Shown piece by piece: positions 1 through 64,000 of a DNA stretch of 64,000 nt (positions are counted from its first letter, which is position 1; the number at the start of each line of letters is the position of its first letter). Both the position numbers and the translations under genes were made by a program. The notes under the pieces are model-generated. The model was not told where the DNA came from. It worked only from the letters and a program-made list of their open reading frames with translations, and did not search any database. Location of the stretch: contig JAZKXO010000026.1 of the NCBI GenBank assembly GCA_045611685.1, positions 18,623-82,622 on the forward strand, read 5' to 3'. This DNA comes from Eubacteriales bacterium (GTDB taxonomy: Bacteria > Bacillota > Clostridia > Oscillospirales > CAG-272).

Positions 1-1
1 G

Positions 2-1231
2 CAGACGGTCGAGGCGATTAACCACGCAAAGGCTGCCGGCATCGATGTAATCGTTGCCGTGAACAAGATGGATAAGCCGCAGGCGAATCCCGACACGGTC
101 AAAAATCAGCTCACGAACTACGGTCTTGTGCCCGAGGAATGGGGCGGCGACACGATCTGCGTGCCCGTATCCGCACTGACCGGCATGGGTATCGAGGACC
201 TTCTTGAAAACGTTCTTCTCGTTGCCGAGATGAAGGAACTGAAGGCAAATCCGAAGCGCCGTGCGAAGGGTATCGTTATCGAAGCGAAGCTTGACAAGGG
301 CCGCGGTCCGGTTGCCACCGTGATCGTACAGACCGGTACGCTCCGCGAGGGTGATATCGTGATCGCCGGCACCGCCGTCGGTCGCGTACGCGCCATGCTG
401 AACGAGCGCGGCGAGCACCTGAAGGAAGCCGGCCCGTCCGTTCCCGTTGAGATCGTAGGTCTTGCGGAGGTACCGCAGTCGGGCGACGAATTCAACGCCG
501 TTGAGGACGAAAGAATGGCAAGAACGCTTGCCGATCAGCGCCGCGAGAAGGCGCGCAACGATGCTCTCAACGCCGCCGCCAAGGTAAATCTGGACGATCT
601 GTTCAGCCAGATCAAGGACGGCGCGAAGGAACTCAACATCATCGTAAAGGCAGACGTCGGCGGCTCGGTAGAAGCCGTTCGCGCATCGCTTGAAAAGCTG
701 ACGAACGAAGAAGTCAAGGTGAAGGTCATCCACGGTGCCGTCGGCGGCATCACGGAGAGCGACGTCATGCTGGCGTCCTCCTCCAACGCGATCATCGTAG
801 GCTTCAACGTCCGCCCCGACAAGAGCGCCGCCGACAAGGCAGAGCGCGAGAACGTAGACGTCCGCACCTACCGCATCATTTACGAGTGCATCGAGGAGAT
901 CGAGGCGGCTATGAAGGGTATGCTTGCGCCCACGTTCAAAGAAGTCGTCCTCGGCCGCGCCGAGGTTCGCCAGACGATCCGCGTACCCAATATCGGCACG
1001 ATCGCGGGCTCCTATATCACCGACGGTAAGGTTACCCGTCAGAGCCAGATCCGCATCGTGCGCGACGGCGTCGTGATCTTCGAAGACAAGATCTCCTCGC
1101 TCCGCCGCTTCAAGGACGACGTAAAGGAAGTAGCCGAAGGCTACGAGTGCGGTATCGGCCTCGATAAATACGGCGACATCCACATCGGCGATATTCTCGA
1201 AGCCTTCGTTATGGAAGAAGTCGCTCGCTGA
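2..1231 (+). CDS. infB: translation initiation factor IF-2, C-terminal ~410 aa (5' end lies outside the window)
   Basis: The frame is open from the window edge ([26 protein letters not shown]...). IF-2 C-terminal domains follow ([48 protein letters not shown]). Stop at 1229-1231. Confidence 0.95.
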
Positions 1232-1288
1232 TCCTTTAAAAAATGAATCGGGCAGCACTGCCGGACAAAACACGGAAAGGAGAAAATC

Positions 1289-2695
1289 ATGGTTTTTTCA
1301 AGTCTTGAATTTCTGTTTCTGTATTTTGCGGCAGTGCTGCTTCTGTATTTTCTCACCCCCACACGGTATCGGAATTGGACGCTCTTTTTAACGAGCCTCG
1401 TTTTCTACGGCTGGGGTGAACCGAAATACGTTTTTCTCATGCTGTTCACCATCGCCGCCGATTACGGCTTCGGCCTTCTCGTGGGCAAATACCGCGACAC
1501 GGACAAAACACGGGCGAGGATTTTCCTCGCCGCCGCGGTCGTTCTCAATCTTCTGATCCTCGGATACTTCAAATATTTCAATTTCTTTATGGAATCGTTT
1601 ACCGCCGTCTCGGGTATTCCGATCACCGTTATCAAGGTGGCACTCCCCGTCGGCATCTCTTTTTATACGTTTCAGGCGCTCTCCTACGTCATCGACGTAT
1701 ACCGCGCCGACGCGCCCGCACAGCGGGATTTCGTGGCGTTCGGCACGTACGTAACGCTCTTCCCGCAGCTGATCGCGGGGCCTATCGTCCGCTACAAGGA
1801 CGTGGACGATCAGCTGAAAGAACGCACGCACTCGACGGCGCTCTTTGCCTCGGGCATCCGCACGTTTATTTCCGGCATGGCAAAAAAAGTTCTCCTTGCG
1901 AACGCGGCGGGCGAGGTATGGACAAGACTCTCCGGCGCCTCGGAGATCTCCGTTTTGGGCGCGTGGCTCGGGCTTATCCTCTTTACGTTCCAGATCTATT
2001 TCGACTTCTCCGGCTATTCCGATATGGCAATCGGTCTTGGCAAAATGATGGGATTCTCCTTCCGGGAGAATTTCTTCTACCCTTACATGGCAGTCTCCGT
2101 CACGGATTTCTGGCGGCGTTGGCACATCTCCCTCTCCACCTGGTTCCGTGAGTACGTATATATTCCTCTCGGCGGCAACCGTGCGGGTCGTGGACGGCAG
2201 ATCGTAAACCTCCTCATCGTATGGCTGTGCACAGGATTTTGGCACGGCGCATCGTGGAACTTCGTTCTGTGGGGGCTTTACTACTTTATCCTGCAGGCCG
2301 CCGAAAAGATGTTCCTTTTGAAACTTCTCGAAAAGCTCCCCCGATTCATCGGGCGGATCTACACGCTCACCGCTGTGGTATTCGGCTGGTGGCTCTTCGT
2401 CTTTGACGATTTCTCGCGTGGGCTCACCTACCTTGCCGCTATGTTCGGCGGCAGCCACGCGACGGGCTTTGTCGACGGCGCGGGCCTACTTGATCTTTCC
2501 TCGACGGCGGTCCTTCTCGTGATTCTCGCGATCGCCTCGACGCCGTACCCGCGCACGATCTTCTACAAGCTCTGGGAGAAAAGCGATGGGATCACGCGCA
2601 CCGTATCGACGGTACTCTGTGCCGTAGGATTCGTTTTGTGTGTCGCGTCGCTTGTGAATTCTTCCTTCAATCCGTTCCTCTATTTCCGATTCTAA
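1289..2695 (+). CDS. MBOAT family O-acyltransferase (AlgI/DltB-like)
   Basis: 468-aa polytopic membrane protein. It starts MVFSSLEFLFLYF and has the conserved FWRRWHISLSTWFREYVYIPLGGNR histidine region. RBS GGAGAA upstream. Confidence 0.9.
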   Translation: MVFSSLEFLFLYFAAVLLLYFLTPTRYRNWTLFLTSLVFYGWGEPKYVFLMLFTIAADYGFGLLVGKYRDTDKTRARIFLAAAVVLNLLILGYFKYFNFFMESFTAVSGIPITVIKVALPVGISFYTFQALSYVIDVYRADAPAQRDFVAFGTYVTLFPQLIAGPIVRYKDVDDQLKERTHSTALFASGIRTFISGMAKKVLLANAAGEVWTRLSGASEISVLGAWLGLILFTFQIYFDFSGYSDMAIGLGKMMGFSFRENFFYPYMAVSVTDFWRRWHISLSTWFREYVYIPLGGNRAGRGRQIVNLLIVWLCTGFWHGASWNFVLWGLYYFILQAAEKMFLLKLLEKLPRFIGRIYTLTAVVFGWWLFVFDDFSRGLTYLAAMFGGSHATGFVDGAGLLDLSSTAVLLVILAIASTPYPRTIFYKLWEKSDGITRTVSTVLCAVGFVLCVASLVNSSFNPFLYFRF

Positions 2696-2709
2696 GGAGG
2701 TGAAGCCCC

Positions 2710-3951
2710 GTGGCTGACAAAAACGAGAAAAAACTGCCCGTCGCCGACCGAGAAGCCGCGCGGCTTCTCGCCATACAGACGAATGAGACAAAGCACCGAC
2801 GGGCGGGAGATCTCACGCTTATCGCGCTCTTTCTCTCGGCGATTTTCACCTTTGCCGTTCTCTTTTGGGCGCTCCCCGACCGCGCCGTTTCCGAAACGGA
2901 GAACCGCGATCTCACCCTTCTCCCGAAATTCACGGCAGAGCGCCTTCTCGAAGGAAAATACACCTCCGAAATCGCCGATTACATGGCGGATCAATTTCCC
3001 GCGCGCGATTTTTTCGTGACGGTGAGCGCACTTTGGGACCGTGTTCTCCTGAGAGGTGCGCACAACGGGATCCTCTTCGGCGAGGACGGCACCCTGATCC
3101 CGCAGGACGGCATACCGAACACGGGCAATATAAAAACGAATCTCGAAGCGATCGACGCGTTCGCCGCGTACTGCAAGGCGCGCGGCATCCCGACGCTCAC
3201 GGCGATCACGGGACGGACGGCGGACGTGCTTTCTCACACGCTCCCCGATTATTACGGCGAATACAGCGATCGCCTGTGGGCGGCGCTTGACGAGGCCGCA
3301 TCGGTGTATGAGAATGCGAATCTGCTCCTTCTCTCCGAGCCGCTCAAACGGCGCGCCGAGGCGGGTGAGTACGTCTACTACCGCACGGATCACCACTGGA
3401 CGACGCTCGGTGCGTTCTACGGCGCGACGGAGATCCTCTCGGCTTTGGGGAAAGACAGCCTCCCCCTCACCGCGTACACGCGCGAGGTCGTGAGTGAATC
3501 GTTCACGGGCACGGCGTGGTCGACCTCGGGCGCGTTCTGGACGGCGCCCGACACGATGGAATTCTTCCGCTACGAGGGCGACGGGGATTTCACGACGGCG
3601 ATCGCGGATAACGGCACGTCCTTTGAGGGATTCTACGACCGCTCCTATCTTACGAAGAAGGACAAGTACTCGGCGTTCATCGGCGGCAATCACGGACTTA
3701 TGACGGTAACGAAGAACGGCGGGACGGATCGCCCGACAATGCTTCTTCTGAAGGACAGCTTTGCCCACGCCGCCGTTCCGTTTTTAGCCGAACAGTTCGA
3801 TCTTGTGATCGTCGATCTCCGCTATTATAAAAAGCTCCCCGTCGATTTGCCGGACGAATACGGCATCGACACGGTTCTGTTTCTCTATAACGCCGACACG
3901 CTGACCGCGTCGGCATCCCAGCGGCTTCTGACCGCGGGACTTGAGAAGTAA
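2710..3951 (+). CDS. DHHW family protein (AlgX/AlgJ-like SGNH partner of the MBOAT)
   Basis: It carries the literal YRTDHHWTTLGAFY motif and an N-terminal TM anchor. It sits immediately downstream of the MBOAT gene, with RBS AAGGAGG at 2694-2700. Confidence 0.85.
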   Translation: MADKNEKKLPVADREAARLLAIQTNETKHRRAGDLTLIALFLSAIFTFAVLFWALPDRAVSETENRDLTLLPKFTAERLLEGKYTSEIADYMADQFPARDFFVTVSALWDRVLLRGAHNGILFGEDGTLIPQDGIPNTGNIKTNLEAIDAFAAYCKARGIPTLTAITGRTADVLSHTLPDYYGEYSDRLWAALDEAASVYENANLLLLSEPLKRRAEAGEYVYYRTDHHWTTLGAFYGATEILSALGKDSLPLTAYTREVVSESFTGTAWSTSGAFWTAPDTMEFFRYEGDGDFTTAIADNGTSFEGFYDRSYLTKKDKYSAFIGGNHGLMTVTKNGGTDRPTMLLLKDSFAHAAVPFLAEQFDLVIVDLRYYKKLPVDLPDEYGIDTVLFLYNADTLTASASQRLLTAGLEK

Positions 3952-4054
3952 GCACGGGGGGGGATGCGGGTGACGAAGTCCCCCGTTTATATCAACCGTT
4001 CCCACGCGAGGGAGCGTTGGTGTATTTAGCTGTCACTCAACATATAGTATTTCA

Positions 4055-4198
4055 GACTTGCTTGCCGCTTTTCTTTGATACCACAGGCACAAAGAAAAGT
4101 TAACAAAAGAAATGCCGTCTCCCTGCCGGGGGGCGCAGGTCTGCGCGTCCTGCACTGCGCAAGGGGACAAGTCCCCTTGATCCCACACTTTAAATTCA
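4055..4198. repeat. interspersed ~130-150 bp repeat, copy A (core hairpin CTTTTCTTTG-N12-CAAAGAAAAG plus GC-rich palindromes)
   Basis: The string cttttctttgataccacaggcacaaagaaaagttaacaaaagaaatgccg...caaggggacaagtccccttga aligns by eye with copies at 19761-19880 (rc), 30476-30605 and 40148-40285 (rc). Confidence 0.8.
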
Positions 4199-4217
4199 CT
4201 TCTTTGCGAGGGTTACT

Positions 4218-6224
4218 ATGCCAAAGAAAACACCGGAATACAACGATCAATCCATCACTATGCTGAAGGGCGCGGATCGCGTGCGCAAACGCCCCGCGGT
4301 CATTTTCGGCTCGGACGGACTGGAAGGATGCGAGCACTCGTATTTCGAGATCCTTTCGAACGCCGTAGATGAAGCACGCGAGGGCTACGGCGACGTGATC
4401 ACCACGACCGTTTTCGCCGATCGCTCCATCCAGGTGGACGATCTCGGGCGCGGCGTTCCGCTCGACTACAACGAGACGGAGGGTCGCTACAACTGGGAAC
4501 TCGTGTACTGTGAGTTGTACGCGGGCGGCAAATACGCGAACAACGCTGCGGGGGCGGCGTACGAATTCTCCCTCGGTCTCAATGGACTTGGTGCCTGCGC
4601 CACGCAGTACGCAAGCGAATACATGGACGTATACTCCTACGCGGGCGGCGTCGTCTCCTCGATCCATTTCGAGAAGGGCGCACCCGTATCGGAACTCGTA
4701 AAAGAGCCGATCCCGAAGAAATCCGAGCGCAAATCGGGCACGACGGTCAAATGGCGTCCCGATCTCGAGGTCTTCACCGACACGGCGATCCCGCGTGCGT
4801 TCTTCGCCGAAACACTCAAAAAGCAGGCAGTTGTGAACGCGGGGCTTACGTTCGTTCTCCGTTTTGAGGAGGCAGACGGCACGTTCTCCGAGGAGAAATT
4901 CCTCTATGCACGCGGCATCACCGATTACGTGGAGGAGATCGCGGGCGACACCGCGATGACGGAGCCGGTGCTCTGGAAACTCGAAACGAAGGGCCGTGAC
5001 CGCGACGACAAGGACGAATACCGTCTGAAGGCGGAGATCACGTTCTGCATTTCGAGCAAGGTGAACATGCTCGAATACTACCACAACTCCAGTTTTCTGG
5101 AGCACGGCGGATCGCCTGCCGACGCGGTACGTCTCGGATTTACAAACGCGGTGGACAAAAAGCTGAAATCCGCCGACAAATACAAGAAAAACGAAGCGAA
5201 GATCCAGTTCCAGGACATCGAAGACTGTCTCATTCTCGTAACGAACAGTTTTTCGACGCAGACATCCTACGCAAACCAGACGAAAAAAGCGATCACCAAC
5301 ACCTTTATTAAGGAAGCGATGACCGCGTTTATCAAAGAACAGCTCGAGATCTACTTCCTCGAGCACCCCGTCGAGGGCGAGAAATTCCTCTCCCAGGTGC
5401 TCATCAACAAGCGCTCCCGTGAGAGCGCGGAGAGCACCCGCTTGAATCTCAAAAAGCAGTTGTCCGTCTCGGGCGGCGGCGATCCGACGAAATCGGTGGA
5501 GAAATTCGTTTCCTGCCGCTCGAAGGATCCCGCGAAGCGCGAACTCTACATCGTGGAGGGAGACTCGGCGCTCACGTCGGTCAAACTCGCGCGCGATGCG
5601 GAATTCCAGGCGATCATCCCCGTGCGCGGAAAAACGCTCAACTGTCTGAAAAGCACGTACGAGCGCATTTTCAAAAGCGAGATCATCGTGGATCTCTTGA
5701 AAGTCATCGGTTGCGGCGTGGAGCTGAAGGGCAAAATCAAAGGCGACACCGTGCCGTTTGATCTCGCGTCACTCAAATGGTCGAAGATCATCTTCTGTAC
5801 GGATGCGGACGAGGATGGCTTCCAGATCCGCACGCTTCTTCTGACGATCTTCTACCGCCTGTTGCCGACGCTCATCGAGGAGGGCAAGATCTACATCGCG
5901 GAATCGCCGCTCTTTGAGATCACGACGAAGGACGAAACGCTCTTCGCGTACAACGAGCCGGAAAAGGCACAGATCGTCGCACGGCTCGAAGCGGAGAAGA
6001 AGAAATACACGCTCCAGCGCTCGAAAGGTCTCGGCGAGAACGAGCCGGGCATGATGGCGAAAACGACGATGAATCCGGCGACGCGCCGACTCATCCGCGT
6101 AAATCCCGCGGATGCGGAAGAGACTGCGCGTATTTTCGAGACGCTTCTCGGCGACGATCTGCCTGCCAGAAAGGAATTCATCACGAAATACGGCGCACAG
6201 TACTGGGCAGACGCAGATATATAA
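4218..6224 (+). CDS. type IIA DNA topoisomerase, ATPase/Toprim B subunit (GyrB/ParE family)
   Basis: 668 aa with a GHKL ATPase N-terminus ([19 protein letters not shown]). Toprim motifs are [16 protein letters not shown] and [11 protein letters not shown], and the tail carries QRSKGLGEN. Confidence 0.88.
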
Positions 6225-6282
6225 TAATGGGGGTGCGGGGGTCGAAGGCCCCCGCACAAAATTACCGAAAAGGAGACGAACG

Positions 6283-8268
<1,986 letters not shown>

Positions 8269-8431
8269 TCGGCGCCATGGGGTGTCCCCCTTTGAGCATA
8301 GAGGCGTACCCATTCCGACTTGCGCGTTCGCGCGGCTTTGAGACATCCGCCCGACGAAGCGATCCCTCCGCGCGTAAAAGAAGATTTACGTGGGGGTGCA
8401 AGCACCCCCACTCCCCCTATAGGAGTGAACT

Positions 8432-11260
8432 ATGAACGAAATCATCCTCCGCGGTGCGCGGATGCATAACCTCAAAAATATAGACGTAACGATCCCACGG
8501 GACAAGCTCGTGGTGTTCACGGGACTTTCCGGCTCGGGAAAATCCTCCCTCGCGTTCGACACGCTGTACGCAGAGGGACACCGCCGATTCGTGGAATCGT
8601 TGTCCTCGTATGCCCGCATGTTCTTAGGGCAGCTCGACAAGCCGGACGTCGATTCCATCGAGGGGCTCTCCCCCGCGATCTCCATCGACCAGAAAACGAC
8701 GAGCAAAAACCCCCGTTCCACCGTCGGCACGGTAACGGAGATCCACGATTACCTGCGCCTTCTCTACGCGCGGCTCGGCGTGCCGCACTGCCCGATCTGC
8801 GGACGGGCGATCCGTCAGTCCTCCGTGGATGAAATCCTCGATTCCATCATGTCGATGGAGGAGGGCACGCGGTTTCTCGTTGTTTCCCCCCTCGTCCGCG
8901 GCAAAAAGGGACGGCACGAAAAGGTCTTCGCCGACGCGATCAAAAACGGATTCGTCCGCGCACGCGTGGACGGCGTCGTTTCCGATATCGTCGAGGACAT
9001 GGGTCTTGACAAAAACAAAAAACACACGATCGAGCTGGTCGTCGACCGCCTCGTTCTCAGGGAGGATATCCGCTCGCGACTGTCCGACTCCGTCGAGACG
9101 GCACTCAGGCAAAGCGGCGGCGATCTCGTGATCGTGACCGTCCCCCGCGAGGGGGATGCGACCGAGATCGCGTACTCCACGAACTACGCCTGCCCCGAGC
9201 ACGGCGGATCGTTCGGCGTACTTGAGCCGCGGCTGTTCTCCTTCAACAATCCGTTCGGCGCGTGCCCGCACTGCCTCGGCATCGGCGTGCTCCGCACCGT
9301 ATCGCCTGAGAAAATCATGCCCGATCCGTCGCTTTCCCTCTCCGAGGGCGGCATCGCGGTCAACGGCTTCAAGACGGTAACGCCCGATTCGTGGAACGGA
9401 CCGCTCATCATGGCGGTGGGGCGTGAGCACGGTTTTACGATCGATCAGCCGCTCGATTCGTTCTCCGAGGAAGCGATGCACGCTCTTTTGTGGGGAACGG
9501 GAGACGAACTGTACGACGTCGTACGCAGTTTCGGCAACGCCTCCAAGCGGCAGTTTGCCAAGTGGGAGGGCGTGATCCCGATCATCAACACCCGCGTGAA
9601 TATGAACTCCTCCGAGGCGGATTACTACGAAGCGTTTATGGACGAGACGGACTGCCCCGAATGCGGCGGGCGGCGGCTCAATCCCTCCGCTTTATCCGTT
9701 ACCGTGGGCGGCATGGATATTTCCTCCCTCTCCGCGCTCTCGATCAAGGACGCGCTCGATTTTCTCGAAAATCTCACCTTCACCGAAACGGAACAGGTGA
9801 TCGCGCGCGAGATCATGAAAGAGCTCAGGGCCCGCCTTTCGTTCCTATTGAACGTCGGGCTTGAATACCTGACGCTCTCCCGCCGCGCGGGCACGCTCTC
9901 CGGCGGCGAGGCACAGCGCATCCGTCTCGCCACGCAGATCGGCTCGGCGCTCACCGGCGTGATGTACGTTCTTGACGAGCCGTCGATCGGACTGCACCAA
10001 CGGGACAACAGCCGCCTGATCGGTACGCTCAAGCACCTCAGAGATCTCGGCAACACCGTTCTCGTCGTGGAGCACGACGAGGAGACGATGGAATCCGCCG
10101 ACTGCATCGTGGACATCGGTCCCGGTGCGGGCATCCACGGCGGCGAACTCGTCGCGATCGGCACGCCCCGTGAGATCATGGCGTGCAAACAGTCCGTCAC
10201 GGGTGCGTATCTCTCCGGCCGTCGAAAAATCGCCGTGCCGACGGAGCGTCGGGCGGGCAACGGGAAATCGCTGACGGTGTACGGCGCACAGCTGCACAAT
10301 CTCAAAAACATCGACGTTACGATCCCGCTCGGCTGTTTCGTTGCCGTAACGGGCGTGTCGGGCTCGGGCAAATCCTCGCTCGTGAACGGGATCCTGTACC
10401 CCGTTCTCGCCAAAAAACTGAACCGTGCCGTAACGACGGCGGGTAAACACCGTACAATCGAGGGCATCGAAGCGCTCGACAAGGTGATCGCTATCGACCA
10501 AAGCCCGATCGGGCGGACGCCCCGATCGAATCCGGCGACGTACACGGGACTGTTTGGCGATATCCGCGATCTGTTTGCGAAAACGCCCGCGGCAAAAATG
10601 CGCGGCTACGCGCCCGGCCGATTCAGCTTCAATACGAAGGGCGGTCGGTGCGAGGCGTGCGAGGGCGACGGCGTAAAGTGCATTGAGATGCATTTTCTCC
10701 CCGACGTGTACGTTACATGCGACGTGTGCCACGGCGCGCGCTACAACCGCGACACGCTGGAGGTAAAATACAAGGGCAAGAGCATCGCGGACGTTCTCGA
10801 TATGTCGGCGGAGGAGGCGTGCGAGTTTTTCGCGGATATTCCGAGAATCGGCAACCGCATCAAGACGATCTGCGACGTGGGACTCGGCTACGTGAAACTC
10901 GGACAGCCGGCGACCACCCTCTCGGGCGGCGAGGCACAGCGTGTAAAACTCGCGACGGAGCTCTCCAAACGCTCGACCGGACGGACGTTCTACGTCCTCG
11001 ACGAGCCGACGACGGGACTGCACTCCGCGGACGTGGAGAAGCTGATCTCTATTCTCGGCCGTCTCGTGGATGCGGGAAACACGGTTCTCGTGATCGAGCA
11101 CAATCTGGACGTCATCAAGGTCGCGGATCACATTATTGATATGGGACCCGAGGGCGGCGACGGCGGCGGTACGGTGATTGCCACGGGCACGCCCGAACAG
11201 ATCGCCGCGTGCGAGCACTCGTACACGGGGCAGTTCCTCCGTGGAAAGCTGGGAATGTGA
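8432..11260 (+). CDS. uvrA: excinuclease ABC subunit A
   Basis: 942 aa with two ABC ATPase modules ([14 protein letters not shown] and [10 protein letters not shown]; signature LSGGEAQR twice). Zinc-finger cysteines are CPxC and CxxCxGxG. Confidence 0.98.
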
Positions 11261-11287
11261 TAAATGGGGGCGCTGCCGCAATCCCCG

Positions 11288-11390
11288 CAAAGGGACTTTT
11301 GAAAAAGTCCCTTTGAATCCTCAAAACTTTTAAACCTATAAAAAAATCACGTCTGTGCAAAAATTCCGCATAGACGTGATTTTGTTTTTT
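11288..11390 (+). terminator. composite 3'-end module after uvrA: palindrome + linker + GTGC-core hairpin with T-run
   Basis: CAAAGGGACTTTTGAAAAAGTCCCTTTG (11288-11315), then linker aatcctcaaaacttttaaacctata, then ATCACGTCTGTGC-loop-GCATAGACGTGAT followed by TTTTGTTTTTT (11346-11390). Confidence 0.8.
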
Positions 11391-11424
11391 GAAGTTTTTG
11401 GGCTGAGGATTTTCCGGGTTTCTA

Positions 11425-11453
11425 TTGAATCTCACTCTGTTTTGTGATATACT
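11425..11453 (+). promoter_or_regulatory. sigma-A type promoter of RNA unit 1
   Basis: TTGAAT (11425-11430), a 17-nt spacer, then TGaTATACT with the -10 at 11448-11453. Confidence 0.7.
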
Positions 11454-11457
11454 ATCC

Positions 11458-11618
11458 TTGCTACACAATCTAATATTCAACCTTATTTGTGGGAAACTAC
11501 CTTGGTAAAAGGTGTTTTCTCTCTTTGCTCATACCTATAGATAGGCAGAGCTTGTGTCGCAACAATGAGGGGAACGCTTTTTCGGTGCGTTCCTTATTGG
11601 GGCGCACTTTTTTATTTT
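11458..11618 (+). ncRNA. structured RNA unit 1 (chimeric or degenerate copy) with intrinsic terminator
   Basis: The 5' arm is identical to unit 2. The 3' arm is replaced by acctatagataggcagagc, so the distal helix cannot form. Terminator GGTGCGTTCC-TTATT-GGGGCGCAC + TTTTTTATTTT at 11584-11618. Confidence 0.6.
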
Positions 11619-11679
11619 AACCGTATATCTTTAGCAGAAGGTGATAAAATGACGAGCACGGGGATTTTCCGGTTTTCTA

Positions 11680-11708
11680 TTGAAAATTCCTTCGTTTTAT
11701 GATATACT
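11680..11708 (+). promoter_or_regulatory. sigma-A type promoter of RNA unit 2
   Basis: TTGAAA (11680-11685), a 17-nt spacer, then TGaTATACT with the -10 at 11703-11708. Confidence 0.7.
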
Positions 11709-11712
11709 ATCC

Positions 11713-11870
11713 TTGCTACACAATCTAATATTCAACCTTATTTGTGGGAAACTACCTTGGTAAAAGGTGTTTCTCTTTTCCTCATACCCACAAAAGGTTG
11801 AGATTGTGTAGCAACAATGAGGGGAACGCTTTTTCGGTGCGCTCCTTATTGGGGCGCACTTTTTTATTTT
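11713..11870 (+). ncRNA. structured RNA unit 2 (best-paired copy) with intrinsic terminator
   Basis: P1 is TTGCTACACAATCT (11713-11726) paired with AGATTGTGTAGCAA (11801-11814), 14 bp perfect. The distal helix is CAACCTTATTTGTGGG/CCCACAAAAGGTTG. The apical loop holds an ACCTT-GGTAA-AAGGT mini-hairpin. CCTCAT (11780-11785) is complementary to ATGAGG (11817-11822). Terminator at 11836-11870. Confidence 0.7.
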
Positions 11871-11931
11871 AACCGTATATCTTTAGCAGAAGGTGATAAA
11901 ATGACGAGCACGGGGATTTTCCGGTTTTCTA

Positions 11932-11960
11932 TTGAAACTCCCTTCGTTTTGTGATATACT
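11932..11960 (+). promoter_or_regulatory. sigma-A type promoter of RNA unit 3
   Basis: TTGAAA (11932-11937), a 17-nt spacer, then TGaTATACT with the -10 at 11955-11960. Confidence 0.7.
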
Positions 11961-11964
11961 ATCC

Positions 11965-12126
11965 TTGCGGCACAATTTCATATTTTTGATTCTATTTAGG
12001 GAAACTACCTTGGCAAAAGGTGCTTTCTCTCTTTACTCATCCCTAAATGGAATCGAGATTGTGTCGCAACAATGAGGGAATTCACTTTTTCGGTGCGTTC
12101 CTTATTGGGGCGCACTTTTTTATTTT
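11965..12126 (+). ncRNA. structured RNA unit 3 / leader of the 60-aa ORF, with intrinsic terminator
   Basis: P1 is TTGCGGCACAATTT/AGATTGTGTCGCAA (14 bp including 2 G-U pairs). The distal helix GATTCTATTTAGGG/CCCTAAATGGAATC has a different sequence from unit 2 but the same pairing. Terminator at 12092-12126. Confidence 0.7.
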
Positions 12127-12157
12127 AACCGTATAACTTTAACAGAAGGTGATAAAA

Positions 12158-12340
12158 ATGACCCGCCAGGAGCTTGCACACATTTCAAACATACTGCGTT
12201 TATCATGGGCTGCCATATACACATGCAGCAAAAATAAGGATTCAATCGGGGAGGAGCTCTTTGAAGCGATCACCGATCCGTTGACGGAAATTTTGGAGCA
12301 GATCGTGGAGTTGGCAAAGCAACCGATCGACGACATATAA
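12158..12340 (+). CDS. hypothetical small protein (60 aa, predicted all-helical, no TM segment)
   Basis: RBS AGAAGGTGA lies 6 nt before the ATG at 12158. Product is MTRQELAHISNILRLSWAAIYTCSKNKDSIGEELFEAITDPLTEILEQIVELAKQPIDDI. I recognise no family. Confidence 0.55.
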   Translation: MTRQELAHISNILRLSWAAIYTCSKNKDSIGEELFEAITDPLTEILEQIVELAKQPIDDI

Positions 12341-12352
12341 AGAAAACAAAAA

Positions 12353-12445
12353 ATCACGTCTGTGCGTAATTTGGTGCACAAACGTGATTTTTATTTTTGT
12401 ATAAAAGTTTTTGGGGGCTGGGGGCTTTTTTCAAAAAGCCCCCAG
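12353..12445. terminator. bidirectional composite terminator module between the small ORF (+) and PFOR (-)
   Basis: ATCACGTCTGTGCG-loop-GCACAAACGTGAT + TTTTTATTTTT (12353-12399), then linker tataaaagttttt, then palindrome CTGGGGGCTTTTT-TC-AAAAAGCCCCCAG (12418-12445). Confidence 0.8.
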
Positions 12446-12457
12446 GTCGTATCTCTC

Positions 12458-15400
12458 TTACTTGTAGAGCTCGACGAACTTGGTGAGACGCTCGTACTTA
12501 GCCTTTGCGTTGGCATCAGCCTGTGCGAACAGTTCTTCTGCTCTCTCCGGGAATGCCTGCATGAGGCGGCTGTAACGGTTCTCGCTCTTGATGAACTCGA
12601 TATAGTCGCCGGTAGGCTCCTTGGAGTCGAGGGAGAAGGGATTCTTGCCCTCGGCCTTCAGTGCCGGATTGAAGCGGAACATCTGCCAGTAGCCTGCCTC
12701 AACGGCACGCTTCATCTCGAGCTGGCAGTTCTGCATCGTGCCCTTGATGCCATGCATCTCACACGGAGCGTAGCCGATGATGATGGACGGACCGTTGTAT
12801 GCCTCAGCCTCGGTGAGTGCCTTGAGCAGCAGATTCATATCCGCGCCCATAGCAACCTGTGCAACGTATACGTAGCCGTAGGACATAGCGATCTCGGCGA
12901 GGTTCTTCTTGCCGATTGCCTTACCTGCTGCTGCGAACTGTGCAACCTGACCGATGTTGGAAGCCTTCGATGCCTGACCGCCGGTATTGGAGTAAACCTC
13001 GGTATCGAATACCATGATGTTTACGTCCTCGCCGGAAGCGATTACGTGGTCAAGACCGCCAAATCCGATGTCGTAAGCCCAACCGTCGCCACCGAAGATC
13101 CATACGGACTTCTTAGCGAGGTAGGTCTTCTCAGCGAGGATCTGCGGAGCGATCGGGCAGCCCTGTGCGGCAGCCTTCTCGAGCTCGACGATGAGAGCCT
13201 CAGCGGCAGCGGTGTTCTCCTTGCCGTTGTCCTTCGTATCAAGGTAAGCCTTAGCAGCAGCCTTGAACTCGTCGGAAGCCTTGTCGGAAGCCATCATTTC
13301 CTCAACCATGCCGATCAGGCGGTTGCGGATTACCTTCTGGCCGAGGTACATACCGAGACCGTGCTCAGCGTTGTCCTCAAAGAGGGAGTTAGCCCATGCC
13401 GGACCGTGGCCGGTCTTGTTGTTTACGGTGTACGGAGTAGCCGGTGCGGAGCCGCCCCAGATGGACGAGCAACCGGTTGCGTTGGAGATGTACATTCTCT
13501 CACCGAACAGCTGGGTGATGAGACGTGCGTAAGAAGTCTCGGCACAGCCTGCGCAGGAGCCGGAGAACTCAAGCAGCGGCTGCTTGAACTGGCTTCCCTT
13601 GACGGTGGTGTTGATAAGCTCGGGCTTCTCGGATACGTTTGCAACAGCGTAATCCCACGGAGCCTGCTGGTCTTCCTGCGTCTCGCGGAGAACCATACGG
13701 ATAGCCTTCTTGTCGGTGCCGTCCTTCTCTGCCTTAGCAGTTACAGGGCAAGCCTTGACGCAGAGGGTACAACCCATACAATCCATCGGAGAGATTGCCA
13801 TGGTGAACTTGTAGTTGGTCTTGAGAACCGGCTTCTCGGTGAACTTGGTGTTTGCGGGAGCGGCGGCTGCCTCCTCCTCGGTCATAGCGAACGGGCGGAT
13901 GGTAGCGTGCGGGCAGACGAACGCACAGTTGTTACACTGGATGCAGTTCTCGGGGATCCACTCGGGAACGTATACGGCAACGCCGCGCTTCTCGGAAGCG
14001 GAGGAGCCCTGCGGGAACGTACCGTCTACGTAATCAGCGAATGCGGAAACGGGCAGAGAATCACCTGCCATAGCGTTTACGGGATTTACAACGGTGTTGA
14101 CGAACTTGTCAAGATCGGCTCTCTTGGACTCGAATGCGGCCTTCGGCGCATCTGCACCTGCATTTGCCCATTCTGCGGGAACCTTTACCTCAACGTATGC
14201 GTCGGAGCCTGCATCGATAGCGGCGTAGTTGAGATCAACGATTGCCTGACCCTTCTTGATGTAGGACTTGTATGCAGCCTTCTTCATGTAGTCGATCGCC
14301 TCATCCTTCGGCAGGATATTAGCGAGGGAGAAGAATGCGGACTGCAGAACGGTGTTCTTAACCTTCGCGTTACCGATCTTCTTCGTTGCGATCGTGGTAG
14401 CGTCGATGGTGATGAACTTCACGTTATTCTTAGCGATGTAGGATTTCACGGATGCGGGGAGGTTCTCCTCGAGGCCTGCCATATCCCAAGCACAGTCAAG
14501 AAGGAACGTACCGCCCGGCTTTACGTCGGAGATCATGTCGTACTTCTTGAGGTAAGAAGAGTTGTGGCATGCAACGAAGTCAGCCTTGTTGATGTAGTAA
14601 GGAGACTTAATGGGCTGATCACCGAAGCGGAGGTGGGAGATGGTGATACCGGAAGTCTTCTTGGAGTCGTACTGGAAGTACGCCTGGATGTACTTATCGG
14701 TGTGGTCACCGATGATCTTGATGGAGTTCTTGTTTGCACCAACGGTACCGTCACCGCCGAGACCCCAGAACTTGCAGGCGATCGTGCCGGCAGCTGCGGT
14801 ATCGGGAGCGGGCTTCTCCTCAAGGGACAGACCGGTTACGTCGTCGACGATACCGCTCGTGAAGTTTGCCTTCGGTGCATCCTTTGCCAGATTCTCGTAT
14901 ACGGCAAAGACGGAGGACGGCGGGGTATCCTTGGAGCCGAGACCGTAACGGCCGCCGACAACCTTGATGTCGCTTCTGCCGGTTACGTTGGGAGCCGCGA
15001 TAACGTCGTGGTACAGAGGCTCACCGAGAGAACCGGGCTCCTTCGTACGGTCGAGAACTGCGATCTTCTTAACGGTCTCAGGAATAGCGGCAGCGAGCTT
15101 CTCAGCTACGAACGGACGGTACAGACGAACCTTTACAAGGCCGACCTTCTCGCCCTTTGCGAGCATGTAGTCGATTACTTCCTCTGCTACGTCGCAGATG
15201 GAGCCCATCGCGATGATTACCCGGTCAGCATCCGGTGCGCCGTAGTAGTTGAACAGCTCGTAGTTCGTGCCGATCTTCTCGTTAACCTGATGCATGTAAT
15301 CCTCAACGATTGCCGGGAATGCATCGTAGTAGGGGTTGCACGCCTCACGGTGCTGGAAGAAGATGTCGCCGTTCTCGGCAGAGCCGCGGAGCACGGGGTG

Positions 15401-16033
15401 CTCGGGGTTCAGAGAACGTGCGCGGAATGCGGCGATCGCATCCTTGTCCACCATCTCTTTAAGTACGTCGTAGTCCCACGTCTCGATCTTCTGGATCTCG
15501 TGAGAGGTACGGAAGCCGTCGAAGAAGTTCAGAACCGGAACGCGGCCCTTGATCGTTGCGAGGTGTGCAACGGCGCCGAGGTCCATAACCTCCTGCGGGT
15601 TGGATTCAGCCATCATGGCAAAACCGGTCTGACGGCAAGCGTATACGTCAGAGTGATCGCCGAAGATGTTCAAAGCGTGAGAAGCCACGCAGCGTGCAGA
15701 TACGTGGATAACGCAGGGGAGAAGCTCGCCCGCGATCTTATACATGTTGGGGATCATGAGAAGCAGACCCTGAGAAGCGGTATAGGTCGTGGTGAGTGCG
15801 CCGGCTGCAAGAGAACCGTGCACGGCACCTGCCGCACCTGCCTCAGACTGCATTTCGACAACCTTAACGGTGTCTCCCATAATGTTCTTCAGTCCGCCTG
15901 CAGACCAGGTATCGGTTACGTCTGCCATTACGGAAGAAGGAGTAATGGGGTAGATGGCAGCCACTTCGGTAAACGCATAGGAAGCATGCGCCGCCGCGGT
16001 GTTGCCGTCCATGGAAAGTTTCTTTCTTGCCAT
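12458..16033 (-). CDS. nifJ: pyruvate:ferredoxin (flavodoxin) oxidoreductase
   Basis: About 1190 aa starting MARKKLSMDGNTAAAHASYAF. It has two 4Fe-4S motifs (CIQCNNCAFVCPHA and CMGCTLCVKACP) and a TPP-binding GGDGWAYDIG. RBS AGGAGG lies upstream of the ATG at 16033. Confidence 0.97.
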   Translation of the reverse strand: MARKKLSMDGNTAAAHASYAFTEVAAIYPITPSSVMADVTDTWSAGGLKNIMGDTVKVVEMQSEAGAAGAVHGSLAAGALTTTYTASQGLLLMIPNMYKIAGELLPCVIHVSARCVASHALNIFGDHSDVYACRQTGFAMMAESNPQEVMDLGAVAHLATIKGRVPVLNFFDGFRTSHEIQKIETWDYDVLKEMVDKDAIAAFRARSLNPEHPVLRGSAENGDIFFQHREACNPYYDAFPAIVEDYMHQVNEKIGTNYELFNYYGAPDADRVIIAMGSICDVAEEVIDYMLAKGEKVGLVKVRLYRPFVAEKLAAAIPETVKKIAVLDRTKEPGSLGEPLYHDVIAAPNVTGRSDIKVVGGRYGLGSKDTPPSSVFAVYENLAKDAPKANFTSGIVDDVTGLSLEEKPAPDTAAAGTIACKFWGLGGDGTVGANKNSIKIIGDHTDKYIQAYFQYDSKKTSGITISHLRFGDQPIKSPYYINKADFVACHNSSYLKKYDMISDVKPGGTFLLDCAWDMAGLEENLPASVKSYIAKNNVKFITIDATTIATKKIGNAKVKNTVLQSAFFSLANILPKDEAIDYMKKAAYKSYIKKGQAIVDLNYAAIDAGSDAYVEVKVPAEWANAGADAPKAAFESKRADLDKFVNTVVNPVNAMAGDSLPVSAFADYVDGTFPQGSSASEKRGVAVYVPEWIPENCIQCNNCAFVCPHATIRPFAMTEEEAAAAPANTKFTEKPVLKTNYKFTMAISPMDCMGCTLCVKACPVTAKAEKDGTDKKAIRMVLRETQEDQQAPWDYAVANVSEKPELINTTVKGSQFKQPLLEFSGSCAGCAETSYARLITQLFGERMYISNATGCSSIWGGSAPATPYTVNNKTGHGPAWANSLFEDNAEHGLGMYLGQKVIRNRLIGMVEEMMASDKASDEFKAAAKAYLDTKDNGKENTAAAEALIVELEKAAAQGCPIAPQILAEKTYLAKKSVWIFGGDGWAYDIGFGGLDHVIASGEDVNIMVFDTEVYSNTGGQASKASNIGQVAQFAAAGKAIGKKNLAEIAMSYGYVYVAQVAMGADMNLLLKALTEAEAYNGPSIIIGYAPCEMHGIKGTMQNCQLEMKRAVEAGYWQMFRFNPALKAEGKNPFSLDSKEPTGDYIEFIKSENRYSRLMQAFPERAEELFAQADANAKAKYERLTKFVELYK

Positions 16034-16191
16034 GTTTGGAAATCCTCCTAAAAAATATGTATATGACATGCGCGCAAAAATGCGCATCTTCATTCATCCT
16101 ATATTATAACTCTGTTTTGCGCTTTTGTAAATATGATTTTGGTGATAAAAACGGAAAATTTTTCTTTTTTCGCTTGAAAAAGCAAACCTTT

Positions 16192-17016
16192 TCAATCTCC
16201 GCGCACGCGAACACTGATTTCGCCCGACGAAAGGGTATCGCTCGTGCCGTCGGGGAGACGGACGGCGAGCGTTCCGTCGTCGTTCACGCCGAGCGCCTCG
16301 GCGGGGTACTGCGTCCCACCGCGGTGGACGGTGATCGGAGAACCGATCACGAAACAGCGGCGGCGGTATTCGTCCATATAGGCGGTGTCCGTACCGATCG
16401 TTTCGTAAATGCGGAAGAACTGCGACAGAAACGCGGCGGCGATTTTCGCTCTGCCGTCGGGGATCGGCTCGTCGAGAAGCGCGCCCGCGATCTGTCGGAT
16501 CTCTTCGGGGAATCCGCCGTCGGGCTCCGTTACGTTCACGCCGATGCCGAGGACGGCGTATTCGAGCCGTTCTCCGTCCGCCGAAAGGGCGGATTCCGTA
16601 AGGATTCCCGCGATCTTTTTGCCGCCAAGGTACAGATCGTTCACCCATTTGATAAGAGCGTCCTTGCCCGCAATCTCTCCGATCGCACGGGCGGCGGCGA
16701 CCGCGGCGGCGGTCGTAATACGGATCGCCATCTCGGGGGCGAAATCGGGACGGAGCAGCACGCTTATGTAGAGCCCCGTGCCGCCGGGGGAATAAAAGGA
16801 GCGCCCCCGTCTTCCGCGTCCGTTCGTCTGGGCGGCGGCTATGAGCACCGTACCCGCGGGTGCGCCCGCGGCCGCGGCTTCTTTGAGCGCCGTATTCGTC
16901 GAGGGGACGGTGTCAAGAACGCTGAGGGCGGCGATGGGCAAGCCAAGGGGCAGATACTGTCTCACGCGCTCGGCTGTAAGGATATCGGCGGTGATCTCTC
17001 TCGTCATCGGTGTCAT
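16192..17016 (-). CDS. birA: biotin--[acetyl-CoA-carboxylase] ligase (no obvious N-terminal HTH)
   Basis: 274 aa with AAAQTNGRGRRGRSFYSPGGTGLYISVLLRP (the GRGRxGR biotin-ligase signature) and KWVNDLYLGGKKIAGIL. Confidence 0.9.
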   Translation of the reverse strand: MTPMTREITADILTAERVRQYLPLGLPIAALSVLDTVPSTNTALKEAAAAGAPAGTVLIAAAQTNGRGRRGRSFYSPGGTGLYISVLLRPDFAPEMAIRITTAAAVAAARAIGEIAGKDALIKWVNDLYLGGKKIAGILTESALSADGERLEYAVLGIGVNVTEPDGGFPEEIRQIAGALLDEPIPDGRAKIAAAFLSQFFRIYETIGTDTAYMDEYRRRCFVIGSPITVHRGGTQYPAEALGVNDDGTLAVRLPDGTSDTLSSGEISVRVRGD

Positions 17017-17105
17017 ACCTCCGTTTTTGTCCGATAAAACACGCCTGTTTTTTGAAAAAATTCTTGCAATAAGGCGGTATTTGTGGTATTATATAAGTTG
17101 TATCA

Positions 17106-17918
17106 TTATATCCCGAGAAGCCGTTTTGCGTTCTCGCCGAGGATCGCGTTCTTCTCCGCCGCCGAAAGCGGCAGAGCACGGATGAACGAAAGCGTTTTCA
17201 GGGGCGATCCCCACGGGCAGTCGGAGCCGAACAGGATCCGATCAGCGCCGTGCGCACGGATGAGGGACATCGCCGTCTCCGGCGTGATATACGAGCAAAC
17301 GTAGGACAGATCAAAATACACGTTTCTGCCTGCCAGATGCTTTATCACCCCGTCGAACATACGGTTTCCGCCGCCGTGGGCGAAGACGATTTTGGCCCCC
17401 GTCGGCTCTCGACCGTCGTACACCGCATCGAGGAAGGTTGCCGCGCGGTCGGGCGGACAGTGCGTCACACCGCCGACGCCGTCATCGACACCCGCGTGCG
17501 TGATGAGAATGAGCCCGTGCGAAATCGCCGCCTTCGCGATACGGACGTACCGCTCGTCGTCGATCATCACGCCTTGATAATCCGGATGGATTTTGATGCC
17601 GCGCAGTCCGAGATCTGCGATTTTCGCGACGTGCGCCTCGATATCGTCGTCCTCGGGATGAATCCCGCCGAAGGAAAGAAGGCGGGGATATTCCCCGTGA
17701 AGCCGGGCGGCGCACTCGTTCACCGTCTGAAACTGCGAAGGCTTCGTGACGACCGGCAAAACAACGCCGAGATCCACGCCCGCTGCCGCTAACTTTTCTG
17801 CAAGGCCGCGTGCGGTGCCGTCCGTTTCGGGCACAAGTCCGCTTTTGGCGGCAAGCATTTCAATCGTTTTTTTTGCGATCGCATCGGGAAACTGATGCGT
17901 GTGAAAATCTATTATCAT
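17106..17918 (-). CDS. amidohydrolase-family metal-dependent hydrolase (TIM barrel)
   Basis: It starts MIIDFHTHQFP (HxH metal motif), with a later HAGVDDG and an FGSDCPW aspartate motif. The ATG at 17918 has RBS GAGGAG upstream; the ORF-track start at 17987 is probably an extension. Confidence 0.75.
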   Translation of the reverse strand: MIIDFHTHQFPDAIAKKTIEMLAAKSGLVPETDGTARGLAEKLAAAGVDLGVVLPVVTKPSQFQTVNECAARLHGEYPRLLSFGGIHPEDDDIEAHVAKIADLGLRGIKIHPDYQGVMIDDERYVRIAKAAISHGLILITHAGVDDGVGGVTHCPPDRAATFLDAVYDGREPTGAKIVFAHGGGNRMFDGVIKHLAGRNVYFDLSYVCSYITPETAMSLIRAHGADRILFGSDCPWGSPLKTLSFIRALPLSAAEKNAILGENAKRLLGI

Positions 17919-18037
17919 AAAAGAAAAACTCCTCTGCAAAAACTGCGTTACCGATATTATTGTACAACGGCTTCGCATCCAATGCAAGAGAAAATTATAA
18001 GCAAAATTTCAATTACCGAGAAACGGAGAGATCCATT

Positions 18038-19678
18038 ATGCCGATTACCGATTTTCTGGAAAGAAACGCACGCCTCTATCCAACCGAGGCGGCCTTGACC
18101 GAGATCACCCCGCAAAACCAGCCCGAGCGGCAGGTAACGTGGCGGGAATATAATCTGATTGAGACGGCGGAAGGCAAGGAATACCGCCGCGAGATCACCT
18201 GGCGGCAGTTTGACACGTACGCAAACCGTTTTGCGAATCTTCTCATGACGCGCGGCGTGAAAAAGGGCGATAAGGTCGCCATTCTTCTTATGAACTGCAT
18301 TGAATGGCTGCCGGTCTATTTCGGCATTCTCAAGACGGGCGCTCTGGCGGTGCCGATGAACTACCGCTACGCCTCCGAGGAGATCCTCTACTGCGCCGAT
18401 CTTGCCGACTGCTCCATGATGATCTTCGGCCCCGAATTCACCGAGCGCATAACGGCGGTGAAAGAGCAGATGACCGGCGTGACGGAATATTTCTTCGTCG
18501 GTCGCGAGGACGAAACTCCCGATTTCGCCGATAACTGGGAAAGAATGGTCTACTACTGCTCCTCCGTCGCTCCGCCCGTGGAGCTCTCCGACGAGGACGA
18601 CGGCGCGATCTATTTCTCCTCGGGCACGACCGGATTCCCGAAGGCGATCCTTCATTCGCACAAGGCGCTCGTCTCCTCCTGCATGACCGAGCAGGCACAC
18701 CACAGACAGACGAGAGACGACGTATTCCTCTGCATCCCGCCGCTCTATCACACGGGTGCTAAGATGCACTGGTTCGGCTCGCTTCTTGCGGGCTCGCGCG
18801 CGGTACTTCTGCGCGGCGTGAAGCCCGAGTGGATCCTCCAGTCCGCCGCCGAGGAAAAGGCGACGATCGTATGGCTTCTCGTGCCGTGGGCGCAGGATAT
18901 TTTAGACGCGCTCGAGCGGGGCGAGGTCTCCCTCTCCGATTACAATCTCGATGCTTGGCGGCTCATGCACGTGGGCGCACAGCCCGTGCCGCCGAGCCTC
19001 ATCCGCCGCTGGAAATCCGTCTTCCCGAAGCACGATTACGATACAAACTACGGTCTGTCCGAGTCGATCGGCCCCGGATGCGTGCATCTGGGTATCGAGA
19101 ACATCGATCACGTAGGCGCGATCGGCAAAGCCGGCTACCTTTGGGAGACGAAGATCGTAAACGAGCGTTTTGAGGACGTAAAGCAGGGCGAGGTCGGCGA
19201 GCTTGCCGTAAAAGGTCCGGGCGTTATGCGCTGCTACTACAAGAATCCGAAGGCAACCGAGGAAGTAATGCGCGGCGAATGGCTCCTCACGGGCGATATG
19301 GCAAAAGAAGACGAGAACGGATTCATCTATCTCGTTGACCGTAAAAAGGACGTCATCATCACGGGCGGCGAGAATCTCTATCCCGTACAGATCGAGGATT
19401 TTTTACGCGCACATGATAAGATCAAGGACGTGGCGGTGATCGGGCTTCCCGATGCGCGCCTCGGTGAGATCGCCGCGGCGATCATCGCCGTCAAGGACGG
19501 TGAGACGCTCACCGAAGCGGAGGTCGAAGAATTCTGTCTCGGCATGCCGCGCTACAAGCGCCCGAAGAAGCTGATCTTCGCCGACGTGCCCCGCAATCCC
19601 ACCGGCAAGATCGAGAAACCGAAACTCAGAGAGATGTACTCCGCCGCACGGCTTGTGGAAGCCGCCACGACGGAATAA
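18038..19678 (+). CDS. AMP-binding acyl-CoA synthetase / long-chain-fatty-acid--CoA ligase family
   Basis: MPITDFLERNARLYPTEAAL, AMP motif IYFSSGTTGFPKAILHSH, then YGLSES, TGDMAKEDENGFIYLVDRKKD and PRNPTGKI. Confidence 0.9.
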   Translation: MPITDFLERNARLYPTEAALTEITPQNQPERQVTWREYNLIETAEGKEYRREITWRQFDTYANRFANLLMTRGVKKGDKVAILLMNCIEWLPVYFGILKTGALAVPMNYRYASEEILYCADLADCSMMIFGPEFTERITAVKEQMTGVTEYFFVGREDETPDFADNWERMVYYCSSVAPPVELSDEDDGAIYFSSGTTGFPKAILHSHKALVSSCMTEQAHHRQTRDDVFLCIPPLYHTGAKMHWFGSLLAGSRAVLLRGVKPEWILQSAAEEKATIVWLLVPWAQDILDALERGEVSLSDYNLDAWRLMHVGAQPVPPSLIRRWKSVFPKHDYDTNYGLSESIGPGCVHLGIENIDHVGAIGKAGYLWETKIVNERFEDVKQGEVGELAVKGPGVMRCYYKNPKATEEVMRGEWLLTGDMAKEDENGFIYLVDRKKDVIITGGENLYPVQIEDFLRAHDKIKDVAVIGLPDARLGEIAAAIIAVKDGETLTEAEVEEFCLGMPRYKRPKKLIFADVPRNPTGKIEKPKLREMYSAARLVEAATTE

Positions 19679-19700
19679 GGCACACAGGAACGAAAACGCA

Positions 19701-19760
19701 GGGGCTTTTTGCAAAAAGCACCGCGCCAAAAGCATTTGAAAAATATTTATAAAAGTTTTC
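19701..19760 (+). terminator. partial composite 3' module after the acyl-CoA ligase gene
   Basis: Imperfect palindrome GGGGCTTTTTGCAAAAAGCACC (19701-19722), followed by atttataaaagttttcg, which resembles the linker of the other modules. Confidence 0.5.
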
Positions 19761-19880
19761 GTCCACCTTTTGGGGAGGTGGCGGGATCAAGGGCAGCGCC
19801 CTTGTACCGGCGTTTCTTTTTGATAACTTTTTCTTTGCGCCTATAGTGTCAAAGAAAAAGTGGCAAGCAACAAAGGCTGT
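19761..19880. repeat. interspersed repeat, copy B (reverse orientation)
   Basis: ggcgtttctttttgataactttttctttgcgcctatagtgtcaaagaaaaagtggcaagc is the reverse complement of the core seen at 4055-4198. Confidence 0.8.
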
Positions 19881-19918
19881 TCTCAATCAAGAAAACATAT
19901 TTTGGAGATAAAATTACC

Positions 19919-21646
19919 ATGAAAAAACTACTGATCGGCAACGAAGCGCTGGCGCGCGGATTCTACGAGGGCGGCATCGGCGTCGTATCCTCTTACCCCG
20001 GCACGCCGTCCACCGAAATCACGGAATTCCTCTCCCAGTACAGAGATATTTACAGCGAATGGGCACCGAACGAGAAGGTCGCGGCAGAGGTCGCCTTCGG
20101 CGCATCTCTCGGCGGCAAGCGATCCGTCTGCTGTATGAAGCACGTTGGTCTGAACGTCGCGGCTGACCCCGTATTCACGATGTCCTACACGGGCGTGAAC
20201 GCGGGCATGGTCATCTGCGTGGCGGACGACCCCGCAATGCACTCCTCCCAGAACGAGCAGGATTCCCGCCACTACGCGATCGCCGCTAAGCTTCCGATGC
20301 TGGAGCCGTCCGACTCCGCCGAGGCGCATGCGTTCGCGAAGGCGTCGTTCGATCTCTCCGAACAGTTTGACACCCCCGTTCTCATGCGCATCTGCACCAG
20401 AATCGCCCACTCTCAGAGCATCGTAGAGATCGGCGAGCGCACGGAGACTCCCGACAAGGAATACGTAAAAACGCCCGAAAAATACATCATGATGCCCGCC
20501 TACGCGAAGGCGCGCCATCCGATCGTGGAGGATCGCCTTGCCGCTATGGCGGAATACGCCGAAAACTGCCCGTTTAACAAAATTGACGAGGGCGAAGACA
20601 GATCCCTCGGCATCATCACCGCCGGCACGTGCTACCAGTACGTAAAGGAAGTATTCGGCGATAAGGTGCCCGTTCTGAAGCTCGGTCTTCTCAATCCCCT
20701 GCCGCCGAAGATGATCGCGGATTTTGCAAAATCCGTCGGTCGCCTCGTCGTGATCGAGGAGCTGGACGGCGTGATCGAAACGTTCGTGAGGACGCTCGGC
20801 ATCGAGGTCGAGGGCAAGTCCCTCTTCTCCCCCATCGGTGAGTATTCGCAGAGCGTGATCGCGAAGGCGTTCGGTCTCCCCGAGGCGAATTTTGAGACGC
20901 CCGCCGAGGTGCCCGGCCGTCCGCCGATGATGTGCGCCGGCTGCCCGCACCGCGGTATGTTCTATACCCTCTCGAAAAACAAGATCACCGTCATCGGCGA
21001 TATCGGATGCTACACGCTCGGCGCGGTCGCTCCCTTGAGCGCGGTTGACTCCGTTCTCTGCATGGGTGCGTCCGTGTCGGGTCTCCACGGCTTCAACAAA
21101 GCCCGCGGTGAGAGCGCCGAGGGCAAGAGCGTTGCCGTCATCGGTGACTCCACCTTTATGCACTCCGGCATCACCGGTCTTGTGGATATCGCGTACAATC
21201 AGTCCAACTCGACCGTTATCATTCTCGACAACTCGATCACCGGTATGACGGGACACCAGCAGAACCCGACCACCGGTATGGATATCCACGGCGATCCCTC
21301 GGGCAAGATCGATCTTGAGGCTCTCTGCCGCGCGATCGGCATTAACCGCGTCGCCGTCGTCGATCCGTACGATCTCGCCGCGTGCGATAAGGTTCTCAAG
21401 GAAGAGCTTTCGGCAAAAGAGCCGTCCGTCATCATCTCCCGCCGTCCGTGTGTTCTTCTGAAATCGGTGAAGAAGAATCCGCCGCTTAAGATTGACACCG
21501 AGGCGTGCCGCGGCTGCCGCGCCTGCATGCAGATCGGCTGCCCTGCCATCAGCTTCAAGGATAAGAAAGCCGTCATCGACGAAACCCTTTGCGTGGGATG
21601 CGGCGTATGCCAGCAGAAGTGCGCGTTCGGCGCTATCACTGAGTGA
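19919..21646 (+). CDS. iorA: indolepyruvate ferredoxin oxidoreductase subunit alpha
   Basis: 575 aa with TPP-binding GDIGCYTLG...GDSTFMHSG and C-terminal 2x[4Fe-4S] motifs CRGCRACMQIGCPA and CVGCGVCQQKC. Confidence 0.92.
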   Translation: MKKLLIGNEALARGFYEGGIGVVSSYPGTPSTEITEFLSQYRDIYSEWAPNEKVAAEVAFGASLGGKRSVCCMKHVGLNVAADPVFTMSYTGVNAGMVICVADDPAMHSSQNEQDSRHYAIAAKLPMLEPSDSAEAHAFAKASFDLSEQFDTPVLMRICTRIAHSQSIVEIGERTETPDKEYVKTPEKYIMMPAYAKARHPIVEDRLAAMAEYAENCPFNKIDEGEDRSLGIITAGTCYQYVKEVFGDKVPVLKLGLLNPLPPKMIADFAKSVGRLVVIEELDGVIETFVRTLGIEVEGKSLFSPIGEYSQSVIAKAFGLPEANFETPAEVPGRPPMMCAGCPHRGMFYTLSKNKITVIGDIGCYTLGAVAPLSAVDSVLCMGASVSGLHGFNKARGESAEGKSVAVIGDSTFMHSGITGLVDIAYNQSNSTVIILDNSITGMTGHQQNPTTGMDIHGDPSGKIDLEALCRAIGINRVAVVDPYDLAACDKVLKEELSAKEPSVIISRRPCVLLKSVKKNPPLKIDTEACRGCRACMQIGCPAISFKDKKAVIDETLCVGCGVCQQKCAFGAITE

Positions 21647-21656
21647 GGTAAAACAT

Positions 21657-22229
21657 ATGAATACGAAAAGTGTAATGATCGTAGGCGTCGGCGGGCAGGG
21701 CTCTCTTCTTGCCAGCCGCCTTCTCGGCAATCTCCTCATGGGAGAGGGCTATGACGTAAAGGTATCCGAGGTGCACGGCATGAGCCAGCGCGGCGGATCC
21801 GTCGTAACGTACGTAAGATTCGGCGATAAAGTATATTCCCCCATCATTGACAAGGGTGAGGCAGACTTCATCGTTTCCTTTGAGAAGATCGAAGCCGCGC
21901 GGTACGCCGCTTGCCTCAGACAGGGCGGCACGATCGTCGTCAACACCCAACAGATCGATCCGATGCCGGTCATCACCGGCCGCGCCGAATACCCCGTGGG
22001 CGCTCTTGACGATCTTTCCGCGAAAGGTCTCCATGTGGACGCCCTCGACGCTTTGACCCTCGCCGAAAAAGCGGGATCTGCCAAGGCAGTAAACATCGTT
22101 CTTATGGGACGGCTTGCCAAATATTTCGGCATCCCCGAGGAGAAATGGCTCGCCGCCATTGAAAAGACGGTTGCACCGAAATTTGTTGAGCTGAACAAGG
22201 TCGCGTTCGATCTCGGTTATCACGCATAA
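21657..22229 (+). CDS. iorB: indolepyruvate oxidoreductase subunit beta
   Basis: MNTKSVMIVGVGGQGSLLASRLLG...VHGMSQRGGSV, immediately after iorA. The ORF-track start at 21492 overlaps the iorA 3' end. Confidence 0.9.
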   Translation: MNTKSVMIVGVGGQGSLLASRLLGNLLMGEGYDVKVSEVHGMSQRGGSVVTYVRFGDKVYSPIIDKGEADFIVSFEKIEAARYAACLRQGGTIVVNTQQIDPMPVITGRAEYPVGALDDLSAKGLHVDALDALTLAEKAGSAKAVNIVLMGRLAKYFGIPEEKWLAAIEKTVAPKFVELNKVAFDLGYHA

Positions 22230-22258
22230 ATCTACCTGACAGAGAGGTTTTAAAAACC

Positions 22259-23572
22259 ATGGCAGAACAGCGCTACTATCAAAAAGAAATTGAAACGATG
22301 CCCCCGGAACAGATGCGCGCCCTCCAGAGCGAGCGTCTCGTCGCGCAGGTAAAGCGCGTCTGGGAGAACGTCCCCTTCTACCGTCAGAGAATGGAAGAAA
22401 AGGGACTGACACCCGACGATATAAAGGGCATTGACGATCTTAAAAAGCTGCCTTTTATCACCAAAGATGATCTGAGAGAGCAGTACCCGTACGGGCTTCT
22501 CGGCACGGATCTCAAAAATTGTGTGCGCATCCACTCCACCTCCGGCACGACCGGCCGGCGCGTCGTGGCGTTCTATACGCAAAACGACGTCGATCTGTGG
22601 GAGGACTGCTGTGCCCGCGCAATTACCGCCGTGGGCGGCACCGCCGAGGACGTTTGCCAGGTCGCTTACGGCTACGGCCTTTTCACCGGCGGATTCGGAC
22701 TGAACGGCGGCTCGCACAAGATCGGCTGCCTCACGCTTCCGATGTCCTCCGGCAACACCGAGCGCCAGATCCAGTTCATGATGGATCTCGGTGCTACGAT
22801 CCTCTGCTGCACGCCGTCCTACGCCGCTTATATCGGCGAGGCGCTCCGCGAGATGGGCTACAAGCCCGAGGACAACAAGCTGAAGGCGGGCATCTTCGGC
22901 GCCGAGCCGTGGACGAACGAGATGCGGCGGGATATCGAAAAATCCCTCGGTATAAAGGCGTACGATATCTACGGTCTGACCGAGATCACGGGTCCGGGCG
23001 TGGCGTTCGAATGTGAAGCGCAGAGCGGCATGCATGTGAACGAGGACCACTTCATCCCCGAGATCATCGATCCCGACACGGGTGAGGTTCTGCCCGACGG
23101 TACGAAGGGCGAGCTCGTATTCACCTCCGTTACGAAGGAGGGCTTCCCGATGCTCCGCTACCGCACGCGCGACATCTGCGTGCTCTCCCGTGAAAAATGC
23201 TCCTGTGGACGGACGCTCGTGAAGATGGCAAAAACGATGGGCCGCTCCGACGATATGATGATCATCCGCGGCGTAAACGTGTTCCCGTCGCAGATCGAGG
23301 CGGTGCTTCTCAGCGAAGGCTACTCGCCGAACTATCAGATCGTGGTCGATCGCGTAAATAACACCGACACCATGGACGTAAATGTAGAAATGAACGCAGA
23401 AGCCTTCTCCGACACGGTAAAGGAGATCGAAAAGGCGGAAAAGAAGCTCATGAACGCGATGGTTACGATGCTCGGCATCCGTCCGACCGTGCATCTCGTA
23501 GCGCCGAAGTCGATCACCCGAAGCGAAGGCAAAGCGGTTCGCATCATAGACAAGAGAAAACTGCACGATTAA
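22259..23572 (+). CDS. paaK: phenylacetate--CoA ligase family protein
   Basis: 437 aa with HSTSGTTGRRVVAFYTQNDVDLW, YGLTEITGPGVAFEC and DDMMIIRGVNVFPSQIE, all typical PaaK motifs. Confidence 0.92.
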   Translation: MAEQRYYQKEIETMPPEQMRALQSERLVAQVKRVWENVPFYRQRMEEKGLTPDDIKGIDDLKKLPFITKDDLREQYPYGLLGTDLKNCVRIHSTSGTTGRRVVAFYTQNDVDLWEDCCARAITAVGGTAEDVCQVAYGYGLFTGGFGLNGGSHKIGCLTLPMSSGNTERQIQFMMDLGATILCCTPSYAAYIGEALREMGYKPEDNKLKAGIFGAEPWTNEMRRDIEKSLGIKAYDIYGLTEITGPGVAFECEAQSGMHVNEDHFIPEIIDPDTGEVLPDGTKGELVFTSVTKEGFPMLRYRTRDICVLSREKCSCGRTLVKMAKTMGRSDDMMIIRGVNVFPSQIEAVLLSEGYSPNYQIVVDRVNNTDTMDVNVEMNAEAFSDTVKEIEKAEKKLMNAMVTMLGIRPTVHLVAPKSITRSEGKAVRIIDKRKLHD

Positions 23573-23584
23573 GGAGGATTTACC

Positions 23585-24016
23585 ATGGCTATAAGACAAG
23601 TATCCGTATTTGTGGAAAACCGCAAAGGTGCTCTCGCCGATGCACTGCGCACCCTCTCCGATGCAGGTATCGGGCTCCGTGCGCTCTCGATCGCCGACAC
23701 CCGCGATTTCGGTATTCTGCGCATCATCACGGACGATAACCGCAAGGCGGCGATGGCACTCTCCGAGGCAGACTATATCTGCTCCGCGACGGAGGTCGTA
23801 GCGGCGGCGGCGGACGATAAACCCGGCGGACTTGCCGCACTTCTGACGATCCTCTCCGATGCGGGCATTGACGTGGAATACGTCTACGCCTTCGTGGCTG
23901 AAGCGAAAAAGCACGCCTGCGTCGTTCTCCGCGTGAACGATAACGAGGCTGCCGAGGCCGTTCTCAAAAAGGCAGGCATCTCCCTCATCACCGAGGAAGA
24001 TATTATGGGAATATAA
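23585..24016 (+). CDS. ACT domain-containing protein (tandem ACT)
   Basis: 143 aa with the pattern MAIRQVSVFVENRKGALADALRTLSDAGIGLRALSIADTRDFGILRII, and a second ACT-like half. This is the usual fourth gene of IOR/PaaK clusters. Confidence 0.8.
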   Translation: MAIRQVSVFVENRKGALADALRTLSDAGIGLRALSIADTRDFGILRIITDDNRKAAMALSEADYICSATEVVAAAADDKPGGLAALLTILSDAGIDVEYVYAFVAEAKKHACVVLRVNDNEAAEAVLKKAGISLITEEDIMGI

Positions 24017-24028
24017 AAGATTCAAAAA

Positions 24029-24061
24029 GCGGCTGTGCGCGTTTTGCGTACAGCCGTTTTT
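24029..24061. terminator. terminator hairpin, left copy of a 33-nt perfect direct repeat
   Basis: gcggctgtgcgcgttttgcgtacagccgttttt is identical to 24721-24753. Confidence 0.85.
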
Positions 24062-24063
24062 CT

Positions 24064-24408
24064 TTATTCCTCGGTTGGCGCGGGCACGACGATCGTTACC
24101 GGCTTGTTTTTCTTTTTTGCATAGTCAGCCGTGTATTTCGTTCCGCGAGAAACGCCGTCCCATATAACAAGAACAGAATCTGCGACATCTACCATAGTCT
24201 CATTTCGCTTCAATGGAGCACCTTTCCCAAACAAATCGTATCTTGGACGTAAAATCAGTTTGGAAATACGCCGCTCGTCGGCGAACCGTTCCGCCGCCGT
24301 GTCCACGCCACAAGCACCGCCGCTTATAATCATTTCCGTTTCAACCGGCACATACGCTGACAAATCCACTTTTTTTATACTTCGCGATCCAACTATTAAA
24401 AGTTTCAT
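24064..24408 (-). CDS. SLOG-fold small protein (DUF2493/YspA-like, DprA/LOG-type Rossmann fold), paralog 1
   Basis: 114 aa: MKLLIVGSRS...ISGGACGVDTAAERFA...VLVIWDGVSRGTKYTADYAKKKNKPV. RBS GGAGGA lies before the ATG at 24408. Confidence 0.7.
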   Translation of the reverse strand: MKLLIVGSRSIKKVDLSAYVPVETEMIISGGACGVDTAAERFADERRISKLILRPRYDLFGKGAPLKRNETMVDVADSVLVIWDGVSRGTKYTADYAKKKNKPVTIVVPAPTEE

Positions 24409-24514
24409 ACTTCCTCCGCATTTGGATATATATCTATATAAGTATATATGCAAACGAGGAAATTGTCAACCGTGTATATATTTATTAAAATATTTACACG
24501 AAGGAAGTGGTGGC

Positions 24515-24715
24515 ATGATTCGCTTGACGCTGGACAAATATTTAGACAGTCGCGGTATTACCCGATACGAACTGGCGAAACGGACAGGCATCCGTTTTCA
24601 GGTGCTCGACAACTATTACAAAAATAAAGTCGTCCGCTATGACAGCTACATTCTGGACAAAATCTGCACCGCGCTCTCTTGCGATATCGGGGAGATTTTG
24701 ACCTTCGAAAAATAA
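24515..24715 (+). CDS. XRE/Cro-type helix-turn-helix transcriptional regulator (66 aa)
   Basis: MIRLTLDKYLDSRGITRYELAKRTGIRFQVLDNYYKNKVVRYDSYILDKICTALSCDIGEILTFEK. RBS AAGGAAG upstream. It is divergent from SLOG paralog 1. Confidence 0.75.
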   Translation: MIRLTLDKYLDSRGITRYELAKRTGIRFQVLDNYYKNKVVRYDSYILDKICTALSCDIGEILTFEK

Positions 24716-24720
24716 AAACG

Positions 24721-24753
24721 GCGGCTGTGCGCGTTTTGCGTACAGCCGTTTTT
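24721..24753. terminator. terminator hairpin, right copy of the 33-nt direct repeat
   Basis: Identical to 24029-24061 and 692 bp away from it. Confidence 0.85.
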
Positions 24754-24818
24754 GTCCCTCTTGACGGAAGGGGGAAAAGGGAGTATACTTATAGTACCTT
24801 TTAGAAAAGAGATTCTCC

Positions 24819-25154
24819 ATGAAACTTTTGATTGCAGGCTCCCGCGGTATCGGTGATTATAATTTCGCCCCCTACATCCCCGACGGCACCGACACGATCA
24901 TCTCGGGCGGCGCTTTCGGCATCGACTCGGCGGCGGAACGGTTCGCGGATGCGCATGGACTTAAAAAGATCATCATTCGCCCGGAGTATCACCTGTACGG
25001 CAGTCGCGCGCCGCTTCTCCGCAACGAGACGATGGTGGATATGGCGGACGCGGTGCTCATCGTATGGGACGGCGTCTCCCGCGGAACGAAATACACGCTC
25101 GATTACGCGAAAAAACAAAACAAGCCGATCCTGCTTATCACGCTCAGCGAATAA
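24819..25154 (+). CDS. SLOG-fold small protein (DUF2493/YspA-like), paralog 2
   Basis: 111 aa: MKLLIAGSRG...ISGGAFGIDSAAERFA...VLIVWDGVSRGTKYTLDYAKKQNKPI. By eye it is roughly 55-60 percent identical to paralog 1. Confidence 0.7.
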   Translation: MKLLIAGSRGIGDYNFAPYIPDGTDTIISGGAFGIDSAAERFADAHGLKKIIIRPEYHLYGSRAPLLRNETMVDMADAVLIVWDGVSRGTKYTLDYAKKQNKPILLITLSE

Positions 25155-25164
25155 TGAAACAGAA

Positions 25165-25200
25165 AACGTCTGTGCGACGAACGCACAGACGTTATTTTTA
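25165..25200. terminator. bidirectional terminator between SLOG paralog 2 (+) and the permease (-)
   Basis: AACGTCTGTGCG-ACGAA-CGCACAGACGTT followed by ATTTTTA. It has the same CGTCTGTGCG core as the hairpins at 11346, 12353, 41701 and 42401. Confidence 0.8.
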
Positions 25201-26351
25201 TCGGATGAGTATCATAACCGCTGTGAGGATGATAAGGAACGCGAAATTGAAAAGGGAGAACGTGCGGATGTACGACACGCTCTTTTCGGGATTGTGCTTC
25301 GTGTACTCGCGGAACGTAATGAGGCTCGCGAGAGATGCGATCAGCGTGCCCGCGCCGCCGATGTTCACACCCCATAAGAGTTCTCGGTAATTATCCGTGA
25401 ACTGCGAGAGGAGAATCGCCGAGGGGACGTTGCTGATGCACTGGCAGGAGAGGACGCTGAACAGAAGCGTATCCTTTTCGAGAAGGAAGGAAAACGCCTC
25501 GCGCACCGCGTCGATCCGTGCCATATTGCCGGCGAAGATGAAGAAAAACACGAACGTGAGAAGAAGCGGATAATCGACCGCGGCGAGCGCTTTCTTATCG
25601 GTGAGGAAAAGCGCGGGCGGGATGACAAGAAGTCCGATCCAGTAGGGGATTCCCTTAAAGACGATCGCGATCGAAAGGGCGAAAAGGAAAAGATAAAACA
25701 CCGTTTTGCCGACGGGCAGCTTCGCGCGCTCACCCGTGAGCGTGAGGGGCTCGGCTTTCACGAACAAAAGGCACGTGGCGGTGATCAGAGCGACCGCCAA
25801 AGCGAACGGCAAAAGCATGATCCCCATAAACTCCACCGTTTGGATATTGAAATGGGAATAGAGATACAAGTTTTGCGGATTGCCGAACGGCGTGAGCATC
25901 CCGCCGAGATTCGCGGCGATGTTCTGCATGACGAAAACGAACGCCATGTACTTCTCCTGGCCGGTGGTGGTGAGGACGAAATACCCGAGCGGCAGAAACG
26001 TGAGAAGCGCCATATCGTTGGCGATCAGCATCGAACCTACAAACGTGATGTACACGAGCGCGAGGACGCTTACGCGCGCGTTCTTACAGCATCGGACGAC
26101 GCTTTCGGCTAAAATATAGAAAAAGCGGATATTTTTGAGGGCGCACACGACCGCGAGCACGGAAAAGAGGCACGTGAGCGTTTTGAAATCGAAATAGCCG
26201 AGATACGCTTCGTCCACCGGCACGATGAGCGTTGTTACGAGCGCCGCGGCAAGCGCGATCAGCATAACGGCGTTCGTTTTCACAAAACGCACGACGGATG
26301 CGGGCAGCACCGGCAAATGATGCACGGGCTTCAAAGAATGAGAAACGGCCA
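25198..26351 (-). CDS. anion permease, ArsB/NhaD (citrate-transporter-like) superfamily
   Basis: About 384 aa and polytopic (10 or more hydrophobic segments). A GTG start at 26351 sits 7 nt after AAAGGAGA; the ORF-track start at 26439 is less likely. The family call rests on general sequence character only. Confidence 0.6.
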
Positions 26352-26526
26352 CGGCGGTATCTCCTTTCGATACAAATACAAAAATCACAGTCGAACAAAG
26401 TATATCACAAATTCTCTTTGAAATCCATTGGCAAAGCAAATGAAATATCCAAAGGCAACAAAGTTGTCCGCTGTGATTTTTAACGAAAAAGGAGTTGCTG
26501 CATTATAATTGCAGCAACTCCAAGCT

Positions 26527-27261
26527 TCAAAGCACGTCCCCGAGCGCGGGAATCTTCTCGGCAAGATAGCGGGTGAGGGCTATAAAATCGCCTCTTTTAT
26601 ACACGCTCTCGTCGGCGCCCTCCCGATTGACGGGATAATCGTCGAGGAAGAACACGTCCATGCCCGCGAGGGCGGCGGACATATCGTCCCTTATATCGTT
26701 GCCGATCATGATGCACTCGTCGGGCGAGACACCGATCTTCCCTGCGATATCCGTATAATACGCGGGGTTCGGCTTGCAGAAGCCCGTGTTATGAAAGGTG
26801 GTATAGAGCGTGAAATCCTCCGGCTCAAGCCCTGCCCAGCGGATGCGGCATTCGGTCGCCGCGGGCGGGAAGACAGGATTCGTGGCGAGCACGACGGGCA
26901 CGCCCGCCCGGCGTAAATTCCTCACAAGGGCGACAGCGTCGGGGTTCTGCCCCTTGACGATGCACCGCACCTTATCGAACTCTTCCCTATAAAACCGATC
27001 GAAATGCGGCATATCGGGCTTCACGTCTCTGCCGAACTTCCGCTCGAACGCCTCCCAGAAGATCGGCTCGTTCATCCGCGTACCGTCGTTTTCGATCATG
27101 ACGTGAATGCCCTCCCAGATCGCGTCCATGAGCATTTTCGGCTCATAGCCGTACGGCTTCATGGCGGCGGTCAGGCGGCGGAAGTATTCCTTTACGAATT
27201 CGTCCTGCACCAGCGACAGAAGCGTTCCGTCCAGATCAAAAAGAACAGCTTTCGTTGACAT
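26527..27261 (-). CDS. HAD-superfamily hydrolase
   Basis: MSTKAVLFDLDGTLL (DxDGT motif I), ATNP (motif II) and GNDIRDD (motif IV). Confidence 0.85.
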   Translation of the reverse strand: MSTKAVLFDLDGTLLSLVQDEFVKEYFRRLTAAMKPYGYEPKMLMDAIWEGIHVMIENDGTRMNEPIFWEAFERKFGRDVKPDMPHFDRFYREEFDKVRCIVKGQNPDAVALVRNLRRAGVPVVLATNPVFPPAATECRIRWAGLEPEDFTLYTTFHNTGFCKPNPAYYTDIAGKIGVSPDECIMIGNDIRDDMSAALAGMDVFFLDDYPVNREGADESVYKRGDFIALTRYLAEKIPALGDVL

Positions 27262-27284
27262 GTAAAAAACCTCTTTCGGTAAAA

Positions 27285-28910
27285 TTACTCGGCGGTAAGC
27301 GCGCTTGCCACATCCATATCCGGCACGAAATTCTCCTCGCCCACGCGGTCGTAAAAGCCCGCTTTCTTCATAGCGGCGAGCGGCTGTGCCATAACACCCG
27401 TGAAGATCACGCGGATCTCCTCCTCCAGAGATGCAGAAAGGAACTCGTCGAGATTCTCCATCGCGGTCGCGTCCACGTACGGCACGCCGCTCATTTGAAG
27501 AATGATCGTTTTCGTATCTTTATCTTTGACAAAGGCGATGAATTTATCCGTATCCGCAAAGAAGAGCGGCCCTTTTAGATCAAAAACGAGCGTTCCCTCG
27601 GTCGAAGACACGCGGTGGATCTCGGTTACGTCGGACATCTTTTTCATAAACAGAACGGCGGTGAGAACGATTCCGACGGCGATCGCCACGACGAGATCAA
27701 AAATAACGGTGAGGCCGAACGTCAGAACAAGCACGAGAATATCGCTCGCGGACGCGTGGCGGCAGATGCGGACGAAATGACGCCACTCACTCATATTGTA
27801 AGCGACCATAAAGAGGATCGCGGCGATGATCGGCATGGGGATCATTTTGGCAAGCGGCATCAACACCACGAGGAAGAGCGCGAGGACGACGGCGTGTACC
27901 GTGCCCGAGACGGGCGAGCGGCCGCCGTTTTTCACGTTCGCGGCGGTGCGCGCGATCGCGCCGGTGGCGGGGATGCCGCCGAAGAGGCCCGAGGCGATAT
28001 TGCCGAGTCCCTGCGCGATCAGCTCCGTGTTGGAGTTGTGTCTGTCCTTAATCATGCCGTCGGAAACGACGCACGAGAGAAGCGACTCGATCGCGGCTAA
28101 AACGGCGATCGTAACGGCGTTCGGAAGGACGGCGACGACCGTATCCACGGAGAACGAGGGGATCTTGGGCGTGGGGAACGCGCGGGACAGATCGGGATAG
28201 AGCGATCCGATCGTGTTTACCTCAAGGGGGGTCAGGCGCACGAGCAGCGTACCCGCGATCACCGCGATGATGGACGCGGGGATCTTCTGGCAAATTTTCG
28301 AGAACGCGCCGAGCTTCATCCTTCCGAGCATCGGCCAAAGAATGAGAATCGCGAGGCCGAACGCACCGACGAGAAGCGCGTCGAAATTCAGCGTACCGAT
28401 CGACTTTGCAATCGCTTCGATCTTCTCCGTCGTTTCGATGGCGTGCGTGCCGGGGGCGAACGTAAGGCCCAAAAAGTCCTTGATCTGCCCTACGAGAATC
28501 GTTACGGCGATGCCGGCGGTAAAGCCGGTCGTGATCGTCATGGGGATGTACTTGATGAGCGAGCCGAGGCGAAGGACACCCATGAGAATGAGCATCACGC
28601 CCGCGAGGAGCGTGGCGATCACAAGCCCCGAGACGCCGTGCGTGGCGACGACGCCCGCGACGATCGTGGCAAACGCGGCGGTAGGGCCGGAGATGTTGAC
28701 ACGGCTGCCGCCGAAAAGCGCGATCACAAAGCCGGCGATGATAGCGGTGTAAAGTCCCTGCTCGGGCGACACGCCCGAGGCGATGGCGAGGGCGATCGAA
28801 AGCGGCAACGCGATGATCGCGACGATCACGCCCGCGACGAGATCGCTTACAAGATTCGCCTTCGTATAACTCCTCAGGCACTCGAAAAGTTTTGGCTGAA
28901 ACGTCTTCAT
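27285..28910 (-). CDS. SulP family inorganic anion transporter with C-terminal STAS domain
   Basis: About 541 aa with the SulP signature region GLGNIASGLFGGIPATGAIARTAANVKNGGRSPVSG and a C-terminal STAS-like domain (VFDLKGPLFFADTDKF...). The start is either ATG 28910 or TTG 28925. Confidence 0.88.
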   Translation of the reverse strand: MKTFQPKLFECLRSYTKANLVSDLVAGVIVAIIALPLSIALAIASGVSPEQGLYTAIIAGFVIALFGGSRVNISGPTAAFATIVAGVVATHGVSGLVIATLLAGVMLILMGVLRLGSLIKYIPMTITTGFTAGIAVTILVGQIKDFLGLTFAPGTHAIETTEKIEAIAKSIGTLNFDALLVGAFGLAILILWPMLGRMKLGAFSKICQKIPASIIAVIAGTLLVRLTPLEVNTIGSLYPDLSRAFPTPKIPSFSVDTVVAVLPNAVTIAVLAAIESLLSCVVSDGMIKDRHNSNTELIAQGLGNIASGLFGGIPATGAIARTAANVKNGGRSPVSGTVHAVVLALFLVVLMPLAKMIPMPIIAAILFMVAYNMSEWRHFVRICRHASASDILVLVLTFGLTVIFDLVVAIAVGIVLTAVLFMKKMSDVTEIHRVSSTEGTLVFDLKGPLFFADTDKFIAFVKDKDTKTIILQMSGVPYVDATAMENLDEFLSASLEEEIRVIFTGVMAQPLAAMKKAGFYDRVGEENFVPDMDVASALTAE

Positions 28911-28978
28911 AAAAACAGGCGCCAAGTAAAAGGGCGCCGCCTCCGATTCTTAAAATACAGATAGGAAAATACAGGTAT

Positions 28979-29007
28979 ATTATACAGCGGCAACGGCGCG
29001 ATTGCAA
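28979..29007 (-). promoter_or_regulatory. near-consensus promoter for the SulP transporter
   Basis: On the minus strand: TTGCAA (29007-29002), a 17-nt spacer, then TATAAT (28984-28979). A GGCGCC-N9-GGCGCC hairpin plus T-run lies between it and the start codon. Confidence 0.65.
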
Positions 29008-29075
29008 GAAATTTTCCAAAAAACGGCGAAATGCCCGTTTTCATCGAAGCCGCGGGGTGCAAATGATTCATTTTG

Positions 29076-29340
29076 ACAAAAAGAGAGCCGCCGCACTCCG
29101 TGCAGCAGCTCTGTTTTTCATATAAATACCCACCGTGCCGTGTGAACGGGAAGTTAGAAACCCTGCATTTGCAAGGTTGGTGCCCTCTCCCATCGTTTGT
29201 GCTCCCAACGTCCGCGGTATCGGTCAGATGAGCGATACGCGGGAGGTCTGCATCCCCTCGGGGAAGTCCGGGCTCCACTGGTCTATTGTGGGTTCAATTA
29301 CCCGCCCATCACAAACATAGCAGGCATACGCGCGCGTCTT
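29076..29340 (-). ncRNA. candidate structured RNA (unassigned), or a long structured 3' UTR of the DUF1292 gene, ending in an intrinsic terminator
   Basis: About 260 nt with no credible ORF. Minus-strand helices include GTTTGTG/CACAAAC, CCTCCCGCGTATCG-loop-CGATACCGCGG...GGAG, and CCTTGC-AAAT-GCAGGG. The terminator is AGAGCTGCTGCAC-GGA-GTGCGGCGGCTCT + CTTTTTGT (29112-29076). A second hairpin with T-run lies at 29042-29019. Confidence 0.4.
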
Positions 29341-29348
29341 TGCCTACG

Positions 29349-29672
29349 TCAGTTATCGTAATCGATTGCGTTGAACTGATCGTCAAAGAAATCGGCAACG
29401 GCGTCAAACTCCTCGTCGTCCTCGATGGAGATGAGGATCTCCTCGCCGTTCTCCTCGCGGTCCAGGCGAAGGATCACGTACTCCTCGCTTACCTGATTGC
29501 CTTCGGCGTCAAGCTCGGTCAGCGCGTAGTAGATCTTGCCGTCCTTTTCGCATTCACCGATCAGCTCGAACTGGCTTTCGTTGCCATCCTCGTCCGTCAG
29601 GGTGTAGATTTCGATTTCTTCCGTACCGAGTTCCTCGAGGCCCTCAGTCGGGATCTTTTTTTCTTCAGCCAT
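29349..29672 (-). CDS. DUF1292 domain-containing protein
   Basis: Acidic ~107-aa protein with the pattern IYTLTDEDGNESQFELIGECEKDGKIYYAL...EYVILRL...EEFDAVADFF. RBS GGAGGG lies before the ATG at 29672. Confidence 0.8.
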   Translation of the reverse strand: MAEEKKIPTEGLEELGTEEIEIYTLTDEDGNESQFELIGECEKDGKIYYALTELDAEGNQVSEEYVILRLDREENGEEILISIEDDEEFDAVADFFDDQFNAIDYDN

Positions 29673-29755
29673 GGTGCCCTCCAAAATTGTTGTTTTTATT
29701 GAATCTTATTTATTCGTTTCCGCTGGTTCTATTGTATACGAAATCCCGCCGTTTG

Positions 29756-30376
29756 TCAATAGGTCGGTGAATCGAGGCGCCAGCCGTCGGCGGTTTTTAT
29801 CATCGTTATTTTGACGTTTACCGACTTTTTTCCGTCCAGAAAGGAGGGAAACGAGGCCGTGATGCGGTCGGGCTCGTCGGCGACGACCGTCATTGCAGAG
29901 AAATCGTACGTGCGCCCGACTTCGAACGCCGTCTCGGCAAGATCAATCCGAACGGTGAGAAAGGCATCCTGCTCGATATAGCGGGCGAAGGCGATCTTCG
30001 ACTCGTCCTCTGTCGAGACGCCGGTGAAGGCGATCTCGTACATCGTCTCGCATACTGCGGGCGAGAAAACTGCCGCCGTAGCCTCTCGGATCTCCGACTC
30101 AGACCGGAAGGGAGCCTCCTTTGACACGGGCATATAGTGGACGCTCACGTCCGTACCTTCGGCAAAGCCGAGGAGCGCCGCCACGGCGTCTTCATCCTCG
30201 ATAAAGGGGAGTCCCTCGCCGTAGTAGACCTCGTTCAAAACGTAGGACGCCTCGACGAGTTCTTTGTACGTTTCGCGGATCTCGTCCGCACTAAGGCCGC
30301 TTTTTCCGCACGCCGAAAGCGTGAATACGGATAAAATGAGCACGGCGAAAAGGACGGTTTTTATAAAGGTCTTCAT
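29756..30376 (-). CDS. hypothetical lipoprotein
   Basis: MKTFIKTVLFAVLILSVFTLSAC-GKS carries a lipobox. I recognise no domain. Confidence 0.6.
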   Translation of the reverse strand: MKTFIKTVLFAVLILSVFTLSACGKSGLSADEIRETYKELVEASYVLNEVYYGEGLPFIEDEDAVAALLGFAEGTDVSVHYMPVSKEAPFRSESEIREATAAVFSPAVCETMYEIAFTGVSTEDESKIAFARYIEQDAFLTVRIDLAETAFEVGRTYDFSAMTVVADEPDRITASFPSFLDGKKSVNVKITMIKTADGWRLDSPTY

Positions 30377-30475
30377 AGGTAAACTCCTCATCGTATTTTA
30401 GTATATGAGCGAAGGGGGGATTTTATGCGGGGGATGAAAACAGGGGCAAGACCTCGCACCGGTTTTTCCTCGAAA

Positions 30476-30605
30476 GCCGCTCTCCACTTTTTCTTTGACA
30501 CCAAAGGCACAAAGAAAAAGTTATCAAAAAGAAATGCCGCATCTCAAGGGCGCCGCCCTTGAAACCCGCAAGGGGACGAGTCCCCTTGACCCCGAAGCGG
30601 GGGAT
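30476..30605. repeat. interspersed repeat, copy C
   Basis: ccactttttctttgacaccaaaggcacaaagaaaaagttatcaaaaagaaatgccg...cgcaaggggacgagtccccttgacccc is in the same orientation as copy A. Confidence 0.8.
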
Positions 30606-30630
30606 CACCTCCCTACGCAGAAGAGGGGGA

Positions 30631-32010
30631 TTACTTGCCTACGCAGAAGCGTGCAAAAATGCCGGCGATGATCGCTTCATCAACGGCGCGGCCGTCCACG
30701 CCCATAATATCGGAGACGGCACTCTCGCAAAGCGTACACACCGCGTCGGGGGGATCGCCCGCGGCAAGGGCATCTGCCGCCTCGGCGAGCGCCGATTCGG
30801 CACGGGCAAGGGCGGCGTCCTGTCTTGCATCCCAGATGACGGGATCGCTTGTGAGATCCACGCCGTCCGCGAAAGCGGCACGTGCGATCGCTTGACAGAG
30901 CGTATCCATTCCTTCGCCCGTTTTGGCAGAAACGTGCACCGTTTCCAGGGAAACGGCAGACAGAAGCGCTTTGTCCTCCGCGGTCAGTGCACAGCCCTTA
31001 TCGGCTTTATTGACCACGGCGATCACGGGCGTGCCGTGGGGGAGTGCATCTATCAGATCGCGGCTCTCGTCCCCGAGGGACACCGATCCGTCCGCGACGA
31101 AGAGAACGAGCGAAGCGTCGGTCATCTTCTGCCGTGCTCTCCGAACGCCGATCTCTTCGACCGCATCGGCGGCATCCGTGCGGATACCCGCGGTATCGGA
31201 GAGAAGAAGCGTTACGCCGCCCACGTCTGCGGCGGCGGTCAAGACGTCGCGCGTCGTGCCGGGGATGTCGGTGACGATCGCGTCGTCACGGCCGAGAAGT
31301 GCGTTATAAAGCGAGCTTTTGCCGCTGTTCGGCACGCCCGCGATCACCGTCGGGATCCCGTGCGCGATCGCGTGCCCCGCGCTGAACGTACGGCGAAGCT
31401 TACGAATACGTGCGAGCGCGTCGCCGACGACGGAGCCGATCATTCTCTCGCCCTCGTCGCCCACGTCCTCGTCGGGGTAATCAATGGCGGCGTACAGCGC
31501 GGAGAGAACGCCCGTGATACTGTCGGCGATCTCTTTTGTTTCTTTCGTGATATTGCCGGCGAGCGCCCCTGCCGCGAGCGTGCGGCGGCTCTCTGTATCG
31601 GCGTCGATGAGAAGTCCTACCGCCTCGGCTTCCGAAAGCGTAAGTTTCCCGTTCACGAACGCGCGGCGCGTGAAATCACCGGGGCCTGCGGGCTCGGCGC
31701 CCGCCTCCAGAACGGTTGCGAGAACGGCGCGCGTTACCGCCGTGCCGCCGTGGCACGAGATCTCAACGACGTCCTCACCGGTGAACGATCGGGGGGCACG
31801 GAAAACGGTCGCGATCCCCGTATCAACGAGGGTATCGCCACGGACGATCTTGCCGAAGACCGCCTCTCTCGGGGGGCGCGCGGAAAGCTTTTCTCCCCGC
31901 GGTACGAACACCCGCTCGGCTACCCTCACGGCGTCCGCGCCGCTTATGCGGATAACCGCGATCCCGCCTCGGCCGGGGGGCGTGGACACCGCCGCTACTG
32001 TCGTAAACAT
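30631..32010 (-). CDS. mnmE: tRNA uridine-5-carboxymethylaminomethyl(34) synthesis GTPase MnmE
   Basis: MFTTVAAVSTPPGRGGIAVIRISG, G-domain GVPNSGKSSLYNAL...DTAGIR...NKAD, and the C-terminal CVGK motif. Confidence 0.95.
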   Translation of the reverse strand: MFTTVAAVSTPPGRGGIAVIRISGADAVRVAERVFVPRGEKLSARPPREAVFGKIVRGDTLVDTGIATVFRAPRSFTGEDVVEISCHGGTAVTRAVLATVLEAGAEPAGPGDFTRRAFVNGKLTLSEAEAVGLLIDADTESRRTLAAGALAGNITKETKEIADSITGVLSALYAAIDYPDEDVGDEGERMIGSVVGDALARIRKLRRTFSAGHAIAHGIPTVIAGVPNSGKSSLYNALLGRDDAIVTDIPGTTRDVLTAAADVGGVTLLLSDTAGIRTDAADAVEEIGVRRARQKMTDASLVLFVADGSVSLGDESRDLIDALPHGTPVIAVVNKADKGCALTAEDKALLSAVSLETVHVSAKTGEGMDTLCQAIARAAFADGVDLTSDPVIWDARQDAALARAESALAEAADALAAGDPPDAVCTLCESAVSDIMGVDGRAVDEAIIAGIFARFCVGK

Positions 32011-32050
32011 ATTTATACGATACCGCACCGCGGGGCGCGGTTTTCCTCCT

Positions 32051-33223
32051 TTATTTTACGCGTTGGCGCGTCGCGGCGATCTCCGAAAGGGCACGGGCGA
32101 GCGCGTCCGCCTCGTCTGCCGTATTATCGGGGGAGATGCTGACGCGCACGGTCGTATCCGCCTCGGCGGGGGTAAGACCGAACGCTTCGAGAACGCGGCT
32201 TCCCTTTTTCACCGCATGCGACGAGCACGCCGAGCCTGCCGACACGCAGATCCCGCGAGAAGAGAGATCGTTCAACACCGTTTCGCTCCGGATGCCGGGC
32301 ATCGTTACGGACACGATGCCGTCGATACCGTTTTCGGGTACGTTCACACGGATCTCGGTGGATGCCGAAAGCCCCGCGACGATCCGTTCGCGCACATGGC
32401 GCACCGCCGATGCGTGCTCGGAAAAATTCTCCGACGCTGCGCGGCAAGCTGCAGCAAAAGCCGCGATCCCGGGCAGGTTTTCCGTACCGGAGCGCATCCC
32501 ACTCTCCTGTCCGCCGCCCACGGTTATGGGAATCAGTTTTTTCGCCTTGAGGATCGCCTCGGACACGTAAAGAGCGCCGACACCCTTTACGCCGCCGATC
32601 TTATGCGCACTTACCGTTACCATATCCGCGCCCAAAGCGGCGGGGGTAAAACGGACTTTCATAAAGCCTTGGACGGCATCGGTGTGCGTGACCGCCTGCG
32701 GCGATTTCTCCCGTACGATCCCGAACGCACGGCGAACGTCGTAGAGCGCACCCGTCTCGTTGTTGACGAGCATGAACGTCGCCAGAATCACGCCCTCCGC
32801 GTGGGCTTCTATATAATCGAAATCAAGCGCGCCGCCCTTCGTGGGGACGCGCAAAACCTCAAACCCGTCCGTCTCGAGGCGGCGGACCGCCTCTTCCACG
32901 GCGGGATGCTCGCTGTCCGTTGTAAGAATACGCCCGCGGAAATCGCCTTTTTGCGGGCGGCTCTTCGCGTACACGCTCCCGAAGACGGCGAGGTTGTTCG
33001 CCTCCGTGCCGGAGCCGGTGAAGAACACTCTCCCTTCGGTCTCCCTGCGGATGCCGAGCGCTTTCGCGATCGCGCGGCGGCTCTCGGTGAGAACCTTGTT
33101 CGCGTCGTTGCCCGCGCCGTGCACGGACGAGGGATTCGCCCAGTGCATCTCCATCGCGTCCCTTGCGGCATCTATCGCCTCGGGGATCGGCTTCGTTGTT
33201 GCCGCGTTGTCAAAATAGATCAT
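32051..33223 (-). CDS. cysteine desulfurase (NifS/IscS class V aminotransferase)
   Basis: MIYFDNAATT, the PLP lysine region SAHKIGGVKGVGALY, and the active-site loop SAGSACSS. Confidence 0.92.
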   Translation of the reverse strand: MIYFDNAATTKPIPEAIDAARDAMEMHWANPSSVHGAGNDANKVLTESRRAIAKALGIRRETEGRVFFTGSGTEANNLAVFGSVYAKSRPQKGDFRGRILTTDSEHPAVEEAVRRLETDGFEVLRVPTKGGALDFDYIEAHAEGVILATFMLVNNETGALYDVRRAFGIVREKSPQAVTHTDAVQGFMKVRFTPAALGADMVTVSAHKIGGVKGVGALYVSEAILKAKKLIPITVGGGQESGMRSGTENLPGIAAFAAACRAASENFSEHASAVRHVRERIVAGLSASTEIRVNVPENGIDGIVSVTMPGIRSETVLNDLSSRGICVSAGSACSSHAVKKGSRVLEAFGLTPAEADTTVRVSISPDNTADEADALARALSEIAATRQRVK

Positions 33224-33232
33224 CGGTTTTCC

Positions 33233-33769
33233 TTATTTCGTCCACGCGAACGCGTCGAGAATGCGGGAAAAATCCTCGCTGTGGTCGATGCCCGCGTCAG
33301 AAAGCTCGGTGAACGTAAGAAGATAGAGAACGCCGCCTCTCGCCGCCGCGTACTGCGTATAGCGGTACGTATTCGCCCCGAGCGTGCCCGTATAGGTGAA
33401 TTTTTTGGCGGCCTGTCCGCCGAGGAGCACGTCCTCTTCACCCTCTACGTTGAAATTTTCAAAAATTACCGTAAACTCCTCCTCGTAGCCCGTCCACCAA
33501 TCGGACACGGTGGAATCGGCGTACGGGAGCGCCCAGCTCATAACGGAAACGCTCGTCGGATCATTCGCGGATTTATAAGCGGCGGTGGCGGCGCCGGTCT
33601 GGTTTACCACCCATTCCTCGGGGATAAAGAGCGCGTAATCGCAAAAATCGTCGGACGCCTTCGTCATGCCGTAGGGCACCTCGGGATCGGTGCCGCAGGC
33701 GGTGAGGGAAACGAGGCAGGCGAAAAGAATCATTATGGAAACAATTTGTTTGAAACCGAAAGAGCGCAT
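33233..33769 (-). CDS. hypothetical lipoprotein
   Basis: The signal peptide ends in the lipobox LTAC-GTD. 178 aa with no recognised domain. Confidence 0.55.
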   Translation of the reverse strand: MRSFGFKQIVSIMILFACLVSLTACGTDPEVPYGMTKASDDFCDYALFIPEEWVVNQTGAATAAYKSANDPTSVSVMSWALPYADSTVSDWWTGYEEEFTVIFENFNVEGEEDVLLGGQAAKKFTYTGTLGANTYRYTQYAAARGGVLYLLTFTELSDAGIDHSEDFSRILDAFAWTK

Positions 33770-33979
33770 GAAAATTCCTCCAAGGTATAAAAATCTATAT
33801 TAAGTATAACACTATATAGAAGATAAGTCCAGTATTGATTGTAAATTTTCAAAAAACGCACAAACGGCGGCGGCTGCTGCGCATCCTTGTATAACATTCC
33901 CCCGCTCCGCGCATACTAACCGCGGCAGAGCGTGGGATTTCCACCTCTCACTTTTTATGATTCCGAAAGGCGTATCTTT

Positions 33980-34495
33980 ATGAAAAAGCGTATTCTTTAT
34001 TTTTTAGCCGCGATCTCGCTCGTTCTGTGCTTCACGACGGCGGCTTTTGCGGCGGCTGACAACAACAATCTCGGCGATACGGCACCCGCAGGCGAGACGG
34101 CAGAATGGACCGGCCGCGCCGACGGCGTAATCGACGGCACCTCCGGTGAGGCAGGCGATCACGGTGTGATGGGCGGCGGCATGATGGATGACATGATGGG
34201 CGGCGCCCGTGAGAACAGCGGTATGCAGAACGGCGGCTCCCAAACGGGCGATGCGCAAAACGGCATGGACAACATCATGGGCGGCGGCGCAGGCAACCGA
34301 TCCGGCGAGAACGGCGGTGCCTCCGGCTCCGGACAGACCACGGGCGACACGGGCACCGATACCGGCTCTTCCTCCGCCGGCAACGGCTCGGACGACGGCA
34401 TGTCCGTCTTCGGCGTAATCATCACCATTATCATCATCTTAGCCATCGTGGCGCTGGTGATCGCGCTCATCCCGAAACGCAAATCCGACAGATAA
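33980..34495 (+). CDS. secreted Gly/Met/Asp-rich low-complexity protein with C-terminal TM anchor
   Basis: MKKRILYFLAAISLVLCFTTAAFAA signal, then GVMGGGMMDDMMGGARENSGMQNGG... and a C-terminal VFGVIITIIIILAIVALVIALIPKRK. Confidence 0.6.
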   Translation: MKKRILYFLAAISLVLCFTTAAFAAADNNNLGDTAPAGETAEWTGRADGVIDGTSGEAGDHGVMGGGMMDDMMGGARENSGMQNGGSQTGDAQNGMDNIMGGGAGNRSGENGGASGSGQTTGDTGTDTGSSSAGNGSDDGMSVFGVIITIIIILAIVALVIALIPKRKSDR

Positions 34496-34744
34496 TTTTC
34501 TGACAGAGGGCAGATGTTCGCATCCGCCCTCTATAATTTTATGCATTTTTATGCTTTCTTAACAATTTCGCACTTGACACCTTGTGTATTAGTGATATAA
34601 TATAATAATGTGTAAAAGTATCTATTCGCGTATCCCCTTCCGTTTTTTACGGATTTTCGTATTTTTACATAGAAATTCCCCGCATCGATACGGAATCGAT
34701 CTTTCGATATACCCATCACATTTATCAGGACAACAGGAGGTGCC

Positions 34745-36295
34745 ATGATGACTGAGATCATCATTTCCGCCGCAATTGCTGCGGTGGCTGCGCTTCCGAT
34801 CGGATTTTTCTGTGGCGTGCAGTACCGCCGCCGCGTAGCGGAGGCCGAGATCGGCTCCGCCGAAGCCCAGGCAAGAAAAATACTCGAAGACGGAATCAAA
34901 GCAGCCGAAACGAAGAAAAAAGAAACCCTGCTTGAAGCAAAAGAGGAAATCCTCAAAACGAAAAACGAATTCGACCGCGAGCTCAAGGAGCGCCGCGCCG
35001 AAATCTCCCGCCAGGAAAAGCGCATCGCCACCAAGGAAGAAAACCTCGACCGCAAGGCCGAGAACCTTGAGAAAAAGGACGAAACGCTGACCCGCAAGAT
35101 CAAGGAAACGACCGAACTGCAAGAGGAGATCGAAGGGATCAAAAAAGAGCAGTACGAGCAGCTGCAGAAGGTAGCGGGTCTTACCGCCGCAGAAGCGAAG
35201 GCACAGCTCGTTGAGGAAATGACCGAGGAGATCCGCCGCGAGCAGTCCATCCGCCTCACCGAGCTGGAAGCGGAATTCAAGGAAGAAGCCGACGCGAAGG
35301 CGAAAAACATTATCGCACTCGCAATCCAGCGCTGTGCATCCGATCAGGTAGCGGAGGCGACGGTTTCCGTCGTTGCCCTGCCGAACGACGATATGAAGGG
35401 CCGCATCATCGGCCGCGAGGGACGCAACATCCGCGCGATCGAGCAGATGACCGGCGTCGATCTCATCATCGACGACACGCCCGAGGCGATCACCGTATCG
35501 GGCTTCGATCCCGTACGCCGCGAGGTGGCACGTCTTGCGCTCGAAAAACTCATCTCGGACGGACGTATCCATCCGACGCGCATTGAAGAGACCGTCGAGA
35601 AGGCACGCCGCGAGGTGGATGCCGAGATCAAATCCGCCGGTGAGCGCGCAACGTACGACACGGGTCTGCACGGCTTCCAGCCGGAGATGATAAAACTCCT
35701 CGGCCGTCTGAAATACCGCACGAGCTACGGACAGAACGTCCTTATGCACTCCATCGAAGTATCGCTCCTCTCCGGCATTATTGCCGACGAGCTCGGCTGT
35801 GATTCTACGCTCGCAAAGCGCGCGGGCCTTCTCCACGATATCGGTAAGGCACTGACGCAGGAGGTCGAGGGATCGCACGTACAGCTCGGCGTTGAGCTTG
35901 CAAAACGCTTCCGCGAATCGGCGGACGTGATCCACGCGATCGAGGCGCACCACGGCGACGTGGAGCCGAAGACGCTCGTTGCCATGATCGTGCAGGCGGC
36001 AGACGCAATCTCTGCGGCACGCCCCGGCGCACGCCGTGAGAATCTTGAAAACTACATCAAGCGTCTGACGAAGCTCGAAGAGATCGCCAACTCCTACAAG
36101 GGCGTTGAGAAGAGCTTCGCGATCCAGGCCGGCCGTGAGCTGCGCATCATGGTCAAGCCCGAGATGGTAAAGGACGACGATATGGCACTGGTTGCCCGCG
36201 AGATCGCCCAGAAGATCGAAGGGGAGCTTGAATACCCCGGACAGATCAAGGTAAGCATCATCCGCGAAAACCGCGCCACGGACTACGCAAAATAA
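34745..36295 (+). CDS. rny: ribonuclease Y
   Basis: N-terminal TM segment, coiled coil, KH domain ([15 protein letters not shown]) and HD domain (LLHDIGKA...HH). 516 aa. Confidence 0.97.
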
Positions 36296-36396
36296 AAGAA
36301 AACGGCATCCGCGCCGGGTAAGGGTGATTATGATTTCCCGTGCCCGGCGCGGTTTTTCCGCGCGGGGCGCGTGCCCTTTCAGAAAGGATTCATTTT

Positions 36397-37167
36397 ATGA
36401 AAATTCTCGTTCTCGGCGACGTCGTCGGCGCCGCCGGCACACAGTATCTCGCAGAAGGGCGCAGACTCTGGCGTCTCCGTGATTCGCTCCGTGCCGATCT
36501 CGTGATCGTCAATGCGGAGAACGCCGCACCGGGCAACGGCACCACGCCCGACGCCGCACGCGCGCTCTTTGATGCGGGCGCGGACGTTCTGACCGGCGGC
36601 AATCACTCTTTTCGCCGCCGCGAGTTCTACACGATGCTCGATGACGAAAGATACGTTCTGCGCCCGGCGAACTACCCGTCAGAAGCGCCCGGGCACGGCT
36701 TTTGCATCACCGAATGCGCCGGTTGGCGCCTGCTCGTCATAAACCTCGCGGGATGTGTGTACATGGAGCCGCTCGCGTCTCCGTTTGAGACGGCTGACCG
36801 TATCCTCAAGGAAAACGAAGGACGCTTTGACGGAGCGGTCGTGGATTTCCACGCGGAGGCGACGAGTGAGAAGATCGCGCTTGCGCGTTATCTGGATGGG
36901 CGCGTCTCCGCCGTGTTCGGCACGCACACGCACGTTGCCACCGCAGATATACAGATCCTCCCGGGCGGCACGGGCTATATCACCGACGTCGGCATGTGCG
37001 GCTCGCACGCAGGTATTCTCGGCGTGGCGACCGAGCCGATCCTCAAAAAATTCCTCACAAAAATGCCGTCGTATTTTACCCCTGCCGAGGGGGAGTGTGC
37101 GCTTCACGGCGCGCTCTTTGAGATCGAAAACGGAAAATGCCTCCGCGCCGAGGCGATAAACGCCTGA
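36397..37167 (+). CDS. ymdB: TIGR00282/YmdB-family metallophosphoesterase
   Basis: MKILVLGDVVGAAG...NAENAAPGNG...GNH...GTHTHV, in the conserved position downstream of rny. Confidence 0.9.
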   Translation: MKILVLGDVVGAAGTQYLAEGRRLWRLRDSLRADLVIVNAENAAPGNGTTPDAARALFDAGADVLTGGNHSFRRREFYTMLDDERYVLRPANYPSEAPGHGFCITECAGWRLLVINLAGCVYMEPLASPFETADRILKENEGRFDGAVVDFHAEATSEKIALARYLDGRVSAVFGTHTHVATADIQILPGGTGYITDVGMCGSHAGILGVATEPILKKFLTKMPSYFTPAEGECALHGALFEIENGKCLRAEAINA

Positions 37168-37297
37168 AACGGCGGATTTGTTCTTGAAAAATGTGCGCGC
37201 CCTCTTGTAAAATGTGCGCGGTTTTGCTATAATAAGGTATGGTTATCTTGGGGGCTTCGCCCCCGCGCACCCTTTAGGCGAAAGGAGATCCTACACT

Positions 37298-37672
37298 ATG
37301 AAAGCCTCCCCGACAGCGAAGCGGACGCTTCTCTTTCTTCTGCTCAATTTCGTGATCGTTTTCGTGGTGTACCGGATCTTTCTGTATTTTGAACTCGTCA
37401 TCGGAATGATCTTGTATCTCGCCGCGGCGGCAATCCTCGCGATCGTGTTTTATACGGTCAACCGCGGCTTTGGGAAGCCGATCACCGATCCCGACGATCT
37501 CCCCAAGGCTTGGTCTGCGGCAGAAAAAACCGCGTATCTTGCCGACACGGCAAAGCGGAGCGAGGCGGCTCGAAAAATCCTTCTGTGGTTTTTCCCGATC
37601 GTTCTGACGCTTCTCATTGATATTACGAATCTGTTTCTCCTCGAGCCGCTTCTCGATGCGCTCGGGATGTAA
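37298..37672 (+). CDS. hypothetical small membrane protein (3 predicted TM segments)
   Basis: MKASPTAKRTLLFLLLNFVIVFVVYRIFLYF.... A TTGTAA-17-TATAAT promoter lies at about 37233-37261, overlapped by the direct repeat AAAATGTGCGCG (two copies). Confidence 0.55.
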   Translation: MKASPTAKRTLLFLLLNFVIVFVVYRIFLYFELVIGMILYLAAAAILAIVFYTVNRGFGKPITDPDDLPKAWSAAEKTAYLADTAKRSEAARKILLWFFPIVLTLLIDITNLFLLEPLLDALGM

Positions 37673-37794
37673 TTGCCGGGGGCGGGAGACGAAGCCCCCG
37701 TTCAAATGCAGTTTTCCGCGCGGCGGCGCGAAGCGATATTGATACAGTAAACTTGAACGAAATCCTCATACTACTACGTAAGAAGTGATATACT

Positions 37795-38640
37795 ATGAAA
37801 ACGATTGATCTGCACACGCACTCCCTTCACAGCGACGGGGCGGATTCCCCCGCCGAGGTTGTGCGCCGCGCCCACGAGGCGGGTCTCTCCGCGATCGCCC
37901 TGTCCGACCACGACTGCGTCTCGGGCGTGGAGGAAGCCATGGCGGAAGGCAAAAAACTCGGCGTTGAGGTGATTCCGGCGGTGGAACTGTCCGCGACGTG
38001 CGATACGGAATTGCACATCCTCGGCTACTACATTGACATACATAACGAAAAATTACAAGAAAAACTGAAAGAGGCGATCCGCGTACGCGACGAGCGGCAG
38101 GAGGAAACGTGCCGCAAGCTTCGTGAGCAAGGCTTTGACATCACGATGGAGGAAGCACGCGCTGAGGCGAACGGAAACCCGATCCTCTGCCGCGCGCATT
38201 TCGCGCAGATCATGGTACGGAAAGGCTACGCCGAATCGGTAAAGGACGCGTTCAAGCGGTATCTCTCCGTCGGATGCTACGCCTACTCGAACCGACAGGC
38301 GCTCTCCCCCGAGGAGGCGGTCTCCCTCATCCGTGAGGCGGGCGGCGTCCCCGTGGCGGCGCATCTGCATCTCATCAAAATGCCGGATGATACGCTTTAC
38401 GAATTCTTAAAATCCCTTATCCCCCACGGGCTGTGCGGCGTGGAGGGCTACTACACCGACTACACGCCCGACATGCAGGCGCGCTACCAAAAAATGGCGG
38501 CGGATCTCGGGCTCATCCTCTCCGGCGGCACGGACTACCACGGCAAAAACAAGCCGCACATCTCGATCGGGCGGGGGCTTGGCGATCTTTCCATCCCGTA
38601 CGATTTACTCTATGATATCCGAGCACTGGCAAAGTGCTGA
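37795..38640 (+). CDS. PHP domain-containing phosphoesterase (TrpH/YciV-like)
   Basis: MKTIDLHTHSLHSDG...ALSDHD...AHL...GTDYHG, matching PHP metal-binding motifs. Confidence 0.85.
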   Translation: MKTIDLHTHSLHSDGADSPAEVVRRAHEAGLSAIALSDHDCVSGVEEAMAEGKKLGVEVIPAVELSATCDTELHILGYYIDIHNEKLQEKLKEAIRVRDERQEETCRKLREQGFDITMEEARAEANGNPILCRAHFAQIMVRKGYAESVKDAFKRYLSVGCYAYSNRQALSPEEAVSLIREAGGVPVAAHLHLIKMPDDTLYEFLKSLIPHGLCGVEGYYTDYTPDMQARYQKMAADLGLILSGGTDYHGKNKPHISIGRGLGDLSIPYDLLYDIRALAKC

Positions 38641-38676
38641 ATATAAATAAGAAAATATTACATAAGGAGATTTCCA

Positions 38677-40140
38677 ATGAAAAAGGCTGACATTGGCCTC
38701 ATAGGCCTCGCCGTTATGGGCGAAAATCTGGTTTTGAACATGGAGTCCAAGGGATTCACCGTGGCTGTGTTCAACCGCACCACCGAAAAGGTAAAGAACT
38801 TCGTAGAGGGTCGCGGCGCCGGCAAGAACATCATCGGTGCGTATTCTCTTGAAGAGCTCGTCCAGAACGTAGAGAAGCCCCGCAAGATCATGATGATGAT
38901 CAAGGCAGGCTCCGCTGTGGATGCAACGATCGATTCTCTGCTTCCTCTCCTTGACGACGGCGACGTCATCATCGACGGCGGTAACTCCCACTTCCCGGAC
39001 ACCGCACGCCGCACCGCGTACGTAGAATCGAAGGGCAAGCTGTACATCGGCACGGGCGTTTCCGGCGGTGAAGAGGGTGCCCTCAACGGCCCGTCTCTCA
39101 TGCCCGGCGGCTCGAAGGCTGCATGGCCGCTCGTAGCACCGATCCTGCAGGCGATCTGCGCAAAGGTAGAGGACGGCTCTCCCTGCTGTGACTGGGTTGG
39201 CGAAAACGGCGCCGGTCACTTCGTTAAGATGGTACATAACGGTATCGAGTACGGCGATATGCAGCTGATCTGCGAAGCATATCACCTCATGAAGAATCTC
39301 CTCGGCATGACCGCCGACGAAATGCACGAGGTATTCGCCGAGTGGATGAAGGGCGACCTTGACTCCTACCTCGTAGAAATCTCCCGCGACATTCTCGCAT
39401 ACAAGGATACGGACGGCGAGCCGATCGTGGAAAAGATCCTCGACACCGCCGGTCAGAAGGGTACCGGTAAGTGGACGGGTATCGCCGCTCTCGACGAGGG
39501 CGTGCCGCTGACGCTCATCGGTGAGGCCGTATTCGCACGCTGCCTGTCCGCTATGAAGGAAGAGCGCGTAGAAGCGTCCAAGATCCTGCCCGCTAAGGCA
39601 GAGAACGCGCCGAAGCTGACCGCCGAGGAGAAGGCAGAATGGATCGAAGCGATCCGCTGCGCTCTGCTCGCATCGAAGATCGTATCCTACGCACAGGGCT
39701 ACACGCTCATGCGTGCCGCTGCCAAGACCTACGGCTGGAATCTGAACTACGGCGGCATCGCGCTCATGTGGCGCGGCGGCTGTATCATCCGCTCCGTATT
39801 CCTCGGCAAGATCAAGGATGCGTTCGACAAGAATCCCGAACTCACGAACCTGCTTCTCGACCCGTACTTCACCGAGAAGATCACCTCTCTTCTGCCCGGC
39901 TGGCGTAAGGTAGTAGCCGAGGCTGCGATGACCGGCATGCCGATCCCCGCATTCTCCTCTGCTCTCTCCTACTACGACGGCTACAGATGCGATCGCCTGC
40001 CGGCAAACCTGCTCCAGGCACAGCGCGACTTCTTTGGAGCACATACATACGAAAGAATCGATGCCGAGCGCGGAAAATTCTTCCATACCAACTGGACCGG
40101 CCACGGCGGCGACACCGCGGCAAGCCAATACGTAGTCTAA
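38677..40140 (+). CDS. gnd: NADP-dependent 6-phosphogluconate dehydrogenase (decarboxylating)
   Basis: MKKADIGLIGLAVMGENLVLNM, GGNSHFPDT, HFVKMVHNGIEYGDMQLI and the C-terminal AQRDFFGAHTYER. Confidence 0.97.
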   Translation: MKKADIGLIGLAVMGENLVLNMESKGFTVAVFNRTTEKVKNFVEGRGAGKNIIGAYSLEELVQNVEKPRKIMMMIKAGSAVDATIDSLLPLLDDGDVIIDGGNSHFPDTARRTAYVESKGKLYIGTGVSGGEEGALNGPSLMPGGSKAAWPLVAPILQAICAKVEDGSPCCDWVGENGAGHFVKMVHNGIEYGDMQLICEAYHLMKNLLGMTADEMHEVFAEWMKGDLDSYLVEISRDILAYKDTDGEPIVEKILDTAGQKGTGKWTGIAALDEGVPLTLIGEAVFARCLSAMKEERVEASKILPAKAENAPKLTAEEKAEWIEAIRCALLASKIVSYAQGYTLMRAAAKTYGWNLNYGGIALMWRGGCIIRSVFLGKIKDAFDKNPELTNLLLDPYFTEKITSLLPGWRKVVAEAAMTGMPIPAFSSALSYYDGYRCDRLPANLLQAQRDFFGAHTYERIDAERGKFFHTNWTGHGGDTAASQYVV

Positions 40141-40147
40141 GCAGTTG

Positions 40148-40285
40148 GGTCCCGGGGGGGCGTGCCCCTTGGCGCAGTGCAGGGCGCGAAGCCCTGCGCC
40201 CCCCGGCAGGGGATCGGCGTTTCTTTTGTGAACTTTTCTTTGCGCCTGTGGTGTCAAAGAAAAGTGGCAAACAACTTCGCCTTTC
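40148..40285. repeat. interspersed repeat, copy D (reverse orientation)
   Basis: ggcgtttcttttgtgaacttttctttgcgcctgtggtgtcaaagaaaagtggcaaac, preceded by the GC hairpin gcagggcgcgaagccctgc. This is the reverse complement of copy A, including the gcgcagtgcagg segment. Confidence 0.8.
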
Positions 40286-40552
40286 TTTGCTGAGGGGGTG
40301 GACCCCCTTGCATCCCCATACTGCACCGCAAATACTTGCGGTGCGGGCACCGGCTGACGGAAAGATTTCCGGAACAAAAGGGCAAGGTTTTCTTCATAAT
40401 CGCCACAGCCAAAGAGTTTGGGGCGCCGGGGAAAGAAACTTCCGCGCTTGAGATGGTTCTTTCCCCGGCACGGCATCTACAACGTTGGACGAAGGCCCTG
40501 TCCAAAAGCTGAGATTTTCCAAAAATCTATTTTTACATAAGGATTTATCATC

Positions 40553-41626
40553 ATGAAACTTCGTGAAAACTGCAAATACGCCTTGGTGTGCCCCACCTCC
40601 ATGGGTGTGCGCATCACGCCGCCGAACGGACAGCCCGTAGCATCCGCGAACACCTTCGTAATGCAGGCTACGTCTGCGGAAACGAACGTGCTTTCCATCT
40701 CCGCATTCCTCGGTCTGCCCACCAAGGTGCTGACCACCTTCGTAAAGGATTCCCCCATCGCCGACTTTATCAAGCGCGACCTGCGCGCCCGCGGCATGGA
40801 CTTTGAGGGCAAGGAAGTTGAGCAGGGCGGCCCCTGGGGCTACCGCCACCAGTTCAACATCGCCGATTCCGGCTACGGCAGCCGCGGTCCCCGCGTTTGC
40901 AACGACCGTGCAGGCGAGGTCGGACGCACGCTCAACATCAAGGATTTTGACCTCGACCGCATCTTCGGGGAGGAAGGCGTACAGATCCTCCACCTCTCCG
41001 GTCTTATCGGTGCACTCTCTCACGAGACGTCCATCTTCTGTCTGGAGCTTGCACGCGCCGCTAAGAAATACGGCACGCTGATCTCCTTTGACCTCAACCA
41101 CCGCGCTTCCTTCTGGAAGGGCCGTGAAGAGGAACTCCACGACATCTTCACCGAGATCGCTTCCGTTTCCGATATTCTCATCGGCAACGAGGAAGACTTC
41201 CAGCTGTGCCTGGGCGTACAGGGCCCCGAGGCAGGCGGCAAGGACATTGGCGCGAAGATTGACTCCTTCAAGGAGATGATCGGCAGAGTAAAGGCACAGT
41301 TCCCGAACGCATCCGTATACGCAACGACGCTTCGCCAGGTTGTGAACGTAAACAACCACCTGTGGGGCGCGATCCTTCTCGCCGGTGACGAGTGGCACGT
41401 CGTAGAACCCCGCCCGATCACCGTTCTCGACCGCATCGGCGGCGGCGACGGCTTCGTCGGCGGCATGCTGTACAGCATCCTCCGCGGCTGGGAGAGCGAA
41501 AAGTGGATCCAGTTCGGCTGGGCATCCGGCGCGCTCGCTACCACGTTCCTCACCGACTACGCACAGCCGGCAGACGAAGAGATGGTCTGGTCCGTCTGGG
41601 GCGGCAACGCAAGAGTTAAGAGATAA
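40553..41626 (+). CDS. PfkB-family sugar kinase (2-dehydro-3-deoxygluconokinase-like)
   Basis: 357 aa with DLNHR, IGNEEDF and the C-terminal DRIGGGDGFVGG ATP/anion-hole motif. Confidence 0.8.
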   Translation: MKLRENCKYALVCPTSMGVRITPPNGQPVASANTFVMQATSAETNVLSISAFLGLPTKVLTTFVKDSPIADFIKRDLRARGMDFEGKEVEQGGPWGYRHQFNIADSGYGSRGPRVCNDRAGEVGRTLNIKDFDLDRIFGEEGVQILHLSGLIGALSHETSIFCLELARAAKKYGTLISFDLNHRASFWKGREEELHDIFTEIASVSDILIGNEEDFQLCLGVQGPEAGGKDIGAKIDSFKEMIGRVKAQFPNASVYATTLRQVVNVNNHLWGAILLAGDEWHVVEPRPITVLDRIGGGDGFVGGMLYSILRGWESEKWIQFGWASGALATTFLTDYAQPADEEMVWSVWGGNARVKR

Positions 41627-41632
41627 TTATGG

Positions 41633-41745
41633 CGGGGGAAACTTTTTACAAAAAAGCTTCCCCCGTACCCCTTTCAAAAAACCTTTATACTGAAAAACAG
41701 AATCACGTCTGTGCGCGGTTTTTGCACAGGCGTGATTTTTTATCG
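41633..41745 (+). terminator. composite 3' module after the kinase gene; its hairpin is the left copy of a 45-nt perfect direct repeat
   Basis: Palindrome GGGGGAAACTTTTTACAAAAAAGCTTCCCCC (41633-41663), linker gtacccctttcaaaaaacctttatactgaaaaacag, then aatcacgtctgtgcgcggtttttgcacaggcgtgattttttatcg (41701-41745). Confidence 0.85.
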
Positions 41746-42045
41746 GAAGCAATTTCCGCAGAATGAATATCCCTCATTGATCAGCGCATCTGCCGCGCCT
41801 TCGTAATACCGGCGGTTTTCGTCGTGAATCAGAGCGGCAGTACCGCAGGTTATTTTGTGGATTTTCTTCGAACGGATGTTGAGAATGTATTCGTCTTGTA
41901 CGCTCTCCGTGTATTCGCGCTCGGGTTCGCTTCGGATAAGTATAATTTCTTCCTTGGCACAGGAGTTAAATAAAAGGAAAAAGAAGACAACAACCCATAT
42001 ACACCCTTTTCTCCACCGGGATGCGTGAGCTTTTTTTATTAGCAT
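41740..42045 (-). CDS. small membrane/lipoprotein with C-terminal Cys-rich metal-binding-like motif
   Basis: 101 aa with an N-terminal hydrophobic segment ending in NSC. The C-terminal KIHKITCGTAALIHDENRRYYEGAADALINEGYSFCGNCFR resembles the Ada-type Zn-binding tails of small Firmicute proteins. Confidence 0.55.
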   Translation of the reverse strand: MLIKKAHASRWRKGCIWVVVFFFLLFNSCAKEEIILIRSEPEREYTESVQDEYILNIRSKKIHKITCGTAALIHDENRRYYEGAADALINEGYSFCGNCFR

Positions 42046-42079
42046 TTCCCCTCGCCTCGCAAATAGTTTTTATTGCATT

Positions 42080-42121
42080 ATAACACCGTGCGGTGTTATT
42101 TGTCAATGCCGAACGGTGTTT
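42080..42121. promoter_or_regulatory. candidate operator sites in the divergent promoter region of the XRE gene
   Basis: Perfect palindrome ATAACACCG-TG-CGGTGTTAT (42080-42099), plus a third half-site CGAACGGTGTTT (42110-42121). Confidence 0.5.
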
Positions 42122-42164
42122 TTACGTATAATAACTTTATATAATAGATCTGTGAGGTTATTAT

Positions 42165-42368
42165 ATGTACGTCTACAAACGTATACGGGATCTACGGGAA
42201 GATCACGACAAAACGCAGAAAGAAATTTCTTCGTTTTTGAATATGCATCTGACCGTCTATCAGCGCTATGAGCGCGGAGAAAGAGAACTTCCTTTATGGG
42301 CGGCGATTAAACTGGCAGATTATTACCACGTCTCGCTCGATTATCTGGTCGGGCGAACGGATAAATAG
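42165..42368 (+). CDS. XRE-family helix-turn-helix transcriptional regulator (67 aa)
   Basis: MYVYKRIRDLREDHDKTQKEISSFLNMHLTVYQRYERGERELPLWAAIKLADYYHVSLDYLVGRTDK, a canonical Cro/C1 HTH with the DYLvGR tail. Confidence 0.85.
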   Translation: MYVYKRIRDLREDHDKTQKEISSFLNMHLTVYQRYERGERELPLWAAIKLADYYHVSLDYLVGRTDK

Positions 42369-42400
42369 AAGAACGCCCCGCAAAAACTCTATATAATACA

Positions 42401-42445
42401 AATCACGTCTGTGCGCGGTTTTTGCACAGGCGTGATTTTTTATCG
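42401..42445. terminator. terminator hairpin, right copy of the 45-nt perfect direct repeat (also ends the endolysin gene)
   Basis: Identical to 41701-41745 and exactly 700 bp away from it. Confidence 0.85.
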
Positions 42446-42446
42446 T

Positions 42447-42965
42447 TCATATTTCGAAATATCCTCGGTTCAGCCGCGCGTGTGAAAAATTCGCGCACCC
42501 GGCCGTCCCGTACTGCCAAACCGTCGGCGAAAACGTAAGCGCACGCGCTTCGGTCACGCCCCACGAAAGGAGCCACACGGGATACGGCGAGGGCGTCTTT
42601 ACCGCCGCGGGCGGGGCGGCGAGCATCGGGGCAAACCCGGCTGCCGAAACGGCACGGAGAAACTTCTCCGCTTCGGGCATCTGTCTATTCTCCTCCGCGC
42701 GGCAGGCCGCCCAGAGGCGAACGCGCTCGCGAAGCGGTTTAATAAGCGAGAGAAACAGCAGAGCCTCCCTTCGCCCGTCCGCGAAAAGCTCGTGATACAC
42801 GCCGACGGCGATCCCCGCCCGCTCGGCGGCTATGATATTCTCACTAAAACGCTGATCGGGGACAAGGCCCGCCGATACGCGGATGAGCGCAAACGCGATG
42901 CCGGCGGCTTCGGCGCCCGCCCAATCAAAGCAGCCGTCACGGGCACAAACGTCGATCCCGTTCAC
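42447..42965 (-). CDS. GH25-type muramidase (endolysin), catalytic domain only
   Basis: MNGIDVCARDGCFDWAGAEAAGIAFALIRVS...GVYHE...VWQYGT follows the GH25 pattern GIDVSxxQGxIDW...IR...YH...WQY. Confidence 0.7.
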   Translation of the reverse strand: MNGIDVCARDGCFDWAGAEAAGIAFALIRVSAGLVPDQRFSENIIAAERAGIAVGVYHELFADGRREALLFLSLIKPLRERVRLWAACRAEENRQMPEAEKFLRAVSAAGFAPMLAAPPAAVKTPSPYPVWLLSWGVTEARALTFSPTVWQYGTAGCANFSHARLNRGYFEI

Positions 42966-43219
42966 GGAAAATCCTCCCTTTCGAGATCGTGCAGGCGGAT
43001 CTCATGCGCCTGCAGCTGCCGCCCGTGCGCCTCGATTTCCGCGTACATCTCCTCGTGCTCGCGATCGCGCTCTTTACGATCCCGCGAGAGTGCGTCACCC
43101 ATGTTTTTGACCGTTACGTCAAGCCTTGTGAGAACGGAGGACAACTTGAACCCGAGCGTTCCGACGGTAATGAGAAAGCCGCCGAGCGTAATAAGCCCCG
43201 CTACGATCGCCCAGGTCAT
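42962..43219 (-). CDS. putative holin / lysis-associated membrane protein
   Basis: 85 aa with one N-terminal TM segment (WAIVAGLITLGGFLITVGTLGF) and a charged coiled-coil tail. It overlaps the endolysin start by 4 nt. Confidence 0.45.
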   Translation of the reverse strand: MTWAIVAGLITLGGFLITVGTLGFKLSSVLTRLDVTVKNMGDALSRDRKERDREHEEMYAEIEAHGRQLQAHEIRLHDLEREDFP

Positions 43220-44460
43220 GAAATCTCCTCAAGAGAGCCCCGAGGCACGCCGTAGATAATGACGGCACCCGAGCCACCCGAACCGGAGTACGTATCCGTC
43301 TCGACAGCGCGGCCGCCGCCCGCACCGATTCCGCCCGCCACGCCGTCCGTGCCGGGGATAGTACCGCTTTTCTTCGTGCCGCTGATACCGCCTTCACCGA
43401 AGTAGGAATCGGCGCCTTTTTCCGTCGTGCCGACCTCTGCCGTAAAAATACCGACGACGGCAGGCGTTGCTTCTTGGCTTACACTTTCAAGGCCGCCCTC
43501 GCCGCCGGGGACAGAGAAGCCGTCAAAGGATGTACTGCCACCCCTCATTCCCGCAAAAGAGGAGTAGGTCGTTTTCTTCCGCTTTTCACCGCCTACACCG
43601 ACCGTAACGGCTACAGGCTTCATCGGCAAGGGGAGATGCGCAAGCACTGCCATACCGCCCGCCGAGCCGCCCGTACCTCCCGCAGAAGCGGCACCCGATC
43701 CGCCCGCGCCGATGAGAACGACCGTATAAAGCCCGTCCGCCGTGGGATATGCCGCGGGATCGAACGTACCGCTTTCGGTAATGCGGCAAAGCTCTTTCAT
43801 GCCGGGGAAAGCGTCAAGGAAAAAGCGGTACTGACCGTCGCCGCAGAGAAGCGTATCCGCGCCTGCATCGGTGCGGAACACGTTTGCCGCTTTCACGAGC
43901 TGTGCCGCATCCGCGCCGTCAAAATAATCACAAAGCGCGGTCTCGTAGCGGGCGAGCATCTCCTCGACCTCCAGCCGATTGAGGATGTAGTCCGCGCGCG
44001 GACGCAGATCGGTGAGATACGTCCCCTCGATAAACGTCTCGCCCGCCGGGATGAACACGGCGGCAAGCGGGATCTCTCTCACCGTATCGGTATAGGTGCA
44101 AATGGGTGCCGTCGGCATTTCGGCCGCCGTACCCGTGAGAATGGCGCAGCGCATCTCACGCGCCGTAAGATCCAGTCTCAAAACGACGCGGTCGATTCTG
44201 GGGAGCGCGGCATCCGCCTCGGCAAGGGAAAGCGAAAGCGCCGCCGTGTTTCGGTACGTGTATCCGTCGATCACCGCCGTGCCCGCGGCTACGTCGACCG
44301 CCATACCGCCGAGAGACGACGGCGTAACGGTAAGAGAATCGGCGCTCGTTACACCGTTTGAAACGTACGCCGCCCGCTCGGCGGCAAAATCCTCCGCTGT
44401 GTACACGCGATCCGGCACGCCGTCGATCGCCACAGCATTGAACGGAAATGATTTCTCCAT
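43216..44460 (-). CDS. phage tail fibre / receptor-binding-like protein with C-terminal glycine-rich domain
   Basis: 414 aa with an N-terminal FNAVAIDGVPDRVYTAEDFA... and C-terminal GAGGSGAASAGGTGGSAGG...GGIGAGGG repeats. Confidence 0.5.
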   Translation of the reverse strand: MEKSFPFNAVAIDGVPDRVYTAEDFAAERAAYVSNGVTSADSLTVTPSSLGGMAVDVAAGTAVIDGYTYRNTAALSLSLAEADAALPRIDRVVLRLDLTAREMRCAILTGTAAEMPTAPICTYTDTVREIPLAAVFIPAGETFIEGTYLTDLRPRADYILNRLEVEEMLARYETALCDYFDGADAAQLVKAANVFRTDAGADTLLCGDGQYRFFLDAFPGMKELCRITESGTFDPAAYPTADGLYTVVLIGAGGSGAASAGGTGGSAGGMAVLAHLPLPMKPVAVTVGVGGEKRKKTTYSSFAGMRGGSTSFDGFSVPGGEGGLESVSQEATPAVVGIFTAEVGTTEKGADSYFGEGGISGTKKSGTIPGTDGVAGGIGAGGGRAVETDTYSGSGGSGAVIIYGVPRGSLEEIS

Positions 44461-44496
44461 ATATAAATCTCCTTAAAAATGATAATGTGCCCGCCG

Positions 44497-45480
44497 TCAG
44501 CGGGTGAGTCGAACGGATACCGTATGACGGATGCCCGTCTCGTCCGCACAAACGGTCTTTTCCTCGCAAAAAGCCGTCCCGACGATGCCGAAAAGATCGT
44601 CCTCAATGAGACATTCTTCCCCCACGTGCAAGGATGCCGCCGCGGCCGCTGACACGTCGATGCTGACCGAACGGATGCCGCGGTGCTCGGCGAGCACGCG
44701 TTTGCCCTCCGCTCTGAGGGTCAAAAGATACTCTTCGTCCGACGGGAAAAGCGAGGGTGCGATCTTATACGCATTATGATATATCTCCGAAAGCGGAGCT
44801 GCCGCGTCGTCGATGCCGTCGTCGAACAGCCCCACCGCCGAAACGGTAACGGTGCGCCCGTCGTAACCCTTCACGATTACCGAGTTTTTGTAATTTTCGC
44901 CCTCCGTTACGCGCACGCCGCCCGTAAGATCACCGCCGCCGCGCGACAGACGGAGCTTTGCCGCCGTGCGGCTTTGCGCGGCGAACAGAAAACCGCCGTC
45001 CGTCACGGCAAGGCGCATACCGAGCCCCGATGCACGACAGACGGATTTCATCGCGGAAAGAAGCGATCCGCCGCCGATCACCATATCCACCGCCTCGGGA
45101 AAGCCGTACTCGACCGTCGAGAGCGGCGCGGGGAGAACGGATGCCCCCCACTCGCTCGAAAGACCGAGGAGAACCGTCTCCGCATCGCCCGAAACGCGGC
45201 GGTACTCCGGCATCTGCCGCCCTTCAAAATAGGAAAGGATCCCGCGCCCCTTGACCGTGGCAATGCCCTCTGCGGCATCCTCCCTTATTTCACCGACGGT
45301 AAAGGCTCCGATCCCGGGGATCACAAGAACGTCCCCCGCCATAAAGCGGCGGGCATCGGAGAGGGGCACGGCAAGCGTACACGCCCCCGGCGCCGAAAAC
45401 GACTCCGAGGCGGTAACCGTAAGTGCCGCATCAGAGATGCTTTTGAGAGTAAGCGAAGAATTAAAAATCCGAATATCCAT
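44497..45480 (-). CDS. phage tail structural protein (Siphovirus Gp37-like)
   Basis: It starts MDIRIFNSSLTLKSISD... at ATG 45480 (RBS GAGGAGGGG). Its position is between the Dit-like and fibre genes. The family call is from memory of the Gp37-like N-terminal pattern. Confidence 0.45.
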   Translation of the reverse strand: MDIRIFNSSLTLKSISDAALTVTASESFSAPGACTLAVPLSDARRFMAGDVLVIPGIGAFTVGEIREDAAEGIATVKGRGILSYFEGRQMPEYRRVSGDAETVLLGLSSEWGASVLPAPLSTVEYGFPEAVDMVIGGGSLLSAMKSVCRASGLGMRLAVTDGGFLFAAQSRTAAKLRLSRGGGDLTGGVRVTEGENYKNSVIVKGYDGRTVTVSAVGLFDDGIDDAAAPLSEIYHNAYKIAPSLFPSDEEYLLTLRAEGKRVLAEHRGIRSVSIDVSAAAAASLHVGEECLIEDDLFGIVGTAFCEEKTVCADETGIRHTVSVRLTR

Positions 45481-45490
45481 AAGCCCCTCC

Positions 45491-46312
45491 TCAGTGATAA
45501 AGCGGCGTGATGGCAACCGATACCGCCGCCGTGCCGTCGCCCTCGCTCTGCCAGGTAAGCTTGTTCTCCCCCGGCTCAAGGGCGAACATCACGCTGTCCA
45601 CGGTGAGCCCACCGATCGCGGACGCGTCCCCGACCGTTACCGTTTTTTTCGAGGGGCGCGTGTCGATCACCATAGAGGCACCGATCGGCAAGGGATAAAC
45701 GACGGAGATCTTCTCCCCCGACTCTGCCGTCACGGTGAAAGAGGTGAGATCGCTCCACTCTGCCAGGACAGTGAGAACGAACCCGCACGGCACGTCGCCG
45801 GGGTTTTCTACCGTAATCTCGCCCTCGCCCGTGCTCAGGGCAAATACCGTGCCCTCGTCCATACGAAAGGGGAAGACGAGTTTCCCCGTCCAGCCGCGCT
45901 CGGACGCTGTCTCCACCGGCGCTGAAAAATACGCGGCGGTGGCACTTTTTGCCTCGGCATAAACGCTAAAGAACGCCGCCTCGTCTCCGTTGAGCGGTGC
46001 TTCGTGCGCGAAAACGGGCGCCTGTTTCGCCGTCAGATCAATGCTCCGTTCGCCCACCCGAAGAGTGAACCCGCCTCTGTTCGTTACGATACGGCGAAGG
46101 CGGCGAGAGAGAAGCTCCTTCTCGGCCGCGCGCGAAGTCGGCGTTCCCCCGACGGGCAGAATATAGCCCGAAAACGTAACCGAACGCCCCGCCGTGCGAT
46201 CACCCGCAAGCTTTGCCGCCCCCGCATCGAAATCGTGCAGAACGTATCCGCCGCGACCGAAAATGACTGTGTCCCGTCCGTTTGTAATCGAAATCGTATC
46301 GCATACCGTCAT
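45491..46312 (-). CDS. phage tail family protein (distal tail protein-like)
   Basis: 273 aa starting MTVCDTISITNGRDTVIFG.... The C-terminal ...FALEPGENKLTW... is typical of siphovirus tail-component proteins. Its start overlaps the upstream stop (ATGA at 46309-46312). Confidence 0.5.
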   Translation of the reverse strand: MTVCDTISITNGRDTVIFGRGGYVLHDFDAGAAKLAGDRTAGRSVTFSGYILPVGGTPTSRAAEKELLSRRLRRIVTNRGGFTLRVGERSIDLTAKQAPVFAHEAPLNGDEAAFFSVYAEAKSATAAYFSAPVETASERGWTGKLVFPFRMDEGTVFALSTGEGEITVENPGDVPCGFVLTVLAEWSDLTSFTVTAESGEKISVVYPLPIGASMVIDTRPSKKTVTVGDASAIGGLTVDSVMFALEPGENKLTWQSEGDGTAAVSVAITPLYH

Positions 46313-46818
46313 CCGAACACCACCTTCCCCATAACGCCCGCGTCGTCCGATTCCGCGATAAGCGAAAACTTCCACGCGGAATCTCTTTCGGGAGAAAGCG
46401 AAAGCTCTGCCCCCGACGAAGCCGACGCGATCAGGGAAAAGACGACCTCGCCGCCGCCTGCCGACTCGGGAATTTCCGCAACGAGCACGATGCGCACCCG
46501 CGCATGCCGCCCCGCGTCCGTCTTGCCGCCGAGATATACGACGGATCCGTCCGTGGGCGAGCCGGTAGCCGCCGCCAGAACGCGCGGATACAGGCGGACG
46601 AGCCTGCCCTCGATTCTGACTCTTGCGCCGTAGCGCACCGAGCGGACGACCTCGCCGTCCCAGCCCTTGATCTCGTGCACCTTCGCACTGTACTGAAGCT
46701 TCACGCCGCCCTTCGTCGCCCCGGCGTAAAAGCGGAGCGAACGCGCCGCAGCCTCACTCACCTCAGCGGGCGCTATATACAATCGCCCCGCACCGAGGGC
46801 GTAATATTTCTCTTCCAT
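46309..46818 (-). CDS. putative major tail (tube) protein
   Basis: 169 aa starting MEEKYYALGAGRLYIAPAEV..., with RBS GGAAGGAGA. The call rests on size and position after the head-tail joining genes. Confidence 0.4.
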   Translation of the reverse strand: MEEKYYALGAGRLYIAPAEVSEAAARSLRFYAGATKGGVKLQYSAKVHEIKGWDGEVVRSVRYGARVRIEGRLVRLYPRVLAAATGSPTDGSVVYLGGKTDAGRHARVRIVLVAEIPESAGGGEVVFSLIASASSGAELSLSPERDSAWKFSLIAESDDAGVMGKVVFG

Positions 46819-46874
46819 AGATCTCCTTCCTACACATACAACTGTCAAACAAAGCGCGGAGACCGAACCCGAGC

Positions 46875-46964
46875 GTTTCCGGTATTCCGCCCTAGGCGGA
46901 ACGCTGTCTCTCTTGACAGCGCGGAAACCTCGCCGAGTAATCCGTGCCAAAGCACGGATTACTC
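46875..46964 (-). promoter_or_regulatory. structured intergenic element: three-way junction plus 13-bp hairpin between the head-tail joining genes and the tail gene
   Basis: On the + strand, GTTTCCG (46875-46881) pairs with CGGAAAC (46922-46928). This closes the hairpins TTCCGCC-CTA-GGCGGAA and CGCTGTC-TCTCTT-GACAGCG. It is followed by GAGTAATCCGTGC-CAAA-GCACGGATTACTC (46935-46964). Confidence 0.5.
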
Positions 46965-47321
46965 GCCGCACCTTCCTTGTATCTCAAAACCTGCCTGCAG
47001 ATAATAGAGCCCACATCCGCGAACGTAGCCGCCGCGGCCGCCCTCCTTCGTCCCGCAGATGACAAGCGAATCAGCACCGATCCCGACGACACCCGTGTCG
47101 CCGTCTGCGAGAAGCGCCCGCTGCAGTGCCGAAATCTCCGACGCCGCCGCATCGGGCGAGCGATGGAACACGCGCACTTCAAATCTTGCCGTTCTGAGCG
47201 CGCCGTCGCCCCGTCCGGGGTAATACCGATACACCGCCGAGGGGGAAAGACTTTTCCCCGGCGCGGGCGAAAGCGGCACGGTAAGTGCCGACGATGCGGC
47301 TTTCACTACGCGATCATGCAT
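46959..47321 (-). CDS. phage head-tail joining / tail-completion-like protein
   Basis: 120 aa. The call is based on position only. Confidence 0.35.
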   Translation of the reverse strand: MHDRVVKAASSALTVPLSPAPGKSLSPSAVYRYYPGRGDGALRTARFEVRVFHRSPDAAASEISALQRALLADGDTGVVGIGADSLVICGTKEGGRGGYVRGCGLYYLQAGFEIQGRCGE

Positions 47322-47619
47322 CGGGGCACCCCTCCTCTACGTAGATTCTCTCACATTTCACACGCCAAATCCTGCCAAGATCGACCGGCACGAGCATCCG
47401 ATACACGGCGTCCCCGCGCGTGATCGTCATCCCGCGGCGAAAGCCGCCCACGGGGGTATATCTCGCGGGGATAAGAGCGAGCACAGTCGCCGACGCGCGG
47501 TCGAGATCGTCCTCCATGATTTCCTCCGCCGTGCGGTGTGAGATGACCGCCATGACCGTGCCCACACTCTCGCCGTCCTTGTTCTTTAAGATGAACGTGC
47601 GCAAAAGACGACGCATCAT
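47314..47619 (-). CDS. phage head closure / head-tail adaptor-like protein
   Basis: 101 aa. The call rests on position and size; its start overlaps the upstream stop. Confidence 0.4.
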   Translation of the reverse strand: MMRRLLRTFILKNKDGESVGTVMAVISHRTAEEIMEDDLDRASATVLALIPARYTPVGGFRRGMTITRGDAVYRMLVPVDLGRIWRVKCERIYVEEGCPDA

Positions 47620-47936
47620 CGAGATCCCCCCCGTCTGCCGCCCGGATGGCGGATGGCGTACAGCTGACGCATCACCGAGTCGCTGTATCCGTCCAGGTAC
47701 GCCTCGGTCGCGCCCGAGACGGCGCGGGATTTTACCCCCGCACCGTCCAGTTTCCCATAGTCCTCCGCCACCATCTGTGAAAGCAGAAAATCCGGCACGC
47801 GCTCCTCGGCTCTCAATCGGCAGAAGGCGCGAACGTATGCCTCGGCATCCGCGAGAAGCGTGTGGATGAGGGCGTCATCCGTCTCATCCGTCCCGTCAAG
47901 CCCCAGCCGCATACGCATTTCCTTTACTGTAATCAT
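47616..47936 (-). CDS. phage gp6-like head-tail connector protein
   Basis: MITVKEMRMRLGLDGTDETDDALIHTLLADAEAYVRAFC matches the usual vKxhLRvd...D.li..li.aA pattern. Confidence 0.6.
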   Translation of the reverse strand: MITVKEMRMRLGLDGTDETDDALIHTLLADAEAYVRAFCRLRAEERVPDFLLSQMVAEDYGKLDGAGVKSRAVSGATEAYLDGYSDSVMRQLYAIRHPGGRRGGSR

Positions 47937-47966
47937 CGTTTTCCGTCCTTTCCCGTTTCAAAGATA

Positions 47967-47978
47967 GAACAAATGTTC
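47967..47978. promoter_or_regulatory. GAAC-N4-GTTC palindrome (Cheo/LexA-box-like), copy 1
   Basis: GAACAAATGTTC within tAGAACAAATGTTCTttttgg, between the capsid stop (47987) and the connector start (47936). Confidence 0.55.
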
Positions 47979-47986
47979 TTTTTGGA

Positions 47987-49015
47987 TCAGAGAGAGACGA
48001 CGGCGCTTTTCAGAACGAGGCCGTTCTCGTCGGCTTCTGCAACGGCGATGCGGTTTGCGTTCGCCTTCTTAATCGGGGACGTGCCGTCCCATGCCTCAAA
48101 GGAGGAAACGTCATCGCCGAGAAGCGGCGCATCCGCGTCGTAGAGGACGTAGAGGGCGTTCTCGTCGGCGCTCTTGCCGGAAACGGTAAGAGTGATCTCG
48201 CCGTCTGCGGTCTCAGCGGTAACGGTCAAGGCCGGTGCCGCCTCGCCGAGGATGACGGAGGAGGTGTCGTCCACCAGAGCGATCACGCCGTGGCGCTCGT
48301 AGACGATTGTGTTCTCCTTCTTCTCGATGTCGCGGCTCTGCTCAAGGCCTGCCTCGCGCTTGACGAAGAATTTGACAGCAGCCTTTTCGGTGATGATGAC
48401 CTTGCCCGCCGGCACGAGCTTGGAGAAGAGCACCGGAATACCGCACAGCGTACCGAACTGACCACTGTACACGATCTCGCCCTGATGCGCGGAGATGAAA
48501 TCGGGATCACGGCGGATCGCGGTGCGGCCGTCCGCACCCATAAGGATAAAGAGCCCGTCCTCGACCTCGCGGCCGATGTTGCCGAGTGCCTCGACGATAT
48601 CCGTGTAGGTGAGCGTCTCACCTGCGATCGCGTGGCGGTTCTTGATCTGCTTCAGCTGATCGAAATACTCGACGCGAAGCTGATTTGCCATCACGTCAGC
48701 GGCACCGGCAAGCGCCACGTCGATGAGGGCGGGATCCTGCATCGCTTCCACGTCGTTGTAGCGGAAGGTCTGCTGATAACGCTTTACGGTATAACTCTCC
48801 GGTGTGAAGGAGATAGAGCCTGCGGCGGAGTTTGCCTTACCGCCCTCCAGCGTCTCCACGGTACCGTTGTAGGTATAGCGGTTGATGATTTTGGTGAGAC
48901 CCGCACCCTCCGAGAGAGAGTCGTCCACCGTCATAAGGGAACGAACCTCGAGCTTGGAGTTGAGGATCTCGGTCAGCTTTGCTTCAAGTACGCTGTTTTC
49001 ATAAACTGTGTTCAT
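47987..49015 (-). CDS. phage major capsid protein
   Basis: 342 aa located after the scaffold gene. The N-terminal region MNTVYENSVLEAKLTEILNSKLEVRSLMTVD...YTYNGTVETL is capsid-like. The C-terminal ~90 aa look like an extra Ig-like or decoration domain. Confidence 0.7.
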   Translation of the reverse strand: MNTVYENSVLEAKLTEILNSKLEVRSLMTVDDSLSEGAGLTKIINRYTYNGTVETLEGGKANSAAGSISFTPESYTVKRYQQTFRYNDVEAMQDPALIDVALAGAADVMANQLRVEYFDQLKQIKNRHAIAGETLTYTDIVEALGNIGREVEDGLFILMGADGRTAIRRDPDFISAHQGEIVYSGQFGTLCGIPVLFSKLVPAGKVIITEKAAVKFFVKREAGLEQSRDIEKKENTIVYERHGVIALVDDTSSVILGEAAPALTVTAETADGEITLTVSGKSADENALYVLYDADAPLLGDDVSSFEAWDGTSPIKKANANRIAVAEADENGLVLKSAVVSL

Positions 49016-49076
49016 AGAATACTACCTTTCATAAAAGAAATATTGTTGTTTCGGAGTTTTGGGGCATTCCCCATAC

Positions 49077-49589
49077 TCACATCATCTCTGCGAGCTTTGC
49101 GATCGGCGTCTCACGGATGATCTTCCCCGTAAGTGCCGAAGCCTCACCCATACCGGGGCGGATCCCCTCCGTTTTTTCGCGGATTGCACGGGCTGCCGCG
49201 GCATCGATGGCGCCCGCCAGCATCTCCACACGGGCAGAAAGTATCTCGTCGGTCAGATCGGTGTCATAGGGGGTAAGAAGGAGCGACACCATCTCCTCCC
49301 CGAGAGAGTGCGCGCGGAGCATTTTCTCACAGCGGATCTCCGTCTCGCGGCGCGCCGCACGCTCGTCCGCCCGAGCGAGCGCTTCCCTGAGCGATTCGAT
49401 CTCCGCCGTCATCTCGACCGCCGCGGCTGCCGTCTCCCGTTCCCTTTCGGCTTCCCACGAAAGACGCGCCTCACTGAGTCGCGCCGCAAGATCGGCGGCT
49501 GTAAACACCTCCGCCGGTGCATCTTCGACTGCGGGCACGTCGATCGGATCTGCCGTCTCGCTCTCTTTTTCAAAAATCTCGTCCGTCAT
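49077..49589 (-). CDS. phage scaffolding protein
   Basis: 170 aa, acidic and predicted helical/coiled-coil, located between the portal and capsid genes. Confidence 0.55.
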   Translation of the reverse strand: MTDEIFEKESETADPIDVPAVEDAPAEVFTAADLAARLSEARLSWEAERERETAAAAVEMTAEIESLREALARADERAARRETEIRCEKMLRAHSLGEEMVSLLLTPYDTDLTDEILSARVEMLAGAIDAAAARAIREKTEGIRPGMGEASALTGKIIRETPIAKLAEMM

Positions 49590-50833
49590 TCTTTATCCTC
49601 CGATAGAGATTCCTCGTCCCTTATGCGCTGCATTTCCTCGTCTGCATTCTCCACAAACGGCAGATGCTCAACGACGGTGCGGCGGGAGAGGATTCCCTGA
49701 AGCTTCGTCGCCATATCGGCGGCTTCCTCCGGCATGCCGGGCAAGTTTCGGGTGAAGATCATGCGGATAGAATCCGCGTCGTACCCGCCGCCGGAAAGAT
49801 TGAGAAGCCGAGCGACAAGACGCCATCGCTTTATAAGGCCGCGGCGGAAGTACTGCTCCGTTACCGCCACGCGGTTTTCGAAATTGAGCATACGCCAGCG
49901 GATCGCCACGCCCGAGAGCGTGTTGCCCGTGAGCGTTTCCTCCGCCATATCGACCGTGCCGGAGAAGCGGTAGATGTCCTTGGCGATTCTCGCCTTCAAA
50001 TTTTCGATGTAGGCGTCGTTCACCGTTTTCGTCAGCCATTTTGCGTCCCCGCCCTCATCGAGCAGGATCACGCGGTCGCGGCGAATGCGGGCAAGGTCCT
50101 CCTCATCCGTACCGCCCATACCGGAAATGGCAAGATAACTGTCCGCAAACAGTTCGAAATCGTTGACAGACGCGCTCTCCAGACGGTTGTACGCATCAAT
50201 GAGCGAGATGACCGGCTCAAAATCGCCGAGCCTGTCGCGGTTGTTCTCGTAAAAGATCACGGGAACCTCCCCGAAGAGATGCTCCGTGCGGCTCTCCAAG
50301 CGGAGAGTCTGCCCGTCGTAGCGGTAGACGGTCATCGCCGCCTCATCGTACACCTCGACGGTGATATCCTCGGCATCGCGGCGGCGATAGTAGCGTATCG
50401 CGCCGAGAAGACGGGGCTCAACCGCGTCGTCGTACACGGGGATAACGGTATCGGCATCGATCGGCGTGAATCGGGGCTTCGTTACGTCGTCGTACCAGAC
50501 GAGCTCACAAGCCCTGCCCGAGACGGACAGATCCCGCGCGAGCGCGTTGTTCGCAAAGCGCTCGTGATTCGCCGCTCCCACGTTTTTCAGCATCGCGAGC
50601 GTCTTTTCATCAGCAGTGTACGAAACACCGCGTCCCATGAAATAGCCGACCGTGCAGTCGGTGATGTTGCGGCAGAAATTGTTGACGAGGCGGTTGTCCG
50701 GCAAATCCGGATCTCTCGCCGCCTTCAAAATATCGTGGCGCCCGAGATAATACGCCTTGAGCTTCATAAGGCGCGGCGCCTCACCCGCCATAAATTCCGT
50801 GAGGCGGGCGAGAATGGTTTTTTCGTTCAGCAT
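49586..50833 (-). CDS. phage portal protein (SPP1 gp6-like)
   Basis: About 415 aa from ATG 50833 (MLNEKTILARLTEFMAGEAPRLMKLKAYYLGRHDIL...), a typical SPP1-type portal N-terminus, located downstream of TerL. Confidence 0.75.
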   Translation of the reverse strand: MLNEKTILARLTEFMAGEAPRLMKLKAYYLGRHDILKAARDPDLPDNRLVNNFCRNITDCTVGYFMGRGVSYTADEKTLAMLKNVGAANHERFANNALARDLSVSGRACELVWYDDVTKPRFTPIDADTVIPVYDDAVEPRLLGAIRYYRRRDAEDITVEVYDEAAMTVYRYDGQTLRLESRTEHLFGEVPVIFYENNRDRLGDFEPVISLIDAYNRLESASVNDFELFADSYLAISGMGGTDEEDLARIRRDRVILLDEGGDAKWLTKTVNDAYIENLKARIAKDIYRFSGTVDMAEETLTGNTLSGVAIRWRMLNFENRVAVTEQYFRRGLIKRWRLVARLLNLSGGGYDADSIRMIFTRNLPGMPEEAADMATKLQGILSRRTVVEHLPFVENADEEMQRIRDEESLSEDKE

Positions 50834-50861
50834 AAGATTCCTTTCTGTAATACCTTTTGGA

Positions 50862-52145
50862 TCAAATCCCCAGCATCCTTTTGGAGATCGTCCGTTTTTG
50901 CCCGCGCGGATGACGGAGCGGCTCCGTTGCATAGCGGAGTGCCGCCATCGCGTCGTCGCGGCCGGGCGCGGGGACGTCGAGCACCTCGCCGCTCTCCCCG
51001 TCCACCTGCCAGCGCCACTCCCGTATCTCCGAGATCACGTTTTCTGCCGACGCGTCGATGACGATCTCCCTCTGCTTCAGATACTCGATCTGTCCGAGAA
51101 TACTTCCCGGCTCCTTTTTCACGCCCTCGGCGCGAAATCCCGCCTTTCGCCACATCCGTATCCGATCCGGCTCGGCGCTGTCACAGTACATCGGCAAATT
51201 TTGGGGGAAGCCCGCCTCCTTTGCCATCTCAATGATCTCCGCCGTGTCTCTTTCACGCACGTACAGCTCACGGAGAATGTAGAAAACCCCGTCCCGCATC
51301 CCGACAAGGAGAAGACAGTTGGCGTGATTGTAGCCGAAATCCTGCGCCAGCCAGGCGCTGTCGTAAAATCCGACGTCCTTTTCTACGTTTGCCACTCGCC
51401 ACCTTGTCAAAATCAAGCCCTCGCGGGCCGATCCCCACTCGCCGAGCGCGTACACGGCGTACCCCACCGGATCTTCTCGCTCTCTCCGCTCCATGCGCTT
51501 TTTGAAATCCGCGTCCGAGAACGCGTTGCTTTTATACGTCGAGTGATGAATAAATACGTCCTCACTCGGCGGTGCGTCAAAAAACCGTTTTTTCAGAAAA
51601 TGGTTTGCCGAGACCGGATTGAACGTCATCGTGATCTGGTAATACAAAAAGGGGTTCACCGCCCCAAGATCCCCACGGAGACGGTCGTCGAGAATGTCGA
51701 GGTCCGAGGAGGTAAGCTCCGTTGCCTCCTCGCACCAGATCCATGTCAGTTTCCCGGATTGGAACGCCACGCTCTTTACTCTCTCGCGCTGGCTGTCTTC
51801 CTTCATTCCGCGAAACATGATCCGACTGCCCGTCACGAGGGAGGTCAGGGAAAGCGGCTCCTTCGTTATCGCCCAGAACTCGTCCGCCCGATCGCCGAAG
51901 ATACGCCTGACCGCGCCGGAGAGTTCCTCAAACACCGAGAAGCGGCAGGCGTTCTCCGTCTTGCGGATCACAAGCAGATTCGCCCCGAAATACCGCATAT
52001 CCGACAGTTTCATTATAAAATCCTGTGCCACATTGAAGCTTTTCCCCGATCCCGCACCGCCGTAGAGAATGCGGTAACGCGCACGGGTTCGGTTTGCCTC
52101 ACGGAAGGACTCGTTGAAAGGAACGATTCGTTCACACGTATTCAC
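50862..52145 (-). CDS. phage terminase large subunit (PBSX-type)
   Basis: Walker A RYRILYGGAGSGKSFNVAQDF, Walker B/coupling region WIWCEEATE, and a C-terminal nuclease half. A probable GTG start at 52145 overlaps the TerS stop. Confidence 0.85.
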   Translation of the reverse strand: MNTCERIVPFNESFREANRTRARYRILYGGAGSGKSFNVAQDFIMKLSDMRYFGANLLVIRKTENACRFSVFEELSGAVRRIFGDRADEFWAITKEPLSLTSLVTGSRIMFRGMKEDSQRERVKSVAFQSGKLTWIWCEEATELTSSDLDILDDRLRGDLGAVNPFLYYQITMTFNPVSANHFLKKRFFDAPPSEDVFIHHSTYKSNAFSDADFKKRMERREREDPVGYAVYALGEWGSAREGLILTRWRVANVEKDVGFYDSAWLAQDFGYNHANCLLLVGMRDGVFYILRELYVRERDTAEIIEMAKEAGFPQNLPMYCDSAEPDRIRMWRKAGFRAEGVKKEPGSILGQIEYLKQREIVIDASAENVISEIREWRWQVDGESGEVLDVPAPGRDDAMAALRYATEPLRHPRGQKRTISKRMLGI

Positions 52146-52464
52146 AGCGAATGATGAGCGACGGCGCACCGCCGTCCGCACGGCCGGCGGACGCCATAAG
52201 GCGGAGATTTTCAAGCGCACGGATCCGTTCTCCGGGCTTTATCTCGCCCGTCTCGTCGAACGCCATCCGCTCGTACTCCCGACGGATCGAGGCGAGCACC
52301 GCCTCGCTGAGGCGTGCAGAAACAAGCCGATCAACCTCGTCCCTCGCATCTTTAAGAAGCGCGTACGCCTCGCCGCGCGTAATCCCTGCCGATACCGCCG
52401 CCCCCGGAAGATTGTAATCGCGAGCAAATCTCTCGAGAAACCGCCGCCTTTTCTCGTTTGTCAT
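52132..52464 (-). CDS. phage terminase small subunit (HTH-like N-terminus)
   Basis: 110 aa from ATG 52464 (MTNEKRRRFLERFARDYNLPGAAVSAGITRGEAYALL...), with RBS AAAGGAGAG, immediately upstream of TerL. Confidence 0.55.
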   Translation of the reverse strand: MTNEKRRRFLERFARDYNLPGAAVSAGITRGEAYALLKDARDEVDRLVSARLSEAVLASIRREYERMAFDETGEIKPGERIRALENLRLMASAGRADGGAPSLIIRCEYV

Positions 52465-52496
52465 AAACGCATCTCTCCTTTTCAACGCACCCAAAA

Positions 52497-52508
52497 GAAC
52501 ATTTGTTC
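52497..52508. promoter_or_regulatory. GAAC-N4-GTTC palindrome (Cheo/LexA-box-like), copy 2, in the TerS leader
   Basis: GAACATTTGTTC within aaaAGAACATTTGTTCTttttgg. The 8-bp arms AAAAGAAC/GTTCTTTT are perfect. It lies 33 nt upstream of the TerS ATG. Confidence 0.55.
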
Positions 52509-52562
52509 TTTTTGGCGTAAAATGATAACCGCCACACGGCGGTATCACGAAACTGTATGCGT

Positions 52563-52591
52563 ATTATATCACTGTTCACGCAAGTTGTCAA
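52563..52591 (-). promoter_or_regulatory. perfect consensus sigma-A promoter of the phage-like operon
   Basis: On the minus strand: TTGACA (52591-52586), a 17-nt spacer, then TATAAT (52568-52563). The leader contains the hairpin GATACCGCC-GTG-TGGCGGTTATC (52546-52524). Confidence 0.75.
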
Positions 52592-52704
52592 TGGCAGAAA
52601 GCGGAAATATTGCACAAATAGTCTCCGCTGATTTTGTGCGAATTGCACAACAATAAAAGCGAACCCACACTCGCCCGCCCCCGCATAGCCAAAATTCGCC
52701 GCTT

Positions 52705-52735
52705 CACAAACAAAAAACGGGGGCAATTATTCCCC
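52705..52735 (-). terminator. dusB intrinsic terminator
   Basis: On the minus strand, ACGGGGGAATAATTGCCCCCGT is followed by TTTTTTG. The hairpin includes the dusB stop codon. Confidence 0.8.
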
Positions 52736-53716
52736 CGTTAATATTTCTCTTATTTCGTCAAGCGACGAGGCGTGGTGGAGTCGGTCGCGCATTTCGGCGG
52801 CACCGCGCATTCCTTTCAGAAAATGCCCGATCCGGCCGCGGCATTCGCGTGCGGCGGCGTCGCCGCCCTCTGCCTCGACGACCGCCTCGGCGAGGGCGAG
52901 TGCAGTCCTTCGCCGATCCTCTTCGGTGGGCGGGGTGAACGCTTGTCCGCTCTCGCGGGCTTTGATCTCGGCGAAAATCCACGGATCACCGAGCGCTGCC
53001 CGTCCGATCGCCACGCCGTCGCATCCGGTCTCGTTTCGCATACGGAAATAATCCTCCGCCGAGGAAACGTCGCCGTTGCCGATCACCGGTATCTCGGGCG
53101 GCAAGGCGTCGCGCACGGCTTTGATCACCGACCAGTCCGCGAAAGGTGCGTACATTTGCGCTCTCGTACGGCCGTGGACGGTTACGGCGGATGCGCCGTT
53201 TAGGACGGCGATCCTTGCGATCTCGACGGCATTTTTCGAGGATTCGTCCCATCCGGCGCGGATTTTCACCGTTACGGGCACGCCGAATCTCTCCGCACCC
53301 GAAACGGCGGCGCGGACGATCTCCCCGGCGAGGGCGGGGGTACGCATGAGAGAGGAGCCATCCCCTGCGGATACGATCTTTTTGACAGGGCATCCCATGT
53401 TGATGTCGATCGCAAACGGTTTTTCCTCGGTGCACGCGCCCTCGTATTCGCCCGAGGCGATCATGTGGGCGGCACGCCGCATCTCGTCGGGATCGTGCCC
53501 GAACAGCTGGACAGCCGTGGGGATGTCGCCTTTCGGCAGGCGTGCAAGCCGCGCCGTTTTGCGGTCTCGGTAACAGAGTGCGGCGGCGGAGATCATCTCG
53601 GTGACGGTCATCTCACAGCCGAACGTGCGGCAGAGGAGCCGCATGGACGCGTCGGTGAATCCTGCCATAGGGGCAAGGACGGTGCCGAGAGTAAACGAGG
53701 TATTTCCGATTCGCAT
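52727..53716 (-). CDS. dusB: tRNA-dihydrouridine synthase
   Basis: MRIGNTSFTLGTVLAPMAGFTD...IDINMGCPVKKIV...VTVKIR...HGRT. RBS AAGGAGGA lies before the ATG at 53716. Confidence 0.92.
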   Translation of the reverse strand: MRIGNTSFTLGTVLAPMAGFTDASMRLLCRTFGCEMTVTEMISAAALCYRDRKTARLARLPKGDIPTAVQLFGHDPDEMRRAAHMIASGEYEGACTEEKPFAIDINMGCPVKKIVSAGDGSSLMRTPALAGEIVRAAVSGAERFGVPVTVKIRAGWDESSKNAVEIARIAVLNGASAVTVHGRTRAQMYAPFADWSVIKAVRDALPPEIPVIGNGDVSSAEDYFRMRNETGCDGVAIGRAALGDPWIFAEIKARESGQAFTPPTEEDRRRTALALAEAVVEAEGGDAAARECRGRIGHFLKGMRGAAEMRDRLHHASSLDEIREILTGE

Positions 53717-53772
53717 ACGTCCTCCTTGAAATGTCAAAGTGTTGTGGGTGTGAGCGTGGGGGGCGGAGTCTC

Positions 53773-55176
53773 TCAAATCGTCTGAATTCTGAGTGCCGTG
53801 GCACCTCTGCCGCCTGCTGTAATGACTACGCTGTCGCCCGGGTGGACGAAGCCTGCCAGCTTTGCGCACGCGGCGGCGTGCTCATACATGCTGTCCTCGT
53901 CGTTTTGGTACAAGGCGACGACGGGGTAGACGCCCCAGGACATCGCCAGCTGATGATACGTTTTCACGTCCGGTGTGGCGGCAACGATCGGCTGGGCGGG
54001 ACGGAATTTGGAGACGCTCTTCGCCGTGTCTCCCGTTTTCGTCATCGTAATGATAGCCGCGGCGCCGATATCGCGGGCGACGGTGCACGAAGCGTCGCAG
54101 ATGGCGTTTTTCGTATCCGTTCCGTCGTTCTCATAGAGCGCGGTGCTGCCCGTTCTCAGTGCAAAGGAGTCCGCTTCCGCCTGCTCGGCGATCTTTGCCA
54201 TAACCTCTACGACGAGCGGCGGATTTTTGCCGATCGCCGTCTCGCCGGACAGCATGATCGCGGACGTGCCGTCGAATACGGCGTTTGCGACGTCGGTGAT
54301 CTCCGCACGGGTAGGCGTGCTCTCCGTGATCATGGACTCGAGCATCTGCGTGGCGGTAATGACCATTTTGCCCGATCGGTAACAGCGGCGGATGAATTTT
54401 TTCTGGAGACCGGGCAGTTTTTCAAAAGCGATCTCCACACCCATATCGCCGCGGGCGATCATGATGCCGTCGGCGCTTTTGAGGATCTCGTCGAAGTTTT
54501 CGACGCCCTCCTCGTTCTCGATCTTGGCGATGACCTTGATGCGGTGCCCGCCGTAGTAGTCGAGATAGTTGCGCACGGTAATGACGTCCTCCTTTCGGCG
54601 GACGAAGGATGCCGCGATGAAATCGACGTCGTGCTCTACCGCGAAGCGGAGATCCGCCTCGTCCTTCGACGAGAGATACGGCATATCGAGGTGGACGTGC
54701 GGGACGTTGACGCCTTTTCTGTCGGAGATCTCCCCGCCCGTATGGACGCGGCAGAGGACGTCCGTGTCCGTCGTGTCCTCTACGGTGAGGGAGAGCCGTC
54801 CGTCGTCCAGAAGAACGGTATTTCCCTTCGTGAGTTTCTTCGGCAGATCCTTGTAGGTTACGCTCACCGCCGTATGATCGCCCTCGATCTCGCGGGTGGT
54901 GAGGGTAAAATGCTGTCCGCTTGTCAAAGCGGCTTTTTTATTCTTGAATCGGCAAAGGCGGATCTCGGGCCCTTTCGTGTCCAGCAGGATCGAAGCGGGG
55001 CACCGAAGGGCATCTCTGACGCGCCGGAACGTTTCGATCGCTCGCTCGTGCACGTCGTACGAGCCGTGGGAGAAATTGAGTCTGGCGACGTTCATGCCGG
55101 CTTTCAGCATATCCGCCATCACGCGCTCGTCGTAGGAGGCAGGGCCGAGTGTACAGACGATTTTTGTTTTTCTCAT
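53773..55176 (-). CDS. pyk: pyruvate kinase
   Basis: MRKTKIVCTLGPAS...NFSHG...IAKIENEEGVENFDEI...MIARGDMGVEI...TQMLESM. Confidence 0.97.
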   Translation of the reverse strand: MRKTKIVCTLGPASYDERVMADMLKAGMNVARLNFSHGSYDVHERAIETFRRVRDALRCPASILLDTKGPEIRLCRFKNKKAALTSGQHFTLTTREIEGDHTAVSVTYKDLPKKLTKGNTVLLDDGRLSLTVEDTTDTDVLCRVHTGGEISDRKGVNVPHVHLDMPYLSSKDEADLRFAVEHDVDFIAASFVRRKEDVITVRNYLDYYGGHRIKVIAKIENEEGVENFDEILKSADGIMIARGDMGVEIAFEKLPGLQKKFIRRCYRSGKMVITATQMLESMITESTPTRAEITDVANAVFDGTSAIMLSGETAIGKNPPLVVEVMAKIAEQAEADSFALRTGSTALYENDGTDTKNAICDASCTVARDIGAAAIITMTKTGDTAKSVSKFRPAQPIVAATPDVKTYHQLAMSWGVYPVVALYQNDEDSMYEHAAACAKLAGFVHPGDSVVITAGGRGATALRIQTI

Positions 55177-55340
55177 TGGGTATTTCCTTTGCCGTAGTTT
55201 ATTATAGCACAATCAACAGGGCGGTGCAAGGCTATGGGATTAGTGTGCGGAGGTTTCAGGGAAAAAATACAGAAAAGAAGTTCAGAACAAACGCCTCGCC
55301 CCGAAATAAAAGGAGGCGCTCCTCGGAGCACCTCCCTATT

Positions 55341-56150
55341 TTATTCTGCTTTCTCCCCACGGAGAAACGCCTTGCATTTCTCGCTCTTCGGATTCCCGAA
55401 TACCTCCTCGGGCGTTCCCGCCTCTTCAATGACACCGTCCGCCATGAAGATCACCCTGTCGGCTATCGCCTGGGCAAACTCCATCTCGTGCGTGACGACG
55501 ATCATCGTGTGCGCGGAATCCTCCGTCTTGAGCGAGCGGATCACACGGAGCACCTCGCCCGTGAGCGCGGGATCGAGCGCACTCGTCGGCTCGTCAAAGC
55601 AAAGGATCTCGGGACTCATCGCAAGCGCACGGGCGATCGCCACGCGCTGCTGCTGTCCGCCGGACAACTGGCAAGGGTAATTCGAAACCTTATCGGCGAG
55701 TCCCACGCGAGAAAGAAGCGCCGCCGCGCGCTCGCGGCACTGCTCCTTCGCATCGGCGAAAGCCGCGCGCCGTGCCCGTCCTCTCTCTACCTCGCCGCGG
55801 ATTCTTTCCTTTTCGCGAAGATAGAGGGGGATGTACACATTCTGGAGCGCCGTGTACTGCGGAAACAGATTGAACGACTGGAACACAAGGCCCATCTTCA
55901 GGCGCATCTGTCGGATCTCGGCGTTCGAGTACTCCTTCGATGCGTCAAACGAGAAGCCGTTTTCCATCTCGATCGTGCCCTCGTTCGCCATCTCGAGGAA
56001 GTTCAGACAGCGGAGAAACGTCGTCTTTCCGCCGCCGGACGCGCCGATGACGGCGACGACCTCGCCCTTTTCCATCGAAAAATCAATCCCGTGGAGCACG
56101 GACGTGTTCCCGAACCGTTTTGTAAGGCCGCGTATTTCTAAAAATGCCAT
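55341..56150 (-). CDS. amino acid ABC transporter ATP-binding protein
   Basis: Walker A GASGGGKTT, signature LSGGQQQRVAIARAL, Walker B ILCFDEPTSALD. An insertion of roughly 25 aa rich in Arg/Glu lies between the Q-loop and the signature motif. Confidence 0.92.
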   Translation of the reverse strand: MAFLEIRGLTKRFGNTSVLHGIDFSMEKGEVVAVIGASGGGKTTFLRCLNFLEMANEGTIEMENGFSFDASKEYSNAEIRQMRLKMGLVFQSFNLFPQYTALQNVYIPLYLREKERIRGEVERGRARRAAFADAKEQCRERAAALLSRVGLADKVSNYPCQLSGGQQQRVAIARALAMSPEILCFDEPTSALDPALTGEVLRVIRSLKTEDSAHTMIVVTHEMEFAQAIADRVIFMADGVIEEAGTPEEVFGNPKSEKCKAFLRGEKAE

Positions 56151-56159
56151 ACTGCCACC

Positions 56160-56819
56160 TCACACCTTGTAGTAATCGAGCTTTTTCTCACACCATCCGA
56201 AGAAGAGCGTGAGAACACCCACGAAGATCAGGAAGAATACGGCGATGTAGAAGAGCGGCCACACGATGCCGTAGGCGAGATAATCCATCTCGTTCACAAA
56301 GAAGATCTCCGCCACCGCGATCACGCGGGCGAGGGACGTGTCCTTGACGAGCGTTATGACCTCGTTGCTGATCGGCGCCAGAATGCGCTTCACTACCTGC
56401 ATAAGGATCACGGTGAAGAACATCTCCGCCCCCGTCATACCGAGAACCTCTGCCGCCTCGTACTGCCCCTTCGGGATCCCCTCGATGCCGCCGCGGTAGA
56501 TCTCGGAGAAATAGCAGGCGTAATTGATTACGAACGCCACGAGCGCCGCCGTAAAGCGGCCGTTATCTCCCGAGAACGGCTGGACACCGAACAGCAGTCC
56601 CGGCACGTAGAACACCACGAACAGCTGAAGCATAAGCGGCGTTCCGCGGATGATCCACACAAACGTGCGGGTGAGCCACGAAAGCGGCTTGAATTTGGAC
56701 ATCGAGCCGAACGCCACGACGAGCCCGAGGGGCAGCGAAAAGACGAGCGTCAAGGCGAATAAAAGACAGGTAACGCCAAACCCTTCGAAAAGGGTCTGCG
56801 TGATCGACAGAAAATTCAT
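56160..56819 (-). CDS. amino acid ABC transporter permease (His/Glu/Gln/Arg/opine family)
   Basis: 219 aa, polytopic, with the EAA-like loop EAAEVLGMTGAEMFFTVILMQ. Confidence 0.9.
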   Translation of the reverse strand: MNFLSITQTLFEGFGVTCLLFALTLVFSLPLGLVVAFGSMSKFKPLSWLTRTFVWIIRGTPLMLQLFVVFYVPGLLFGVQPFSGDNGRFTAALVAFVINYACYFSEIYRGGIEGIPKGQYEAAEVLGMTGAEMFFTVILMQVVKRILAPISNEVITLVKDTSLARVIAVAEIFFVNEMDYLAYGIVWPLFYIAVFFLIFVGVLTLFFGWCEKKLDYYKV

Positions 56820-57646
56820 TAAGACTCAGCGCCGATGTTGGGGATCAGATCGTTCGTGAGGTTGTATTTTGCCGCGATTTCAGCGAGCTTGCCGTTCTCG
56901 GAGAGGCTCTTTATCGCCTCGTTGATCTTCGCGGTCAGATCGCTGCCCTTGCGTGCACCGATCGCGTATACCTCGCTCTCCGGCTGTACGGCGTCGTTGA
57001 TAGCGAGCGCCGCGTAGTCGCCGCTGCCAACCATGGCCTTCGCCATCTGGTAGTCGATTACGGCAAAGTCAGCGTTGCCGGCTACGAGCTCCATGAGAGC
57101 CGCTGCCTGCGAGGTAAAGGTCGTTACCTTATCCTCAGCGCCGCAAAGCTCAATAGCAACGCCCTCACCGGAGGAGCCGCCCTCGGCAACAGCCTTCTTG
57201 CCGGCAAATGCCTCTGCCGTGTTCAACTCAGCGATGCGGTCAGCCTTCGTGATGATAACCTGACGGTTCTCAAGGTAGGAGTAGGTGAAATCTACGTACT
57301 CGGTACGGGATTTGCCGTCGCTTTCCATACCGTAGGTGAAGCCGTTCCAGATGAGATCAATCGCACCGGAGTTCAGCTCCATGTACTTGTTCGGCCAACT
57401 AATCACCTGGAATTTTGCCTCAAGGCCGAGCTGTTCGGCAACGGCGGTAGCGAACTCGGTGTCAAAGCCGGTCAGATTGCCGTCTTCGTCAAAGTAGTTC
57501 ATGGGAGCGTATACGGTGATACCGCATACGAAGTAGCCTTTTTCCTCAATCGCTGCCCAGTCGGACTTTTTGCCGCAGGATGCGAGCACTGCGAGCGCCA
57601 TAACGAGAGAAAGCGCCAGCGCCATAATCTTTACAAACTTTTTCAT
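56819..57646 (-). CDS. amino acid ABC transporter substrate-binding lipoprotein
   Basis: MKKFVKIMALALSLVMALAVLASC-GKK carries a lipobox, followed by an SBP family 3 body (DLIWNGFTY...). Confidence 0.88.
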   Translation of the reverse strand: MKKFVKIMALALSLVMALAVLASCGKKSDWAAIEEKGYFVCGITVYAPMNYFDEDGNLTGFDTEFATAVAEQLGLEAKFQVISWPNKYMELNSGAIDLIWNGFTYGMESDGKSRTEYVDFTYSYLENRQVIITKADRIAELNTAEAFAGKKAVAEGGSSGEGVAIELCGAEDKVTTFTSQAAALMELVAGNADFAVIDYQMAKAMVGSGDYAALAINDAVQPESEVYAIGARKGSDLTAKINEAIKSLSENGKLAEIAAKYNLTNDLIPNIGAES

Positions 57647-57829
57647 GATAAATACCTCTTTCTTCTTATAGAAAAATATATCGTTGTTTTGTTGCTTTAG
57701 CACTTTATCGTGCTAAAGCGCTGTATTATGATACCACATATCAGCACGGTTGTCAAGAGGGTTTTGTATTTTTCTAAAAAAGAAAAACGGATACGCCGCA
57801 TCTCTACCAATACCGTCCCCGCCTTACAT

Positions 57830-58480
57830 GGAAGGGGATTTTCTGCCCACGCCGCGAGGATGCCGTTTTTGCCGAAGGCAAAAGTCCGCGCTTCTTAACA
57901 AGGTTGCCGTTTTACGGCAACCTTGCCGAGACGGAAGCAGCGCTTTGAACTACGGCGCTCGAAATCCCGTCTCGCCTCGACGCAGATAATCCCCGAAGGG
58001 GATTTTCTGCCCACGCCGCGCGAAATTCCCCGCGGCGAAGCCGCGTCACTACTGAATATCGGCAAACAGTCTTTCCGTATTCGGCTCGCGTAGCGGGGAT
58101 CACAAGTAAATTCGCCTGTGCCTAAGAGGGATAGAGAGGTGTCGGGGAGGAAGGGAGAATATGTCCCCGCCTCTCCCTTCCTCTCTGACGCGGGGTTGCC
58201 GCGAAGGGCTCCGCGTGGGCCCTTCGTGCCGCCGGAGGCAGGCGCCTCCCATTCATACCAATATTGTTTTGCGCTTTCGCGCGGAGGGGAGAAGCCGCGT
58301 CACGGTGTTCCCGATGCGGTATGACATCCACAAACCTGTAGGGGGGCATTCCATATGCCCCCGTTTCGGTCGTCGTTGTCGTATTTGCGGGCGGATATGG
58401 AATCCGCCCCTACTCCCGCCCTACAGCGAGACCGGGGCTTTGCCCCTCTCCCCGCGAAATTTCCTCTTGCGTTTTCCTTT
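57830..58480. repeat. cluster of GC-rich REP-like palindromic elements in a ~0.8 kb non-coding gap
   Basis: The direct repeat aaggggattttctgcccacgccgcg occurs at 57831-57856 and 57996-58021. Hairpins include AAGGTTGCCG-TTTTA-CGGCAACCTT. An inverted pair is formed by GTAGGGGGGCATTCCATATGCCCCC (58339-58363) and GGGCGGATATGGAATCCGCCCCTAC (58389-58413). Confidence 0.75.
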
Positions 58481-58524
58481 CAATGGCGGTATAATATAAA
58501 AAAGGAAGTAAGGGATGTGAGACG

Positions 58525-59202
58525 GTGCTGGACGCAGTTCTTTTTGATCTCGACGGAACGCTTGCGGATACTATGCCGAGTCTGGTATTCTGCGTAAACC
58601 AAACGCGCGCGCACTTCGGTCTCGATCCCGTCTCCCCCGATACGGTTCTCGGATGCGTAGGCCTCGGCGAGCGCGATTTCGTCCGCGGCGGCATCACCGA
58701 GGAGACGATCGCCGAGCGGGGCGAAGCCTTTTTCGAAGAAGCATACGATTTTTATAAATCCTTTTATGCCGAGCACGCCACGTATCTCACCGCCCCGTAC
58801 GCGGGAATCACGGCGGCACTGGATACACTCCGCGCCCGTGAGCTTCGCCTCGGGATCGTCTCGAACAAAGCGCACGAGTTTGTCACCGAGATGGCGGAGA
58901 TGCTTTTCCCCGGCCGCTTCTCTGCGGTCGTCGGCGTGGGCGAGCTCCCGCCGAAACCCGATCCCGCCCCCGCGATCGAAGCCGCACGGATGATGGGCGT
59001 GCAGCCCCGCCGCTGCGCCTTCGTCGGCGACTCTGAGATTGATATGGAGACGGCAAAAAATGCGGGCATGATCCCCCTCGGCGTCTCGTGGGGATACCGT
59101 CCGCCGATGCTTCTCAGGCACGCGGGTGCTGTGGCGATCGCCGACGCGCCAAACGATCTCGCAACCCTTATCGGCCTTTGCGAGAAGGGGCTTCTTCTCT
59201 GA
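58525..59202 (+). CDS. HAD-superfamily phosphatase (phosphoglycolate phosphatase-like)
   Basis: GTG start, then LDAVLFDLDGTLADT, SNK and GDSEIDMETAKNAG. A TTGCGT-17-TATAAT promoter lies at about 58468-58496. Confidence 0.85.
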   Translation: MLDAVLFDLDGTLADTMPSLVFCVNQTRAHFGLDPVSPDTVLGCVGLGERDFVRGGITEETIAERGEAFFEEAYDFYKSFYAEHATYLTAPYAGITAALDTLRARELRLGIVSNKAHEFVTEMAEMLFPGRFSAVVGVGELPPKPDPAPAIEAARMMGVQPRRCAFVGDSEIDMETAKNAGMIPLGVSWGYRPPMLLRHAGAVAIADAPNDLATLIGLCEKGLLL

Positions 59203-59270
59203 TTTTCGAACAAAATACCGGGCATCCCCCGGATTTTTAATACATTTTTCTTTCTTAGGAGACAAAAAAC

Positions 59271-60137
59271 ATGGTACCTTTCAAAGTGGATCTTACAAAA
59301 GAAGTAGCAGTCGTAACGGGCGCGGGCGGCGTTCTGTGCTCCGGCTTTGCAAAAGCGCTTTCCGAATGCGGTGCTAAAGTTGCCGTATGCGATCTGCGCC
59401 TCGAAGCCGCACAGAAAGTGGCAGATGAGATAAATGCAGCCGGCGGCAAAGCCGCGGCTTTTGAGATGAATGTTCTCAAAAAGGAATCCATCGTGGAGGC
59501 ACAGCAGAAGATCCACGAACAGTTCGGCGAGGTAACGATCCTTCTGAACGGCGCGGGCGGAAACAATCCCAAGGGCACGACCGACCGCGAATACTGCACC
59601 CCCGAGGATATCGCTGAGCTGGAGAAGAACGGCACGATCGAGGGCGTCAAAACCTTCTTCGATCTCGATCCCGACGGCATTTCGTTCGTGTTTAATCTGA
59701 ACTTCCTCGGCACGCTTCTCCCCACGCAGGTGTTCGGCCGCGAGATGGCAAAGACGGGCGGCACGGTGATCAACGTGTCCTCCATGAACGCATTCTGCCC
59801 GCTCACGAAGATCCCCGCTTACTCGGGCGCCAAGGCCGCCGTGTCGAACTTCACGCAGTGGCTGGCTGTACACTTCGCTCCCGTCGGCATCCGCGTAAAC
59901 GCGATCGCACCCGGCTTCTTCTGCACCGATCAGAACCGTGCGCTCCTCTTCAACGCGGACGGCACGCTTTCCGCACGCTCGCAGAAGATTCTGAACAACA
60001 CGCCGATGAATCGCTTCGGCGAGCCGGACGATCTGACCGGCACGCTTCTGTGGCTGGCAGACAAGAACGCATCCGCATTCGTAACGGGCGTAGTAGTTCC
60101 CGTTGACGGCGGTTTCGCGGCTTATTCCGGAGTTTAA
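59271..60137 (+). CDS. SDR-family oxidoreductase
   Basis: VAVVTGAGGVLCSGFA (TGxxxGxG), NGAG, and the catalytic YSGAKAA. 288 aa. Confidence 0.9.
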   Translation: MVPFKVDLTKEVAVVTGAGGVLCSGFAKALSECGAKVAVCDLRLEAAQKVADEINAAGGKAAAFEMNVLKKESIVEAQQKIHEQFGEVTILLNGAGGNNPKGTTDREYCTPEDIAELEKNGTIEGVKTFFDLDPDGISFVFNLNFLGTLLPTQVFGREMAKTGGTVINVSSMNAFCPLTKIPAYSGAKAAVSNFTQWLAVHFAPVGIRVNAIAPGFFCTDQNRALLFNADGTLSARSQKILNNTPMNRFGEPDDLTGTLLWLADKNASAFVTGVVVPVDGGFAAYSGV

Positions 60138-60152
60138 GAATGATGACAGGAC

Positions 60153-60367
60153 GGGGGAGGGGCTTTTGACAAAAGCCCCTCCCCCGAGCCCCCTCTCCAA
60201 AACCTTTATGCTGAATTTCTGTTTTCGGCAGTGCGCAGACGGCTCGTCTGCCAAAAACCAAAAACACCGCCCTTGCGTATTTGTGCGCACGGACGGTGTT
60301 TCTTTTATAGGTTAAAGGTTTTGGGAAGGGGTACGGGGGAACCCCTTTTGTCAAAAGGGGTTCCCCC
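60153..60367. repeat. two composite 3' modules back to back (after SDR on +, after the lipoprotein gene on -)
   Basis: GGGGGAGGGGCTTTTGACAAAAGCCCCTCCCCC (60153-60185) + ccaaaacctttatgctga + a GTGCGC-core hairpin. Mirrored on the other side by a hairpin + cttttataggttaaaggttttggg + GGGGGAACCCCTTTTGTCAAAAGGGGTTCCCCC (60335-60367). Confidence 0.8.
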
Positions 60368-60385
60368 GCTGTTTTTTTTATTATA

Positions 60386-62944
60386 TTACGAATTCTCTGC
60401 TACGTACGTCGATACGCGATTCTGGATCAGCTTCACCGTTTCTTCGAGCGATTTCTGACCGGCGAAGTACGCACCTGCATCCTCTTTGATGATGCTCGTC
60501 ACGCTTTGATTCTGCCGCATCACACGGCTGACGGACTTGACGTAATCACGGAGCATCTCTGCTATCTCGCGATCGAGGAACAATACCTCGTCTCGGTAGC
60601 CCGGGTACGGGCTGGGCATACCGATGATGCCGCCGACACCCGTCGTAACGACGGCGATCTCCTTCTCTGCTGTGTCCGTCTCCTCCTCCACGGCGATCTC
60701 CGTTTCGGGGAGGGCGGTCGTCATTTCTACCGTGGGGAACGTCTCGGGGAGTACGGCGATGCCGTCATCGATAACGATATCCCCATTGCCGCCCATCATT
60801 TCCTCGTAGCGCTTCTTTTCCTCCTCGGCCTGGCGGATCGCCTCTTCCATCATGGCGTCGAGCGCATCCGTCCGAATCGGGAAATAATAGTTATTCTTTT
60901 CTTGATATTCTTTCGTAAGGAAGTAGCTCACGAACTGCCATGCGCCATCCTTGAGTGCGGTTTTCGAGCTGATCGCAAAGCTCATATCGCCGGGGATGAT
61001 CGCGCCGCCGTTTTCTCCGTCGGTCGGTGCGCCGACGAGGGTGATATCTCTCGTGTAGAACGTGTAGTTCACAAGGCTCGTATACACGTTGAACGAGGAC
61101 ATATACACCTGCTCGAGTGCCGCCAGATCCTCGCGGAAGCGGTTATCGTACTGCAGCCAGTAATTCTCGCCGTAGATGCCACTGTCATCCTTCGGCCGCT
61201 CGGGGAGCGATGCGACGAATGAAAGCAGATCGGAGAATGCAATCGAGTCAAACGAGCACGTGCCCGTATCGGCATCAATGAACTCCTCGTAACAGAAGGA
61301 AAGGAAGAGATCGAACACGTCCTCGCGGTAGAGATCGAAGAACACCTTCGTCGTCTCGGGCAGATTTCTCGCCCAGCGGGCGAAATCGCTCATCGTCCAC
61401 GAGGTACGGTCGCCCACGACGGACGTTTTGCCGGCGAGCGTCTGAATACTGAAGCTCGGGAAGATCTCGTAAAGCTTGCCGTCGACGTCAAGCGCTTCGA
61501 GCACGTTCGGGAGGAAATCGTCTCTCGAGAAGCGCTCGTCCTTATCAATGAGCGGATACAGATCGAGAAGAAGCCCCTTCGCGATGTACGATTCGATCGG
61601 CATATACGTGTTGGTCAGAAGAATATCAGGGCCGCGGCCGGCGATGATATCGTTGTTCATCGCGGTTACCGCTTTTTCAATCAGCTCGTCATAATTGTAA
61701 TCCTGACCATCTTCAAGGTAATCGTCCAGTTTGTACGTTCTGATGTTCACGCGGTACTCGTCGCTCTGCCGATTGAAGCGGACAGCCTCTTCGCGAATCG
61801 TCCAGTCGTCAGCCAGCACGGCAACGTCGATGATATACTTCGGAACGAGCTCATCCTCGGGCACGCGGTCGAGAATGAAGATCGCCTCGGTCTGGGTGAA
61901 CGAATCGTAGCCGTACGTTACGAATTTCTCGGGGGAGATGACCTTCATATTGTACGCGACGTTGTAGTTAAGGTCGGAGTTCATGAAGTTCAGAACCTCA
62001 ACCGCCGTTTTTGTCTCAAGATCAAATCCGTACACAGCAGTCTCGTTCATGAAGTAGAAGGTGTAGCCCTCTCCCTCAAAGAAGTTGTACATGTTATCGA
62101 AATAGTCGCCCTCCAGCTTCAGCGGCTCGCCGAGTACCGCCGTCTTCGTATCAAGCGGAATGAGGGAGAACACGTTTTTCGATCCGGTATAACCGCAGTG
62201 GAGGAAATACAGATCATCCCCGTCGGTGAGGCGATGCTGGATATAGCCGCTCGTGAGGTAATCCTTCGTATCGAGCTTTGTGAACGACTCGGCATCCGTC
62301 GGGCGGAGGAAGAGCACCTCTTCACCGGCATCGTATCCGCCGATGAGAAGAGAGCCGTCCCCACACACGGTGAGATTGTAAAGGCTGCGATACTCGCCCT
62401 CTGCCTGCGGCGCACCGAACACGTTTTGCTCCGTGAACGCCTCAATGATCGTGCCGTCTGCCGCCGTGTGCTTGAACGTATACTTCTCCGTCGAGGTGTA
62501 GGTGATCGGATCGTACGTGTAGGTGCACGTACCAACCCAAAGGGTACCGTCGGCGAGCGGCACACGCGTCATCTCGTACGTATGTACGTTCGGATCATCG
62601 TTTTTGAAAATATCCGCAGGATCGTCGATCGGCTCCTTATCGCGCGGCGGGGTAATGTCGGTGAGATTCGTGCCGTCCACGTCCATTTCGTAGATGACGT
62701 CCCAGCTTTCGTAGGTCTTCTCGTCGTAATGCGTACCGGTGATGCGGATCTTTTCCCCTTCGACAGAGAGATCGTACATCCAGCTCATGTTCTCAGGGAT
62801 CGGGATCTCCGTTATCCGATAGACATTCTCGAGCACCTGCTTTTCGGGCATTTTCTGTCCGCCGCCGCAGCCGAAAAGGGCAAGGGGTGTAAGAACGGTC
62901 AAAACGGCGAGCGCCGCTGCAGTAATTCTCCGTTTCATTTTCAT
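60386..62944 (-). CDS. large lipoprotein with C-terminal extracellular solute-binding (ABC SBP family 1-like) domain
   Basis: 852 aa with the lipobox LALFGC-GGG. The N-terminal ~330 aa domain is of unknown type, followed by an SBP-like region (IIAGRGPDILLTN...GLLLDLYPLI...). Confidence 0.7.
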   Translation of the reverse strand: MKMKRRITAAALAVLTVLTPLALFGCGGGQKMPEKQVLENVYRITEIPIPENMSWMYDLSVEGEKIRITGTHYDEKTYESWDVIYEMDVDGTNLTDITPPRDKEPIDDPADIFKNDDPNVHTYEMTRVPLADGTLWVGTCTYTYDPITYTSTEKYTFKHTAADGTIIEAFTEQNVFGAPQAEGEYRSLYNLTVCGDGSLLIGGYDAGEEVLFLRPTDAESFTKLDTKDYLTSGYIQHRLTDGDDLYFLHCGYTGSKNVFSLIPLDTKTAVLGEPLKLEGDYFDNMYNFFEGEGYTFYFMNETAVYGFDLETKTAVEVLNFMNSDLNYNVAYNMKVISPEKFVTYGYDSFTQTEAIFILDRVPEDELVPKYIIDVAVLADDWTIREEAVRFNRQSDEYRVNIRTYKLDDYLEDGQDYNYDELIEKAVTAMNNDIIAGRGPDILLTNTYMPIESYIAKGLLLDLYPLIDKDERFSRDDFLPNVLEALDVDGKLYEIFPSFSIQTLAGKTSVVGDRTSWTMSDFARWARNLPETTKVFFDLYREDVFDLFLSFCYEEFIDADTGTCSFDSIAFSDLLSFVASLPERPKDDSGIYGENYWLQYDNRFREDLAALEQVYMSSFNVYTSLVNYTFYTRDITLVGAPTDGENGGAIIPGDMSFAISSKTALKDGAWQFVSYFLTKEYQEKNNYYFPIRTDALDAMMEEAIRQAEEEKKRYEEMMGGNGDIVIDDGIAVLPETFPTVEMTTALPETEIAVEEETDTAEKEIAVVTTGVGGIIGMPSPYPGYRDEVLFLDREIAEMLRDYVKSVSRVMRQNQSVTSIIKEDAGAYFAGQKSLEETVKLIQNRVSTYVAENS

Positions 62945-64000
62945 AGAGTCTCCTTTTTATAAAAAGATCGCTTGTCAGCCGCCTTTCGGGGCGGTTTCGT
63001 CTTTCCTTTCTTTTTCGCCGCACGGACGGCGGGGATCGTCATATATTCCCAGAGATCATCCCGCTTTTCGCCCGCCGCCGTCTTAAGACGGGAGAGAGCA
63101 CGCTCCGTCGGATGCCAAAGGGCACCGATCAGAACGATAACGCCGACGAGCGCGGCCGAAGCGAAAACGATCTCCCAAAGCAGGTACGATGACGCCTTGT
63201 ACTCTGCCACCCTCGCCACGTTTTCAAACCACGGATAGGTGATGGACGAGGTGCGCACACCGAGCGTATCGCGCCGCAGGGTAATCTCCCAAAGCGCGGG
63301 GATCGAGAATCGCGCGGAGTTCTCCACTGTGACGGCGCTGTCCTTGTAGCCATCGAAAATCTTTCTGACCGTGCCGCGGGCAAAGCCCTCGACCGGCTCG
63401 GGGAGAACCGACTCCCAAACGGTAACGTCAGAAACGTTCCGTCCGAATGCCGAGGAATACGTGAGATAAATGCGGGGCGTTTTGCCGTACCCATCGTAAA
63501 ACCGATTCTCGGGCACGCGGAATACGCCTGCCACGGTATAAGGCACGCCGTCGACCTGAACGGTACTGCCCGCCACGTCAACCGCGCCGAAAAGGGCGAA
63601 TGCCGCCGTCTCGTCGAGGAATACCGCACCGTCCCCCGCGGCGTCATCCGTAAGAGGCGCACCGCTCACAAGATCGGGCGTGTGTACGTAGAAGTAATCC
63701 CCCCCGATGAGCGTAGCCGTTACGGTGAACGTAGCGCGGCTCGTTTCAATATACGTTTCTCTCTCGGTACTGTATGCATAAAACCAGAGACGGCCTTGCC
63801 CCTTTGCCTCAAGCGATGCGTCCGTAAGCGCCGATTCGATCTGCCGGCTCACGCCCTGTATCGCCGATACGGAATACGGGCGGTCCGCCGCAAAAAACAC
63901 GCTCATTTGTACCGAGTCCTCGCCCCATCGTTCGGCGGCGAGCTGATCGGGCAGCGATTTTGCCACCCTGCCGCGTCCAATCTCCAAAAGGAGAATGGCA
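62941..64000 (-). CDS. membrane protein with large extracytoplasmic domain (MacB/FtsX-like permease N-terminal part?); 5' end lies outside the window
   Basis: The frame stays open to the window edge (...AILLLEIGRGRVAK...). It has a large soluble domain, one TM segment (LLWEIVFASAALVGVIVLIGAL) and a basic tail. It overlaps the downstream lipoprotein start by 4 nt. Confidence 0.5.
   Translation of the reverse strand, partial: AILLLEIGRGRVAKSLPDQLAAERWGEDSVQMSVFFAADRPYSVSAIQGVSRQIESALTDASLEAKGQGRLWFYAYSTERETYIETSRATFTVTATLIGGDYFYVHTPDLVSGAPLTDDAAGDGAVFLDETAAFALFGAVDVAGSTVQVDGVPYTVAGVFRVPENRFYDGYGKTPRIYLTYSSAFGRNVSDVTVWESVLPEPVEGFARGTVRKIFDGYKDSAVTVENSARFSIPALWEITLRRDTLGVRTSSITYPWFENVARVAEYKASSYLLWEIVFASAALVGVIVLIGALWHPTERALSRLKTAAGEKRDDLWEYMTIPAVRAAKKKGKTKPPRKAADKRSFYKKETL

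Follow-up and report, generated by a model that had tools for sequence, protein, structure and literature searches.

Within a 64,000-nt stretch of an Eubacteriales genome (contig JAZKXO010000026.1; the whole stretch is referred to as the window and all coordinates are window positions), three similar units stand head to tail at 11407-12162, directly before a short orphan reading frame. The question raised by this locus is whether the units are leaders that control the gene behind them, genes for free-standing small RNAs, or a by-product of repeat formation without a function of their own.

The triple array and its insertion site

Tandem Repeats Finder returned the region as one array with a period of 252, 3.0 copies and 88% matches. 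Mean column identity across the three aligned units is 91%, and the differences cluster in both helix arms. Each unit consists of an extended -10 promoter, an RNA of approximately 150-155 nt and an intrinsic terminator. All six signals were recovered by scanning, namely three promoter-like sites on the + strand that fit TTGAAT/TTGAAA-17-TATACT with a TG ahead of each, and three 10-bp GC hairpins with U-runs (11584-11608, 11836-11860 and 12092-12116). The three promoter/RNA/terminator modules that a preliminary description had claimed for this region are thus borne out.

Unit 2 illustrates the anatomy, with all parts on the + strand. Its promoter (TTGAAA-17 nt-TG-n-TATACT, 11680-11708) is followed by the predicted 5' arm of helix P1 (TTGCTACACAATCT, 11713-11726), by J5, which folds as a 5'-side bulge that is unopposed and consists of A and U only (AATATT, 11727-11732), and by the hypervariable 5' arm of helix P2 (11733-11748), assigned by folding and partner swapping. 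The conserved apical domain (11749-11786) had been described as a loop of ~38 nt, but is instead a 10-bp hairpin, P3 (AAACUACCUU-GGUAA-AAGGUGUUU), and then a CU-rich 3' bulge. It includes strand L (11762-11785), which is able to pair with the tail. The predicted 3' arms of P2 (11787-11800) and P1 (11801-11814) lead into a 3' tail (11815-11835), composed of the linker CAAU, the switch strand K (AUGAGGGGAACGC) and UUUUUC, and finally into the intrinsic terminator (11836-11870) with its 10-bp stem, the loop UUAUU and the U-run, as found by scanning and folding.

Unit 3 has its promoter at 11932-11960 and an intact leader RNA at 11966-12122, ending in the last of the three terminators and scoring 118 bits with the family covariance model (see below). 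The predicted fold of units 2 and 3 is the long bipartite hairpin with the terminator behind it; its energy is -63.2 kcal/mol in unit 2 (z-score -8.9) and -62.6 kcal/mol in unit 3 (z-score -8.5), and not one among 200 shuffles folds as well. The P2 helix of unit 3 (GAUUCUAUUUAGGG / CCCUAAAUGGAAUC) differs from that of unit 2: the distal helices are unrelated in sequence and paired in both, and at position 5 of P1 unit 2 has U-A where unit 3 has G-C, so that folding upholds the compensatory changes proposed for these two units. Their stems are only 56% identical, compared with 89-100% for the flanks, which argues that they are not simple recent copies of each other.

The bipartite helix had been proposed for every unit; it holds for units 2 and 3, but not for unit 1 (promoter TTGAAT-17 nt-TG-n-TATACT, 11425-11453, + strand; leader RNA 11459-11614, + strand, 117.1 bits with the covariance model). 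The hairpin region of unit 1 reaches only -27.2 kcal/mol, compared with -41 and -43 kcal/mol for units 2 and 3, and the z-score of its full-length fold is only -3.3. Its 5' strand is identical to that of unit 2 and its 3' strand is of the type present in the related single-unit strain L002. Unit 1 is a recombinant, and by its predicted fold it is broken: the rod does not form.

Behind unit 3 lie a Shine-Dalgarno sequence (GAAGGTGA, 12145-12152) and a 60-aa orphan ORF (ATG at 12158), which together span 12145-12340 on the + strand and represent the candidate controlled gene. The repeat unit also spans the Shine-Dalgarno sequence and ATG of this ORF, and this accounts for two remnant 17-codon ORFs read from the sequence of the spacers (MTSTGIFRFSIENSFVL; 11649-11702 and 11901-11954, + strand). 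The 60-aa ORF has a single homologue cluster at 98% identity, with three differences in the bases compared (two synonymous, one non-synonymous). It matched no family in Pfam, NCBIfam, PHROG or PADLOC, and exact protein look-ups for the ORF (60/63 aa), the UvrA and the pyruvate:ferredoxin oxidoreductase of the window found none on record.

Module and ORF together make up an insertion, specific to the strain, that separates uvrA from the gene for pyruvate:ferredoxin oxidoreductase. The related strain L002 carries one unit, and eight contigs with 99% identical UvrA carry no module. The insertion is flanked by a direct repeat of ~70 bp, the left copy of which (11341-11408, + strand) contains a terminator hairpin (AAAAAATCACGTCTGTGC...ACGTGATTTT) followed by AAGTTTTTGGGCTGAGG. 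The right copy (12348-12424, + strand) doubles as a predicted bidirectional terminator that separates the ORF from the pyruvate:ferredoxin oxidoreductase gene convergent with it, and strains with an empty site have a single hybrid copy of the repeat.

A family of leader modules and its pairings

In order to find relatives of the units, genomes were scanned with one 21-nt apical motif, followed by the covariance model R1. The motif scan gave at least 119 loci, about 100 of them with the full anatomy. The preliminary description had suggested a covariance model as a way to homologues with covariation; R1 returned 121 copies (118 distinct), and their paired arms covary. The carriers are Acutalibacteraceae, Oscillospiraceae and Ruminococcus genomes with several copies each, and at least eight dispersed copies were counted in the MAG SIG520. 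Tandem arrays of 2-4 units are present at 13 of 102 loci, 12 of these outside the window, and their units are intact, with stems that differ from unit to unit. Stem identity between units is 41-61%, even inside one array.

None of the units is matched in Rfam 15 at gathering thresholds. At E<=10, only weak chance matches were obtained for 11250-12450, the best being Phe_leader (23-27 bits; gathering score 55), in an alignment dominated by the terminator. The earlier assignment to no known RNA family therefore stands. BLAST of one unit against phage and plasmid collections gave no match, a motif scan of IMG/VR gave a single chance match in a giant-virus contig, and a JGI metagenome scan with a locus-specific 25-mer gave 0 matches. 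Keyword and sequence-string searches of the literature revealed no description of the RNA family, and neither did the first 200 of the 408 supplementary files of a human-microbiome structured-RNA survey (PMC8040213). We conclude that the units are members of a family of leader modules that is widespread in Oscillospirales-type Clostridia and has so far not been classified. The sole gathering-level Rfam match in the window is a 6S RNA at 29123-29329.

Throughout the family, a 25-bp rod is built from P1, a 7-nt A/U bulge and P2, free in sequence and always paired, and the apical hairpin with its CU-rich bulge is nearly invariant. The bulge J5 has a median length of 7 nt and is 90% A/U. Promoter hexamers are good in 99 of 113 copies, the TG extension is present in 106 of 113 and the 17-nt spacer in 104 of 113. 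The -10 hexamer ends 5 nt before P1 in 80 of the 113, and this fixed distance implies that transcription begins at the base of P1.

Covariation supports these helices. In the modelled P1, P3 and terminator, 97.9% of cells are paired, as opposed to 37-57% when the partner is slid; both sides have changed in 22 of 28 pairs, and the observed values were reached by none of 500 shuffles. The terminator by itself shows double changes at all eight pairs and 99.7% paired cells, and swapping of its arms weakens the pairing from -14.1 (own partner) to -7.7 kcal/mol. P2 could not be aligned by MAFFT and was therefore analysed sequence by sequence. Cognate arms of P2 plus inner P1 pair at -15.9 kcal/mol and non-cognate arms at -6.6 kcal/mol, which confirms a helix of free sequence. 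G.U pairs outnumber A/C mismatches by 380 to 13, arguing that the structure is selected as RNA, and on this strand. A search of the window for targets of the variable helix arms found none. Likewise, the variable stems were not specifically complementary to the region around the downstream translation start (-8.5 vs -8.3 and -11.1 vs -10.9 kcal/mol), and matches to the rest of their own loci (4 of 116 units, 3 of 116 controls) were no more frequent than by chance.

The 3' tail has three possible partners, which are the apical strand, the inner 3' arm of P1 and the 5' arm of the terminator. In window units 2 and 3 strand K carries AUGAGGGG, and L carries CCUCAU / GGUG. The CCUCAU:AUGAGG pairing that had been noticed earlier holds family-wide as part of a longer helix between apical strand and tail, but AUGAGG lies 2 nt past P1 rather than adjoining it. 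L and K are paired in 91% of cells, compared with 47-75% when slid, with duplex energies of -12 to -24 kcal/mol. In unit 2, the partner of the linker CAAU is AUUG in the 3' arm of P1. By alignment columns, support for this linker:inner-P1 pairing is moderate (67% paired vs 19-45% slid; swapping -3.1 vs -2.1 kcal/mol), and it stands out clearly only if the 3' domain is folded on its own. When the 5' strand is omitted, L:K forms in 112 of 113 member folds, with the linker:inner-P1 hairpin stacked on it in 81. As long as the 25-bp rod is straight, a linker of 7 nt makes L:K impossible as a pseudoknot, and the pairing would require a bent or opened rod. The rod is predicted to be far more stable than the alternative fold, and to form first, which speaks against an easy capture of the apical strand by the tail.

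K can also pair with the terminator. The antiterminator proposed earlier, in which GGGGAACGC pairs with the terminator 5' arm, is retained across the family, with compensatory changes in three divergent members. The hairpin of K with the terminator 5' arm and loop has a mean energy of -8.3 kcal/mol, compared with -4.9 kcal/mol for shuffles, and reaches -12 to -15 kcal/mol in window-type members. The antiterminator of the commonest subtype is weak, at about -6 to -7 kcal/mol, and reaches no further than the top of the terminator. The three divergent members differ in the sequence of P3/L, and matching changes are present in their K and in the 5' arm of their terminator: their own L:K pairings score -17.3, -13.6 and -20.4, canonical L with divergent K -3.6 to -13.5, divergent L with canonical K -4.0 to -14.8, and their own K:T5' pairings -19.0, -12.7 and -12.9. 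In the main group, swapping is flat (L:K -12.4 vs -12.1, K:T5' -9.2 vs -8.2 kcal/mol) and uninformative, given the strong conservation of L, K and the terminator loop. It is the sequences of the three divergent members that suggest compensation in both L:K and K:terminator.

Directly past the terminator, 82 of 102 copies are followed by a co-oriented ORF with a Shine-Dalgarno sequence, starting ~13-20 nt (about 0-35) after the U-run, which leaves no room for a promoter. The downstream proteins include SLOG/YspA-type proteins, Cys-rich peptides, lipoproteins and glycosidase-like lipoproteins. PADLOC found nothing significant among them, with one marginal ShosA match (E 0.003) for the SLOG protein. 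These genes are heterogeneous and offer no hint of a ligand. The preliminary description had set the RNA apart from T-boxes, which agrees with the kinds of downstream protein (SLOG proteins, Cys-rich peptides and lipoproteins) and with the lack of an RF00230 match at E<=10. A leader peptide was considered and dismissed, because across members the 5' end and the apical UAA are not separated by a multiple of three and because the start of the RNA has no Shine-Dalgarno sequence ahead of it.

A proposed layered attenuator and the competing explanations

We posit that each unit is probably a promoter-integrated leader that works as a multi-layer attenuator ahead of a small accessory gene. The features of an attenuator are present: a leader between a promoter and a promoterless co-oriented ORF, an intrinsic terminator with a covarying stem, and pairings that exclude the terminator or the antiterminator. 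With regard to the direction of the switch, we infer the following course. A strong sigma-70-type promoter would fire exactly at the base of a rod-shaped hairpin of ~100 nt, with the tail and the intrinsic terminator next, and expression of the accessory gene, which has no promoter of its own, would depend on read-through. A central strand, consisting of the apical 3' strand L and the 3' arms of P2 and P1, could pair either with the 5' strand, giving the rod (about -46 kcal/mol), or with the 3' tail, giving a bulged hairpin (about -17 kcal/mol) followed by U5. The tail is in effect a copy of the 5' strand minus J5 and the P2 arm. As long as the rod is closed, the tail would be free to pair with the 5' arm and loop of the terminator, and this antiterminator would permit read-through. 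Once the apical strand becomes available, it would capture the tail, so that the terminator forms and transcription stops. The deciding factor could be a small ligand or protein on the apical hairpin and CU bulge, or the removal or sequestration of the 5' strand. The array in the window probably arose by duplication and recombination of modules inside the strain-specific insertion.

A further-reaching version, which we regard as rather doubtful, is a bistable 'strand-mimic' switch in which removal or sequestration of the 5' strand decides, the stems are addresses of individual units, and L and K cross-talk in trans. A 5' exonuclease or a protein may be the agent, or else a trans RNA that is specific to the unit and invades via the A/U bulge. 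If this were true, the terminated RNAs of array units and of dispersed copies would link all modules of a genome into one RNA network.

The units might also be genes for free-standing 'sibling' sRNAs that act in trans, which could proceed through the CU-rich, anti-Shine-Dalgarno-like bulge or through L/K pairing among members, with the terminated RNA of ~150 nt as the product and the ORF being incidental or leak-expressed. The promoter at a fixed distance and the strong terminator of each unit, together with the intact divergent array units, fit free-standing sRNAs as well as leaders. The different and intact stems in the arrays of 2-4 units at 13 of 102 loci also argue that copies are maintained and not decaying. 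Several dispersed copies per genome and the interchangeability of L and K of any two members in pairing energy point in the same direction. We nevertheless consider this explanation unlikely, as a co-oriented ORF with a Shine-Dalgarno sequence hugs the U-run in 82 of 102 copies, and the complementarity between tail and terminator 5' arm, kept by compensatory change, has no obvious use in a purely trans RNA. Moreover, the variable stems lack a specific match to the downstream mRNA or their own loci, and the searches of downstream mRNA and local sequence yielded no defined trans targets of the kind expected for an independent gene. The units may also serve as leader and small RNA at once.

The history of the locus suggests another reading, namely that the triple array is functionless and results from neutral unequal crossing-over in an inserted cassette, in which case the last unit alone, or none, matters. 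This would be consistent with related strains that have one unit or no module, with the broken recombinant unit 1, and with a duplicated unit that drags the ORF start along. It seems improbable to us, however, since arrays with intact units recur at 12 other loci from other genomes, and since units 2 and 3 have diverged to 56% identity in their stems with flanks at 89-100%. That the array is a repeat at the DNA level, such as a recombination site or a palindrome of the MITE or REP kind, or else a type III toxin-antitoxin locus like ToxIN, is very improbable and has largely been refuted already, even though strains differ in whether they have the module, which is flanked by a direct repeat of ~70 bp, and the order of RNA repeats, terminator and protein gene is that of ToxIN. 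Stems that are only 41-61% identical between units, or wholly different, and yet paired, with the excess of 380 G.U over 13 A/C, speak for selection on RNA and not on DNA and do not fit a MITE/REP-type repeat; the locus also has no transposase, and the family is absent from the phage, plasmid and IMG/VR collections searched. With regard to ToxIN, the units are ~150 nt long with their own promoters instead of repeats of 34-36 nt, and searches with the proteins encoded downstream gave neither a ToxN/AbiQ match nor a significant one in PADLOC. The earlier statement that the RNA is not ToxI-like is in line with this, given the period of 252 bp, a promoter in each unit and the lack of a ToxN/AbiQ Pfam match downstream.

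Returning to the attenuator, the modules represent a new, well-supported class of structured RNA, with more than 100 examples in poorly studied, mostly uncultured gut and rumen Clostridia. The class marks a regulon of small uncharacterised accessory genes that would respond to one signal, and this signal, once found, would provide a new riboswitch or attenuator mechanism as well as a handle on the functions of the regulon genes. The architecture is unusual in its integrated promoter, its long rod of free sequence, the tail that mimics the 5' strand, and the arrays of orthogonal units.

Comparison with known systems

The locus resembles ToxIN in its order of promoter, repeated structured RNA, terminator and protein gene. 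Its repeat unit, however, measures 180-255 bp (34-36 nt in ToxIN) and includes a promoter, and instead of a ToxN-like protein it is followed by diverse proteins, several of them secreted lipoproteins. Sibling sRNA arrays are known from Listeria (LhrC1-4) and from streptococci (csRNAs), where tandem copies with their own promoter and terminator carry CU-rich, anti-Shine-Dalgarno-like motifs. All of these traits are found in our units. In contrast to LhrC and csRNAs, a promoterless ORF closely follows the array or single unit here and the tail is complementary to a terminator arm; the two sides share neither sequence similarity nor an Rfam match.

In Bacillus anthracis, two complete TPP riboswitches occur in series. 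Like such tandem riboswitches, the window array places sensor and terminator units head to tail before one gene, but each unit here has a promoter and the stems of array units are unrelated.

Multi-hairpin attenuators and riboswitch platforms, such as the PyrR-controlled pyr leaders with their anti-antiterminator, antiterminator and terminator, or pseudoknot riboswitches, share with the modules a promoter-proximal 5' leader and an intrinsic terminator directly before the Shine-Dalgarno sequence. They also share a strand, here K, whose alternative partners are a conserved strand upstream and the 5' arm of the terminator, and a conserved, covarying, sensor-like domain found in several copies per genome before different genes. 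What distinguishes the modules from known attenuators, apart from the missing Rfam match, is a very stable 25-bp rod of free sequence that encloses the sensor strand, a tail that is a shortened copy of the 5' strand of this rod, a promoter that belongs to the conserved module itself, and controlled genes that are small, heterogeneous and accessory.

The module array and its insertion site

Between uvrA (8432-11260) and the convergent pyruvate:ferredoxin oxidoreductase gene (12458-16093), Tandem Repeats Finder identified one array at 11407-12162 (period 252, 3.0 copies, 88% matches). Its units start at 11407, 11662 and 11914 on the forward strand, and each carries a promoter-like site (TTGAAT or TTGAAA, 17 nt, then TG-n-TATACT, an extended -10) and a 10-bp GC hairpin followed by a U-run, in agreement with the preliminary description of three promoter, RNA and terminator units. 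Mean column identity of the aligned units is 91%, and the differences cluster in two blocks that correspond to the helix arms. Spacers, promoters and terminators are 89-100% identical, and the stems of units 2 and 3 share 56%. That all copies are structured held for units 2 and 3, for which the long bipartite hairpin and the terminator are predicted (fold z-scores -8.9 and -8.5), and failed for unit 1, which is defective: its z-score is only -3.3 and the bipartite hairpin is absent. The 5' strand of unit 1 does not differ from the unit-2 strand, and its 3' strand (ACCTATAGATAGGCAGAGCTTGTGTCGCAA) is exactly that of the related metagenomic contig L002, which has a single unit and a third 5'-arm sequence that pairs with this strand. 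Unit 1 is therefore a recombinant whose two parts meet within the conserved apical domain. Each repeat extends over the Shine-Dalgarno sequence and start codon (ATG) of the 60-aa ORF downstream, and two 17-codon remnants are therefore left in the spacers.

At the same locus, the ORF is preceded by one unit in L002 and by three in the window. The module is missing in eight contigs with 99% identical UvrA, where the spacer is only 188 bp, and also in sister species with 89% or 87% identical UvrA. It is flanked by a direct repeat of ~70 bp (11341-11408 and 12348-12424) consisting of a terminator hairpin and AAGTTTTTGGG..CTGRGG, and the empty site has one hybrid copy of this repeat (L123, 5411-5500), so that presence or absence results from recombination at the repeat. 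This comparison identifies the leader and its ORF as a strain-specific insertion. Further neighbours are housekeeping genes (a GyrB/ParE-type topoisomerase subunit, 4218-6224; UvrB, 6112-8268; a BirA-like biotin ligase, 16192-17016, reverse strand), and no mobile-element, reverse-transcriptase or CRISPR genes were found near the module.

A composite intergenic element occurs twice in the window, at 11288-11400 and at 60270-60390 (reverse strand). It comprises a GC hairpin, CAAAAC(C)TTTAA(A)CCTATAAAA and a second hairpin with a U-run, and this genome may have a dispersed family of such terminator-associated repeats. The copy at 11288-11400 gave a sub-threshold match to the 'trpB motif' (31 bits vs 59). 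The sole gathering-level Rfam match in the window is a 6S/SsrS RNA at 29123-29329 on the reverse strand (50 bits vs 46.4).

A family of structured leader RNAs

Consistent with its unassigned status, none of the units matched Rfam 15 at gathering thresholds, and E<=10 gave only weak, terminator-driven matches. A genome scan with the 21-nt apical motif AAANTACCTTGGNAAAAGGTG, using one genome per species, returned at least 119 stretches among the matches listed. About 100 of these have the complete anatomy, in animal and human gut MAGs labelled Acutalibacteraceae, Oscillospiraceae, Ruminococcus, Faecousia, Eubacteriales or Clostridia; the remaining matches among those listed are due to chance, within coding DNA of unrelated phyla. 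The proposed covariance-model search for homologues was productive: a model built from 26 members gave the three window units scores of 117-126 bits and recovered 121 copies in the window and 99 loci. No further clear copy was found by this model elsewhere in the window, where the sole match off the array (60260-60388, 18 bits, E 0.055) represents two terminator hairpins. Several genomes carry multiple copies on separate contigs, for example at least eight in MAG SIG520. BLAST with one unit as the query found no match in phage or plasmid collections, and a motif scan of IMG/VR gave a single chance match; the family is thus absent from all three collections. The family is large and not confined to the window locus, and it is a real structured RNA outside every catalogued family. 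Divergent or degenerate members scoring 47-58 bits are located at L019 2251-2406 and, on the reverse strand, at L052 5032-5196, L069 2824-2997, L051 7471-7596 and L059 2916-3042, the last two apparently missing the terminator.

Among 113 distinct upstream regions, both promoter hexamers have at least four of six matches in 99, the TG extension is present in 106 and the spacer measures 17 nt in 104. The distance from the end of the -10 hexamer to the model's first position is 5 nt in 80 of them, which places the RNA start at the base of helix P1. P1 (median 13 bp) and P2 (12 bp) form a rod, interrupted by J5, an unopposed 5'-side bulge (median 7 nt, 90% A/U). Together the helices span ~25 bp. 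A longer P1 tends to go with a shorter P2 (r = -0.43), so the combined length is under tighter constraint than either helix alone. Outer P1 is semi-conserved (UGCNACAC/GUGUNGCA or UACCACAC/GUGUGGUA) with clear double changes (column pair 4/219: CG 44, GC 35, UA 21, AU 7). The sequence of P2 and inner P1 is free to vary and their pairing is always kept, as had been noticed in the window: cognate arms pair at -15.9 kcal/mol vs -6.6 kcal/mol for non-cognate arms, and only 2.2% of foreign partners match the cognate energy. The rods contain 380 G.U pairs vs 13 A/C single mismatches, which rules out a DNA palindrome and argues that the structure is selected in the RNA of this strand. The apical domain is nearly invariant, GGGAAAAUACCUU[GGUAA]AAGGUGUUUUCCUCU forming a 10-bp hairpin that is followed by a CU-rich 3' bulge. 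The 3' tail consists of a ~7-nt linker and GAGGGAAACACUUUUUCGG, and the stem of the intrinsic terminator covaries, with double changes in 8/8 pairs.

The promoter spacer, from -35 to -10, has complementarity to the linker that follows P1 (e.g. TCGGTTTT/GAAACCGA) in L027, L030, L038, L049, L081, L084, L086, L089, L101, L104, L105 and L115. It would extend P1 only in transcripts entering from upstream; the unit's own promoter does not transcribe it.

Tandem arrays are a family trait, with two to four units in 13 of 102 loci (four in L086, three in L019) and periods of 179-252 bp. Within arrays, backbones are mostly 84-95% identical (65-68% in pairs with the divergent first L019 unit) and stems 41-61% (in the window array 56-74%, units 1 and 2 having a common 5' strand). 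Array units are intact, with hairpins of -34 to -57 kcal/mol, apart from unit 1 of the window and the first L109 unit. We infer that orthogonal stems would prevent misfolding and recombination between neighbouring units.

Genes downstream of the leaders

A co-oriented ORF with a Shine-Dalgarno sequence follows the terminator in 82 of 102 copies, starting mostly 13-20 nt past the U-run, and the gene is usually monocistronic. According to BLAST clustering, 23 of the first downstream proteins fall into one cluster of ~125-aa YspA/YAcAr SLOG-domain (PF10686) and small Cys-rich proteins. Others are Cys-rich peptides of 65-90 aa (21) and lipoproteins of ~140 aa (12), both without a known family, DUF4838 glycosidase-like lipoproteins of ~700 aa (6) and assorted orphans. 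Searches of NCBIfam, PHROG and PADLOC added nothing decisive. The 60-aa ORF of the window (ATG at 12158) has a single homologue cluster (98% identity) and no family assignment; the bases compared show three differences, two synonymous and one non-synonymous, which is weak evidence for a coding gene. In L001, a metagenomic contig, a phosphatidylserine-decarboxylase gene is joined at 1130-1459 to the 3' half of a unit-2-type leader, beginning inside the CU bulge, and the 60-aa ORF. Chimeric assembly or rearrangement of a copy probably accounts for this join.

Alternative pairings and a possible switch

The strand preceding the terminator in the 3' tail (K) is complementary to the 3' strand of the apical hairpin including the CU bulge (L). 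L:K cells are paired in 91% of cases, vs 47-75% with the partner slid, and the duplex (-12 to -24 kcal/mol) is stronger than the lower apical hairpin it would replace. K can pair with the terminator 5' arm and loop as well, in a fold that averages -8.3 kcal/mol vs -4.9 kcal/mol for shuffles and reaches -12 to -15 kcal/mol in window-type members. In the main group all these elements are too conserved to reveal covariation. In the divergent members of L019, L052 and L069, the apical hairpin sequence differs (e.g. CGCAUUUU/AAAAUGCAUG), with parallel alterations in K (AUGCGUUUUUU) and in the terminator arm. Their own L:K pairs reach -17.3, -13.6 and -20.4 kcal/mol and their own K:terminator pairs -19.0, -12.7 and -12.9 kcal/mol. 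Most mixed combinations pair much more weakly (canonical L with divergent K, -3.6 to -13.5 kcal/mol; divergent L with canonical K, -4.0 to -14.8 kcal/mol), the strongest being those of L069, whose L keeps fairly good pairing with canonical K. At the sequence level, these three members settle the question of both pairings, and the apical-strand:tail and antiterminator pairings suspected in the preliminary description are upheld by compensatory change.

The linker 5' of K resembles the inner P1 5' arm and can therefore pair with the inner P1 3' arm (CGGUUUG/CAAACUG, UCGGU/ACCGA, AAUUGU/ACAAUU), with moderate support by alignment columns. When the 5' strand is omitted from the fold, L:K forms in 112 of 113 members and the linker hairpin stacks directly on it in 81 of 113, with the P2 3' arm bulged out and the outer P1 3' arm as the loop. 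In this model the tail is in effect the 5' strand minus J5 and the P2 arm.

We posit a layered attenuator, in which the central strand would pair either with the 5' strand or with the tail, and the tail could alternatively hold the terminator arm. A closed rod would leave the tail free to form the antiterminator, giving read-through, and capture of the tail by L would let the terminator form; both directions are our reading of the folds. The rod is the first to form and is much more stable (~-46 kcal/mol) than the fold of central strand and tail, which is followed by U5 (~-17 kcal/mol), and a straight 25-bp rod with a 7-nt linker makes the L:K pseudoknot impossible. For L:K to form, the rod would have to bend at J5, or something would have to remove or sequester the 5' strand. 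The terminated product might instead act in trans as a small RNA, which we consider unlikely, as the variable stems are not specifically complementary to the mRNA downstream or to the sequence around them. Returning to the layered attenuator, the L:K and K:terminator alternatives bear out the attenuator-like expression platform first suggested for the window, and the modelled leader would behave like a terminator/antiterminator/anti-antiterminator system.

Follow-up and report, generated by a model that had tools for sequence, protein, structure and literature searches.

Two small genes for SLOG-type proteins and one gene for an XRE-type regulator adjoin each other in the window (the whole 64,000-nt stretch of DNA analyzed), and they had been read as one SLOG–XRE–SLOG islet bounded by duplicated terminator hairpins. 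This raises the question whether the three genes form a single system, and what the hairpins are. In the structural and evolutionary account that we regard as probable, two separate things meet at this locus, i.e., an itinerant SLOG1–XRE cassette and a resident SLOG2 gene.

Layout and strain distribution of the variable block

The 33-nt hairpin string GCGGCTGTGCGCGTTTTGCGTACAGCCGTTTTT is present in two exact copies (24029–24061 and 24721–24753), 692 bp apart, and no third copy was found in the window at up to three mismatches (0 expected from shuffled sequences). On the left, gene annotation places an ACT-domain gene (23585–24016, plus strand), the last gene of the IOR-PaaK-ACT operon. Hairpin copy 1 (24024–24061) is a stem-loop that resembles an intrinsic terminator in both directions, preceded by an A-tract and followed by a T-tract, and its RNA fold reached −26.6 kcal/mol on the plus strand and −19.8 kcal/mol on the minus strand (z of −6.5 and −4.2). 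It is followed by SLOG1 (24064–24408, minus strand, 114 aa), a divergent control region of 106 bp with 32% GC (24409–24514), the XRE gene (24515–24715, plus strand, 66 aa) and hairpin copy 2 (24717–24753; −24.2 and −18.9 kcal/mol), the terminator of the XRE gene. Both hairpins are terminator-like, with strong folds on both strands and flanking A- and T-tracts. Directly 3′ of hairpin 2, the promoter scan located a sigma-70-like promoter (TTGACG-17-TATACT; 24761–24789, plus strand). SLOG2 (24819–25154, plus strand, 111 aa) was assigned as a resident paralog from Pfam matches, composition and strain contigs. Between it and the CitMHS-family permease gene (25198–26352, minus strand; gene annotation), the hairpin scan and RNA folding revealed a related hairpin, AACGTCTGTGCG...CGCACAGACGTT (25165–25193), as a bidirectional terminator. 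The earlier note had described the hairpin pair and its spacing, the genes between the copies, the two flanks and the related hairpin closing SLOG2 in the same way.

Alignment of filled contigs (the window, L002 and L003) with empty contigs (L001 and L004), combined with composition, delimited a strain-variable block of 796 bp (24017–24812). Within the species, the SLOG1–XRE block is present in some strains and absent from others; in further filled strains it measures 793–796 bp. In empty strains, a single C stands in its place (TAA, then C, then TTCTCCATG), the ACT stop codon is followed after 7 bp by the SLOG2 start, and the sigma-70-like promoter, which lies inside the block, is missing. 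The earlier reading of an insertion-like, AT-rich accessory block is supported. Its boundaries had been placed wrongly: the variable segment is 24017–24812 and not the 692 bp between the repeats. Both hairpin copies lie inside it and therefore do not mark the ends of the insertion. Of the ten contigs listed with an identical ACT protein, seven were without the block, as were all 13 contigs carrying the commonest SLOG2 variant, and at least 13 same-species contigs had SLOG2 without SLOG1 or XRE.

The block has a GC content of 45%, as compared to 57% for the window. GC at third codon positions was 0.46 for SLOG1, 0.61 for XRE, 0.72 for SLOG2 and 0.74–0.78 for the neighboring genes. The block is compositionally foreign, and SLOG2 is host-like and long-resident. 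Between lineages, the insert diverged by 0.5–1.4%, as compared to 3.5–4.5% in the flanks. The empty contig L001 and the filled contig L002 differed by 0.17% left of the indel and by 15 positions in about 425 nt just right of it; the alignment indicates that these near-identical contigs differ by a recombination tract containing the block. A divergence peak beside the indel was seen only in this pair, and none rose above the background of about 4% when the window was compared with other strains. On this evidence, the cassette would be recently acquired foreign DNA that segregates as a presence/absence allele of about 0.8 kb, transferred from strain to strain through homologous recombination within the genes on either side. 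SLOG2 would be the older, ameliorated paralog that is native to this site and simply closes the IOR-PaaK-ACT operon in many strains. Random insertion would hardly place two paralogs next to each other in opposite orientation, and a hot spot for insertion that both share may account for this only loosely.

The SLOG proteins and the divergent regulator

Both small SLOG proteins passed the Pfam gathering scores of DNA_processg_A (35.1 and 32.8 bits; gathering score 29.6) and cpYpsA (27.8 and 28.5 bits; gathering score 26.2). The YAcAr model PF10686 was passed by SLOG2 (30.0 bits; gathering score 28.2) and missed by SLOG1 (23.7 bits). Of the earlier SLOG/DUF2493 assignment, the SLOG fold thus holds for both proteins and PF10686 only for SLOG2. 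SLOG2 is indeed an oppositely oriented paralog of SLOG1, with an identity of 63% in place of the 55–60% estimated by eye. PHROG_289 was matched by both proteins over the full length (E = 4e-19 for SLOG1 and 2e-17 for SLOG2). In phages and mobile DNA, YAcAr/cpYpsA proteins (formerly DUF2493) are found as small, stand-alone proteins, with predicted sensing or processing of nucleotide- or NAD-derived ligands (PMC7824862). Relative to these families of Burroughs and Aravind, the Pfam matches of the window proteins are borderline to passing, and effector-domain fusions are absent.

The AF2 model of SLOG1 (pLDDT 94.3, pTM 0.87) showed alternating strands and helices in the Rossmannoid three-layer α/β fold with a parallel sheet that marks the SLOG superfamily. 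Foldseek aligned this model with ShosA, DprA and MoCo-carrier SLOG proteins at TMq values of 0.62–0.72, the best solved structures being ShosA (8zva) and the DprA Rossmann domain (TMq 0.72). The other superfamily hallmarks, a GGxxGxD-type glycine-rich loop after strand 2 and a C-terminal polar motif, were also found. Among 22 family members, G30, G31, A32, G34, D36, R68, N69, D84, G85, S87 and G89 were invariant, and the motifs SGGAxGVD and RN...SxGT aligned with the Rossmann domain of H. pylori DprA. Modeling thus indicates that the SLOG1/SLOG2 protein is a trimmed DprA/ShosA-like Rossmann domain. The likeness to DprA/Smf comprises these motifs and the DNA_processg_A match; the window proteins differ in that they are without about 45 residues in the middle and without either accessory domain, and they are not orthologs. 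The DprA equivalog TIGR00732 was rejected for these single-domain proteins of 111–114 aa, with 26.8 and 21.7 bits against a cut-off of 191 bits. Binding of a ligand or of ssDNA by the family is suggested by fold resemblance. In gut and rumen Clostridia, the family of about 110 aa amounts to over 1,500 sequence clusters; neither the exact SLOG1 protein nor an 852-aa protein of the window is on record in the contig index.

The middle gene had been called an XRE HTH, and its product matched HTH_26 in Pfam (E = 5e-17), a Cro/C1-type HTH with homologs in the same position elsewhere. It consists of the DNA-binding domain only, without a sensor domain. The promoter scan predicted PSLOG1 on the minus strand (TTGACA at 24469–24464, 17 nt, TATACT at 24446–24441) and PXRE on the plus strand (TTGTCA at 24463–24468, 17 nt, TAAAAT at 24486–24491). 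In an alignment of 43 intergenic regions, this control region was kept across about 40 species, with the promoters back to back and TTGACAA flanked by ATATATAC / GGTATATAC / GGTATATA repeats at fixed spacing. The region of the window matched the profile of the other species with E = 4.6e-19 (nhmmer). Repeated TATATAC-type motifs are predicted to overlap the −10 boxes and the SLOG1 transcription start. From their conservation, they are most likely the XRE operators, and XRE, the presumed repressor of both divergent promoters, would bind them and keep both genes low. The literature searched contained no description of a SLOG gene paired with a divergent XRE gene across a conserved control region with multiple operators.

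Upstream of SLOG2, the family control region gave E = 7 in nhmmer, no better than generic promoters elsewhere. The SLOG2 promoter had also been considered as a relic of the control region, the empty allele being a deletion. Visual comparison had suggested a match in the −35 box, the spacing and TATACTTATA; given the nhmmer result, this reading was withdrawn.

The SLOG–XRE pair across species and its possible role

The survey covered 80 species-level bacterial loci, 78 of which were informative for the SLOG partner gene. In about 64 of these 78, SLOG was accompanied by a small divergent XRE-type regulator. An HTH_26 XRE gene lay divergently about 105 bp upstream of SLOG at 42 of the 80 loci, and these XRE homologs shared 62–77% identity in the same divergent position. 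Other XRE types stood beside SLOG at 18 and 4 loci (HTH_3 was confirmed for the group of 18), a small divergent ORF of another sort at five, and about 10% of the loci had no regulator at all. The flanking genes were unrelated housekeeping genes in every species, and none of the 80 loci adjoined ACT/PaaK. The window copy fits the resulting two-gene cassette, with a SLOG gene of about 110 codons, a conserved control region and, some 105 bp upstream, a small HTH gene read from the other strand. The earlier note had made its triad depend on recurrence in other genomes. A second SLOG gene was found only at L022 (1 of 80), where two [XRE− SLOG+] units with different regulators make up another layout, and the divergent pair recurred instead. 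As judged from these neighborhoods, the real genetic unit is the SLOG gene with its divergent XRE gene, a widespread two-gene module and not a three-gene system. SLOG1 and XRE would be one copy of this itinerant cassette of gut Clostridia. The SLOG family of about 110 aa has had no name or tested function so far, and it now has a defined genetic unit with a conserved, predicted operator layout.

Among systems with the same Rossmannoid SLOG/DprA fold are ShosTA and PsyrTA, defense systems in which ShosA and PsyrA are the DprA-like antitoxins. These are proteins of about 300–400 aa, as compared to 111–114 aa for the window proteins, which are without a SAM domain and part of the sheet. The partner of ShosA and PsyrA is a PRTase toxin, whereas the bacterial cassettes have a divergent XRE. 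A conserved PRTase near SLOG was found at none of the 80 bacterial loci, and in the window the neighboring genes encode ACT, XRE and a CitMHS permease. With the ShosA and PsyrA models, matches were only partial, covering about 40 residues (E of 1e-7 to 5e-3). Membership in ShosTA/PsyrTA was rejected, as neither an adjacent PRTase-type toxin gene nor a full-length ShosA/PsyrA model match was found. The viral contigs contained 213 relatives, and in 15 of 80 phage loci a PRTase matching ShosT/PsyrT adjoined the family relative. Taken together, the defined genetic unit and this link to DprA-like antitoxins, the partners of PRTase toxins, offer a concrete and cheap experimental entry point. By analogy to ShosA/PsyrA, we tentatively suggest that SLOG1 might be a non-toxic nucleic-acid- or nucleotide-binding accessory protein in conflict between phages or mobile elements and the host.

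Three other readings of the genes were weighed against the account of an itinerant cassette beside a resident SLOG2. That SLOG1, XRE and SLOG2 form one three-component conflict system, with two sensors or effectors around one regulator, would agree with their adjacency, with the XRE gene pointing towards SLOG2, with the block promoter that is predicted to drive SLOG2 and with the low chance of paralogs lying side by side. It is nevertheless highly improbable, given the single two-SLOG locus with its different layout, the occurrence of SLOG2 alone in most strains of the species, the different compositional ages of SLOG1 and SLOG2, and the lack of a detectable family control region upstream of SLOG2. 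It is very unlikely that SLOG1 and XRE make up a toxin–antitoxin or abortive-infection pair, in which SLOG would be a toxic enzyme that processes nucleotides and XRE would be its antitoxin or repressor. The genes are divergent with separate promoters and do not form a co-directional operon, XRE is a bare HTH, and no PADLOC system was matched as a whole. In addition, about 10% of the loci and SLOG2 of this species are carried without any regulator, which argues that the SLOG protein is not intrinsically toxic, and in the known systems of this fold the SLOG partner is the antitoxin (ShosA and PsyrA; PMC11961720). The pair does resemble such modules in being small, mobile and two-gene, with an XRE partner and phage relatives, and some SLOG/LOG-like folds are nucleotide hydrolases, whose DNPH1 and Cap17-like models matched the SLOG proteins weakly. 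A prophage leftover, i.e., an immunity-region remnant or moron without an autonomous role, is quite unlikely. It would account for the full-length PHROG_289 matches, the relatives in viral contigs, the promoter-gene-terminator architecture and the foreign composition. However, the XRE of the window was absent from all 80 phage loci, the bacterial cassettes are flanked by housekeeping genes and no phage genes, and the two-gene unit with its control region is conserved across about 40 species, which points to selection on the unit itself.

Duplicated hairpins at cassette ends

The hairpin family (...CGTCTGTGC...GCACAGACG...) has seven copies in the 64-kb window, all at borders of low-GC accessory segments, and the neighboring genes keep their own, different terminators. 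A sister islet with hairpins of this family (41701–42445) is bracketed by an exact 45-nt repeat (41701–41745 and 42401–42445; spacing 700 bp). It carries a gene for a lipoprotein-like protein of 101 aa (41740–42045, minus strand) and one for an XRE of 67 aa (42165–42368, plus strand), and the likeness noted earlier was borne out: in both islets, an AT-rich spacer separates a gene on the minus strand from an XRE gene on the plus strand. In other contigs, this islet was found as two cassettes with three identical hairpins (L011) or with a deletion (L013). A third low-GC segment (11340–12392) is bounded by hairpins of the same family at 11340–11385 and 12348–12392; its tandem units at 11.4–12.2 kb matched no Rfam family. 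Relatives with a PfkB at least 90% identical had no hairpin, cassette or phage block after PfkB, and thus they provide no single-hairpin state. The hairpin was rejected as a prophage att site, since the phage-like block beside the sister islet is confined to 42.4–52.3 kb, comprises structural and lysis genes only and has no hairpin at its far end. A scan for the hairpin family returned two matches in viral_contigs and 67 in metagenome_contigs, collections without this species; this is about the chance level, and none was related to the window.

In the account of cassette and resident gene, the duplicated hairpins would be bidirectional intrinsic terminators of a host-specific family that insulate the cassette from its convergent neighbors. 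Because hairpin 1 would cut SLOG2 off from the operon, hairpin 2 and the promoter behind it would restore SLOG2 expression in filled strains.

SLOG cassettes between duplicated terminators were also found in other species, at L019, L024, L035, L059 and L086 and, more weakly, at L095 and L048. The terminator sequence was specific to each species, and some pairs differed by compensatory stem changes. End similarity within a locus was 31–69 in these cases, as compared to 24 for the 99th percentile of cross-locus controls, and the duplication length ranged from 23 to 57 nt. At L083 and L068, neighboring segments were bracketed by a copy of the SLOG terminator, and L054 had a 29-nt duplication. End similarity above the cross-locus background was absent in at least 35 of the 42 HTH_26-type cassettes. 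This, together with hairpins that are wholly different between species, led to the rejection of hairpins as inherited cassette parts. A transposon with an enzyme-defined target-site duplication was also rejected, given the duplication lengths, the lack of terminal repeats at ends that abut stop codons, and the hairpin-free empty site. If the duplicated terminators reflect a mechanism rather than survivorship, accessory genes could slot between convergent genes without disturbing transcription.

Such a mechanism might be that the hairpin-bounded islets are recombinase-less or trans-mobilized cassettes, with terminator stem-loops, some of them with a promoter, as recombination or insertion sites. 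Mini-circles could re-insert at another hairpin, or insertion could duplicate the whole hairpin and yield arrays; in cells, this would correspond to the PeSL cassettes known from T4-type phages, or to an integron-like system that has no integrase. Consistent with this are the seven same-family hairpins at low-GC borders, the identical pairs around each cassette (33/33 nt and 45/45 nt), the L011 array, the species-specific duplicated terminators at the five clear loci, the bracketed segments at L083 and L068, the duplication at L054, foreign cargo between hairpins of the host family, and a promoter right after hairpin 2, as in PeSLs (PMC2839356). We consider it unlikely, however, as ordinary homologous recombination in the flanks fully explains movement from strain to strain. 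In addition, no single-hairpin allele was found among the same-species contigs examined and the empty site is without any hairpin, so that the two alleles do not differ by a simple event of excision or insertion at a hairpin. Most HTH_26-type cassettes are without end similarity, the variable repeat length is unlike an enzyme-defined target duplication, and no recombinase or integron integrase is among the genes annotated at 17–29 kb and 36–64 kb. That terminator stem-loops in these Clostridia are landing or exchange sites for small self-regulated cassettes, possibly aided by the cassette-encoded DprA-like protein, is similarly doubtful; ShosA promotes recombination between very short repeats (PMC11961720). 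If hairpin-mediated shuffling is real, a mode of exchange on record so far for T4-type phages only would also operate in cells, and with hairpin landing sites the chromosome would have its own version of integron arrays or phage PeSL shuffling that needs no integrase.

The Neisseria 'minimal mobile elements' are small cassettes between conserved flanks that are gained and lost by homologous recombination after DNA uptake, a concept that is not known to involve duplicated terminators. The SLOG1–XRE block resembles them in its gain and loss between conserved flanks by homologous recombination. In PeSL cassettes, as here, repeated terminator stem-loops flank accessory ORFs whose presence varies among close relatives, without sign of a dedicated recombinase. 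In the window, stem-loops flank all three low-GC segments, and the repeated unit is roughly the stem-loop alone. PeSLs differ in belonging to phage genomes with phage recombination machinery and demonstrated mini-circles, whereas the present case concerns a bacterial chromosome and is known from its sequence (PMC2839356, PMC4122927). Integron cassettes are similar in size (about 0.7 kb), in the imperfect palindromes at their ends and in their possible arrays (L011). They differ in their attC sites of 55–141 nt with R''/L''/L'/R' boxes, as compared to window hairpins of about 26–33 nt with T-tracts. Here, neither integrase nor attI was seen, and the cassettes carry their own promoters and regulators. 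Integron cassette identity was rejected on hairpin size, T-tracts and the lack of an integrase in the two annotated parts. IS200/IS605-type (PATE-like) elements are marked by same-strand subterminal hairpins at the two ends and by a Y1 transposase in the genome; here, the hairpins have direct orientation, lie 12 and 59 nt from the block ends and show no recognizable cleavage motif. In contig L006, a MITE-like insert of about 790 bp, which matched no Rfam family, splits the loop of the hairpin between SLOG2 and the permease gene.

Divergent SLOG-XRE pair and its recurrence in other species

What the earlier note had observed was confirmed. The 33-nt string described there as a duplicated hairpin occurs in exactly two copies, at 24029 and 24721 (chance expectation 0). 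Between them lie SLOG1 (114 aa, 24064-24408, minus strand), a spacer of 106 bp with 32% GC and the XRE ORF (66 aa, 24515-24715, plus strand). The paralog SLOG2 (111 aa, 24819-25154, plus strand; 63% identity to SLOG1) is located 3' of this bracketed pair and is closed by a related hairpin (25165-25193). The middle gene was confirmed as an XRE HTH by a match to the Pfam Cro/C1-type domain HTH_26 (E=5e-17). The proposed SLOG/DUF2493 type was upheld in part: for DNA_processg_A and for cpYpsA, both proteins scored above the gathering threshold, but that of YAcAr (formerly DUF2493) was exceeded by SLOG2 only.

The suggested three-gene SLOG-XRE-SLOG system was not borne out, as the neighbourhood survey of 80 species-representative loci revealed two SLOG genes only in L022. 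In 42 of the 80 loci, an XRE homolog (62-77% identity) was encoded on the opposite strand about 105 bp upstream of SLOG. Its position was occupied by a different 78-aa HTH_3 protein in 18 loci; a third XRE type was present in four and another small divergent ORF in five. Since the pair recurs while two SLOG genes are confined to L022, the divergent SLOG-XRE pair is the recurrent unit. Outside the pair, unrelated housekeeping genes were found in every species surveyed, and ACT or PaaK was a neighbour in none of the 80 loci. The SLOG family comprises more than 1,500 clusters of stand-alone proteins of about 110 aa, nearly all of them from uncultured Clostridia of the gut or rumen. The SLOG-XRE pair constitutes a two-gene module that is new and well delimited, has a known fold class and is present as a recombining, strain-variable allele. 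The triad in the window is either a local coincidence, in which a new cassette happens to lie next to an old paralog, or the product of a shared insertion hot spot.

The two SLOG genes of L022 (485-2153) are nearly identical (305 nt identical from the RBS onward), and each is linked to a divergent XRE gene, a promoter region and a terminator that differ between the two, forming a mosaic. This arrangement shows that effector and regulator modules recombine.

The intergenic regions of the 42 loci with the XRE homolog and of the window were alignable end to end, with the consensus XRE<-CAT..CCTCC..ATATATATTTTAATnAATATATACCTnnTTGACAATTTCnnTATTTnGGTATATACTTATATAGGTATATA..GGAGG..ATG->SLOG. The -35 boxes of XRE and SLOG stand back to back, TTGACAA being almost self-complementary, and each is 17 nt away from its own -10 box. 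Three TATATAC-type (pseudo)palindromes overlap both -10 boxes as well as the transcription start of SLOG. A profile of the other species' regions, with the window left out, found the window spacer at E=4.6e-19. From this conserved region and by analogy with Cro/CI-type switches, we infer that XRE may be an autorepressor that would also switch off SLOG1.

Strain variability and exchange of the block

Contigs coding for exactly the flanking ACT protein served as the same-species comparison set. Two alleles were present: a filled one, which is that of the window (L002, L003, L007 and others), and an empty one (L001, L004, L005, L008-L010), in which the ACT stop codon is followed by CTTCTCC and the SLOG2 start codon, with no hairpin at the site. 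By alignment, the variable block spans 24017-24812 (796 bp in the window, 793-796 bp in other contigs). SLOG1, XRE and the two hairpin copies all lie within it, as does a sigma-70-like promoter directed toward SLOG2 (TTGACG-17-TATACT, 24761-24789). Thus, the hairpins bracket SLOG1 and XRE as claimed earlier, but they are not the edges of the indel, since both copies lie inside the block. No single-hairpin intermediate was found among the same-species contigs compared. The commonest SLOG2 variant was associated with the empty allele in 13 of 13 contigs.

The GC3 of SLOG2 (0.72) was close to that of neighbouring genes (0.74-0.78), as compared to 0.46 for SLOG1 and 0.61 for XRE; SLOG2 is host-like in composition, SLOG1 and XRE are not. 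The whole block has 45% GC, versus 57% for the window. Between lineages, the block diverged by 0.5-1.4% and the flanks by 3.5-4.5%. The contigs L001 (empty) and L002 (filled) represent almost one strain. On the left side they differ at 10 positions in 6 kb, with none in the final 780 nt. Directly right of the indel, 15 differences were found within about 425 nt, a stretch that runs from SLOG2 across the hairpin into the permease gene at its 3' end, with sparse differences beyond. This pattern is the trace of a homologous-recombination tract by which the filled or the empty state passed between lineages. The block was shown to be recent, foreign and swapped between strains via recombination in the flanks.

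Two further contigs of the species deviate around SLOG2. L179 (2060-2400) carries the filled allele with a 1-nt deletion that frameshifts SLOG2, either a pseudogene in a SLOG1-carrying strain or an assembly error. In L006 (1123-1915), an insert of about 790 bp lies within the loop of the post-SLOG2 terminator hairpin. It has terminal inverted repeats of about 20 bp (TGTTGTTCTTAACGGAGAA / TTCTCCGATAAGAACACAA), contains a promoter, a GC-rich stretch of about 250 nt that looks structured and an ORF for a 61-aa zinc-ribbon protein, and had no Rfam match. This insert is MITE-like.

Hairpin family and possible origin of the terminator duplication

Strong folds were obtained for both hairpin copies on either strand (-19 to -27 kcal/mol, z -3.5 to -6.5), and the copies possess A- and T-tracts; hence, they are plausible bidirectional terminators. 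They belong to one family with seven members in the window (11340, 12348, 24024, 24717, 25161, 41697, 42398), all at borders of low-GC segments, and the terminators of the neighbouring genes themselves differ. The identical layout noted earlier for the islet at 41.7-42.4 kb was verified; it has its own 45-nt exact repeat with a spacing of 700 bp. In the same-species contigs L011 (6117-7560) and L013 (6117-7320), this islet after PfkB is a variable array. Its 93-aa and 101-aa lipoprotein-like paralogs share an identical 3' end of about 200 nt plus hairpin and differ in the small regulator paired with them, which is an RHH-like protein of 57 aa or an RstR-like XRE of 67 aa. Two cassettes are accompanied by three identical hairpins in L011, whereas L013 has mixed hairpin types and a deletion that has fused the 5' portion of the 101-aa gene to a hairpin.

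The segment 11390-12160 (40% GC), bordered by the family hairpins at 11340 and 12348, consists of three tandem units of about 252 nt. In every unit, a promoter-like site is separated by about 110 nt from a terminator hairpin (CGGTGCG...GGGCGCAC plus T-run), after which come an RBS and the start ATGACGAGCACGGGG; the third continues into a 60-aa ORF (12158-12340) that matched nothing in Pfam. The units had no match in Rfam.

Most SLOG cassettes of other species had dissimilar ends (median score 16.5 versus 16 in cross-locus controls). Near-identical flanking terminators were found in L035, L024, L019, L059 and L086, and weaker ones in L095 and L048, with a sequence specific to each species. Several stand directly at stop codons, and some pairs show compensatory stem changes. 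Comparable duplications in L083, L068 and L054 were located around adjacent segments instead. The recurrence, the foreign cargo and the host-type hairpins suggest that the duplication arises locally, tied to cassette insertion or persistence.

The duplication agrees poorly with three known mechanisms: a transposase would give a fixed length, but the repeats vary from 23 to 57 nt; the hairpins are too short for attC sites and are terminators; and a prophage att site would call for a further hairpin copy where the adjacent phage-like block ends, which is lacking. Among described processes, the shuffling that PeSLs mediate in T4-type phages (PMC2839356) is the nearest analogue. The hairpin-free empty allele does not agree with a simple hairpin-to-hairpin model. 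Survivorship is a sufficient partial explanation, because insertion between convergent genes would be tolerated only with a terminator at both junctions.

SLOG relatives and further features of the window

The AF2 model of SLOG, which is confident (pLDDT 94), best matched the solved structures of ShosA, the DprA Rossmann domain and MoCo-carrier SLOG proteins (TMq about 0.7). In an alignment to H. pylori DprA, its SGGAxGVD and RN...SxGT motifs are in register, while it lacks the middle portion of the DprA domain, and the score is far under the DprA equivalog threshold. SLOG1 and SLOG2 are full-length PHROG_289 matches, and viral contigs encode 213 SLOG relatives. Among the 80 best viral loci of these, none had a window-type XRE, and in 15, namely the viral contigs L123 (532-1473) and L126 (689-1315) and 13 more, the next gene encodes a ParB-like/PRTase-domain protein matching the ShosT and PsyrT models. 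Amidoligase, ParB-methyltransferase and RNR genes were further viral neighbours. These phage SLOG/PRTase neighbours suggest that phages encode ShosTA/PsyrTA-like pairs in miniature, or else mimics for counter-defence.

The DprA-like antitoxin ShosA binds ssDNA and promotes short-repeat recombination (PMC11961720), and YAcAr-type SLOG domains are predicted to handle NAD- or ADP-ribose-derived ligands (PMC7824862). On the basis of these activities and predictions, SLOG1 may, with low confidence, be a non-toxic nucleic-acid- or nucleotide-binding accessory factor in phage/MGE-host conflict. A role as toxin is disfavoured because SLOG2 is present in many strains without any regulator.

A phage-like cluster of about 10 kb (42447-52220, minus strand), conserved in the same-species contigs L011-L014, comprises genes for packaging, head, tail and lysis only (TerL, SPP1-type portal, scaffold, capsid, Dit, Gp37-like protein, glycine-rich fibre, holin-like protein and GH25 lysin), with no integrase, repressor or replication genes. 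It is followed by the ordinary genes Dus and pyruvate kinase and is either akin to a gene transfer agent or a structural remnant.

The palindrome TTTCTTTG-N12-CAAAGAAA occurs in four copies (4070-4097, 19830-19857, 30490-30517, 40235-40262; none expected by chance), each preceding a gene or operon on the plus strand; one copy lies about 60 nt before IOR-PaaK-ACT and one before PfkB. It looks like a shared operator or regulon motif. A 6S RNA was identified at 29123-29329 on the minus strand (Rfam RF00013, 50 bits, E=5e-7), and a 26-nt exact direct repeat (57831-57856 and 57995-58020, spacing 164 bp) lies upstream of an ABC-transporter solute-binding gene.

What the first reader, a model, noticed from the sequence alone, without database searches (positions are those of the whole stretch)
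41701..42445. 700-bp two-gene islet bounded by a 45-nt perfect direct repeat of a terminator hairpin
aatcacgtctgtgcgcggtttttgcacaggcgtgattttttatcg occurs at 41701-41745 and again, identically, at 42401-42445, exactly 700 bp apart. Between the copies lies an AT-rich block. It holds a 101-aa membrane/lipoprotein with a Cys-rich C-terminal tail (minus strand), a 119-bp divergent region containing the palindrome ATAACACCG-TG-CGGTGTTAT, and a 67-aa XRE regulator (plus strand). The stop codon of the minus-strand gene is embedded in the T-tail of the left hairpin. A perfect 45-nt duplication at the borders suggests one of two things: insertion of a cassette into or next to a terminator with duplication of the hairpin, or recombination between terminator copies. 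The islet sits directly at the lysis end of the phage-like operon, so the XRE could instead be that operon's regulator.
Basis: seen in the sequence. Interest (0 to 1): 0.6.

Follow-up and report, generated by a model that had tools for sequence, protein, structure and literature searches.

The report
Twin terminator hairpins around regulator islet
The perfect 45-base repeat is two copies of a terminator hairpin that this bacterial lineage reuses in many places, kept identical by local recombination around an old two-gene unit, so it is not the scar of a newly inserted mobile cassette.

Summary
Two perfect 45-nt copies of a strong hairpin, 700 bp apart, bracket an AT-rich pair of divergent genes: an XRE repressor and a small lipoprotein.

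The insertion-with-duplication reading fails. Two related species (kdgK about 87% DNA identity) carry the same XRE/lipoprotein unit next to kdgK, with unrelated terminators on each side. One of them lacks the phage-like cluster entirely.

The hairpin belongs to a dispersed, lineage-specific family of bidirectional terminator palindromes. The window holds five copies with the same 14-nt arms and two related ones. Two related MAGs hold seven more, some solitary between ordinary convergent genes.

Strains of this species carry two or three copies at this locus, and two loop variants are shuffled among the positions. One strain has a 210-bp perfectly homogenised tract. Another has a chimeric lipoprotein gene. 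This is gene conversion and unequal recombination, which also adds or removes a second cassette.

One point stays open. A second hairpin-bounded XRE islet (24017-24815) is cleanly present or absent among strains, and its empty site has no hairpin. Some such islets therefore move with their own hairpins.

Interest is modest.

The parts
40553..41626 (+). Left neighbour: PfkB-family sugar kinase (kdgK-like), convergent with the lipoprotein gene
   Evidence: Pfam PfkB E 1.8e-16. It is 95-96% aa identical in two other species that carry the same downstream unit.
41632..41666 (+). Proximal hairpin after kdgK (GGGGGAA..TTTTT..AAAAA..TTCCCCC), followed by the spacer motif AAAACCTTTATAC at 41678-41690. 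Both belong to a second dispersed intergenic family.
   Evidence: Folds at -21 kcal/mol, z -4.4. The spacer motif has 5 copies in the window against 0.03 expected. The hairpin and the start of the spacer are conserved after kdgK in L020 and L022.
41701..41745 (.). Left copy of the 45-nt hairpin. Bidirectional terminator between kdgK (+) and the lipoprotein gene (-). It contains that gene's stop codon and last codon.
   Evidence: In all other strains this position carries loop variant v1; the window carries v2.
41740..42045 (-). 101-aa small lipoprotein or membrane-anchored protein. Signal peptide, then a C-terminal domain with invariant His62, Cys66, Cys95 and Cys98 and an N-Ada-like zinc-domain fold.
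   Evidence: ORF. Alignment A1 gives the invariant residues and shows the lipobox in homologues. AlphaFold pLDDT is above 90 for residues 50-100. The top four PDB fold matches are N-Ada (1u8b prob 0.99, E 0.19). The profile finds 3810 cluster representatives. Relatives are fused to secreted nucleases or MBL hydrolases, with Pfam Ada_Zn_binding hits.
42077..42106 (-). Promoter of the lipoprotein gene: TTGACA, 18-nt spacer, TG, TATAAT (12 of 12 consensus positions)
42080..42099 (.). Perfect 20-bp palindrome ATAACACCGTGCGGTGTTAT that fills the spacer of the lipoprotein promoter. Inferred XRE operator.
   Evidence: Sequence and position relative to the promoter. It is the only such site in the window apart from the adjacent degenerate copy. 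Binding is inferred, not tested.
42105..42120 (.). Degenerate second copy of the operator (AATGCCGAACGGTGTT), overlapping the -35 of the lipoprotein promoter and lying upstream of a TATAAT at 42127-42132 that probably serves the XRE gene
   Evidence: 2 mismatches. The promoter assignment is my reading of the sequence.
42165..42368 (+). 67-aa XRE-family HTH regulator
   Evidence: Pfam HTH_3 E 7.3e-11. phrog_8 transcriptional regulator E 6e-18. Orthologues are 82-85% aa identical in L020 and L022. It is present next to the lysin in all 23 contigs read for this exact protein.
42401..42445 (.). Right copy of the 45-nt hairpin. Bidirectional terminator between the XRE gene (+) and the lysin gene (-). 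It carries a non-functional copy of the TTATCG tail.
   Evidence: The tail varies among strains (TTATCG, TTATTG, TTTTCG).
42447..42965 (-). Right neighbour: GH25 lysin, last gene of a 10-kb phage-like head/tail/lysis cluster (42447-52548)
   Evidence: Pfam Glyco_hydro_25. Cluster content.
11343..11383 (.). Family member with the same 14-nt arms and a different loop. Left border of an AT-rich 1-kb islet.
12350..12389 (.). Family member, right border of the same islet. It lies at the 3' end of the long gene 12458-16093 (-). A hairpin with a similar loop follows what looks, from its N-terminal sequence, like the same gene in a related MAG (L017).
24025..24061 (.). Related hairpin (GCGGCTGTGCGCGTTTTGCGTACAGCC), left border of islet 2
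24720..24750 (.). Related hairpin, right border of islet 2. It is identical to the left one over 33 nt in this strain.
25163..25196 (.). Family member between the SLOG-111 gene (+) and the convergent gene 25198-26439 (-; its close relatives in L024/L032 carry Pfam CitMHS). It has the same TTTTTATCGGA tail as the left 45-mer.

Best explanation
The islet is an old, self-contained divergent transcription unit at the 3' end of kdgK. An XRE repressor probably sits on a 20-bp palindrome that fills the spacer of a consensus promoter and so shuts off a small surface lipoprotein with an Ada-like zinc domain. Each gene of the pair runs head-on into a neighbour: kdgK on the left, the lysin on the right. 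Each border therefore needs a two-way terminator.

In this species both borders are occupied by copies of one lineage-specific, dispersed family of bidirectional terminator palindromes (arms AATCACGTCTGTGC / GCACAGRCGTGATT, variable loop). The two copies are 100% identical because nearby copies at this locus exchange sequence by gene conversion and unequal homologous recombination. The same process adds, deletes and homogenises a second, paralogous cassette in other strains.

Shown here: the repeat, the family, its absence around the orthologous unit in other species, the strain variants and the mosaic tracts.

Inferred: terminator function, XRE binding to the palindrome, and conversion as the process behind the mosaics.
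For: (1) The same arms recur five times in the window. CGTCTGTGC occurs 6 times against 0.38 expected, always inside these hairpins. There are seven more copies in two Eubacteriales MAGs. Three of them are solitary, between ordinary convergent genes with no AT-rich islet.

(2) Orthologous unit without the repeat. L020 and L022 (6PGD and kdgK 85-87% DNA identity, XRE 74-77%, lipoprotein 61-62%, unit GC 0.44-0.48 in all three species) have lipoprotein + XRE next to kdgK with two different terminators. No family hairpin occurs in those 12-kb loci.

(3) Strain series. L001 carries loop variants v1,v1,v1. L002, L007, L009 and L011 carry v1,v1,v2. L003, L004 and L008 carry v1, a truncated copy, then v2. 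The window carries v2,v2.

(4) In L001 the two 245-bp repeats (spacer + hairpin + 3' half of the lipoprotein genes) are identical over about 210 bp. In L002 and L003 they keep gene-specific differences.

(5) L005 has one lipoprotein gene that is lipoB-type at repeat positions 154-182 and lipoA-type from position 210. This is the expected product of a crossover between the repeats.

(6) The hairpin folds on both strands, with a U-tract after it on the + strand at both copies and on the - strand at the left copy. Behind the right copy the - strand tail is only U-rich.

(7) The lipoprotein promoter matches consensus at 12 of 12 positions, and the palindrome lies exactly in its spacer.
Against: Gene conversion between copies that share only about 45-70 bp (left versus right hairpin) is inefficient. 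The window's state needs either two events or a history I cannot reconstruct.

All relatives are metagenome assemblies. Repeats of 210-245 bp could be collapsed by assemblers, which would fake the one-cassette forms.

The explanation does not say how the family hairpins first came to replace the older terminators on both sides.

Islet 2 (24017-24815) is absent from 7 contigs whose empty site has no hairpin. At least that islet carries its own hairpins as part of an inserted or deleted block. This fits a cassette-borne origin better than a simple terminator-reuse story.
Confidence: 0.68

Rival explanations
1. The hairpin-bounded islets are a family of small mobile cassettes (regulator + small effector). 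Their terminal direct-repeat hairpins are recognition sites for a trans-acting enzyme, such as an IS200/IS605-type Y1 transposase acting on hairpin ends (PATE-like) or an integron-like recombinase. The 45-nt repeat is then the pair of cassette ends.
For: Several islets have the same architecture and are bounded by direct-repeat hairpins of this family. They are islet 1, islet 2 and the RHH + SLOG islets of L014 and L016. The three most AT-rich segments of the window are exactly the three hairpin-bounded ones. Islet 2 is present or absent among strains, and both hairpins go with it. A second cassette (lipoB + YlcI-like) is present or absent at the kdgK locus. A different XRE islet with a family-like hairpin follows the same ACT gene in another species. 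Cargo proteins have phage-family affinities.
Against: No identical cassette was seen at two different loci. The XRE of islet 1 was at the same locus in all 23 contigs read. Islet 1 is orthologous across three species, and two of them lack the hairpins. Family members also stand alone as ordinary terminators. Loop length varies from 5 to 10 nt, which is unlike a fixed crossover region. The indel borders of islet 2 lie 8 and about 75 nt outside the hairpins, with no clean target duplication. No transposase or integrase lies next to any islet. The hairpin was not found in IMG/VR or the JGI metagenomes, and the islets gave nothing meaningful in GenBank phages: no match for islet 1, and one partial 68%-identity match over 30% of islet 2.
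Confidence: 0.12
2. A foreign two-gene cassette inserted into the single bidirectional terminator between kdgK and the lysin, and the insertion duplicated the 45-bp target.
For: Perfect 45-nt direct repeat at both borders. AT-rich content. The right copy carries a non-functional copy of the lipoprotein gene's stop and last codon.
Against: No empty kdgK-hairpin-lysin site was found. L022 has kdgK - unit - phage cluster with different terminators on each side, and L020 has the unit without the cluster. The unit is therefore older than the repeat. A 45-bp target duplication is far longer than those made by known transposases (my knowledge). In relatives the two flanking copies differ, v1 against v2, so identity is strain-specific rather than a scar of insertion.
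Confidence: 0.04
3. The islet is part of the phage-like element. It would be its repressor plus a lysogenic-conversion or superinfection-exclusion lipoprotein (a moron at the lysis end), with the hairpins as the element's own terminators.
For: It lies directly after the lysin, the usual place for conversion genes in Firmicutes prophages (my knowledge). The XRE matches phage repressor families (phrog_8; RstR-like, below cutoff). The XRE is retained next to the lysin in every strain, even where the lipoprotein gene is deleted or interrupted.
Against: L020 has the orthologous unit next to kdgK with no phage-like cluster. The operator palindrome has no copy near the cluster's promoter; the leader palindrome there (GATACCGCCGTGTGGCGGTTATC) differs in sequence and spacing. 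The cluster has no integrase or att repeat, and no hairpin copy at its far end.
Confidence: 0.1

Closest known systems
Dispersed extragenic palindromes (REP/BIME of enterobacteria; BOX, RUP and SPRITE of pneumococci), including the old proposal that REPs evolve by gene conversion
   Same: A short palindrome family that is species- or lineage-specific. It sits downstream of genes, mostly between convergent genes. The arms are conserved and the loop is free. Copies are homogenised locally. Reviews: PMC3733652, PMC12306157 (which cites Higgins 1988), PMC3049150.
   Different: These hairpins carry a U-tract and look like true intrinsic terminators, which REP-finding tools deliberately exclude (PMC12306157). 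The CGTC motif lies inside the paired stem, not as an unpaired end tag (PMC3733652). The copy number seen is low. No RAYT is known.
Phage 'morons' (promoter + gene + terminator inserted between genes that are adjacent in relatives, with deviant base composition)
   Same: Islet 2 and cassette B meet the description (PMC4378225). They have their own promoters, are terminator-bounded and AT-rich, and are absent between the same neighbours in other strains. Islet 1 shares the architecture and lies at the lysis end of a phage-like cluster.
   Different: They are in a bacterial chromosome. They hold two divergent genes with a regulator. Islet 1 itself is conserved across species rather than variably present.
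IS200/IS605-family elements and their non-autonomous derivatives (PATEs)
   Same: About 700-bp units with a hairpin near each end, both in the same orientation. The left hairpin also acts as a terminator (my knowledge of IS200).
   Different: There is no tnpA. No repeated copies of one element were seen. The hairpins also occur singly as ordinary terminators. The insertion borders of islet 2 do not sit at fixed distances from the hairpins.
Integron gene cassettes / attC arrays
   Same: Small cassettes in tandem, separated by imperfect palindromes (three hairpins and two cassettes in L001).
   Different: The hairpin has no R'/R'' GTTRRRY boxes. Loop lengths vary. The cassettes carry their own promoters and regulators. 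No integrase is nearby. Integrons are not known in this bacterial group (my knowledge).
Ltp-type prophage lipoproteins that block superinfection (Streptococcus thermophilus TP-J34)
   Same: A small repressor-linked lipoprotein with a nucleic-acid-binding-type domain, next to phage genes. This is a resemblance recalled from memory.
   Different: There is no sequence or fold relationship. The domain here is N-Ada-like. Function was not tested.

Membership tests
Intrinsic (Rho-independent) bidirectional terminator | Stable G+C-containing stem-loop immediately followed by a U-tract on the transcribed strand, on both strands for a two-way terminator | tested here: met
   + strand: 16-17 pairs, -24.6 kcal/mol, followed by TTTTTTAT. 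- strand: -18.6 to -19.9 kcal/mol, followed by CUGUUUUUC at the left copy. The tail is weaker (UGUAUUAUAU) at the right copy.
Intrinsic (Rho-independent) bidirectional terminator | Transcripts actually end there | not testable with these tools
   Needs Term-seq or 3'-end mapping.
REP-like dispersed palindrome family | Many extragenic copies of one palindrome in a genome | tested here: inconclusive
   Five same-arm copies and two related ones in 64 kb. Five copies on four contigs of one MAG and two in another. No complete genome was available for a census.
REP-like dispersed palindrome family | Unpaired GTAG or CGTC tag at one end of the palindrome (PMC3733652) | tested here: not met
   CGTC is present but lies inside the paired stem, five bases from the foot.
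REP-like dispersed palindrome family | Associated RAYT (Y1 HUH transposase) gene | not testable with these tools
No transposase-like gene appeared among the window proteins I scanned, but the window was not annotated in full.
Transposon insertion with target-site duplication | Relatives with an empty site that carries one copy of the duplicated sequence | tested here: not met
   No empty site was found. Other species have the unit with two unrelated terminators.
Integron cassette array (attC) | R''/R' boxes (RYYYAAC ... GTTRRRY) at the foot of the palindrome and an intI gene | tested here: not met
   The 45-mer has no GTTRRRY. No integrase was found among the genes scanned around the locus.
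IS200/IS605 or PATE | Same element, with its hairpin ends, present at several loci, plus a Y1 transposase in the genome | tested here: inconclusive
   The cargo of islet 1 was seen at one locus only. The cassettes that share the hairpins have different cargo. The transposase could not be searched for.
Moron-like islet | Own promoter and terminator(s), deviant base composition, absent between the same two genes in close relatives | tested here: inconclusive
   Promoter, terminators and composition are met. Absence in relatives is not met for islet 1, which is present in three species. It is met for cassette B and for islet 2.
XRE-family (Cro/CI-type HTH) regulator | HTH_3 domain above the Pfam gathering score | tested here: met
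   42.4 bits against a cutoff of 23.
Ada_Zn_binding-like domain (PF02805) | Four zinc ligands on the N-Ada fold; match to the Pfam model | tested here: inconclusive
   The protein itself has no Pfam hit even at E 5. The invariant residues are H62, C66, C95 and C98. The top four PDB fold hits are N-Ada, with weak E-values of 0.13-2.2. Profile relatives match PF02805.

The most novel reading that the evidence does not exclude
These Eubacteriales carry an undescribed kind of mini-cassette. It is about 0.7 kb and AT-rich, with one small DNA-binding regulator and one small effector (an Ada-like lipoprotein or a SLOG/DprA-like protein). It is bounded by direct-repeat copies of a terminator hairpin that double as recombination sites. 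Cassettes would then be captured, stacked in tandem and lost at the 3' ends of operons without any cassette-encoded enzyme.
Probability: 0.12. Interest if true: 0.65.

Novelty: new member of a known kind. Interest (0 to 1): 0.32.

Why it matters
A perfect direct repeat around a small AT-rich block is usually read as an insertion scar. Here comparison with other strains and species shows a different cause: reuse and local homogenisation of a dispersed terminator palindrome. This is a useful caution for genome scans.

The case also documents a lineage-specific terminator family in uncultured gut Eubacteriales. The family acts as portable homology, driving gain, loss and chimerism of small regulator-effector units.

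If the minority reading is right, it would point to an enzyme-independent or still unknown way of shuffling small cassettes in Firmicutes, a group that lacks integrons.

Tried and rejected
- **Public collections.** The hairpin pattern gave 0 hits in JGI metagenome contigs and in IMG/VR. It hit only two MAGs in genome contigs.
- **Exact-protein look-ups.** The 101-aa and 63-aa products found nothing.
- **Rfam.** Nothing reached threshold at the hairpins or in the 11.3-12.4 kb islet. A 31-bit trpB-motif match at 11288-11389 is far below its 59-bit gathering score, so I treat it as chance.
- **Uptake-signal idea** (arms conserved because they are DUS/USS-like). Rejected, because the 9-mer never occurs outside the hairpins.
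- **attC and target duplication.** Rejected; see the membership tests.
- **Prophage att site.** Rejected. There is no copy at the far end of the phage-like cluster and no integrase.
- **Relic lipoprotein 3' end behind the right hairpin.** I considered this because the lysin ends ...NRGYFEI and the lipoprotein ends ...NEGYSFCGNCFR. Rejected, because the L022 lysin, which has no hairpin, also ends ...NRGYW.
- **Outgroup for the direction of the islet 2 indel.** Inconclusive. One species has a different XRE islet at the site, and another has different synteny.
- **DNA search against GenBank phages.** Nothing useful.
- **PADLOC.** Only weak partial hits, ShosA/PsyrA-like for the SLOG proteins.
Full report
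**1.

The 45-mer occurs at 41701-41745 and 42401-42445 with no mismatch. Nothing else in the window comes within 3 mismatches, and none is expected by chance. The bases just outside the two copies differ, so the repeat is exactly 45 nt.

It folds into a 17-pair hairpin of -24.6 kcal/mol (z -5.7) followed by a T-run. On the opposite strand it still folds at -18.6 to -19.9 kcal/mol, and the left copy is followed by CUGUUUUUC. It therefore looks like a two-way intrinsic terminator.

GC between the copies falls to 0.39-0.47, against 0.57 overall. The genes are as described:
- a 101-aa protein on the minus strand (41740-42045), whose stop and last codon lie inside the left copy;
- a 67-aa XRE/HTH_3 protein on the plus strand (42165-42368).

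The minus-strand gene has a promoter that matches consensus at 12 of 12 positions (TTGACA, 18 nt, TG, TATAAT; 42106-42077). The 20-bp palindrome at 42080-42099 fills its spacer exactly. A degenerate second site at 42105-42120 overlaps the -35. I infer classical repression of the lipoprotein gene by the XRE, probably with autoregulation. Binding was not tested.

**2. The hairpin is one of a family**

The same 14-nt arms, with different loops, occur at 11343, 12350 and 25163. A related hairpin occurs twice, at 24025 and 24720. The core 9-mer CGTCTGTGC occurs six times against 0.38 expected, and only inside these hairpins. That rules out an uptake-signal-like motif scattered through genes.

In 185,579 representative genomes the pattern hits only two Eubacteriales MAGs, with seven copies by my looser regex. 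Three of those copies stand alone between ordinary convergent genes, with no AT-rich islet. The copy in L017 has a loop similar to the window's 12350 copy. It follows what looks, from its N-terminal sequence, like the same long gene. If that correspondence is right, the family is older than this species and also serves as an everyday terminator.

**3. The two-gene unit is older than the repeat**

The lipoprotein has only nine close homologues. Two of them lead to other species whose 6PGD and kdgK are 85-87% identical in DNA to the window.
- In L020 the order is dxs, XRE66, XRE107, then divergently the lipoprotein, then kdgK. There is no phage-like cluster at all.
- In L022 the order is phage-like cluster, 650 bp, XRE66, XRE107, then divergently the lipoprotein, then kdgK.

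In both species the unit is AT-rich (GC 0.44-0.48). In both it is flanked by two different terminators that resemble neither each other nor the AATCACG hairpin.

So the unit did not arrive by inserting into a terminator and duplicating it. In the window's lineage both old terminators were replaced by family hairpins. On the left the replacement is almost length-for-length, after a shared spacer.

It also argues against the XRE being the regulator of the phage-like operon. The unit exists without that operon, and the operator has no copy near the operon's promoter.

**4. Why the two copies are identical: recombination among copies at this locus**

Metagenome contigs that encode the identical kdgK or XRE show four arrangements.

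| Arrangement | Structure | Contigs |
|---|---|---|
| a | hairpin, cassette B (93-aa lipoprotein + 57-aa YlcI/YnfO-like protein), hairpin, cassette A (101 aa + XRE), hairpin | L001 (= L006), L002 (= L007), L009, L011, L019; L012 is cut inside cassette B on its kdgK side |
| b | cassette A only | window, L005 |
| c | cassette B plus XRE; the 101-aa gene is deleted from the foot of the middle hairpin to its 5' end | L003, L004, L008 |
| d | IS3-family element abutting the 5' end of the 101-aa gene | L013 (possibly a chimeric contig) |

Cassettes A and B share a 245-bp repeat: spacer, hairpin and the 3' half of the lipoprotein gene. Three lines of evidence point to exchange between copies.
- **Shuffled loop variants.** Two loop variants are distributed differently among positions. 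L001 has v1,v1,v1. L002 has v1,v1,v2. The window has v2,v2. The tail after the right copy also varies.
- **A homogenised tract.** In L001 the two 245-bp repeats are identical over about 210 bp. In L002 and L003 they keep gene-specific differences.
- **A chimeric gene.** L005's single gene is lipoB-type at repeat positions 154-182 and lipoA-type from position 210. This is the footprint of a crossover that deleted cassette B. The window shows a weaker pattern of the same kind.

The right copy in the window and in L001 carries TTATCG. That is the lipoprotein gene's stop and last codon, and it has no function at the right copy. This points to copying from a lipoprotein-side hairpin.

Local flanking pairs are 78-100% identical, against a mean of 72% for non-local pairs. 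The perfect match in the window is therefore a strain-specific state, not a structural constant.

Caveat: all relatives are short-read assemblies. A 210-245-bp repeat can be collapsed by an assembler, so the one-cassette forms need long-read confirmation.

**5. What keeps the case from being entirely ordinary**

The three most AT-rich segments of the window are exactly the three bounded by family hairpins.

Islet 2 (24017-24815) has the same architecture. It has a hairpin, a SLOG/DprA-like 114-aa gene on the minus strand, a divergent promoter region, an HTH_26 XRE on the plus strand and a second hairpin. After that comes an outward promoter for the downstream SLOG-111 gene, a 60%-identical paralogue.

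Seven contigs of the same species lack the whole 796-799 bp. In them the ACT gene's stop is followed by CTTC and then the SLOG-111 start, with no hairpin. There the hairpins belong to the variable block.

The two hairpins of islet 2 differ by a few nucleotides in most strains. They are identical over 33 nt in the window strain.

Two related MAGs have an RHH + SLOG islet bounded by family hairpins at another locus. A further species has a different XRE islet, with a family-like hairpin, after the same ACT gene.

I could not fix the direction of the islet 2 indel with an outgroup. I found no enzyme, no cassette at two loci and no clean target duplication. The mobile-cassette reading therefore stays a minority possibility.

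**6. The cargo**

The AlphaFold model of the lipoprotein is confident for residues 50-100. Its four best PDB matches are the N-terminal zinc domain of E. coli Ada, with weak E-values. His62, Cys66, Cys95 and Cys98 are invariant.

A profile of the family finds 3810 cluster representatives. Many are about 100-aa proteins, and many carry the domain on larger proteins. Of ten larger ones scanned, most are secreted DNA/RNA endonucleases or MBL hydrolases, and some match Pfam Ada_Zn_binding.

The product is therefore probably a surface-anchored zinc domain that binds nucleic acid. What it does there is unknown. A role in blocking or capturing incoming DNA is a guess.

**7. Comparison and verdict**

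The closest known things are dispersed extragenic palindromes that evolve in concert (REP-type families; PMC3733652, PMC12306157, PMC3049150) and moron-like islets (PMC4378225).

It is not a REP in the strict sense, because the CGTC is paired and a U-tract is present. It is also not a target duplication, an attC array or a demonstrable IS200/IS605 derivative.

I file it as a new member of a known kind. It is two copies of a lineage-specific bidirectional terminator palindrome around an old XRE-controlled unit, homogenised and rearranged by local recombination.

Confidence is 0.68 and interest 0.32.

Noticed in passing
window 24017-24815 (hairpins 24025-24061 and 24720-24750): Second hairpin-bounded AT-rich islet: a SLOG/DprA-like 114-aa gene (-), an HTH_26 XRE 66 aa (+) and an outward promoter for the paralogous SLOG-111 gene. 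It is cleanly absent from 7 contigs of the same species, whose empty site has no hairpin. The direction of the indel is unresolved.
   Followed up: yes
window 11407-12162 (between hairpins 11343 and 12350): Three tandem 252-nt units. Each has a near-consensus promoter, a strongly folded RNA of about 150 nt (z -8.1) whose variable stem appears by eye to covary between copies, a terminator and the start of a short ORF. Only the last unit continues into a 63-aa ORF. No Rfam family matches.
   Followed up: partly
window 42447-52548: A 10-kb phage-like cluster with a small terminase-like gene (by position and sequence only), large terminase, SPP1-type portal, a 170-aa gene in the scaffold position, capsid, three small genes in the head-tail adaptor position, Dit, a Gp37-like protein, a Gly-rich protein, a holin-like gene and a GH25 lysin. 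I found no integrase, replication genes or tape-measure-sized gene among the ORFs examined. It lies between the XRE and dus. L022 has homologous tail and lysis genes at the same place next to the XRE/lipoprotein unit (lysin 53% aa identity; the head end of that contig was not examined). It is absent from L020. It may be a domesticated or GTA-like element.
   Followed up: partly
window 52500-52720 (- strand): Upstream of the cluster's first gene (small terminase-like): a perfect TTGACA-17-TATAAT promoter with TG, then two leader hairpins (GATACCGCCGTGTGGCGGTTATC with a U-run, and AAGAACAAATGTTCTT with a U-run). This suggests attenuation or antitermination control.
   Followed up: no
L013 593-1779: An IS3-family element (rve + HTH ORFs) abuts the 5' end of the 101-aa lipoprotein gene. 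The other side is a lower-GC trpB-like gene, so the contig may be chimeric across the IS.
   Followed up: partly
window 11290-11335, 12399-12450, 19747-19759, 41632-41690, 60199-60211, 60305-60368: Another dispersed intergenic family: a GGGGGAA..TTTT..AAAA..TTCCCCC hairpin, usually followed by GTACCCC and the spacer motif AAAACYTTTATAC (5 copies against 0.03 expected), often just upstream of the AATCACG-type hairpin. The hairpin and the start of the spacer are conserved after kdgK in other species.
   Followed up: partly
window 4069, 19829, 30489, 40234: A third repeated palindrome, TTTTCTTTG-N12-CAAAGAAAA, in four copies. It looks like another two-way terminator family.
   Followed up: no
window 29123-29329 (-): 6S RNA (Rfam RF00013, 50 bits, above the gathering score).
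   Followed up: no
L022 4600-5260; L041 3440-3620: G+C-rich blocks of nested short palindromes (for example GTAGGGCGGGGG..CCCGCC) fill the gaps next to the XRE units in related species. The same GGGCGGGGGCTTGTCTCCCGCC hairpin is the lipoprotein-side terminator in L020 and L022.
   Followed up: no
window 41740-41890 (C-terminal half of the 101-aa protein): The N-Ada-like His/Cys3 domain is widespread (3810 cluster representatives). It occurs alone on small lipoproteins, and in one to six copies on secreted endonucleases, MBL hydrolases and dockerin proteins. The small lipoproteins tested here have no Pfam match.
   Followed up: partly
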